Of a stretch of DNA of 27,551 bases, positions 1 through 27,551 are shown piece after piece. The notes beneath the pieces are model-generated. The model was not told the DNA's origin. It searched no databases and saw only the letters and a program-made list of their open reading frames with translations. The position numbers were made by a program, and so were the translations under genes. Source of the stretch: a virus; IMG/VR virus record IMGVR_UViG_3300045988_032611, positions 1-27,551 of that record. One strand, given 5' to 3'. How positions within the stretch are numbered: the stretch's first letter is position 1; every line of letters begins with the position of its first letter.

Positions 1-119
1 GGTTCTGCGGATGGCAGTTCCAACTCTTTCTCTGCGTGTCTCCAGACATCGGGATAGAAGTCATGGATGTACTCTGCGATATTCAGCTTATGATGGTCAT
101 CTGGCTGTGCGGATGGCAA
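1..119. repeat. Terminal redundancy, copy 1 (identical to 27433-27551)
   Basis: Direct comparison shows the first 119 nt (ggttctgcggatggcag...ctgtgcggatggcaa) repeated exactly at the window end. Confidence 0.97.
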
Positions 120-206
120 GTTCTTAATGGCATCAAATGCCGCTTTTCCTGCCCACTTCCATTCAAGCGCATCAATCGCCGCCTGTCTGCTGATTAAATC
201 ATTCAT
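1..206 (-). CDS. 5' part of a small modular phage protein gene. It has a 'DLISRQAAIDAL' N-terminal module, an LPSAQP linker and a DUF551-like C-terminus. It continues across the circular junction into 27228-27432, giving 136 aa in total.
   Basis: ATG at 206-204, preceded by AGGAGA. Translation reads MNDLISRQAAIDALEWKWAGKAAFDAIKNLPSAQPDDHHKLNIAEY... The frame joins the 27228-27551 ORF exactly, because 206+205 nt = 137 codons. Confidence 0.75.
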   Translation of the reverse strand, partial: MNDLISRQAAIDALEWKWAGKAAFDAIKNLPSAQPDDHHKLNIAEYIHDFYPDVWRHAEKELELPSAE

Positions 207-480
207 CGGTTCTCCTTTCCATTTTTGCCCGACTACAGAAATCATCTTTTTCGTTATAAAATGTCACCCTGTCACAACCGAAAAGACCTTCAAAGTTATA
301 CATACAATCCTCACACCGAATGATTTCTGGCTGTGCGGATGGCAGATTTTCAATAACATTTTCGAATAACTTATACCTAATCCAACAACCGCTATCCCAT
401 CTCTGCATTTCAGTATCAGTTTCAAACGCTTGATGGTACATAGCGTCTCTTAATGCTTGTCTGCTGATTAGATCACTCAT
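199..480 (-). CDS. Small modular phage protein: 'DLISRQA' N-terminal module, LPSAQPE linker and a Cys-rich C-terminus (RCEDC...C...FCS)
   Basis: 93-aa ORF that is a paralogue of the following gene. Both start M(S/N)DLISRQA and contain NLPSAQP(E/D). Its stop overlaps the next start (ATGAATGA). Confidence 0.7.
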   Translation of the reverse strand: MSDLISRQALRDAMYHQAFETDTEMQRWDSGCWIRYKLFENVIENLPSAQPEIIRCEDCMYNFEGLFGCDRVTFYNEKDDFCSRAKMERRTDE

Positions 481-492
481 TCTGTTCTCCTT

Positions 493-726
493 TCACCATT
501 CACAAGGTATCTCGAACAACACTTTGTTGAGTCGGATTATTACATCTCCGATTGCGTCCAGCGTGTATTCCTCTTTGTTCTCTGCCTTAGCGATTCCCCC
601 GATACCTCTGCCATTTGTCCATTTTCTGACCACAGATGCATCGGTCAATTTAACCTGTGCCTCGGTTCTTTCTGCCTCTGTCCCAATAACTATCCATCCA
701 TATTCACATACAAAACAAGTTTTCAT
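493..726 (-). CDS. Hypothetical small phage protein (77 aa)
   Basis: ORF in operon context. The motif VVRKWTNGRGIGGIA...LD..G...I....V..I.C..W looks like a recurrent small phage protein family. That recollection is unverified. Confidence 0.6.
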   Translation of the reverse strand: MKTCFVCEYGWIVIGTEAERTEAQVKLTDASVVRKWTNGRGIGGIAKAENKEEYTLDAIGDVIIRLNKVLFEIPCEW

Positions 727-741
727 TTCCCTTTCTCCTTT

Positions 742-1314
<573 letters not shown>

Positions 1315-1353
1315 TTCAGTCTCCTTTCGTTCACCACGATGTTGCTCATTCTT

Positions 1354-1587
1354 TCATCTCCTTGCTCTTGGTGGATATTTGTCTGCTAATCCTGTGACTA
1401 TCGAATGCAAGTGGGTCTTTAGTTTGGGTTCTTCGTATATCGGAATTAAAAATGCCCATTCTGCCTCTGGCGATTTCGATATGTTTGCCCCTGGTGGATA
1501 ATAGGCAATGTTTAAATAATAATTTGCTCCATCAATCCACGGCATCACCCGAACCTTATACCCAGCTATCCATTTATCAATGTTCAT
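1354..1587 (-). CDS. Hypothetical protein (77 aa)
   Basis: ORF in a co-directional operon. No motif recognised. Confidence 0.5.
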   Translation of the reverse strand: MNIDKWIAGYKVRVMPWIDGANYYLNIAYYPPGANISKSPEAEWAFLIPIYEEPKLKTHLHSIVTGLADKYPPRARR

Positions 1588-1599
1588 CCTCGCACCTCC

Positions 1600-2247
1600 T
1601 CACCAGCAGGTAGCGATATCATACCAGTACCATCCGCCAAGTCCTGTATCGCAGACTATTCCTGTGCCAAGCGATGTCTCTACTATTGAGCCTTTCGGCA
1701 TCCAATCGTAGTCCGCCGCGCACATGACGTACGGCCCGAACATCTTTACTCCGTCCTCGCGCACCCAGTATTCATAGTCATAGCCAAGACTGTGCATCCA
1801 CTCGACCACGCCTGACATGTCCAAGTTGTAGTAGGTTTCCATGACTCCGTAAAAATAGTTGACGCCTGCATCCGGCGTGAGCACTCCGCTTCCGCTCGGA
1901 TAATCATATCCACTATATGTGACCTCACGTATAGGCGGCACATAGTTTGCGTCGATCCATGCCTGCACCTCTTCGTAGCGATCACCAAGGTATGCCACAC
2001 GCTCATCTCCGTTGATGCCTTGGTTCAGTACCAAATCCGCGAGTTCCTCGACGGTATAGGATGGTATTGTCGTTTCGGTTTCTTCAGTAGCCACCACAGT
2101 AGTGGCAGGCTTAGTAACAGGCTCCACAGTAGTTTCTTCCTCATCATGCACCTCCATAGCGACGATCTCCGTCTCAATAACCGTAGTTTCTGCGGCGCAG
2201 CCGGTCAGCAGGACCGCTGCCGCCAGTATCATCAATATCCTTTTCAT
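1600..2247 (-). CDS. Secreted lipoprotein with a possible 3D/DPBB-like C-terminal domain
   Basis: Signal peptide plus lipobox: MKRILMILAAAVLLTG|C. An acidic, Thr-rich linker follows. The C-terminus CAADYDWMPKGSIVETSLGTGIVCDTGLGGWYWYDI resembles the 3D-domain pattern (vAvD..iP.G..v...G.g.a.DtG..i....D). ATGA overlap with the upstream gene. Confidence 0.7.
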   Translation of the reverse strand: MKRILMILAAAVLLTGCAAETTVIETEIVAMEVHDEEETTVEPVTKPATTVVATEETETTIPSYTVEELADLVLNQGINGDERVAYLGDRYEEVQAWIDANYVPPIREVTYSGYDYPSGSGVLTPDAGVNYFYGVMETYYNLDMSGVVEWMHSLGYDYEYWVREDGVKMFGPYVMCAADYDWMPKGSIVETSLGTGIVCDTGLGGWYWYDIATCW

Positions 2248-2855
2248 TTCTTCAATAATTCCTCCTCTAATGCCTTGAAATCATACTTGCGTTGGTGGAA
2301 GTTGTTAAAGCTCGTCTTCTTCTTTTCAGCGTCTCCGCTGTTCCAGAACCTGGCACGTGCCTGCCAGTCCATTGGCTGGCCATCGATCATCCAGTTCCGT
2401 GATTCGTAATAATTCCAGAAGCGGTCAGCGTCTATCGCAGACAGTCCTTCGTCTGAACAGAATTTTTTGACTTCTGCGAGAGATGGTGTGTGTGTGTCTT
2501 CTTTTTTATTCCCTTCCACACACACTTCCTCTCCTATCCTATCCATTCCTATCCTATCCAATCCTATCCTATCGGCTTTTTTCGGTTTTTCGTCTTTTTT
2601 CGGACGACCGCCCAAAGCCCCATTTTTAGCGTTCTTTTCGCACTTTTCGATAAAAAGCGAACGGTTTTTTTCGGTTTTTTCGAGCATCATTTGATAGATT
2701 GCTTTCACGATGTCACTTTCAATGTCAACAGGAGGTTCTTTACCTGTCGCATCATAGTCAAGGAGTGCAAGGATGATGGCTTTCACATCATGGTCGGACA
2801 TCTCTCTGAAGAGCTTCGTCCACTCATGATAGATGAGTAATGATGTCTTGTTCAT
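2244..2855 (-). CDS. Replication organiser or initiator-like protein (DUF6291-like N-terminus, DnaD-like Trp-rich C-terminus)
   Basis: N-terminus LLIYHEWTKLFREMSDHDVKAIILALLDYDATG. C-terminus DADRFWNYYESRNWMIDGQPMDWQARARFW...FNNFHQRKYDF..LE. The assignment rests on motif memory. Confidence 0.6.
   Translation of the reverse strand: MNKTSLLIYHEWTKLFREMSDHDVKAIILALLDYDATGKEPPVDIESDIVKAIYQMMLEKTEKNRSLFIEKCEKNAKNGALGGRPKKDEKPKKADRIGLDRIGMDRIGEEVCVEGNKKEDTHTPSLAEVKKFCSDEGLSAIDADRFWNYYESRNWMIDGQPMDWQARARFWNSGDAEKKKTSFNNFHQRKYDFKALEEELLKK
2532..2576. repeat. Three tandem 15-bp repeats (tcctatcctatccaW), candidate iterons
   Basis: Units at 2532-2546, 2547-2561 and 2562-2576. They are followed by phased T5-7CG(G) tracts at 2574-2606 and 2660-2686. 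On the coding strand they encode DRIGLDRIGMDRIG. Confidence 0.85.
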
Positions 2856-3241
2856 TGTGTCATCTCCTTCAGTATCGTCATGAACTCCGTGAAGTCCATC
2901 GTCAGCCTGGCATCGGATTCAGGTCCTTTAGAATCCATCAGACGAAGGAAGTCCTTTACCTTCATCGTGATCTGCCAAGGATGGCGGCTCTGGCGATATA
3001 CCACTACAGGATATCTCTTTATGGTCAGCCTGCTGACGTACTTCTCAGCCTGTGCGAACCATTGGTTGACGGCGAGATCCTCGTGGCGTTTAACTTCGAA
3101 GTGAATGGGCAGCTCCGGGCAGATGATGTCCGGTTCTCCGACCCACACCTGCCCGCGTCTTGCCATGAAACCGAATGATTCGATTATCTTGACGACCTCG
3201 CGCTCGCCGGTCTTGCCTTTGGTCTGCTGTGACCTGCCCAT
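2852..3241 (-). CDS. PD-(D/E)XK nuclease, Holliday-junction-resolvase-like
   Basis: GKTGEREVVKIIE...GEPDIIC...IHFEVKRHE fits the E...D...E-x-K nuclease motif. ATG at 3241 follows GGAGG and overlaps the upstream stop. Confidence 0.65.
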   Translation of the reverse strand: MGRSQQTKGKTGEREVVKIIESFGFMARRGQVWVGEPDIICPELPIHFEVKRHEDLAVNQWFAQAEKYVSRLTIKRYPVVVYRQSRHPWQITMKVKDFLRLMDSKGPESDARLTMDFTEFMTILKEMTQ

Positions 3242-3462
3242 CACCGAGCCTCCGCAGAATCGTATATCCGCTTCAGCGGAGCATGTGGCTCAAGTGGCTT
3301 GTACGGTATCGGTTCCGTTCTGGAGAACCAGTCTCCGAAGCACCTTGGACAGAGATGTTCTGCGCCGTCCAGTGTCGCCGGTTCTTCCTGCAGGATCTCT
3401 CCGCACCTGTCACACACATAGTATCTGACCATGCGGTCTTCAACCCTTTTGCCTGTCAGCAT
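3241..3462 (-). CDS. Small zinc-ribbon protein
   Basis: CDRCG...28 aa...CPRCF gives two CxxC pairs. GGAGGTG RBS before the ATG at 3462. Confidence 0.6.
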   Translation of the reverse strand: MLTGKRVEDRMVRYYVCDRCGEILQEEPATLDGAEHLCPRCFGDWFSRTEPIPYKPLEPHAPLKRIYDSAEAR

Positions 3463-3473
3463 CAGCGCACCTC

Positions 3474-4067
3474 CTACATGAACGGCAGACCTTCGTCACC
3501 CAGTCCGTCCGGTACCTGAAGGAAGCCCTCCTGTCCATTTATACCAGCTGCAGGCTTGAAGGCTGCAGTCTCCGGCTTGAGCGTTTTCTTCTCAGGTATC
3601 GGCTGTTCGTCCAGCTTAAGGATTCCGCAGAAATATCTCGGCTTCACGAGCGTGAAGATCCTGCCGTTCCAGTCATTCTCTTCCTCACCGAAGACCACGC
3701 CGATGCGCTTGCCCTTGAGACAGTCAGCGAAGACCGGTCCCCACTGGACGAAGAAGCTGGCATTGCTGTCCTCCGCAGCTGTCACGAACCTCTTGAGGGA
3801 CCTCTTGCCGAAGTCCTCAGTTTCATAAGATGTGATCCAGAACCGGCACGGCCATTTTTTGTTTTCGTTCGTGTTCGCCATGAACTGGTTGCTGAACAGC
3901 ATCGGCTGGGAGTCATCTCCTGCCATATCGAGCCAGATCTCAAGCTGTTCCTTGCCTGTAGAGCTTTTCTGTTCTATCACCTTAACGATGATGCATTTGT
4001 GACCGCCTACGGTCGGCTTTTCCGTGATGTCAATGTTGACGTCGTCATATCCTGCTGGTTTATTCAT
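3474..4067 (-). CDS. DUF669-like protein (ssDNA-binding partner typical of Sak4-type modules)
   Basis: It sits directly after the AAA_24-like ATPase with an 8-nt ATGAATAA overlap. N-terminus MNKPAGYDDVNIDITEKPTVGGHKCIIVKV. The family call is from memory. Confidence 0.55.
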   Translation of the reverse strand: MNKPAGYDDVNIDITEKPTVGGHKCIIVKVIEQKSSTGKEQLEIWLDMAGDDSQPMLFSNQFMANTNENKKWPCRFWITSYETEDFGKRSLKRFVTAAEDSNASFFVQWGPVFADCLKGKRIGVVFGEEENDWNGRIFTLVKPRYFCGILKLDEQPIPEKKTLKPETAAFKPAAGINGQEGFLQVPDGLGDEGLPFM

Positions 4068-4785
4068 TTGTTTCATCCTCCTCAAAAATCGGTTTTAAAA
4101 TCTCATAATCTAAGTCAAACATGTCCGGCAGACCGTGCCTGTTCTTTGCGTCCCAGCACGGATGATGCGACGCATAAACAACCCTTCTGCCGCCTGTGGC
4201 CTTCGCCTTGCCGTTCGAAGTGACAGCCACATCGGTCTTGTAGTTCAGGAACAGGAGCATGTCTGCCCATTCCTTGAACAGCGGAGCTGCCTTCTTCGAG
4301 AGCTTCAGCTCCCACCTGTCATAAGCGCCCATCTCGTCCGGCTGTTCGAACTTCCGCATCTGTGCGTGTGCGATCACTACCACATTGACGCCCTTGCGGA
4401 CTATCAGGGAGAGATAGGAGCAGAAGGCTGCCATCTTCTCAGCAACGTAGGTGTAGCCCTTGCCATACCCAATGTCCTCAATGCCCTTGACGCCCTTTTC
4501 CTGGCACACGGCTGTCGTACACATCTGTTCAGCCTTGTCCGCCGTATCGATGACGAGCGTCCTGCAGATGCTCGGATCTTCGATGATCTCCTTGAGCGCA
4601 TCGCCCAGCTGATTCCATGTGCGGATATCATCGACACGTTTGACGTCCATCATTGCGCTTCCGTCTTCGAGATCCAGAATGAGCGGATCAGGGAACTGTG
4701 CTGCGAGTGTTGTCTTGCCTATGCCCTCTGCGCCGTAGATAACGACCTTCTGGGCTCTTTTCTTCTTACCTTCGTTAATATTCAT
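4060..4785 (-). CDS. RecA-fold AAA ATPase (AAA_24 / Sak4-like recombination ATPase)
   Basis: Walker A VVIYGAEGIGKTTLA and Walker B-like TLVIDTADK. I place the start at ATG 4785, preceded by GAAAGGAAAG. Confidence 0.8.
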   Translation of the reverse strand: MNINEGKKKRAQKVVIYGAEGIGKTTLAAQFPDPLILDLEDGSAMMDVKRVDDIRTWNQLGDALKEIIEDPSICRTLVIDTADKAEQMCTTAVCQEKGVKGIEDIGYGKGYTYVAEKMAAFCSYLSLIVRKGVNVVVIAHAQMRKFEQPDEMGAYDRWELKLSKKAAPLFKEWADMLLFLNYKTDVAVTSNGKAKATGGRRVVYASHHPCWDAKNRHGLPDMFDLDYEILKPIFEEDETNE

Positions 4786-4858
4786 AAAATCTTTCCTTTC
4801 TGGCTCCAATGTGCTACAATGAAGCCGGTTATTGGGTAGAAATGCCACTTGTGTTGAT

Positions 4859-5173
4859 TCAGTCAGTCGTTGCAGCGGCTGGCTGTTTCTCTTTGAGGAT
4901 GGCCCTCAGCGTCTTCTGCTGTTTGCTCAGGCTTATCATCCTTGCCTGGTTCAGCTGATACTGTCTGCGGATCTGCGCCAGATCGTCAGCTGATACCTTC
5001 TGGTAACCGGAGCCGTCCTGCATGTTGACAATGAGGATTCCGTCTTCCCTTGCTTCCTGGATGGCCTTCCGGACCTTCCTGTCAGAAGTTCCCGACAGTT
5101 CCTTCAGTTCCCATCTCTTGATAGGCTTGTCCTCCGGAATGAGGTTGATGATCTCTGCATATTCCATCACCAC
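4859..5173 (-). CDS. Hypothetical protein, possible winged-helix DNA-binding domain
   Basis: 104-aa ORF. RWELKELSGTSDRKVRKAIQEAREDGILIV resembles a wHTH. Confidence 0.5.
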   Translation of the reverse strand: MVMEYAEIINLIPEDKPIKRWELKELSGTSDRKVRKAIQEAREDGILIVNMQDGSGYQKVSADDLAQIRRQYQLNQARMISLSKQQKTLRAILKEKQPAAATTD

Positions 5174-5370
5174 ACCTCTACTACTGCACGATCAGCTGAT
5201 ACTTCCACGACCTGTCCGATCATGCCGAAATCGTTGTGGCTTGCTTCGTAGATATCTACCTTAGTGCCGACCACCCAGCCGGAGCGTCTGTAGGTCTCGA
5301 AGAAGCCTTTCCACTGGGCATCGAAATAGCTCATGCCGGACAAATAAACTTCATTTCTTGTACTTTCCAT
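5167..5370 (-). CDS. Hypothetical protein (67 aa)
   Basis: ORF with overlapping start and stop junctions on both sides. Confidence 0.5.
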   Translation of the reverse strand: MESTRNEVYLSGMSYFDAQWKGFFETYRRSGWVVGTKVDIYEASHNDFGMIGQVVEVSADRAVVEVW

Positions 5371-5651
5371 CAGTCTTCCTCCTCATCGTGATAAACAAAA
5401 ACGTGATACTCGACATGCGAGATGACTCTCTGAAGCGGTTCCGCTGCGTTGTAGCATCTGATCAGGCCTTCTGCCGTGTCACTGTCATCCAGTACCCTGA
5501 AAGCCCAGATAACGATTCCTCTCTCAACCTCATCATCGTATGATTCGACGATGACCTCATCATCCGCTTCGAGCTTGCCGTACGGTGCCTCATAGAGATG
5601 CTTCACTCCGCTGTCGAGCCGTACAACGACATAATCCTTCATCTTACTCAT
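5370..5651 (-). CDS. Hypothetical acidic protein (93 aa)
   Basis: I place the start at ATG 5651, after GGAGGAGAACAC. The longer track ORF would run through the neighbouring gene. Confidence 0.55.
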   Translation of the reverse strand: MSKMKDYVVVRLDSGVKHLYEAPYGKLEADDEVIVESYDDEVERGIVIWAFRVLDDSDTAEGLIRCYNAAEPLQRVISHVEYHVFVYHDEEED

Positions 5652-5808
5652 GTGTTCTCCTCCTTCTGAATGTTGCGAATGCAACGAATGCCAGCCATGC
5701 CAGTGATGCCAGGATGACGATGAAGTTGAGTGGGCCATCGCCAGTGCCGGCTACCAGAACCGCAACGGCTGCGAGTGCGGTAATGGCTTTAACGATTGTT
5801 TTCTGCAT
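5644..5808 (-). CDS. Small two-helix membrane protein (54 aa), absent from the ORF track
   Basis: GGAGGAGACAAA then ATG at 5808. Translation: MQKTIVKAITALAAVAVLVAGTGDGPLNFIVILASLAWLAFVAFATFRRRRTHE. 8-nt overlap with the next gene. Confidence 0.55.
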   Translation of the reverse strand: MQKTIVKAITALAAVAVLVAGTGDGPLNFIVILASLAWLAFVAFATFRRRRTHE

Positions 5809-5820
5809 TTTGTCTCCTCC

Positions 5821-6003
5821 TTAATAACCAAAATGTCGTTTTGCTTCTTCCAGAGTAATCTTGTATGGACTGTTCTTCTTTGCGTTCGGATTCTCATGAC
5901 GGTTCAATGATCTGCCTAACTCCAACAGCCCAGATTTCGGATATCCCCGAAGGTCAACAAGTTCTCTGATTCTGTACATTTTTTCGGGTTTCTGGGGCTT
6001 CAT
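5821..6003 (-). CDS. Hypothetical small basic protein (60 aa), function unknown
   Basis: ATG at 6003 after AAGGAGAAG. Second gene of the early (cro-side) transcript, directly downstream of the cro-like gene. Confidence 0.45.
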   Translation of the reverse strand: MKPQKPEKMYRIRELVDLRGYPKSGLLELGRSLNRHENPNAKKNSPYKITLEEAKRHFGY

Positions 6004-6025
6004 CACTTCTCCTTCCATGTTATTT

Positions 6026-6042
6026 GGTGCATTTAATGCACC
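6026..6042. promoter_or_regulatory. Perfect 17-bp palindrome GGTGCATTTAATGCACC, candidate operator
   Basis: Arms of 8 bp around a central T. Its left 13-mer tggtgcatttaat recurs at 6284-6296. Confidence 0.5.
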
Positions 6043-6059
6043 TTAATAGCTAAAAAAAA

Positions 6060-6257
6060 TTAATTGAATATCTGGCTCTTCTCCGCCGCATTCAGTTTTA
6101 ACGTCTTGGCAAGCTTGTCCGCCGTTGAGAACCGAACGCCGGCTGGATTTTCGAGAGCTTTGTAATATGTCTTTCTGTTAATATTCGCCTGTCTGCACAG
6201 TTCAGAGATCGTCAGATTCTTGTCTCTACGTTTCTGGTCAATGATTTTAAAATTCAT
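6060..6257 (-). CDS. Cro-like XRE-family HTH regulator
   Basis: LTISELCRQANINRKTYYKAL is an HTH. The gene is divergent from the cI-like gene. Confidence 0.8.
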   Translation of the reverse strand: MNFKIIDQKRRDKNLTISELCRQANINRKTYYKALENPAGVRFSTADKLAKTLKLNAAEKSQIFN

Positions 6258-6283
6258 TGCTTTACTCCTTTCTATATTTTGTG

Positions 6284-6296
6284 TGGTGCATTTAAT
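6284..6296. promoter_or_regulatory. Operator half-site repeat (tggtgcatttaat)
   Basis: Exact 13-mer copy of the left arm of the 6026-6042 palindrome. It lies between the - strand promoter and the cro-like start. Confidence 0.45.
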
Positions 6297-6304
6297 CCTA
6301 CTAC

Positions 6305-6332
6305 AATATACACCCTGTGGTTACCTTTGTCA
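6305..6332 (-). promoter_or_regulatory. Candidate early (lytic) promoter: TTGACA, 16-nt spacer, TATATT
   Basis: The reverse complement of 6327-6332 is TTGACA and that of 6305-6310 is TATATT. The promoter is upstream of the cro-like gene. Confidence 0.5.
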
Positions 6333-6341
6333 ACAGTTTTG

Positions 6342-6370
6342 TTGCATTTCGTCCACACGTAGTTTATAAT
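6342..6370 (+). promoter_or_regulatory. Candidate repressor/integrase promoter: TTGCAT, 17-nt spacer, TATAAT
   Basis: TTGCAT at 6342-6347 and TATAAT at 6365-6370. The RBS AGGAGG precedes the ATG at 6397. Confidence 0.6.
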
Positions 6371-6396
6371 ATGGCAAAAACAAGAGGAGGTAACGC

Positions 6397-6621
6397 ATGA
6401 ACCAACTATATATTAACATCAAGAAACGGCGCGAAAGCCTCGGAATGTCGCAACGAGACCTTGCGGCAAAATGTGGCTATCGTGATCACACTACGATTGC
6501 AAAAATGGAAAAAGGAAAAGTCGATGTCACTATGGGAAGGCTTGAACAGATTGCAGCTGCATTGATGACTACTCCCCTGGAATTGACAGGATGGCTTGAT
6601 AAGGAGGACACCGATGCCTAA
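6397..6621 (+). CDS. cI-like XRE-family HTH repressor (short, no peptidase domain)
   Basis: LGMSQRDLAAKCGYRDHTTIAKMEKG is an HTH. The stop overlaps the integrase start (ATGCCTAA). Confidence 0.8.
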   Translation: MNQLYINIKKRRESLGMSQRDLAAKCGYRDHTTIAKMEKGKVDVTMGRLEQIAAALMTTPLELTGWLDKEDTDA

Positions 6622-7654
6622 ACACAGAAAACAAGTAAGTTTAGGATATAACGACGAAGGTAAAAGAATCAGAAAATGGGTCTCTGCTGACAGCAAGCAG
6701 GAATTGAGACGGAAGGAGCGCGAGATCCTGAAGAACGCAGACGCAGAACTGCAGAGCAGTATCACGTTTGGAGTTTTTGCACAACAGTGGTATGACGCAT
6801 ACAAGAAGTCGAAGAGCAAGGCGACGCAGAACCTGTACTCGTATGCGCTCCGTCAGCTTGAGCCGCTCAACCGTAAGCGCATCAAGGACATCACAAGGAC
6901 CGATGTCCAGAAAATAATCAACACCTTTGCGGACAGGCCGCATTCGGCACATGCGATATTCATGACCGCGTCGCAGATCCTCGACGTCGCAGCTGCAGAC
7001 GGACTGATCACGCCGAAGTATCTCAAGTTGGAACTCCCGAAGAAGGTGCGCCGTGAGAAGCGTGCACTGACTGCTGAGGAGAAGAAGGCCGTGAAGGCCG
7101 CTAAATTGAACGCACAGGAGCGTTTGTTCGTGGACATAGAATTTTACCTTGGATTGCGTCCGGAAGAAACTCGTGCACTTCAGCCGCGTGATTTCGACCT
7201 GAAAAAGCGTACTGTGACGATAAGCCGAGCATCGGCACTGCATGGGAACGCCATCATCAAGGAGACAAAGACCGGCAGGACACGCACCATTCCTGTCCCT
7301 GATGTGCTGATCGCCGAAATAAAGCGTTACAATGCCTCATTCTCGGGCTTTTACTATTTCGTTGATGAATCTGGCACTTTGTTCAGTTCGTGGCGGTATC
7401 ATCGATTCTGCGAGTCCATTTTCGCAAAGATAAACACCGCTTTGGGCGGTGCGGACAAGTTGAGCCTGCTGAATGGCATGACGATGTACACGTTCCGGCA
7501 CAACCGTGCCACGGAACTGTACTATCTGGATGGAGTCTCCACCAAGAAGAAGGCGGAGTATATGGGACACTCGGAGCTGATGTTCCTCAAGACGTACTCA
7601 CACCTGGACGACGAGAAGGAAGAGACGGAACTGCTGAGGAAAGTAGCAGACTGA
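6614..7654 (+). CDS. int: Tyrosine integrase (site-specific recombinase)
   Basis: Catalytic pattern LGLRPEETRAL (Arg), FRHNRATE (H-x-x-R), MGHSELMFLKTYSH (His...Tyr). N-terminal SAM-like domain. AAGGAGG precedes the ATG at 6614. Confidence 0.92.
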   Translation: MPKHRKQVSLGYNDEGKRIRKWVSADSKQELRRKEREILKNADAELQSSITFGVFAQQWYDAYKKSKSKATQNLYSYALRQLEPLNRKRIKDITRTDVQKIINTFADRPHSAHAIFMTASQILDVAAADGLITPKYLKLELPKKVRREKRALTAEEKKAVKAAKLNAQERLFVDIEFYLGLRPEETRALQPRDFDLKKRTVTISRASALHGNAIIKETKTGRTRTIPVPDVLIAEIKRYNASFSGFYYFVDESGTLFSSWRYHRFCESIFAKINTALGGADKLSLLNGMTMYTFRHNRATELYYLDGVSTKKKAEYMGHSELMFLKTYSHLDDEKEETELLRKVAD

Positions 7655-7740
7655 CCCAGACCAATCGTATAGCGTCCAGAATCCATCACCTGCAATCTCC
7701 GCGCCAGTCGGCATTCCTCTGGAGAATCTTGAAACTTGGG

Positions 7741-7962
7741 AAGTGGTGACAAATTGGTGACATGTGACACATTTGTGACCGCACTTTCAGTCACTTTCGG
7801 TCACTTTCGCCCACTAAAAAAATGCCGTATCTACAAGGAATTTCACGATTTTCCCTGTAAATACGGCATTCTTTGATATTTGCGAAAAATTAAATTAAAA
7901 TTAACATTGACCCCACGATTTTACGCGGTTTTTCGGGGCAAGTGGTGACAGTTTGTGACAGT
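7741..7962. other. attP-like region: clusters of GTGAC-containing repeats flanking an AT-rich centre
   Basis: aagtggtgaca occurs at 7741-7751 and 7940-7950. tttgtgac occurs at 7772-7779 and 7952-7959. There are 3.5 units of the 10-bp repeat NCACTTTCNN at 7781-7814. An AT-rich stretch spans 7882-7905. Confidence 0.5.
7816..7870 (-). terminator. Intrinsic terminator ending the late (tail) operon, possibly bidirectional
   Basis: Imperfect 18-bp inverted repeat aatgccgtatctacaagg / ccctgtaaatacggcatt. On the - strand it is followed by a 7-nt U-tract (A-run 7816-7822 on +). Confidence 0.6.
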
Positions 7963-8083
7963 GGCTAATTTCTAAATATCCTCACTCGCACTTCTCTACA
8001 GTCATCTGTGGGAGAGCCTTTATCTTATCCCAAAAATATTCTAATCTTGCTTTATCTATGTATTCGTTTGCCATTTAATCACC

Positions 8084-9607
8084 TCACATCACTAAAACAC
8101 ACGACGGCACAACTAATTCGATAACTCCATTTTGCGGAGGTATGAATGTAAACGACTTCTCAATATATACTAACCCATTAGTAGCAACTGTCACGTATCC
8201 AAAATCGTTAAAAGTTGAAGAACTGGATGGATGCCTTGCCAATGCCGCACCTGAAAGACTGATAGCTTGAGGCGGACGCATATTAGTCTGAAAAACCATT
8301 GTGGGATTGCCAGAGCCTTTAACAAAATTAGATGAAAAGGCTTCGCCATCTAAAATGCAGATTGAATAGTCGGTGTTGTGTCGCAATGTAAAGCCACGTC
8401 CGTTTATCGTCCCAGATGCCCCATTATCCCAACTTATAGCGCTTGTGGGAATGGTATCAGTAGTAAATGTTAATTTAGCTATCATAGAATCCAGAGCCGT
8501 TTTCACAACCTTGTTCTGCACAGGATTGGTAGATGTCAGACTTAATGCGGAGTCTATTATTATAGAACTTCCACCACCTCCTCCAGAACCGCTTCCAAGA
8601 GCCTTGATAGTCTCAGCGATGTTTGCCTTCTTCGTTCCGAGTTCCACCGTCGTGTATCTCTCACCCAGCGCATCCCAGACGGTCTTGACTACACGCGTGG
8701 TCACGATATCATTGTCATAAATGACATGCACCGTGTCACCCAGTGATATCTCCTGCGTGGAGAGTATCTCCGGCGTGATAGTGATGGTCTGGCTGTGGTT
8801 TTGGAGCGCAGTCGAATGTGCGCTGACGTAGCTGGTCGCATACGATGTCAGGTCTGCGCTGGATGGCACGGAGTTGTTCCAATTATTCGTAGCGTCCAGA
8901 ATCAGCGTCCTATCAGTGCCTGTCGCACCTGTGCTGACAGCCGTGCCGTAGACTACGGTCTTTGTGTCGGCAATATCCTTGGCAAAATATGCCTGCACGT
9001 ATGCATACATGTTGTCGTTCAGTTCCTTCTGGTATTCCGCGAGGTTGACACCGTATGCTATGCGCAGACCATTGTCCACGCCACGTGAAGCACGAAGCTG
9101 GCATGACCACATGTTGAAGTACCATTCACCGCCGTACAGGTCTATGAGTGAGCCTTCCTTGCCGCCGAACCATGAGCGCACCGATGACGGCACATCTACC
9201 ACGAAGTCCGCGCTCGATGTCTTGGATGTGCTGATAGTGAAGTTGCCTGCCGCGGCATTCAGCTTGGTGATGGCGGCTGACAGATCTGCCGATGTTCCCG
9301 GAAGCACCACATAACCGCTCAGGTCATAGCTTAACTGATACGCATATACCGTGATGGCATTCTTCAAGGTTCGTGTGACTTTGCAGATTCTGAAGGCTTC
9401 ACGGTCAACCGAACTGTTCGGCTTGCAGACGATGATGTTCCTCGGAACCAGATACTCCGCATGTATTCCGTTGCGGAAATATTTCAGTTCAAGAGTGTAC
9501 GCACCGTTCAGTTCCTCTGTCACGGAGCAGGAGATGCAGTCCGGGAGCCTGCCATAGCCGTTCGTCTTGAAAGTCTGTTCGTTATATGGATATATAATTG
9601 GTATCAT
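8084..9607 (-). CDS. Tail-associated protein (Tal / prophage-tail N-terminal domain) with a C-terminal receptor-binding-type module
   Basis: N-terminus MIPIIYPYNEQTFKTNGYGRLPDCISCSVTEELNGAYTLELKY is typical of the 'phage minor structural protein, N-terminal region'. A GSGSGGGGGS linker follows, then LTSTNPVQNKVVKTAL and an AT-rich terminal domain. Confidence 0.85.
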   Translation of the reverse strand: MIPIIYPYNEQTFKTNGYGRLPDCISCSVTEELNGAYTLELKYFRNGIHAEYLVPRNIIVCKPNSSVDREAFRICKVTRTLKNAITVYAYQLSYDLSGYVVLPGTSADLSAAITKLNAAAGNFTISTSKTSSADFVVDVPSSVRSWFGGKEGSLIDLYGGEWYFNMWSCQLRASRGVDNGLRIAYGVNLAEYQKELNDNMYAYVQAYFAKDIADTKTVVYGTAVSTGATGTDRTLILDATNNWNNSVPSSADLTSYATSYVSAHSTALQNHSQTITITPEILSTQEISLGDTVHVIYDNDIVTTRVVKTVWDALGERYTTVELGTKKANIAETIKALGSGSGGGGGSSIIIDSALSLTSTNPVQNKVVKTALDSMIAKLTFTTDTIPTSAISWDNGASGTINGRGFTLRHNTDYSICILDGEAFSSNFVKGSGNPTMVFQTNMRPPQAISLSGAALARHPSSSSTFNDFGYVTVATNGLVYIEKSFTFIPPQNGVIELVVPSCVLVM

Positions 9608-9610
9608 GGC

Positions 9611-10969
9611 TTATATCTCCCATATACGCGCATCCATCGTGAACGATGCCGTATTTTTGCACATGATAAGATTTTCGCCCGGACTGAGATAAGCGAACCT
9701 TGCAGTCACATTGCCGTCGGAATCCGTCACGGTCACATAACTATTCAGGTTGCTCCATCCGGGGGAGGTGATGTCTTCATCTTCGCTATTGATACATATC
9801 TCCTGACCGTTCATAGTATAATAGTAGTTGTACGAAAACTTAACATTGCGAGACACCCATGTTGTAGGCGATGCGTCAAGGTCATCGCATAAGATTATTT
9901 CGCAGTCTCCCTCGGTCCCTGATGGCAATGTTCCTGTAACCGCTGTTATCATCGGTTTTGCGATGTGGCTGGTAGGATTATCGAATATGCCGCCATATGC
10001 TGTATAGATATGGTCTGTCTCGACATATCCCTGTGTGCCGTCATTCAATTCAACCTTATACCATCCACTGCTCTCGGACAGAATCTTGAATGGTATGTTT
10101 GTGACGGTTCCAACTTGTGCACTGCTGGTACTCGCACTGCTGTAGACGGTTTGAAACTGAAAATTGGAACTTACGAGTCCATAACGTGTAGTCAGTGCCA
10201 CCGCCACCGATTTGTATCCATTCAGGAACCGCTCCGGTCTGCACCTGAAGCTGACCACTGCCCTGCCGAACTGGTTCCACGAATTGGCGATGTCAGTCGC
10301 ATCAACGAACACCGCCTCACGATAGTGTGTCGGGTCATATGTATCGGACAGCTCTGCGTAACTAGAAGCACTGTGGAGCCATTCCATGATATCTGTCCAT
10401 GCATCGCTGAATCGGCCTATGATGCGGCAGTCGACTGTAATCGGGTAGTTCGTGTACGCACTTCCGTCCAGCGACAGGATATATTTGACACGGTATTCGT
10501 CGTCAGTCGGAATATCAAATGTCTTTGTCCCCGTAAATGACAGCTCCGTGCTGATAGTAGTCCATGTGCCGCTGACTAACTGCTGAAGCTGATACTGCGC
10601 CGTCACGCGGTTGCCAGAGTCACCGAACACAAGTTCGAGCGTGCCCTTTTTAAGAATCGTGTTGTATGTCACATTCGCAGAATCCGCAAATGCACCGTGG
10701 TTGATGATATATCCTGTAGCTGTGCGTGTGAATTCCGTCCTCTGCATGTCTATCAGGTTAATGATATCCTCTGGCTCGCTCGCGAATATCTCATAGCTGA
10801 TCAGCTGTTCTTCCCACGCATCCTGCAATTTGTAGATGTTGCCGTTCCGTCCTGGGACGGTCGCGGCATCGTACTTACGTACTGGTCGGTTCAGTGCCCT
10901 GAATCGTTCTATCTTGATGCCGAACTCATCGGAGCTATGACCGTTAAATGTAAATGTGTGGTTAAGCAT
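9611..10969 (-). CDS. Distal tail protein (Dit, Sipho_tail-like) with internal insertions
   Basis: N-terminus FTFNGHSSDEFGIKIE. Also WLHSASSYAELSDTYDPTHYREAVF...VSFRCRPERF and C-terminal LSPGENLI. ATG at 10969 overlaps the tape measure stop (ATGCTTAA). Confidence 0.8.
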   Translation of the reverse strand: MLNHTFTFNGHSSDEFGIKIERFRALNRPVRKYDAATVPGRNGNIYKLQDAWEEQLISYEIFASEPEDIINLIDMQRTEFTRTATGYIINHGAFADSANVTYNTILKKGTLELVFGDSGNRVTAQYQLQQLVSGTWTTISTELSFTGTKTFDIPTDDEYRVKYILSLDGSAYTNYPITVDCRIIGRFSDAWTDIMEWLHSASSYAELSDTYDPTHYREAVFVDATDIANSWNQFGRAVVSFRCRPERFLNGYKSVAVALTTRYGLVSSNFQFQTVYSSASTSSAQVGTVTNIPFKILSESSGWYKVELNDGTQGYVETDHIYTAYGGIFDNPTSHIAKPMITAVTGTLPSGTEGDCEIILCDDLDASPTTWVSRNVKFSYNYYYTMNGQEICINSEDEDITSPGWSNLNSYVTVTDSDGNVTARFAYLSPGENLIMCKNTASFTMDARIWEI

Positions 10970-13472
10970 ATGTAGCCTCACTTCCTATCAGTTTCATTTG
11001 GAGCTTGTCGATGACATAGTCTGCCAGCTCGTTTTCGTTCATGCCTTCTGCGGCGTTGACGACTACGTTGATATTCTTCCCCCCGGCACTACGGATTGCC
11101 TGCGTGAACATCTTCATCAGGTGACTTTCGCCTACGACTACCTCATTGCCGGGCCGGTCACCGCCTACAAGCAACTGGTTGCCCATCGCCCCGAATATCG
11201 TCGGAGCGGACAGGATCATCGCTTGATCATATGCCTTTGCGAAGGTATAACGGCCTCCGGAGTACGGAGTGATCCTCGTGCTGCCGCCTTCACCGCTCAG
11301 TTCATAAGCTATCGAAGGAGCGGAGATGCTGACAGAGATCGGATTGCTCAGTGTGTTTGCTGTTGCCCAGAAATCGTTCTGCACGCTTCCGAACGCATTG
11401 GATGCATTCCTCTGCATCGTGTCAAGGTTGCCGTCCAGTGCGATGTCTACGTTCTTGCCCAGGTCTTCCCTGATGCTGTTGTAGTTGCTGGAGACGTTGT
11501 TTGTGGTCTCATCTGTCGCTTTGTCTACCAGACCGAGAGCCTCGCCGATGTTGTGCCAGGTCTTATTCCATGCATCGCCGACACTTCCGATCTCAGGGAT
11601 CAGAGTGCCGTCCATCAACTTACCGTTCTCCATCATGCCCATCTTGGCAAGATTGAACAGCCTTGACAGTTCGTCCTGTGTGGTCCTGGTGTCACCATAC
11701 AGACTCTTGAGTGTGCCGCTCGAATTTGTGATACCGCTTGAGAACTTGTCTACTTCGACCTTGCCTTTGCTGAAGACGTCTATCATCTGCCCGGCTTTTT
11801 TGGAACCGAAGACATCCTCAATGGTCATGCCGGTGTCGCCGATCGTCATGGACAGACCACTGAAACGGTCCTCTGCCCCTGCCATCGCTTCCATAGCAGC
11901 GTCCCATGCTCCACCGAGGTCATCGGTCTCGCCTGCCAGGTTCTTGACCGCCTGGTAAACAGCGGTAGTGATGTCTGAAGTGCTGCCGCCTGCGTCCTTG
12001 TATGCCACGAGGGTGGCGATTACGTCATCCATGTCCATGCCCAGTGACTGCCATGCTCCTGCCTGTGATGTCAGGGAGTTCATGACCTCCGAGCCTGTTA
12101 TGTTCGTGTCAGCCTGTGCGACAACGAGCTTGTCCATGATGGCAACGAGGTTGTCCACGTTCGTGGCATCGTCATCGGTCACCAGGCCCCACATCTTCAT
12201 GGTATCTACCAACTGGTTGGTAGCACTTACACCATCGACGCCCAGCATGTTCGCATATGAGCTGATCGCCGTTGTTGCGTTCTTGGCTTCTTCGCCTGTC
12301 AGGCCGAGTCGTGTGTTCAGTGTCGCAGTGATGCCGGAAACCTCTTCCAGGGATGCATCCTTGTCAGTCAGTGCGATGAATGCCTGTTCTGCTTTCAGCT
12401 TCAGTCCGTCCAGTGTGTCACCTGTCTGGAGTGTTGCTATCTGGATGTCATTGACTGCCTGTTCAAAGTCCATAGCAGCATTGTATACTTCAGTACCGAT
12501 ATCCTTTACGGCTGAAACGATAACACCTATCGCACCGGCAACACCTGCCTGGTCGATGGTATCAGCCATGCCCTGGATCGCAGGGAAGAACTGCCCCACG
12601 ATGCTGTCACTTGCGCTCTGGCCGACCTCGTTTGTCTTTTCGCTGATGCCCTGCATGCTTCCGGTCAGACTGTCTGCGGATGCTGTCGCTTCGTCCAGTC
12701 TCTGCTTGTTGGCAGCGAGGTTATCTGACAGGACCGATATCTGCCCGGCAAGCATCTCAGCCTGATCGGAGCCTTCACCAAATTCCAGGACGGCATCAAT
12801 GTAGCTGTCCCTCAGGGAGCTCAGTTCGTCTTCCTGGCTGGAGATCTCGCTTGTCAGTGATTCCAGTGCGCTCTGGGCTTCCCCTGTGCCCTGTGTGAGG
12901 CTGTCCGCTGCGCTTGTTACTTCCTCAAGGCGTGTCTGGTTCTCTTCCAGTTCCGTGGACAGGTTTGTTATCTCCTCAGCGAGGGCCTGTGCTTCCTCGG
13001 AATTCTCACCGAACTCGAGGGATGCGTTCATATACGCTTCCTTCAGGGATTCCAGCTCTGCGGACTGTTCCTCGATGACCGTGTTCAGCTGTCCGAGTGC
13101 TGAGTTCGCCTGTTCGGCTTCTTCCAGATGCGCTTCTATCTCTGCATTTGTTTTATTCAGTTCTGTCTGGGCTTTTGCGAGCGATTGCTCCCATTTCTGA
13201 CATTCGGTAGATGACTCGCCGAACTTATCGGCAGCCGCATCCACCATCTTCTGCATCATCTCAACTTCATCGTTGAGTTTTTCCGCCTTCTTCTGGAGCA
13301 ACTCCGTCTCTTTGGCATTCTTCTCCATCGCACTGGTCTCGTCAGTGAATGAACTCTTCAGTTCGTCCATCTGCTTGTCCAGCGTCTTTGTTGACTGGAT
13401 GATATTATTTAGTTGTTTTCGGTATTCGGCCTCACCGTCTATACCGAGTTTCACACCGATAGATGTAGCCAT
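10962..13472 (-). CDS. Tape measure protein
   Basis: 836 aa in the expected position after the chaperone genes. N-terminus GVKLGIDGEAEYRKQLNNI. Long coiled-coil, Ala/Glu-rich repeats. Confidence 0.9.
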   Translation of the reverse strand: MATSIGVKLGIDGEAEYRKQLNNIIQSTKTLDKQMDELKSSFTDETSAMEKNAKETELLQKKAEKLNDEVEMMQKMVDAAADKFGESSTECQKWEQSLAKAQTELNKTNAEIEAHLEEAEQANSALGQLNTVIEEQSAELESLKEAYMNASLEFGENSEEAQALAEEITNLSTELEENQTRLEEVTSAADSLTQGTGEAQSALESLTSEISSQEDELSSLRDSYIDAVLEFGEGSDQAEMLAGQISVLSDNLAANKQRLDEATASADSLTGSMQGISEKTNEVGQSASDSIVGQFFPAIQGMADTIDQAGVAGAIGVIVSAVKDIGTEVYNAAMDFEQAVNDIQIATLQTGDTLDGLKLKAEQAFIALTDKDASLEEVSGITATLNTRLGLTGEEAKNATTAISSYANMLGVDGVSATNQLVDTMKMWGLVTDDDATNVDNLVAIMDKLVVAQADTNITGSEVMNSLTSQAGAWQSLGMDMDDVIATLVAYKDAGGSTSDITTAVYQAVKNLAGETDDLGGAWDAAMEAMAGAEDRFSGLSMTIGDTGMTIEDVFGSKKAGQMIDVFSKGKVEVDKFSSGITNSSGTLKSLYGDTRTTQDELSRLFNLAKMGMMENGKLMDGTLIPEIGSVGDAWNKTWHNIGEALGLVDKATDETTNNVSSNYNSIREDLGKNVDIALDGNLDTMQRNASNAFGSVQNDFWATANTLSNPISVSISAPSIAYELSGEGGSTRITPYSGGRYTFAKAYDQAMILSAPTIFGAMGNQLLVGGDRPGNEVVVGESHLMKMFTQAIRSAGGKNINVVVNAAEGMNENELADYVIDKLQMKLIGSEATYA

Positions 13473-13474
13473 GA

Positions 13475-13660
13475 TTACCTCATATTGATTATATCGTCAA
13501 AAGACATGGGCTTCTTTTTTGGTTTAGCTCTGCCTTCCGCTATCGCCTTGCAGTCAATCAGGTCACGCATCTCGCCGTATAGCGTCAGCATGACCTCTTT
13601 TCGGCTCATCCCAAAGATTGAACCGTAATAAACATACCAGGCGCGATTCAGATCTATCAC
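13475..13660 (-). CDS. Tail assembly chaperone, -1 frame extension (gpT-like). Probably expressed only as a frameshift fusion with 13657-13995.
   Basis: There is no ATG; the track 'M' is GTG. The frame is -1 relative to the upstream ORF and stays open back to the A8 slippery run. Confidence 0.65.
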   Translation of the reverse strand: MIDLNRAWYVYYGSIFGMSRKEVMLTLYGEMRDLIDCKAIAEGRAKPKKKPMSFDDIINMR

Positions 13661-13995
13661 TGAGCCGCGCCGGTTGCTTTTTTTTCGGGCTGTGCCTCTA
13701 CCGTCCTGTATGCACCTGCCTTTACAGCCGAATCGACCTCCGGAGTCAGTTCGTCCATGATTCTGTTGACAGACAGTGCCCGAAGCTCCTGAAGCGTCAG
13801 ATACCTGACTTCATGCGCAGGATCTTCGAGCTTCTGCATGTCTTCATACGCTTTGGACATGATGACAGCCATCTGCGTGATGACCTTGCACTGTTCTGCC
13901 ATAGTTTTAGGCCGCTCCAGATGAAGATCCGAGATATCGCAGAAAGCACCGACAGTGTAAGCAAAATGGTAGTCATAACCATTGATGTTCATCAC
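13657..13995 (-). CDS. Tail assembly chaperone (gpG-like)
   Basis: 112-aa ORF between the major tail protein and the tape measure. It carries a slippery site near its 3' end. Confidence 0.75.
   Translation of the reverse strand: MMNINGYDYHFAYTVGAFCDISDLHLERPKTMAEQCKVITQMAVIMSKAYEDMQKLEDPAHEVRYLTLQELRALSVNRIMDELTPEVDSAVKAGAYRTVEAQPEKKATGAAQ
13678..13685 (-). promoter_or_regulatory. Programmed -1 ribosomal frameshift slippery site (A AAA AAA)
   Basis: The coding strand reads CCC GAA AAA AAA GCA. After a -1 slip the reading continues AGC AAC CGG CGC GGC TCA GTG ATA GAT, which is the 13475-13660 frame. Confidence 0.7.
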
Positions 13996-14010
13996 TTCTC
14001 CTCCTGTTGA

Positions 14011-14592
14011 TTAGGATATGCCGAGTTTGGTCTTCAGCGCAGCTTCAGCTGCCGCCTCTGTGCTCTGCTCATCGCCGAGATATTTCCAGACATGGTTGGC
14101 ATCGTCTGCACGCATGATATCGGCTTCCAGCGTCTCGGTCTGCCAACTGATGTCCTCTTCCTGGGTGGCCGCTTCGTCTGAAGGCAGATTGAACTTGCAT
14201 TTTGCCAGAACGATAGGCGTATAGGTTACAGTGCCTTCGCTCTGCTGTCTTGCGATGAAACCAACGCCCACATATGGGACTGCCATGTCATCGCCGTATG
14301 CTGTCCAGCCGCCTGTTGATGCCGGAAGCCCGAAGATGAGCTTTCTGACTGCAGGCTTGAGACCATCAACTGTCAGAGTCAGTGTGCCGCCTGTGAACTT
14401 GCCTGCGTCAGTTTCTGCTACAATATTGTCGGCATAGAATTTGTTGTCAGAACCATTTTCCGGAGCGATACTTACATTAACGCCACGTGCCAGCTTGGCT
14501 CCGCTTGAATAGGTTATCGTTCCGCCTGATGCGGCATACAGTGCCACATATGGCAGAGAAAAACCTGTGGTTACTTTTCCTGCTGCTGCCAT
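14011..14592 (-). CDS. Major tail protein (phi13/TP901-1-like)
   Basis: Position and motifs: GKVTTGFSLPYVALYA...FYADNIVAETD...FTGGTLTLTVDGL. Confidence 0.8.
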   Translation of the reverse strand: MAAAGKVTTGFSLPYVALYAASGGTITYSSGAKLARGVNVSIAPENGSDNKFYADNIVAETDAGKFTGGTLTLTVDGLKPAVRKLIFGLPASTGGWTAYGDDMAVPYVGVGFIARQQSEGTVTYTPIVLAKCKFNLPSDEAATQEEDISWQTETLEADIMRADDANHVWKYLGDEQSTEAAAEAALKTKLGIS

Positions 14593-14613
14593 TTATTTTT
14601 CCTCCATTGAATT

Positions 14614-15102
14614 TTAAAAATTGAGTTTCTGAATTTCCTGATCAAGACGTTTCTGCGCTGCCTGTGAAGCAGAATCCTGAACACGCTTGATAGCGCTGCT
14701 GATCGTGTGCGTCCCCTGTCGGAATGACGTGCCGTACTCGATGCACTGCATCAGCATTCCTGTGGGTACATGGTCGTTGAACTGCTTGCTTGGCGTGTTG
14801 ACGTAGCCGGTAAAACCGATGGATGTCTGGGAGCCGTCTGACGTTACGCGGAATTTCGCGACACCGAAGTTTTCGATGATCTGCGATTTCTCACTTTGCG
14901 TAGCACCATAGAGCTTGTGCCATTCCGTACCCCACTCATCGTCATCGTGCACATGGAGAGACTGCAGTGCCTCCCCGATAGCCTGAGCCACGACTTCCGC
15001 CGCGCTGTACAATGCCATGTTGTTGATATGCTGTACGTCCTTGGCAAGCAGATTCAGCTTGTTGGTGAATGTTCCAAGACCCTGCACCGTTACTTTAGCC
15101 AT
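14614..15102 (-). CDS. HK97 gp10-like head-tail component
   Basis: MAKVTVQGLGTFTNKLNLLAKDV...ALYSAAEVVAQAI is typical of this family. GGAGGA RBS and a TAATG overlap. Confidence 0.6.
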   Translation of the reverse strand: MAKVTVQGLGTFTNKLNLLAKDVQHINNMALYSAAEVVAQAIGEALQSLHVHDDDEWGTEWHKLYGATQSEKSQIIENFGVAKFRVTSDGSQTSIGFTGYVNTPSKQFNDHVPTGMLMQCIEYGTSFRQGTHTISSAIKRVQDSASQAAQKRLDQEIQKLNF

Positions 15103-15455
15103 TAGCGCATCCTCCATGACCATGTGTGATGGATGAGGTTGTCATCATCGTTCGTCGGATCTCCGTACTGTGTCGCCTCCCAAGTCCACGACAGGCCATT
15201 AACACCATCCAGATACGTCTGGATCGCATCAAATGTGCTGTCAAATTCGGTCTTGGTAAAGTATTCGACATACCCGGAGAGAGCCTGCCTTGCCTTGTGG
15301 TTGTCGGCATCAAACGGCGTGTCCTCTGCGTCCTCGTTCCAGACGATGTACGGAGCCTGTGTGTTGCTCGGCGCGAAATAATGGAAGCATCCGCTGCTGG
15401 TATTGACCGCGGCCAGACCTTCGTAAAATGCCTTAAGGCGATTCTGGACTGACAT
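15102..15455 (-). CDS. Head-tail joining or tail completion protein (putative)
   Basis: Assigned from position in the connector block. I place the start at ATG 15455, after GGAGGA. Confidence 0.45.
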   Translation of the reverse strand: MSVQNRLKAFYEGLAAVNTSSGCFHYFAPSNTQAPYIVWNEDAEDTPFDADNHKARQALSGYVEYFTKTEFDSTFDAIQTYLDGVNGLSWTWEATQYGDPTNDDDNLIHHTWSWRMR

Positions 15456-15765
15456 CGTAGAGATCCTCCAATCTTTCAAGAGTCAGCAGAACATCATCGC
15501 CCTGCACCTGCTTCAGACTGATACGGTACTGGTTGCCATCCTCAAGGATGCAGTATTCCGCATTCGCAGGAAGCGTGGTGTTATAAGCAATGACTAATTT
15601 GTCTATCTGCTGCTTTGCACCGAGTGCCGCGTAGGCGCGAGTGACGCCGACAGTCCGCTCGTCATAATATGCATCGCATATCTTGACCAGCTTCTCCGTC
15701 GGCATACGTCCTGTTGCAGCCACATTTGCCAGGCTGTAGATGGTGAGCAGTCCTGCGTCATGCAT
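15433..15765 (-). CDS. Head closure protein (head-tail adaptor, H_T_join-like)
   Basis: Assigned from position after the gp6-like connector. C-terminal pattern DGNQYRISLKQVQGDDVLLTLER. 8-nt overlap with the upstream gene. Confidence 0.6.
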   Translation of the reverse strand: MHDAGLLTIYSLANVAATGRMPTEKLVKICDAYYDERTVGVTRAYAALGAKQQIDKLVIAYNTTLPANAEYCILEDGNQYRISLKQVQGDDVLLTLERLEDLYDVSPESP

Positions 15766-16054
15766 CGCCGCTCACCTCCCTGTATTGCCTGGACATCAGG
15801 AGTTGTGATTTCTGTTCGTCATATGACGCTTTAAGACGGTCATATGTGCCGTCATCAGGTGTCCCGAAGTTCATCCTGCAGTAGGTCAGCACTGCACGTT
15901 TGACCAGCGGCAACGGCTCGGTGTTCAACAGGTCGGGACTGATGTCCGTGATGCCCAGATCCGCAAGCCCTGCACTGATCAGATCAGTCAATTCATTGTT
16001 GAAGGCGGTTGTCGTAACACGGCACGCAACCTTCACATCGTCAAGTAGTGCCAT
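15758..16054 (-). CDS. gp6-like head-tail connector (Phage_connect_1-like)
   Basis: LLDDVKVACRVTTTAFNNELTDLISAGLADLGITDI is typical of this family. Confidence 0.7.
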   Translation of the reverse strand: MALLDDVKVACRVTTTAFNNELTDLISAGLADLGITDISPDLLNTEPLPLVKRAVLTYCRMNFGTPDDGTYDRLKASYDEQKSQLLMSRQYREVSGDA

Positions 16055-16069
16055 GTCAGCACCTCCCTG

Positions 16070-16231
16070 TTATTTTTTTTTGGTCTTCTTTGCCGTTTTC
16101 GGCTCGTCGACCTGTTCCACCCACTTCATACGCATGAAAAAAGCCGCTGTGTCCTCATCAACTGTGAAGACCTCACCGGCTCTGAATATCTGCGCTCCGT
16201 AGATGATGTCATTGATCGCTTTTAGCTCCAT
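16070..16231 (-). CDS. Small protein with a basic tail (53 aa), absent from the ORF track
   Basis: GAGGTGA RBS, then MELKAINDIIYGAQIFRAGEVFTVDEDTAAFFMRMKWVEQVDEPKTAKKTKKK. It fills the gap between the GT2-like gene and the connector gene. Confidence 0.5.
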   Translation of the reverse strand: MELKAINDIIYGAQIFRAGEVFTVDEDTAAFFMRMKWVEQVDEPKTAKKTKKK

Positions 16232-16850
16232 CGTCGTCACCTCTGAAAGCCCTGAAGAACGTACCGTCCACCACGCTGTAGCCTACATGACCGCATTCCA
16301 CGGATGGATCGCACCAGATCTTGTATCCGCACTGTCTTGCTCTCCAGCAGAAAGCGACATCCTCTCCGTTCCTCCCGATCGGTGAGAACATCTGCTCGAA
16401 TTTGCTCTGCACATCGAAGAACACATCTGTTTTCATCAGCACACAGCCGAATCCGCATCCGCCAACCTCGAACAGTCCGTCCGGAATGCTCTGGAACTCG
16501 CTGTAATCCGCCTCAACGCCGTTGATCTCGAGTTTATCGAAGAGCACCGGCGAGTAAGGAGGGATCCGGCGGAAGTACAGACCAGTGACGATGTCGAGAT
16601 CCTTCTCGGTCATCACGCGAAGGAGGCGTGTCAGTGCATCCGCCGGAAACTGCATATCTGAATCCATCCAGAATACGTAGTCATATTCGTTCTGGATAGC
16701 TGTGATGGCCATGCTGTCCCTTGCCGCGTATATCAGTGCTCCGCTCTTCATCGTCAGCGAACAGCCTTCAGGCTTCTCCAGCTGTGTGAGCGAATAGCAG
16801 AACGGTACAGGCACCTGATCCATGCATGGCACGGCGATAAGTATCTTCAT
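16209..16850 (-). CDS. GT2-like (GT-A fold) glycosyltransferase, soluble
   Basis: MKILIAVPCMD..., DYVFWMDSDMQFP (DxD), DIVTGLYF, GCGFGCVLMK, GEDVAFCWRARQCGYKIW. No TM segment seen. AAGGAGAA RBS before the ATG at 16850. Confidence 0.8.
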   Translation of the reverse strand: MKILIAVPCMDQVPVPFCYSLTQLEKPEGCSLTMKSGALIYAARDSMAITAIQNEYDYVFWMDSDMQFPADALTRLLRVMTEKDLDIVTGLYFRRIPPYSPVLFDKLEINGVEADYSEFQSIPDGLFEVGGCGFGCVLMKTDVFFDVQSKFEQMFSPIGRNGEDVAFCWRARQCGYKIWCDPSVECGHVGYSVVDGTFFRAFRGDDDGAKSDQ

Positions 16851-16875
16851 TGGGCTTCTCCTTTCCTTGATGAAT

Positions 16876-18033
16876 TTACTTGGTGATCTTGACGAAAGCG
16901 TTAGGTGCAACTACGCCGAGACCGATGTACTGCTCGCCCATGATCTCGATAAGGTTCTGCTTCTTCAGGGTCAGGTTGTCGAATGTAAATTCAATGCCTT
17001 CGCCGTTCGGGAAGTTAGCAAGTGCGCCCTGATCGAGGTCGCCGACGATCACGTATGTGTCACCTGTGGAAGCTGCGCTGAATGCCTTGATGGTGCTGTT
17101 GAATACGACAGGCAGACCTTCGAACGGATCAGCTGCGTAGTTGGCACCATACTGGATTTCTTTAAACTTCGCATAGGACAGCTTGTTCATCATGATGACC
17201 GGATTAGCGGCTTCGTCTGACAGGTTAGCGATAGCAGTAGCGATCGTGCCCATGTCAGGTGATGTAACAGCGATCTTCGGAACACCTGGGCAGGTGGTAG
17301 TTGATACTGTGCCGCAGGCTACGATCTTGGCTACCAGTTCGTCAGCAGCCTTCTTTGCGATCCTGTAGGTCAGCTCATCATAGATGTATCTGATGAACGC
17401 TTCGCCGCGAAGTGAATATACTTCCTTGGACAGCTGTACGACTTTCTTGATGTACTCAGGAACGAGATTAGCTACGCCCAGTACAAGATCTTCAGTGCTG
17501 ATGGCAGATGCACCTTCTGCGTGTACGGTTGCGTCAGATCCGGAGATCTCGAAGCCAACTTTAAGGTTGCCGCGCAGGTATGCCTTGCGAACACGGCTCA
17601 TGATGCCTTCTTTGCTCCATGCGGTGCGGACTACATCATAAACGAGTTCCGGAACTGCTACGGTCGCTGTGCCGTTAGGCGTGGTGTCGTTCTCTGTGGT
17701 CAGCATGTTCCTGCACTCTGTCGGGTCGCCGTTCTTGATGTACTCAGCGAATGCGTCAATGTATTCAGCTGAGTTTCTGATTTCGATGTCGCTCATTGTT
17801 TTTCTTTCCTCCAATTTTTCAAAAGTCTCAATTGTTTCGCCAGCTCCCTCTGCAACTGCAGCGCGGATCTCGGCTCTCTTGGCCTCTTCGGCCTTACGTG
17901 CTTCCAGTTCCTCGTTGATGCCTTTCACTTCCAGTTCAAGAGCGTCAAGGTCTGCGCCTTCACTCTCAACCTCTTCGGTGATAGCACTCTTACGGAGCAG
18001 AAGCTCATCTGTGTTCATTTCTCTAAGTTCCAT
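16876..18033 (-). CDS. Major capsid protein, HK97 fold, with an N-terminal coiled-coil delta/scaffold domain
   Basis: It follows the prohead protease. The N-terminus is a Glu/Ala/Lys-rich coiled coil. The rest is a typical HK97-family body (…YIKKVVQLSKEV…ANYAADPFEGLPVVFN…). Confidence 0.9.
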   Translation of the reverse strand: MELREMNTDELLLRKSAITEEVESEGADLDALELEVKGINEELEARKAEEAKRAEIRAAVAEGAGETIETFEKLEERKTMSDIEIRNSAEYIDAFAEYIKNGDPTECRNMLTTENDTTPNGTATVAVPELVYDVVRTAWSKEGIMSRVRKAYLRGNLKVGFEISGSDATVHAEGASAISTEDLVLGVANLVPEYIKKVVQLSKEVYSLRGEAFIRYIYDELTYRIAKKAADELVAKIVACGTVSTTTCPGVPKIAVTSPDMGTIATAIANLSDEAANPVIMMNKLSYAKFKEIQYGANYAADPFEGLPVVFNSTIKAFSAASTGDTYVIVGDLDQGALANFPNGEGIEFTFDNLTLKKQNLIEIMGEQYIGLGVVAPNAFVKITK

Positions 18034-18034
18034 G

Positions 18035-18628
18035 TCAAACCTCCGTTAATAGTTTGATTTTCTGTTTCTGTCTCTCGCGCTTCTCCCGCTCCAGTCGCTC
18101 CGCTTTCTCTGCCTCGATCACTCCGTCGAGCCAGTCGCGAGTCGCCACGCTTAATTCAGTGTATGGATTAGCCGGGAAGGTGACTGGTGATACATCGAAC
18201 ACCTTGTCGATCTTCCGGATTATCCTCGTCCTTGTCTTCTTGTCATAATCGTCATCTGCGACGCGGAAGGCGAATGACATCTGCGGATAGTTGCCAGCCT
18301 TAATGTCTGCATAGATCTCTCTGGCCTTCTCTGTCCGGCTCAGATCCGTGCGGTTGCCGAGACCATGCTCGTCTGTCCATACTTCGAGTGAGCCTGCAGA
18401 AGTCCTTGCGTAGACCTTCCCTTCATGGTCAATACGAAAAACGACATCTGACAGATCTGCGTTGTCAAATGCCGTTGGTTCGATTCTCTCGAAGTAATCT
18501 TTTCCATCTATTGTCGCGAGCTTGTAGGTGTCGAAGGTGCTCGCGTAACCTTCCACGATGTAGTTCGGCTCTTCCTCTGACGGCTGAATCCGAAGTTCCA
18601 TCGTCCTGTATTCTCTTGTATCTGGCAT
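18035..18628 (-). CDS. Prohead protease (HK97 family, S78/U35)
   Basis: YIVEGYASTFD...DHEGKVYAR...QMSFAFRV...VSPVTFPANP. ATG 18628 has better SD spacing than 18634, which overlaps the GT8 stop as ATGA. Confidence 0.85.
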   Translation of the reverse strand: MPDTREYRTMELRIQPSEEEPNYIVEGYASTFDTYKLATIDGKDYFERIEPTAFDNADLSDVVFRIDHEGKVYARTSAGSLEVWTDEHGLGNRTDLSRTEKAREIYADIKAGNYPQMSFAFRVADDDYDKKTRTRIIRKIDKVFDVSPVTFPANPYTELSVATRDWLDGVIEAEKAERLEREKRERQKQKIKLLTEV

Positions 18629-18630
18629 TT

Positions 18631-19305
18631 TCATACCTCCATAGCTTCATATTTCTTGACTAATGGTTTGTTTATCCAGTCATGCACCAGCTGTCCTGCG
18701 TAGTGTATGATTACAGGCTTTTTGTCTGTCGGTGCTGACCAGTAATGCACGTTGTATTCCGGCGGAAACTCCAGTATCTTCCCCCTGCACAGCTCGTTCG
18801 TCGCATCCTGCTCCAGAAACGCAAAATACCTGCTGTTGAGCGCATCGATTATTTTGTCTGCCATGCCGTCCCTCATCTTCTTGAGGTTGTACATGATCAC
18901 GCCCATGTTGACATAGATGTCACTGCCGCTCTTGTCCGGCTCCCTTCCGCCTGCAAGATAGTAGTCATCCAGCGGTAGTTCCCAGAGTTCAGAGATATCG
19001 CCGTCAACGATAGTATCGCAGTCCAGTGACAGCACTCTGTCCTCTTCCAAGTAGTAGCAGAGCGTTGTCCGCATCATCGCCATATAAGTGAAGGTCGGAT
19101 TGCCATAATTCAAACTGCCGACAGGGAAATACTGCTGGTCACTCACGTTGATGACTTTTATCTTCGAATGCTCAAACGGATACTCATCATCCTCTATCAG
19201 CAGGTAGACCGTATCAACGTCACTGTTCGCCAGCAGACTCTTGATCGGTGCTATCGTCGACTGGTACAGGTTCCTCGTCATGCAGTACGCTGCCGCCTTC
19301 TTCAT
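18631..19305 (-). CDS. GT8-like (retaining, GT-A fold) glycosyltransferase, soluble
   Basis: AAYCMTRNLYQ, LSLDCDTIV (DxD), NMGVIMYNLKKMR, PVIIHYAG. GGAGGT RBS. The start lies 86 nt inside the portal 3' end. Confidence 0.8.
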   Translation of the reverse strand: MKKAAAYCMTRNLYQSTIAPIKSLLANSDVDTVYLLIEDDEYPFEHSKIKVINVSDQQYFPVGSLNYGNPTFTYMAMMRTTLCYYLEEDRVLSLDCDTIVDGDISELWELPLDDYYLAGGREPDKSGSDIYVNMGVIMYNLKKMRDGMADKIIDALNSRYFAFLEQDATNELCRGKILEFPPEYNVHYWSAPTDKKPVIIHYAGQLVHDWINKPLVKKYEAMEV

Positions 19306-20461
19306 CGCCTACCTCCGAAACTTTTTCGTCTGCGTTCCAATATTCTCCACGGATAATACGCACATCTCCGCCCTCGACAGGCGGAAGGTTCCATATCTCC
19401 CTTGCGCCATTTATGCTTATGATGCCTCTGTCCAATAGCTGGGCAGATACATTCAGTTTTTCGTTATTGCTCAAATACTGCAGTCTGTTCGCAGTCGCCA
19501 TGACCTCGTTGCCCTGACTGCGCTCACGCAGAGTGAACAGCATTTTCGTCACAACCTCGCTGAACTGGATGGCGAACGGCTCGATCGCGCCTTCATAGAA
19601 TGCCGTCCATGCATCGCCGTATGCCCTGTTCAGCAGTATGTCTTCATTCACGCCGAAGTATTCATAAACGGATTCGTTGATTATCTTCATCTGATCCGCA
19701 TCGATGACCCACGGCTTGACATCTATCTGTTTGATGTCCTTGTAGGTATTTGGAAAGAGCAGGAGACCGCCGCCCTGTGCATCACGGCTGAAGTTCTTCT
19801 CCGTGAAGTCCTGACGTTCCTTCACAAGGTCTTCCGCCTTCGTGAAGTTCGCTACCTGCGCCATGAAGCGGTATGTGGCTGCGCTCTTGACACCTTCCTG
19901 TATGCCTTCGTTCTGGATGTGGATGAGATCCATCGTCGGTGCCAGCGCTTCGTTGTTCTCGCCGAAGAAGTCATTCCGCAGCTGGTACTTTGTCATGATT
20001 CCGCAGTTGGCCAGCTCTATCGCCGCATGATTACCCCATCCGAACTCGTAGCGCAGATAAGGGATATTTTTCACCGCCACGATTTCGCACTTCCGCGGAA
20101 TCGGAGTAAATATTCCCAACACTGCCCCGAACTCATCATAGATCGGCGTAATGAATGCCGTGTTGTAGACATCCAGTATGCTGCAGAGCCTGTACATGAA
20201 TTGGCTCCAAGTCTGGAATTGGTTCGGCGCATGTTTCAATTTCGCCTGAAGCGACGGTCTTGCCGCGCCGAGCACCTCCACACGGAGCTTGCTCACATGC
20301 GTCGCCCTTGCGTTGATCGCCGCCCTGACCAGCTGTGCCTCGTAGATAGATCCGCGCCATGACGTGAAGCGCGGAACATATCCATCCAGCATTCTGAATG
20401 TTTCTTCAGCTTCAATTTTCACTTTTGGCCTGTTTTTAAACAGGCTGTCGAAAAGTCCCAT
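19220..20461 (-). CDS. Portal protein (HK97-type Phage_portal family)
   Basis: 413 aa. SIYEAQLVRAAINARATHVSKL. The size and position fit a portal. Acidic C-terminal tail. Confidence 0.88.
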   Translation of the reverse strand: MGLFDSLFKNRPKVKIEAEETFRMLDGYVPRFTSWRGSIYEAQLVRAAINARATHVSKLRVEVLGAARPSLQAKLKHAPNQFQTWSQFMYRLCSILDVYNTAFITPIYDEFGAVLGIFTPIPRKCEIVAVKNIPYLRYEFGWGNHAAIELANCGIMTKYQLRNDFFGENNEALAPTMDLIHIQNEGIQEGVKSAATYRFMAQVANFTKAEDLVKERQDFTEKNFSRDAQGGGLLLFPNTYKDIKQIDVKPWVIDADQMKIINESVYEYFGVNEDILLNRAYGDAWTAFYEGAIEPFAIQFSEVVTKMLFTLRERSQGNEVMATANRLQYLSNNEKLNVSAQLLDRGIISINGAREIWNLPPVEGGDVRIIRGEYWNADEKVSEVGDEEGGSVLHDEEPVPVDDSTDQESAGEQ

Positions 20462-20473
20462 ATTTAATTCCTC

Positions 20474-21109
20474 TTACGCGAACAGGGTCTTGCCTGTCGG
20501 CAGTGTTAATTTATATACGTACACATCAAATTTGTCGTTGATGGTCAGCGTGTTGGTCGAGTTATATCGCTGTCTTATAGTCACCGTTCCGCTTGAGTTG
20601 ATCGAGTAGCCATACACGCCATACGAGCCGGTAGCAGTCGTATAGGCTCCGCTTGAACTTACTCGGATATACTCGACTGCCGGCGCGGAGAACGTGGAAG
20701 TTCCGCCGTTCGCCTTCTGATGGTTGACAAATATCGTGTCCGAACCGTAGAAATAGCCATTACGTTTGCCTGACTGTCCACGGATATGCACCCAGATGAC
20801 AGCGTCCTTCGTGTATGCGTCTGAACCACAGGCGATCGTTCCTGCGGAAGCGGCAGAAGTGGAAGTCGTGTTGATCGTCAGCGTTGTTGAGCCGAGCAAA
20901 GTCCAGTTAGATGTGCCACCGCCTGAAGACGTGCCCTGTGTCCGCACGCCTGCAGAAGTATAGAAATACTTTCCGCTCGCCACATCCGCAGCTGCCGCCG
21001 TTGTGTCCGTGACATCAGTGAAAGACGCTGTGCCTCCACCTGTCTTGGGAAGTGTCACTGCAGGGACGTTCGAATACGATGCGCCCATTAAAGTTATATT
21101 TTGTGCCAT
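20474..21109 (-). CDS. Ser/Thr/Gly-rich structural-type protein, 'MAQN' paralogue B (211 aa)
   Basis: N-terminus MAQNITLMGASYSNVPAVTLPKTGGGTASFTD...GKYFY is about 45% identical by eye to the N-terminus of 21120-21524. Confidence 0.65.
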   Translation of the reverse strand: MAQNITLMGASYSNVPAVTLPKTGGGTASFTDVTDTTAAAADVASGKYFYTSAGVRTQGTSSGGGTSNWTLLGSTTLTINTTSTSAASAGTIACGSDAYTKDAVIWVHIRGQSGKRNGYFYGSDTIFVNHQKANGGTSTFSAPAVEYIRVSSSGAYTTATGSYGVYGYSINSSGTVTIRQRYNSTNTLTINDKFDVYVYKLTLPTGKTLFA

Positions 21110-21119
21110 AGCGCACCTC

Positions 21120-21524
21120 CTATGAGATGCTCAGAACCTTGGTCGTGCTGTCCTGTGATATGGTCGGAAGCGACAGGCTGCCCGAAACTCCCAGAAGGGT
21201 CACTCCGCTCTTAATGTTTGACGCGATGATCTTCGCCTGTTCCGTCGAGCTGATGGAGACCGTTCCGCCAGACGTATATCCGGCAGGGATCGAGACCGTG
21301 CCCGCCTTCGTGGAGATCGTTCCGCTCGTTGAGCCGTTGTTTACCATTCCGCCGCTGACGGAGCCGCTTGAGCTGTAGCCGGTCTTGCCTGTCAACACGT
21401 CTGCGCTTGTGATGTCTGCGCCGGACGTGTCATAAAACTTTGCTGTTCCACCGCCGGAGAGCGGGATGTCCACCTCGGGGACGTTCTGGTATGTGACGCT
21501 ATTAATTACTACATTCTGAGCCAT
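21120..21524 (-). CDS. Ser/Thr/Gly-rich structural-type protein, 'MAQN' paralogue A (134 aa)
   Basis: MAQNVVINSVTYQNVPEVDIPLSGGGTAKFYD...GKTGY...STEQAKIIASNIKSGVTLLGVSG. From memory, this motif set recurs in fibre-like proteins of Clostridia phages. Confidence 0.65.
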   Translation of the reverse strand: MAQNVVINSVTYQNVPEVDIPLSGGGTAKFYDTSGADITSADVLTGKTGYSSSGSVSGGMVNNGSTSGTISTKAGTVSIPAGYTSGGTVSISSTEQAKIIASNIKSGVTLLGVSGSLSLPTISQDSTTKVLSIS

Positions 21525-21535
21525 TTTTTATCTCC

Positions 21536-21796
21536 TCATGAAACTGTAAGTGTTGACCCGTTCCATGTAATCAAGCCGTAGTTGCTCGGAATGGGGTCAA
21601 TGGTTATGTTTTCGGACAGGACAAGCCCCGCCGTTGCTATCGTCTGTGATTGCGACGAAGGCGTGAACTCGTACTCGCCGTGATATTTGTCGTTCGCGAT
21701 GACCGAGTCAAAAGCCGCGTTAAAAAAGCCGGCATCTTCCCCGAAACCGACCGTGAAATTTGACTCATCCGAAAATACGATATTGAACGATGCCAT
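21536..21796 (-). CDS. Small structural-type protein (86 aa)
   Basis: YHGEYEFTPSSQSQTIATAGLVLSENITIDPIPSNYGLITWNGSTLTVS. ATGA overlap with the upstream gene. Confidence 0.55.
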   Translation of the reverse strand: MASFNIVFSDESNFTVGFGEDAGFFNAAFDSVIANDKYHGEYEFTPSSQSQTIATAGLVLSENITIDPIPSNYGLITWNGSTLTVS

Positions 21797-22107
21797 CAGA
21801 TGACACCTTCCTTCAATATCTGCTGGACTGTCGCAGGCACGACATTGGATGCTACAACCCTGCCGTCGCTGAACCTTGCACGTATCTGGATGTAGACCGT
21901 GCTCGTGCTGAACGCCAGAGTCTCTTCCTGCGTCAGCCCGATGGTCAGCGTGTATCTGTCATCGTCAGTAGTGCCGAACGTGATGTCGTCCTTCGTCTTC
22001 TCGATGACGACCGCACCGTCCTGCTTGTACGTGATGTAGATGACATCCGCGTCGCTCAGGTCAAGTGCCGTCGTGAATGTATTCGTCGGTGTAGTTCCTC
22101 TGTACAT
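21796..22107 (-). CDS. Small beta-rich protein (103 aa), possibly an Ig-like decoration protein
   Basis: MYRGTTPTNTFTTALDLSDADVIYITYKQ...TLTIGLTQEETLAF...VYIQIRARF. GAGGAG RBS immediately after the TerL stop. Confidence 0.55.
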   Translation of the reverse strand: MYRGTTPTNTFTTALDLSDADVIYITYKQDGAVVIEKTKDDITFGTTDDDRYTLTIGLTQEETLAFSTSTVYIQIRARFSDGRVVASNVVPATVQQILKEGVI

Positions 22108-22109
22108 GT

Positions 22110-23897
22110 CTACTCCTCATTTATCAATCTGCCCCCGATTTCGGGGAACCATTTCTGTCGGACACAGAACGCATCTGCCAGTGCCGCGACACCGTCGATG
22201 TGTGCGTCCTTGTGTATCTTTACCAGCCTGCCGCGCCCACGCTCGACATCCATCTTGATGGCGGCGTTCAGCATGTGCACCTTCAGCAGGTCATTGTCTC
22301 CAATATGTATCTTGCCATCCCTTAACAGGCCTTCCATCTCCTGCAGCACAGGCCAGAGGTTATTCCCCTGATATACGTCATCGCATTTAAAGCCATACGC
22401 CTCCAGATCCTGCACAAGATACTGCGCTGAGTATCTGTCATAACCGACAGCCAGCGGAAGTATCTCGTACTCTTCCACCAGGCTTCTCAGCCAGTCATAA
22501 CAATCATGGTAGTCGATGAAGTTCTCTCCCGACGGAGCAAGCAAGCCTCTTTTGATATATATATCGTAAGGGAGACCGTCCCTGGCTGTCGCTTCCTCGA
22601 TCTTCTCCGCCGGGAGCCAGAACTTGGCAAAAACGTACAATTCTCCTTCTTTTTCTATGACCACGGTTGCCGCTGTGAGGTCTGTGGTCTGTGACAGGTC
22701 GATGCCTGCCACGCAGTATTTGCTCCTAAACTTCTCCAGCTTCAAAGGCGGTCCGCTTGCTTTCTCGATGACTTCTGACGGAAGCCATGCAAGTGAACTG
22801 TTCTGCTTGAGGTTCGAGTATTTAGTGATGAACTCCCGCTTTTTGCTCAAGGAGCCTTCAGCGATGGCAATCTCTTCCAGAAGGTAGTCAACAGACACGC
22901 TGACACCCAGATTAGGATTGCTCTTCCTCAGCTCGTTGATATCATTCCACTTGTCGATATCATCAATCATGTACAAAAAAGGCAGCAGCCTTGTCTCTTT
23001 GCTGTTGCCTGTTAAGAATGACGTAGATCTCTTGACCAGTTCGTCGTAGATGCCGTCATTGATATAGCCTGCTGTCGAACATGACAGAAGGATGGAAGGA
23101 TTGTCACCCATCTCCCTGGCACCCATGCCCGACTTCATGACTTCGTATTGCTTCAAACCTGCATCGCCCTGCCATGAAGCTATCTCATCACAGATAGTCA
23201 GCGATGGATTGAAGCCGTCTGACTTCTTTGCGCTGAATGCTATCTTCTTGATGACCGAATTCGTGCCGGTTATCGTCAGGCCTTCGCGTTTGTGCTTTGC
23301 CAGCATCTCGTCGCTCATCTGTCTGGCGTTGTGAATGTTCTTGCTTGCGTCAATCTCCTCACGCAGGTTCTGCCAGTCAGGATCTAACTCTGTCATATGC
23401 CAGACGGAACTATACACAAGGTCAGCCTGCTCCAACTTCGGAGCGATGCAGTATATCCTTGAGCCGTAACCTCCGTCCACATACCAGATGTATTTCGCGA
23501 TGGCAGCTGCGAACAGTGTCTTGCCGTTCTTCCTGGCTACTACCAGGAGCACTTCACGGAACTGCCGCTTGCCTTTTGCGTCCGTGATGCCGAAGATACA
23601 GCTGACGATTGCCTTCTGCCATACTTCCAACTTCAGATAGCTCGGCGCGAGCGGTCCTTCCGTATGAAATGAGTGCGCTTCTATCCACTCAATCGCATCG
23701 TTTGCCTTCTTCTGGTCGAACTTGAACGTGCCGTCCTCGAGTTTCGCGATAATGTAGTCATATAAAAGCTCTATCCATCTGCCTACCGTGACAGAACCAT
23801 TTTTAATTTGCTGGTAGTAAGCATAGATGTAATTATCTTTTAGCTTCTTCGCCATACTTTCATTAAGTCGCTCTCGTTTGCGGGAAAAGATATCCAA
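22110..23897 (-). CDS. terL: Terminase large subunit (Terminase_1 family)
   Basis: ATPase motif LVVARKNGKTLFAAAIA. ...ICDEIASW (Walker B-like). C-terminal nuclease region ...GIDLSQTTDLTA...IDGVAALADA. The start is uncertain: TTG at 23897 or ATG at 23855. Confidence 0.92.
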   Translation of the reverse strand: MDIFSRKRERLNESMAKKLKDNYIYAYYQQIKNGSVTVGRWIELLYDYIIAKLEDGTFKFDQKKANDAIEWIEAHSFHTEGPLAPSYLKLEVWQKAIVSCIFGITDAKGKRQFREVLLVVARKNGKTLFAAAIAKYIWYVDGGYGSRIYCIAPKLEQADLVYSSVWHMTELDPDWQNLREEIDASKNIHNARQMSDEMLAKHKREGLTITGTNSVIKKIAFSAKKSDGFNPSLTICDEIASWQGDAGLKQYEVMKSGMGAREMGDNPSILLSCSTAGYINDGIYDELVKRSTSFLTGNSKETRLLPFLYMIDDIDKWNDINELRKSNPNLGVSVSVDYLLEEIAIAEGSLSKKREFITKYSNLKQNSSLAWLPSEVIEKASGPPLKLEKFRSKYCVAGIDLSQTTDLTAATVVIEKEGELYVFAKFWLPAEKIEEATARDGLPYDIYIKRGLLAPSGENFIDYHDCYDWLRSLVEEYEILPLAVGYDRYSAQYLVQDLEAYGFKCDDVYQGNNLWPVLQEMEGLLRDGKIHIGDNDLLKVHMLNAAIKMDVERGRGRLVKIHKDAHIDGVAALADAFCVRQKWFPEIGGRLINEE

Positions 23898-23941
23898 ACC
23901 GACCGCTCCGCCGATTGATGAATTATTTTTTTGACCGGGGG

Positions 23942-24253
23942 CTATCGTATCTCAACACGCCCGAGCGCATCGACAGTGTAGCGCTTCAGTCTCTTGCGGT
24001 GCATATCGCCGTGACACTGTCGGCACAAGAGCTCAAGGTTATCGAAGCTCAGCGATACCGTAGCGTCGTTAACGTTGATTGCATCGAGGTGCTTCTTGTG
24101 ATGCACTATCTCTCCCGGAACGATGCGTCCCTTCTTGAGGCAGTGTTCGCATAGTCCGCCGACAGACTTGGCGTAAGCATCTCTGCAGGCCTTCCACTGT
24201 TCAGTTTTGTAAAACCAATCAACGACCGCCATCTGTAGACCTGTCTTCATCAC
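23942..24253 (-). CDS. HNH endonuclease (packaging-associated type)
   Basis: CEHC...VHHKKHL...N...LCRQCH is an HNH zinc-finger motif. The gene lies directly upstream of TerL. Confidence 0.88.
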   Translation of the reverse strand: MMKTGLQMAVVDWFYKTEQWKACRDAYAKSVGGLCEHCLKKGRIVPGEIVHHKKHLDAINVNDATVSLSFDNLELLCRQCHGDMHRKRLKRYTVDALGRVEIR

Positions 24254-24332
24254 TAATTATTATTATCTCGTTCCAACCTTCGGAGCGTCACTCGTCATAT
24301 ATCCAATCTTTTCGCATATAAGTTTTATGGTG

Positions 24333-24893
24333 TTATAAATATTTGATGGTTAAATGCTTCGGTGTTTGGCAGTATGTTTCAAGGTCACTATCTGGCATGG
24401 CACTCCCACTCCCAACACTTACTGTAAGATTATCTGATGAAGAGACAATTATGCTTACGTGCCAGTCAGTGTCTGGTATATAACCCTCCAGAGGTGAATC
24501 AAGACTATATACTGTGGTCAATGATACTCCATCAAAAATAACTCTGTTTAAATAATTTTCTACATCAATCGGAGAACCCTCATATTTTCCAACAGTTAGG
24601 TCTGTCATTGATTGCGGGTTGCCTTCATGATATGTGAGTGTGATATCTTGGTCAAATAATATAGTCCAGTTCAATCCACCCCCACTCGGAGCCGCTTTTG
24701 CCCACTCACCACTTACGACAGTCAGCACATCACCATTGTCATCAGCAGTGACTTCTGGCAGTGATGAGCCGCCGCCGCTTTCTGCGACGTCCTCGATGAG
24801 GTCAACCATGTCGCTGATGGCAGTGATGTTCTCGATGTCGTCAGTGCCGCCAAGTTTTGCATAAAGTAATTTCAGTGCCTCTAATGTAACCAT
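24333..24893 (-). CDS. Hypothetical chimeric protein (186 aa): conserved N-module, Gly linker, AT-rich C-module
   Basis: LEALKLLYAKLGG...SSLPEVTADDNGDVLTVVSGEWAKAAPSGGG resembles N-termini seen next to fibre and lysis genes in Clostridia phages (from memory). Base composition drops after about 24674. Confidence 0.6.
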   Translation of the reverse strand: MVTLEALKLLYAKLGGTDDIENITAISDMVDLIEDVAESGGGSSLPEVTADDNGDVLTVVSGEWAKAAPSGGGLNWTILFDQDITLTYHEGNPQSMTDLTVGKYEGSPIDVENYLNRVIFDGVSLTTVYSLDSPLEGYIPDTDWHVSIIVSSSDNLTVSVGSGSAMPDSDLETYCQTPKHLTIKYL

Positions 24894-24905
24894 ACTAATT
24901 CCTCC

Positions 24906-25613
24906 TTATGGTCTTCCTGCCATGCGCCACATAATCGTGCAGAACTGTGCACGTGTGAGCGGCTGACTCGGACGGAACGTGCCGTCCTTGTATCCCTGCA
25001 CATATCCCTGTGATGCCATCCACTCGATAGCCCTGTATGCGGACATGTCCGGTGTGACATCAGTGAATGTCTTCAGCAGTTTGGTCACGTTGCTCGCTAT
25101 GTCTCTCATGCGTTCCTCCAGATACTGTCCCGGACATGATGTAGCTGCGAACCACTTGTGCAGTGTCATGTACATCACGTCTGGATCTGTGCCGTAGTGT
25201 GTTTCAAATTCGTCCCATGTCGGATACCAGAGCAGTTTGTTTTTGGAGTTCCTCTGGCAGATATCCGTGCACAGTGTGAGCAGTGACATGTACGCGATGT
25301 CGTTGACCGCATACGGATAGTAGTTGTCCGATGCCGTCTCAATGGTTATCGCGCGGTTGTCGTTCCATGACGATGAACTGCACCAACTGCGGTTAGCCTC
25401 GTCAACATACTGCCCGATGCGTCCGTCATATCCGATGCCGTAATTGCTCGATGCCTGACGTGACGGATTGGCGAAGACATCGCCCAAAGCCTCTACGGAA
25501 CACTGCCCGACCACCATATGGATGGTGATGATGTCGATAGCGTTCCTGCGCTGCCCGGAGTTGTTCGGCGACCACTTAACGTAGTCGACCAGACTGCTGT
25601 TACTCATCGTCAT
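24906..25613 (-). CDS. Endolysin: N-acetylmuramoyl-L-alanine amidase (Amidase_2/PGRP-like) plus a single C-terminal SLH domain
   Basis: IDIITIHMVVG...SSNYGIGYDGRIGQYV...ATSCPG indicates an amidase. FTDVTPDMSAYRAIEWMASQGYVQGYKDGTFRPSQPLTRAQF matches the SLH consensus. I place the start at ATG 25613. Confidence 0.85.
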   Translation of the reverse strand: MTMSNSSLVDYVKWSPNNSGQRRNAIDIITIHMVVGQCSVEALGDVFANPSRQASSNYGIGYDGRIGQYVDEANRSWCSSSSWNDNRAITIETASDNYYPYAVNDIAYMSLLTLCTDICQRNSKNKLLWYPTWDEFETHYGTDPDVMYMTLHKWFAATSCPGQYLEERMRDIASNVTKLLKTFTDVTPDMSAYRAIEWMASQGYVQGYKDGTFRPSQPLTRAQFCTIMWRMAGRP

Positions 25614-25672
25614 CGTCCCCTTTCCCATTGCACAGCTCCTGTGCGGTCTCATCGGTAGCGTCAGGTATCAGG

Positions 25673-25900
25673 TCAGTTAGTTTTTCCATCTTTGCCTCCT
25701 GCGTTGATCAGTGCATTCCATCCTGCTGATATGCCTGCTGCCAGTGCGCCTGCGATTATCGGCAGTGCCCAGACCCACCACTGCGTCCAGTCATAGTCCG
25801 TCACGTTCGACAGGACGAGCACTATCTGCGGAATCAGCACCCCGAAGAATGCCTGTACCGCTGTCTTGCCTGCTCTCTGCCACAGATCGTTGATTTTCAT
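25673..25900 (-). CDS. Holin (75 aa, two or more TM helices)
   Basis: MKINDLWQRAGKTAVQAFFGVLIPQIVLVLS...WWVWALPIIAGALAAGISAGWNALINA. It lies immediately upstream of the endolysin. Confidence 0.75.
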   Translation of the reverse strand: MKINDLWQRAGKTAVQAFFGVLIPQIVLVLSNVTDYDWTQWWVWALPIIAGALAAGISAGWNALINAGGKDGKTN

Positions 25901-25901
25901 A

Positions 25902-26261
25902 TCATTTATCCTTTCTGAACCATTTCGGCGTGACCACGTTCTTCTGCTCCAGCCAGCGTTCAAAGAGGCTTGACAGGTACCAGTTACCTTCGAGATCCGC
26001 GAAGTAATGCTCTGCGAGCTTCATGATCTCCGCGATCTCATCAGGATAATCTGCCAGCATCATGAGCAGCTGTGTCCGCAGTTCGTCCTTTTCGCTGACC
26101 GCCTGGTTCTTCTCGATCTTATCCAGACGGTTGTTCATGATTGCGAGCTGGTCAGACACTTCCCTGCGTCTTGCCTTGGAATTATTGATTAAATTGAAGA
26201 TGCCCGAAATGAGAGCACTGAGTGCTCCCGATCCGAGGATGGCCACGATAATGGTTTCCAT
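25902..26261 (-). CDS. N-terminally membrane-anchored coiled-coil protein (119 aa), possible lysis accessory factor
   Basis: TM helix METIIVAILGSGALSALISGIFNLI, then charged helices. Its stop is 1 nt from the holin start. Confidence 0.55.
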   Translation of the reverse strand: METIIVAILGSGALSALISGIFNLINNSKARRREVSDQLAIMNNRLDKIEKNQAVSEKDELRTQLLMMLADYPDEIAEIMKLAEHYFADLEGNWYLSSLFERWLEQKNVVTPKWFRKDK

Positions 26262-26293
26262 GTGTGTGTCCTTTCTGTTCTTTCAGCAGACAC

Positions 26294-26321
26294 AATAAAA
26301 GGAACCTCCGAAGAGATCCCT
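26294..26321 (-). terminator. Intrinsic terminator in the leader of the lysis/packaging operon
   Basis: The - strand reads GGGAUCUC-UUCG-GAGGUUCC followed by UUUUAUU. Confidence 0.6.
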
Positions 26322-26425
26322 TTATACTGCATCTGCCCGAAAGGAGAAGTAAAGCAAGAGTGGCTTTGTTGCCACCTCAACCCGGATACACTATATCACC
26401 ATAGCAGTTGAAGCGAGTTGAAAGT

Positions 26426-26881
26426 TTATCTTCGCCCAAACAATTCGTACAAAGATATTCCGTCCCTTGCGAGCCGTTCCTCCATCTTGCGTTTATGATC
26501 CCAGACAGCATCCTTGGAATAGCCGACCATCGCTCCGATGTACGTCGCAGGATCGCCTCGCAGATAGTACATGACGAAGATCCTGTCATCAGGGATGTGG
26601 CTTTCTTCAAGCTCCGCCCTTTTCTGGTCAAGCATCTCCTTGCGTTCCGCCTTGATGATCTTGACCACACGTATCTTCTGCTCGATAGCCTCATTCGCGA
26701 TGACGAAATCATCAAGCGGCGAATCATCGCTGACGGAATGTAGGACCTTAACGCTGTCGTAGCGGATCGCGCCTGGCTGAGTCCGCGTGAACAGCTCCAA
26801 CTGCCTGTCGTAAAGTTCATCCAGAGCCTTTTCGGTCTCGCGATATGATTGCATCAGGATACAATAATCAACGTATAGCAT
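26426..26881 (-). CDS. Sigma-70 region-4-like / DUF1492-ArpU-type late transcriptional regulator (putative)
   Basis: C-terminus IFVMYYLRGDPATYIGAMVGYSKDAVWDHKRKMEERLA resembles an r4 HTH. The gene is the last one before the late genes. Confidence 0.55.
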   Translation of the reverse strand: MLYVDYCILMQSYRETEKALDELYDRQLELFTRTQPGAIRYDSVKVLHSVSDDSPLDDFVIANEAIEQKIRVVKIIKAERKEMLDQKRAELEESHIPDDRIFVMYYLRGDPATYIGAMVGYSKDAVWDHKRKMEERLARDGISLYELFGRR

Positions 26882-27041
26882 CGCCTTCCTCTATCCACTC
26901 TGTGAGTTTATTAATGCATTCCGGGCAGAAGTGATACTCCTCCACGGTCACCTCATTCAGGTCATGTTTCTCCAGTGTCATGACGGTCATGGCGGCTCTG
27001 TAGACATGTTCGCCGCACTTATCGCAGATATACTTAACCAT
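26868..27041 (-). CDS. Small zinc-ribbon protein (57 aa), absent from the ORF track
   Basis: MVKYICDKCGEHVY...HFCPECINKL gives two CxxC pairs. Overlapping junctions on both sides. Confidence 0.55.
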   Translation of the reverse strand: MVKYICDKCGEHVYRAAMTVMTLEKHDLNEVTVEEYHFCPECINKLTEWIEEGDAIR

Positions 27042-27231
27042 TGTTCTTTCCCTTTCGTATAGCGATCAATTCTCCGATCTTCATCGTCTTGTATGTCGCA
27101 TGGTCAATCTTTGCTGCCGGGCACCCCCTGCAGTATCCGTCCCTACAGAACGTCATGCATATGGCACTTTTAAAAATGCTTGCCCACTCCACGTCAAAAT
27201 GGTTCGGTTTCGTCCTCTCATGCGTTGTCAT
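27034..27231 (-). CDS. Small Cys-rich protein (65 aa)
   Basis: CMTFCRDGYCRGCPAAK. ATGA overlap with the upstream gene. Confidence 0.5.
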   Translation of the reverse strand: MTTHERTKPNHFDVEWASIFKSAICMTFCRDGYCRGCPAAKIDHATYKTMKIGELIAIRKGKNNG

Positions 27232-27551
27232 GCTTCATCCCCCTTCCTGTATGGCTGTGGCAACGGCATCCATGCAATAACATCTGTCCGTTGTTCTGCA
27301 TCCACAATCCAGCAGGTTGCTCTATCTAAATACCAACCGAAGTCTGTATATCGAAATGGTGTATCCCCACGCTCATCGAGGATAGTCACAATCACCCAAT
27401 CGTCATTATCTGGCAATCTGTCCATTATCCACGGTTCTGCGGATGGCAGTTCCAACTCTTTCTCTGCGTGTCTCCAGACATCGGGATAGAAGTCATGGAT
27501 GTACTCTGCGATATTCAGCTTATGATGGTCATCTGGCTGTGCGGATGGCAA
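27228..27551 (-). CDS. 3' part of the DUF551-like modular gene. The complete gene is 27228-27432 joined to 1-206 on the circular map.
   Basis: C-terminus WIMDRLPDNDDWVIVTI...WY...VIAWMPLPQPY matches the DUF551 pattern (W..v.d.LP....vlv...V.hWMPLPePP). The ORF is open to the window edge. Confidence 0.75.
   Translation of the reverse strand: MPSAQPDDHHKLNIAEYIHDFYPDVWRHAEKELELPSAEPWIMDRLPDNDDWVIVTILDERGDTPFRYTDFGWYLDRATCWIVDAEQRTDVIAWMPLPQPYRKGDEA
27433..27551. repeat. Terminal redundancy, copy 2 (identical to 1-119)
   Basis: Direct comparison of the two ends. Confidence 0.97.

Follow-up and report, generated by a model that had tools for sequence, protein, structure and literature searches.

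Two glycosyltransferase genes lie among the head genes of a small, temperate phage, and the locus raises the question of what their products modify: the virion, the host envelope, the phage DNA or host proteins. The window, by which we mean the whole stretch of DNA analysed (27,551 nucleotides), is complete, as the initial annotation had taken it to be. Comparison of the contig ends shows bases 1–119 to be identical to 27433–27551, so that the sequence closes into a circle of 27,432 bp. We infer a host among the Bacillota (Clostridia), in the gut or rumen.

Two enzymes within the late head operon

The operon has the order portal, GT8, protease, major capsid protein, GT2, connector, with both glycosyltransferase (GT) genes translationally coupled within it. 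On the minus strand, the portal gene (19220..20461; PF04860, E = 1.2e-23) is followed by that of a 224-residue GT8-family glycosyltransferase (18631..19305). The ATG of the latter, at 19305, precedes the portal stop (19220) by 86 nt and overlaps the stretch coding for the acidic C-terminal tail of the portal protein; its Shine–Dalgarno sequence as read from the DNA, GGAGGT (19311..19316, minus strand), likewise falls within the last part of the portal gene. Its TGA shares an ATGA with the start of the S78 prohead serine protease gene (18035..18634, minus strand; PF04586, E = 2e-31), and the gene for an HK97-fold major capsid protein of 385 residues follows (16876..18033, minus strand; PF05065, E = 1.3e-11; phrog_10). 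The next gene encodes a GT2-like, minimal GT-A glycosyltransferase. Its mechanically called reading frame (16209–16910) opens with TTG, but translation most likely begins at the ATG at 16850 (213 residues; 16209..16850, minus strand), because this codon has AAGGAAAGGAG 8 nt upstream and stands 25 nt after the capsid stop; this apparent Shine–Dalgarno sequence (16858..16868, minus strand) falls within the 25-nt gap. A 53-residue reading frame (16070..16231, minus strand; weak match to phrog_2616), whose first 23 nt, from the ATG on, overlap the end of the GT2-like gene, precedes the head–tail connector gene (15758–16054), which is homologous to PF24829 proteins of relatives. All that the initial annotation had read from the sequence here, including the GT8 start buried in the portal gene, the stop fused to the protease start and the motifs listed below, agrees with our own reading.

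Promoter-like sites are not in excess (16, compared with 12.9 ± 3.5 in shuffled sequence), none stands directly upstream of either GT gene, and no terminator-like site flanks either of them, including between the capsid and GT2-like genes. Expression of the GTs in the lysogen is unlikely, given their place in a late structural operon, the overlapping start and stop codons and the lack of a promoter-like site before either gene. Among the larger reading frames, Pfam, PHROG and NCBIfam scans identified an integrase, Sak4, an SSB-like protein, a PDDEXK nuclease, an endolysin with an SLH domain, a holin-like protein and HNH, and found no GtrA/B-like protein, DNA methyltransferase, TET/5mYOX or thymidylate-synthase-like protein; nor did the genome scans find a membrane GT, flippase or polyprenol transferase. 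The unannotated reading frames, of at most about 215 residues, are all too short to hide a gene of the Gtr, methyltransferase, TET or ThyS type. The machinery of Gtr-type O-antigen conversion and of DNA hypermodification is thus missing from the genome, as had been claimed.

The family assignments proposed for the two proteins were borne out by profile and fold comparisons. The GT8 protein (motifs AAYCMTRNLY, LDCDTIV, NMGVIMYNLKKMR and IIHYAG) matches PF01501 (E = 2.2e-16; 60.6 bits, cut-off 24.3), and its AlphaFold2 (AF2) model (pLDDT 96.9) has LgtC, GlyE and WbbM as top Foldseek matches (TM 0.71–0.75), with glycogenin-2 also among them. Residues D95 and D97 (the DxD motif), Q166, D167 and H201 are invariant across 40 homologues. 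The GT2-like protein (ILIAVPCMD, WMDSDMQFP, GCGFGCVLMK, GEDVAFCWRA) exceeds the cut-offs of PF13506 (E = 2e-7) and PF00535 (E = 3.8e-6) and matches phrog_1574 (E = 3.5e-22) and phrog_12406, annotated ‘glycosyltransferase’; D63 and D65 (DxD), E163 and D164 are invariant. In both enzymes the catalytic residues are all unchanged in homologues at 45–70% identity. The AF2 model of the GT2-like protein (pLDDT 89.5) has as its best PDB fold match A197 of Sulfolobus turreted icosahedral virus (STIV; PDB 2C0N; Foldseek E = 4e-10, TM 0.65/0.72, r.m.s.d. 2.8 Å). Further matches (ppGalNAc-T2, COLGALT1, LH3 and mimivirus R699) are protein-directed GT-A enzymes, a trend that is only suggestive because GT-A folds match many enzymes. 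As the initial annotation had noted, neither protein has a transmembrane-like segment (maximum 19-residue Kyte–Doolittle means of 0.87 for GT8 and 1.41 for GT2). With profile, modelled fold and conserved residues in agreement, the two count as soluble, bona fide GT-A glycosyltransferases.

A near-core GT2 and a rare GT8

With the capsid protein as the query, synteny was surveyed around its 80 closest relatives, 76 of which have room downstream of the capsid gene. In 69 of these 76 loci the next gene is a GT2 gene, and in the other seven the capsid stop abuts the connector gene; GT2 in this slot is near-core in the lineage. The GT8 gene is much rarer. All eight carriers in the lineage (the window, L002, L085, L099 and L330–L333) also have GT2, making GT8 a rare accessory that occurs only alongside it. 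What had been described as a pair of enzymes hard-wired into the head operon is thus correct as to their place, and is better described as a near-core GT2 with an occasional GT8.

In 14 other loci GT8 adjoins the same GT2 family. Elsewhere, one head module has the order SPP1-type portal, MuF, GT2 (PF00535), GT8, scaffold, capsid, and another has VG15, GT2, GT8, DUF4355 scaffold, capsid; in a further locus (L005) GT8 comes after a capsid gene of the Phage_cap_E type. The combination of GT8 with another GT beside scaffold and capsid genes recurs in at least two unrelated head-module types. The GT8 family as a whole is not dedicated to capsids, because its members also occur among nucleotide-metabolism genes or next to TagF-like enzymes.

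A Thr/Ser-rich capsid loop as candidate acceptor

The capsid protein gives a colinear hhalign match to HK97 gp5, and a PDB sequence search with it returned no match. Just past the spine helix it has the loop A239-C-G-T-V-S-T-T-T-C248 (17290..17319, minus strand), in which GT-x-S-T-T-T spans residues 241–247 and which we predict to be an O-glycosylation site. In a set of 145 unique capsids, 124 of the 135 encoded beside GT2 have the loop core T-x-[ST]-T, as does 1 of the 10 without GT2 (Fisher p = 2.6e-8, a statistic that ignores phylogeny). The GT2-less capsids represent about seven lineages, of which six have lost the motif and one (L195) keeps it without GT2; the strict core is absent from 11 capsids with GT2. 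At matched overall identity, loop identity is 0.69–0.87 between capsids that both have GT2 and 0.19–0.58 between capsids with and without it, and the divergence is restricted to the loop, the two flanking helices being conserved. The Thr-rich loop is therefore a likely site of sugar attachment, provided that it is exposed on the outer surface of the head. It aligns to HK97 residues of about 237–247, in an hhalign alignment of low probability.

HK97 and other HK97-fold capsids, for which glycosylation is not known, are also somewhat rich in Thr and Ser at this position. The capsid C terminus reads ...AFVKITK and has no tail like the glycan-bearing C-terminal tails of mycobacteriophages.

The substrate of the two enzymes and its precedents

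We consider it somewhat more probable than not that both enzymes are active and O-glycosylate a structural protein of the virion, with the major capsid protein as the most likely acceptor, GT2 as the initiating enzyme and GT8 as the extending one. Structural proteins are the best-supported reading of the substrate, favoured by the near-core GT2 slot, by the way in which GT2 and the capsid loop co-vary and by the occurrence of GT8 with a second GT in other head modules. The GTs would be made in the cytoplasm late in infection, together with the head proteins. The GT2-like enzyme, of an inverting family, would be translated from the capsid transcript straight after the capsid protein, and would move a first sugar from a host nucleotide-sugar to Thr or Ser of the loop G241-T-V-S-T-T-T247, either before the prohead assembles or while it does so. 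Where it is present, in a minority of genomes, GT8, of a retaining family, would add a second, alpha-linked sugar to this primer. The outcome would be a capsid bearing hundreds of short glycans, which could change antigenicity, adhesion to mucus or surfaces, protease resistance or re-adsorption to host debris. The choice of acceptor protein and site, the sequence in which the enzymes act, the sugars and the advantage to the phage are our inference; the disaccharide that the initial annotation had suggested is consistent with the restriction of GT8 to genomes with GT2 (8/8) and with the 14 adjacent loci, and a virion glycosylation system is a prediction.

Acceptors elsewhere on the virion, such as the Ser/Thr/Gly-rich, fibre-like proteins at 20474–21524, the tail tube or the tape measure, would leave the place in the head operon to be explained by timing or dosage, and we think this unlikely. 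Two of the Ser/Thr/Gly-rich proteins, o134 and o211, have 28–32% Ser + Thr and are members of a very large family, of 3,803 proteins, in the same phage group, and the closest characterized structural relative of GT8 after LgtC is GlyE, the second-best profile and fold match (PDB 5GVV). GlyE, of the pneumococcal PsrP serine-rich-repeat pathway, extends an O-glycan already primed on Ser or Thr of a protein, the serine-rich repeat adhesin. Like the window GT8 it is a soluble cytoplasmic GT8 enzyme, from a Gram-positive bacterium; unlike it, GlyE has 406 residues with an extra C-terminal domain, and works in a pathway in which the GT-B pair GtfA/B does the priming and which is tied to SecA2/Y2 export. 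The window encodes neither GtfA/B nor SecA2/Y2. Mycobacteriophage glycans, in the accounts given in PMC11600133 and PMC12619734, are found on both the capsid and the tail tube. However, the o103-o86-o134-o211 cassette follows the distal tail gene Tal in the GT8-carrying relative L099, and so appears in the window as a relocated tail-distal cassette; in three GT8-carrying relatives TerL abuts the portal gene, with no Ser/Thr/Gly-rich genes in the gap. These proteins, named as candidate substrates by the initial annotation, thus show no coupling to GT8 in position or presence, whereas GT2 abuts the capsid gene and co-varies with its loop.

Equally doubtful is the proposal that the GTs modify a host envelope glycopolymer (a secondary cell-wall or teichoic-acid-like polymer, or capsule) or an S-layer glycan precursor in the cytoplasm, for late receptor destruction, to keep progeny off debris or for superinfection exclusion. 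GT2 and GT8 are classic families of polysaccharide and LPS biosynthesis, and the best NCBIfam matches are LPS and EPS enzymes, though far below cut-off. The phage is temperate, the SLH domain of its endolysin implies that the host has an S-layer and wall polymer, and in other phages the GT8 family adjoins or is fused to CDP-glycerol glycerophosphotransferase domains. Against this, a membrane anchor, a flippase and a polyprenol transferase are all lacking, expression in the lysogen is unlikely from a late structural operon, and neither the fixed, near-core slot nor the loop co-variation is expected of a receptor-modifying moron. Protein-glycosylating effectors and glycogenin also belong to GT-A and GT8-like folds, in keeping with the glycogenin-2 match, and a place inside the assembly operon would suit an assembly factor; yet action on host cytoplasmic proteins, or co-option of catalytically idle proteins for head assembly, is very improbable, as invariant catalytic residues argue against an idle role, late expression is ill-suited to host takeover and the comparative data point to the capsid loop and to no host target. 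Least probable of all is glycosylation of the phage DNA, despite the same enzymatic logic in phage DNA-hypermodification clusters, where a GT-A enzyme begins the glycan and a GT8-like enzyme attaches further sugars (Pyle et al., bioRxiv 10.1101/2023.12.21.572611), and the presence of some GT8 homologues among nucleotide kinase, Thy1, DNA methylase and PAPS-reductase genes. In those clusters the acceptor is 5hmC and the GTs lie beside C5-MT/5mYOX or ThyS, whereas C5-methyltransferase, 5mYOX/TET and thymidylate-synthase-like hydroxymethylase are all missing from the complete 27.4-kb genome, so that its DNA would offer no hydroxyl acceptor; the GT genes are in the head module and not the replication module, and the co-variation is with a capsid loop.

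Glycosylation of the virion, the reading that we prefer, has precedents. According to the accounts of Freeman et al. (2023, Cell Host Microbe 31:1216) in PMC11256854, PMC11600133 and PMC12619734, phage GTs glycosylate the virions of mycobacteriophages Che8, Corndog and Myrna, where, in the host cytoplasm, soluble enzymes attach O-linked glycans to subunits of the capsid and the tail tube, which is the principle proposed here. Those hosts are Actinobacteria and not the presumed Clostridia; the F1 phages carry their GT genes near the right genome end (PMC11256854) and not interleaved with head genes, and the acceptors are C-terminal tails (PMC12619734) rather than a predicted internal capsid loop. 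The window system is minimal by comparison, with one or two enzymes and no methyltransferase, and is a prediction, whereas glycosylation in mycobacteriophages was shown experimentally. Cluster J mycobacteriophages (Omegavirus) carry 8–10 genes, with roles stated as unknown, between the capsid and head–tail connector genes (Pope et al. 2013, PMC3706429). Among them, Thibault gp11 is a GT2 homologue (27% identity over 95% of the query) directly 3′ of the major head protein gene, in the same slot before the connector; the Cluster J genomes, of about 110 kb, have five GTs as well as a kinase and a methyltransferase, compared with one GT in this slot in the window and a second between portal and protease. 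GTs embedded in a head module thus have a precedent, and any claim to novelty is tempered by Cluster J and by Freeman et al. STIV, whose capsid protein is glycosylated and whose GT A197 is essential (PMC10551542), is an archaeal virus with a double-jelly-roll capsid, unlike the window phage. A197 and the GT2-like protein share only 18% sequence identity, although both are virus-encoded GT-A domains of about 200 residues without extra domains, and the link of A197 to capsid glycosylation is itself a proposal.

The locus is thus a candidate for an embedded, minimal form of virion glycosylation by GT2, with or without GT8, as predicted from gene content. If this is true, glycosylation of phage particles would extend beyond the mycobacterial phages in which it has been demonstrated.

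Glycosyltransferase genes in the head operon of a complete phage genome

The first 119 bases of the window (1-119) are an exact direct repeat of the last 119 (27433-27551), so the assembly is closed and circular and the genome is complete, with a unique length of 27,432 bp; a DUF551-like ORF of ~155 amino acids spans the circle junction. Nearly all genes lie on the minus strand. These include a late operon with genes for an HNH protein (23942-24253), TerL (22110-23897), a cassette of four small ORFs (o103, o86, o134 and o211; 20474-22107), the portal (19220-20461; PF04860), the GT8 protein (18631-19305; PF01501), an S78 prohead protease (18035-18634), the HK97-type major capsid protein (16876-18033; PF05065), the GT2-like protein (16209-16850; PF13506 and PF00535), a 53-amino-acid protein and the head-tail connector (15758-16054), and the tail genes for the tape measure (10962-13472), Dit-like (9611-10981) and Tal-like (8084-9607) proteins. 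A tyrosine integrase gene on the plus strand (6596-7654) marks the phage as temperate. Compared at the DNA level with 50,697 phage records, the head region gave no match, and thus there is no cultured close relative.

Both glycosyltransferase genes are tightly embedded, as the initial annotation had described. GT8 begins with an ATG at 19305, 86 nt inside the portal gene and preceded by GGAGGT, and its stop shares ATGA with the protease start. The GT2-like gene follows the capsid gene directly and most likely starts 25 nt past the capsid stop, with the ATG at 16850 and a strong Shine-Dalgarno sequence in front of it; the next ORF overlaps its 3' end. Promoter-like sites were not enriched (16 versus 12.9 +/- 3.5 in shuffled sequence), and a scan found no terminator-like sites flanking either gene.

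Homologous contigs in GTDB are mostly whole phages of 24-30 kb that were binned into metagenome-assembled genomes (MAGs). Most of the MAG labels are Clostridia and some are Alloprevotella, Nanosyncoccaceae or Bacteroidetes, so that a Clostridia host can be assigned only tentatively. Because these labels are inconsistent, the best host clue in the genome is the endolysin (24906-25652, minus strand), in which Amidase_2 is followed by a C-terminal S-layer-homology (SLH) domain; this domain implies a host with an SLH-anchoring secondary cell-wall polymer.

Two further minus-strand genes were noted. The ORF at 742-1314 (190 amino acids) has an N-terminal DUF7666 and then a tail of ~90 residues made of Gly-Asn, Gly-Tyr and Gly-Asp dipeptide repeats (GNGNGYGNG...), and its antisense frames form long (AT)n- and (RQ)n-like pseudo-ORFs. 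The gene at 1600-2247 encodes a predicted lipoprotein of 215 amino acids with a lipobox signal and an N terminus that resembles Cor-type superinfection-exclusion proteins (phrog_1119), and is a more conventional candidate for lysogenic conversion or exclusion than the glycosyltransferases.

Two predicted nucleotide-sugar transferases

Every GT8 and GT2-like motif quoted in the initial annotation was found in the sequence, and the family and GT-A fold assignments held in searches of profiles (PF01501, PF13506 and PF00535, all above cut-off) and of structures (AF2 models compared by Foldseek). The GT8 protein matches PF01501 over residues 67-205 with 60.6 bits (cut-off 24.3; E 2.2e-16), and a profile of 40 homologues matches WbbM, GlyE and LgtC at E values of 1e-12 to 2e-14. 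Its AF2 model (pLDDT 96.9, pTM 0.93) aligns with LgtC, GlyE and WbbM, its first, second and third best PDB matches, at a Foldseek probability of 1.0 and TMq of 0.71-0.75. D95-x-D97, Q166-D167 and H201 are invariant in the 40-sequence alignment, and D95, D97 and H201 are probably equivalent to LgtC D103, D105 and H244. The profile score, the GT-A Rossmann-like fold and the DxD motif with a C-terminal His ligand together place the protein in CAZy family GT8 (PF01501). It has 272 relatives; tblastn against cultured phages gave only six weak matches, and no PHROG profile matched it. GlyE is the GT8 enzyme in the glycosylation pathway of pneumococcal serine-rich-repeat proteins. The GlyE resemblance is the only feature of such a locus that holds for the window, as the GtfA/GtfB priming pair of GT-B enzymes and the accessory Sec genes (SecA2/Y2) are absent from the genome.

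The GT2-like protein is more divergent in its profile matches, with 31.1 bits to PF13506 (cut-off 21.7) and 27.4 bits to PF00535 (cut-off 23.3), the latter covering residues 57-97 only; among PHROG profiles it matches phrog_1574 (E 3.5e-22) and phrog_12406, 'glycosyltransferase' (E 1e-15). All of the 277 PDB matches of its AF2 model (pLDDT 89.5) at E<=1e-3 in Foldseek are GT-A enzymes. The top match is STIV A197 (E 4e-10, rmsd 2.8 A), and the next are polypeptide GalNAc-transferase 2, collagen galactosyltransferase, LH3 and mimivirus R699, all of which are protein-directed GT-A enzymes. In STIV, A197 is essential and the capsid protein is glycosylated, although a link between the two has only been proposed (PMC10551542). 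D63-x-D65 and E163-D164 are invariant in the GT2-like protein, D164 being the probable catalytic base. With a GT-A fold that carries DxD and an acidic base, and scores above the curated Pfam thresholds, the protein is, on profile and model grounds, a divergent member of PF00535/PF13506, a GT-A group of the inverting type. Its relatives number more than 2,300, mostly on metagenomic contigs of 25-30 kb.

Neither protein contains a transmembrane-like segment, in agreement with the initial annotation. Taken together, the profiles, folds and invariant catalytic residues indicate that both should be active, soluble nucleotide-sugar transferases. In 30 homologues of the GT2-like protein (66-85% identity), eight cysteines (C9, C132, C136, C168, C174, C180, C186 and others) and H188 are also invariant. 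Such conservation is uncommon in a cytoplasmic GT-A enzyme and suggests that the protein holds a structural metal site or disulfides.

Distribution of the two genes among related and unrelated phages

Loci fetched through the glycosyltransferases are biased towards carriage of these genes, and so loci were also retrieved through the capsid protein alone, which has more than 400 relatives in IMG/VR. The GT2-like gene lies immediately behind the capsid gene in 69 of the 76 capsid-retrieved loci with enough downstream sequence, and the remaining 7 have the connector gene directly at the capsid stop. GT8 lies between the portal and protease genes in only 1 of 72 loci. Every genome of the lineage with GT8 that we examined also has GT2 (the window and the comparison loci L002, L085, L099 and L330-L333). 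From this pattern we consider the GT2-like gene to be a near-core gene of the head module, and GT8 a rare accessory that depends on GT2 in gene content.

The cassette of small ORFs varies in position within the same lineage. Its Ser/Thr/Gly-rich products, o134 and o211, are paralogous over an N-terminal module (~60 amino acids, 43% identity); the o211 family comprises 3,803 proteins and has neither a Pfam domain nor a PDB relative, and o211 itself gave no match in the PDB or in phage records. The cassette lies between the TerL and portal genes in the window and L002 and behind the distal tail gene Tal in L099, and TerL directly abuts the portal gene in three genomes with GT8. This placement gives it the appearance of a tail-distal, fibre or receptor-binding module that was relocated into the packaging and head region of the window. 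In L333, a relative with GT8, the gap between TerL and portal (2265-5355) instead encodes a 678-amino-acid metallophosphoesterase, a 258-amino-acid protein and an 86-amino-acid protein with a weak match to CBM_5_12 (chitin- or carbohydrate-binding), and this difference in cargo marks the junction as an insertion hotspot in the lineage.

Outside the window lineage, GT8 is directly adjacent to a gene of the same GT2 family in 14 loci. A second glycosyltransferase occurs within four genes of GT8 in 25 of 63 unique loci, and a recognized head gene within the same distance in at least 22 of the 63, a lower bound that reflects a limited seed set. The idea that GT8 is always in head modules was rejected on these counts, as other copies occur among nucleotide-metabolism genes or small ORFs. 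Two architectures recur: SPP1-type portal, MuF, GT2 (PF00535), GT8, scaffold and capsid (Phage_capsid_4); and VG15, GT2, GT8, DUF4355 scaffold and capsid. Recurrent upstream neighbours of GT8 (about 550, 215 and 335 amino acids) had been considered as portal, scaffold and capsid. This assignment was also rejected, because the 335-amino-acid protein is a GT2 by Pfam and the module reads portal-MuF-GT2-GT8-scaffold-capsid. In another phage (L005), GT8 and GT2 lie behind a Phage_cap_E capsid gene. In locus L156 (5662-7335, plus strand), a single protein joins GT8 to a CDP-glycerol glycerophosphotransferase (TagF-like) domain. The gene for this fusion has those for a VG15 head protein and GT2 on one flank and those for the scaffold and capsid on the other. 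In several other loci, GT8 has separate TagF-like genes as neighbours. These arrangements hint at a glycerol-phosphate-containing, teichoic-acid-like modification linked to heads or capsid coats. Many GT8 homologues from IMG/VR (L113-L184) sit amid small ORFs and genes for nucleotide kinase, Thy1, C5 DNA methylase, PAPS reductase and DUF4406, a setting that, by analogy, fits 'second sugar' enzymes of DNA-hypermodification clusters (Pyle et al., bioRxiv 10.1101/2023.12.21.572611). GT8 enzymes seem to have been put to use on different acceptors.

The capsid loop as a candidate acceptor

The capsid alignment contains a strongly conserved segment, A-C-G-T-V-S-T-T-T-C (residues 239-248; DNA 17290-17319, minus strand), which links the spine helix to the one that follows it. 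We pooled all retrieved capsids (145 unique sequences) and found the loop core T-x-[ST]-T in 124 of 135 capsids with the GT2-like gene behind them (GT2+) versus 1 of 10 without it (GT2-; Fisher p = 2.6e-8, kinship ignored). The ten GT2- capsids represent about seven lineages, one of which keeps the motif. For this reason an automated search found no capsid column that strictly separates the two groups, and we used motif-level and matched-identity analyses. Loop identity among GT2+ pairs is 0.69, 0.78 and 0.87 at overall identities of 50-60%, 60-70% and 70-85%, respectively; for pairs of one GT2- and one GT2+ capsid the corresponding values are 0.19, 0.27 and 0.58. When GT2- capsids are compared pairwise with their nearest GT2+ relatives, divergence is limited to the loop and a variable stretch just after it, and both flanking helices are nearly identical.

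A capsid profile search of the PDB gave no match. An hhalign comparison with HK97 gp5 is colinear at only 9.9% probability and puts the loop where the A-domain begins, near residues 237-247 of HK97. The HK97 capsid is also moderately Thr/Ser-rich at this position, so composition alone proves nothing.

A parallel in gene order exists in mycobacteriophages. Homologues of the window GT2 occur in 35 mycobacteriophage records, and those listed are Cluster J-type genomes. In the Cluster J phage Thibault, the homologue, gp11 (27% identity, covering 95% of the query), is encoded directly behind the major head protein, as in the window, and genes for a kinase, a methyltransferase and further glycosyltransferases come next, ahead of the head-tail connector. 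Pope et al. (2013) remarked on this insertion and gave its role as unknown (PMC3706429). The Thibault capsid protein gp10 (7510-8874 of its locus) has a Thr/Ser-rich stretch, SGSNSGNQVKGVRTGTKTTVTATDTGS, in the inter-helix region equivalent to the GTVSTTT loop, which may, anecdotally, mark the same kind of acceptor site. The initial annotation was not aware of a glycosyltransferase pair within a head module that had been characterized in a Bacillota-type siphophage. Our literature search found no report of capsid glycosylation in Bacillota phages, an absence within the literature searched and not proof of absence, but the Cluster J insertion is a documented counterpart of the gene arrangement.

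In the literature searched, only some mycobacteriophages are shown to have particles glycosylated by phage enzymes, and there the modification shields virions from antibodies. According to papers that cite Freeman et al. (2023) (PMC11256854, PMC11600133 and PMC12619734), glycosyltransferases of other mycobacteriophages put O-glycans on the C termini of capsid and tail-tube subunits. As in those systems, the window has phage-encoded glycosyltransferases placed for expression with structural genes. It differs in belonging to a Bacillota-type gut and rumen lineage, in having one or two enzymes with genes interleaved among head genes, and in its predicted internal-loop acceptor. Neither the capsid (...APNAFVKITK) nor the tail tube (...ALKTKLGIS) ends in a Ser/Thr-rich tail; if the capsid is glycosylated, the predicted site is the internal loop 241-247.

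The analysis shows what the enzymes are, that they are soluble, how their genes are embedded in the operon, the near-core synteny of GT2, its co-variation with the loop and the dependence of GT8 on it in gene content; the acceptor, the order of action, the sugars and the benefit are inferred. The most likely reading, which we hold with moderate confidence, is O-glycosylation of the capsid, for which the co-variation of GT2 with the capsid loop is the indirect evidence. The GT2-like enzyme, made stoichiometrically downstream of the capsid protein, would prime Thr/Ser residues of loop 241-247 with a sugar from the host nucleotide-sugar pool, and GT8, from a retaining family, would add a second sugar where present; the predicted modified peptide is IVACGTVSTTTCPGVPK. 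Glycosylation of other virion proteins is unlikely by comparison. The initial annotation had named the Ser/Thr/Gly-rich proteins at 20474-21524 as candidates beside the capsid, and we reject these as specifically coupled substrates on synteny, since their cassette lies behind Tal in L099, is missing from the gap between TerL and portal in three genomes with GT8 and shows no coupling to GT8; they are possible substrates with no specific support.

Modification of a host wall or S-layer glycan we also consider improbable. Gtr-type conversion relies on a membrane flippase (GtrA), a polyprenol-phosphate (bactoprenol) glucosyltransferase (GtrB) and an integral-membrane glycosyltransferase (GtrC) near the attachment site, whereas the window enzymes lack transmembrane segments and are encoded in the head operon, and scans of the complete genome turned up no Gtr families. 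Action on host proteins, or an assembly role without catalysis, would be a considerable surprise. The main conceptual rival is DNA glycosylation, as the clusters of Pyle et al. use the same two-step logic, in which a GT-A initiator and a GT8-like extender act on a different acceptor, 5hmC. We regard it as the most remote of the alternatives, because the complete genome lacks any enzyme able to create a hydroxymethyl acceptor: in agreement with the initial annotation, the closed 27.4-kb genome has no C5-MT, 5mYOX/TET or ThyS-like hydroxymethylase, and family scans of the remaining ORFs, of which the unannotated ones are at most ~215 amino acids, found no Gtr-like, DNA-methyltransferase, TET-like or thymidylate-synthase-like proteins.

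The association of glycosyltransferases with capsid genes is real and widespread. A wider reading, which we offer tentatively and as somewhat less than an even bet, is that temperate siphophages with genomes of ~27 kb, from gut and rumen Clostridia and represented by hundreds of contigs, form a large, previously unrecognized lineage in which the HK97-fold capsid carries sugars on a Thr-rich internal loop. A near-core minimal GT-A enzyme would attach them, with a GT8 extender added in sub-lineages, and GT8/GT2 insertion beside scaffold and capsid genes would have arisen independently in several types of head module. On this reading, capsid glycosylation is a common trait of phages of the animal gut and not peculiar to actinobacteriophages. 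The mycobacteriophage precedent is known; what is new is the prediction of phage-encoded virion glycosylation in a Bacillota-type gut and rumen lineage, by a minimal system that consists of a 213-amino-acid enzyme, an acceptor loop of ten residues and, optionally, a second enzyme of 224 amino acids. If true, sugar-coated capsids would occur in an abundant group of phages from the gut and rumen, modified capsid peptides would be missed by virome proteomics searches, and the finding would bear on the engineering of therapeutic phages and capsid nanoparticles, on the persistence of phages in mucus and on their escape from immune recognition in animals.
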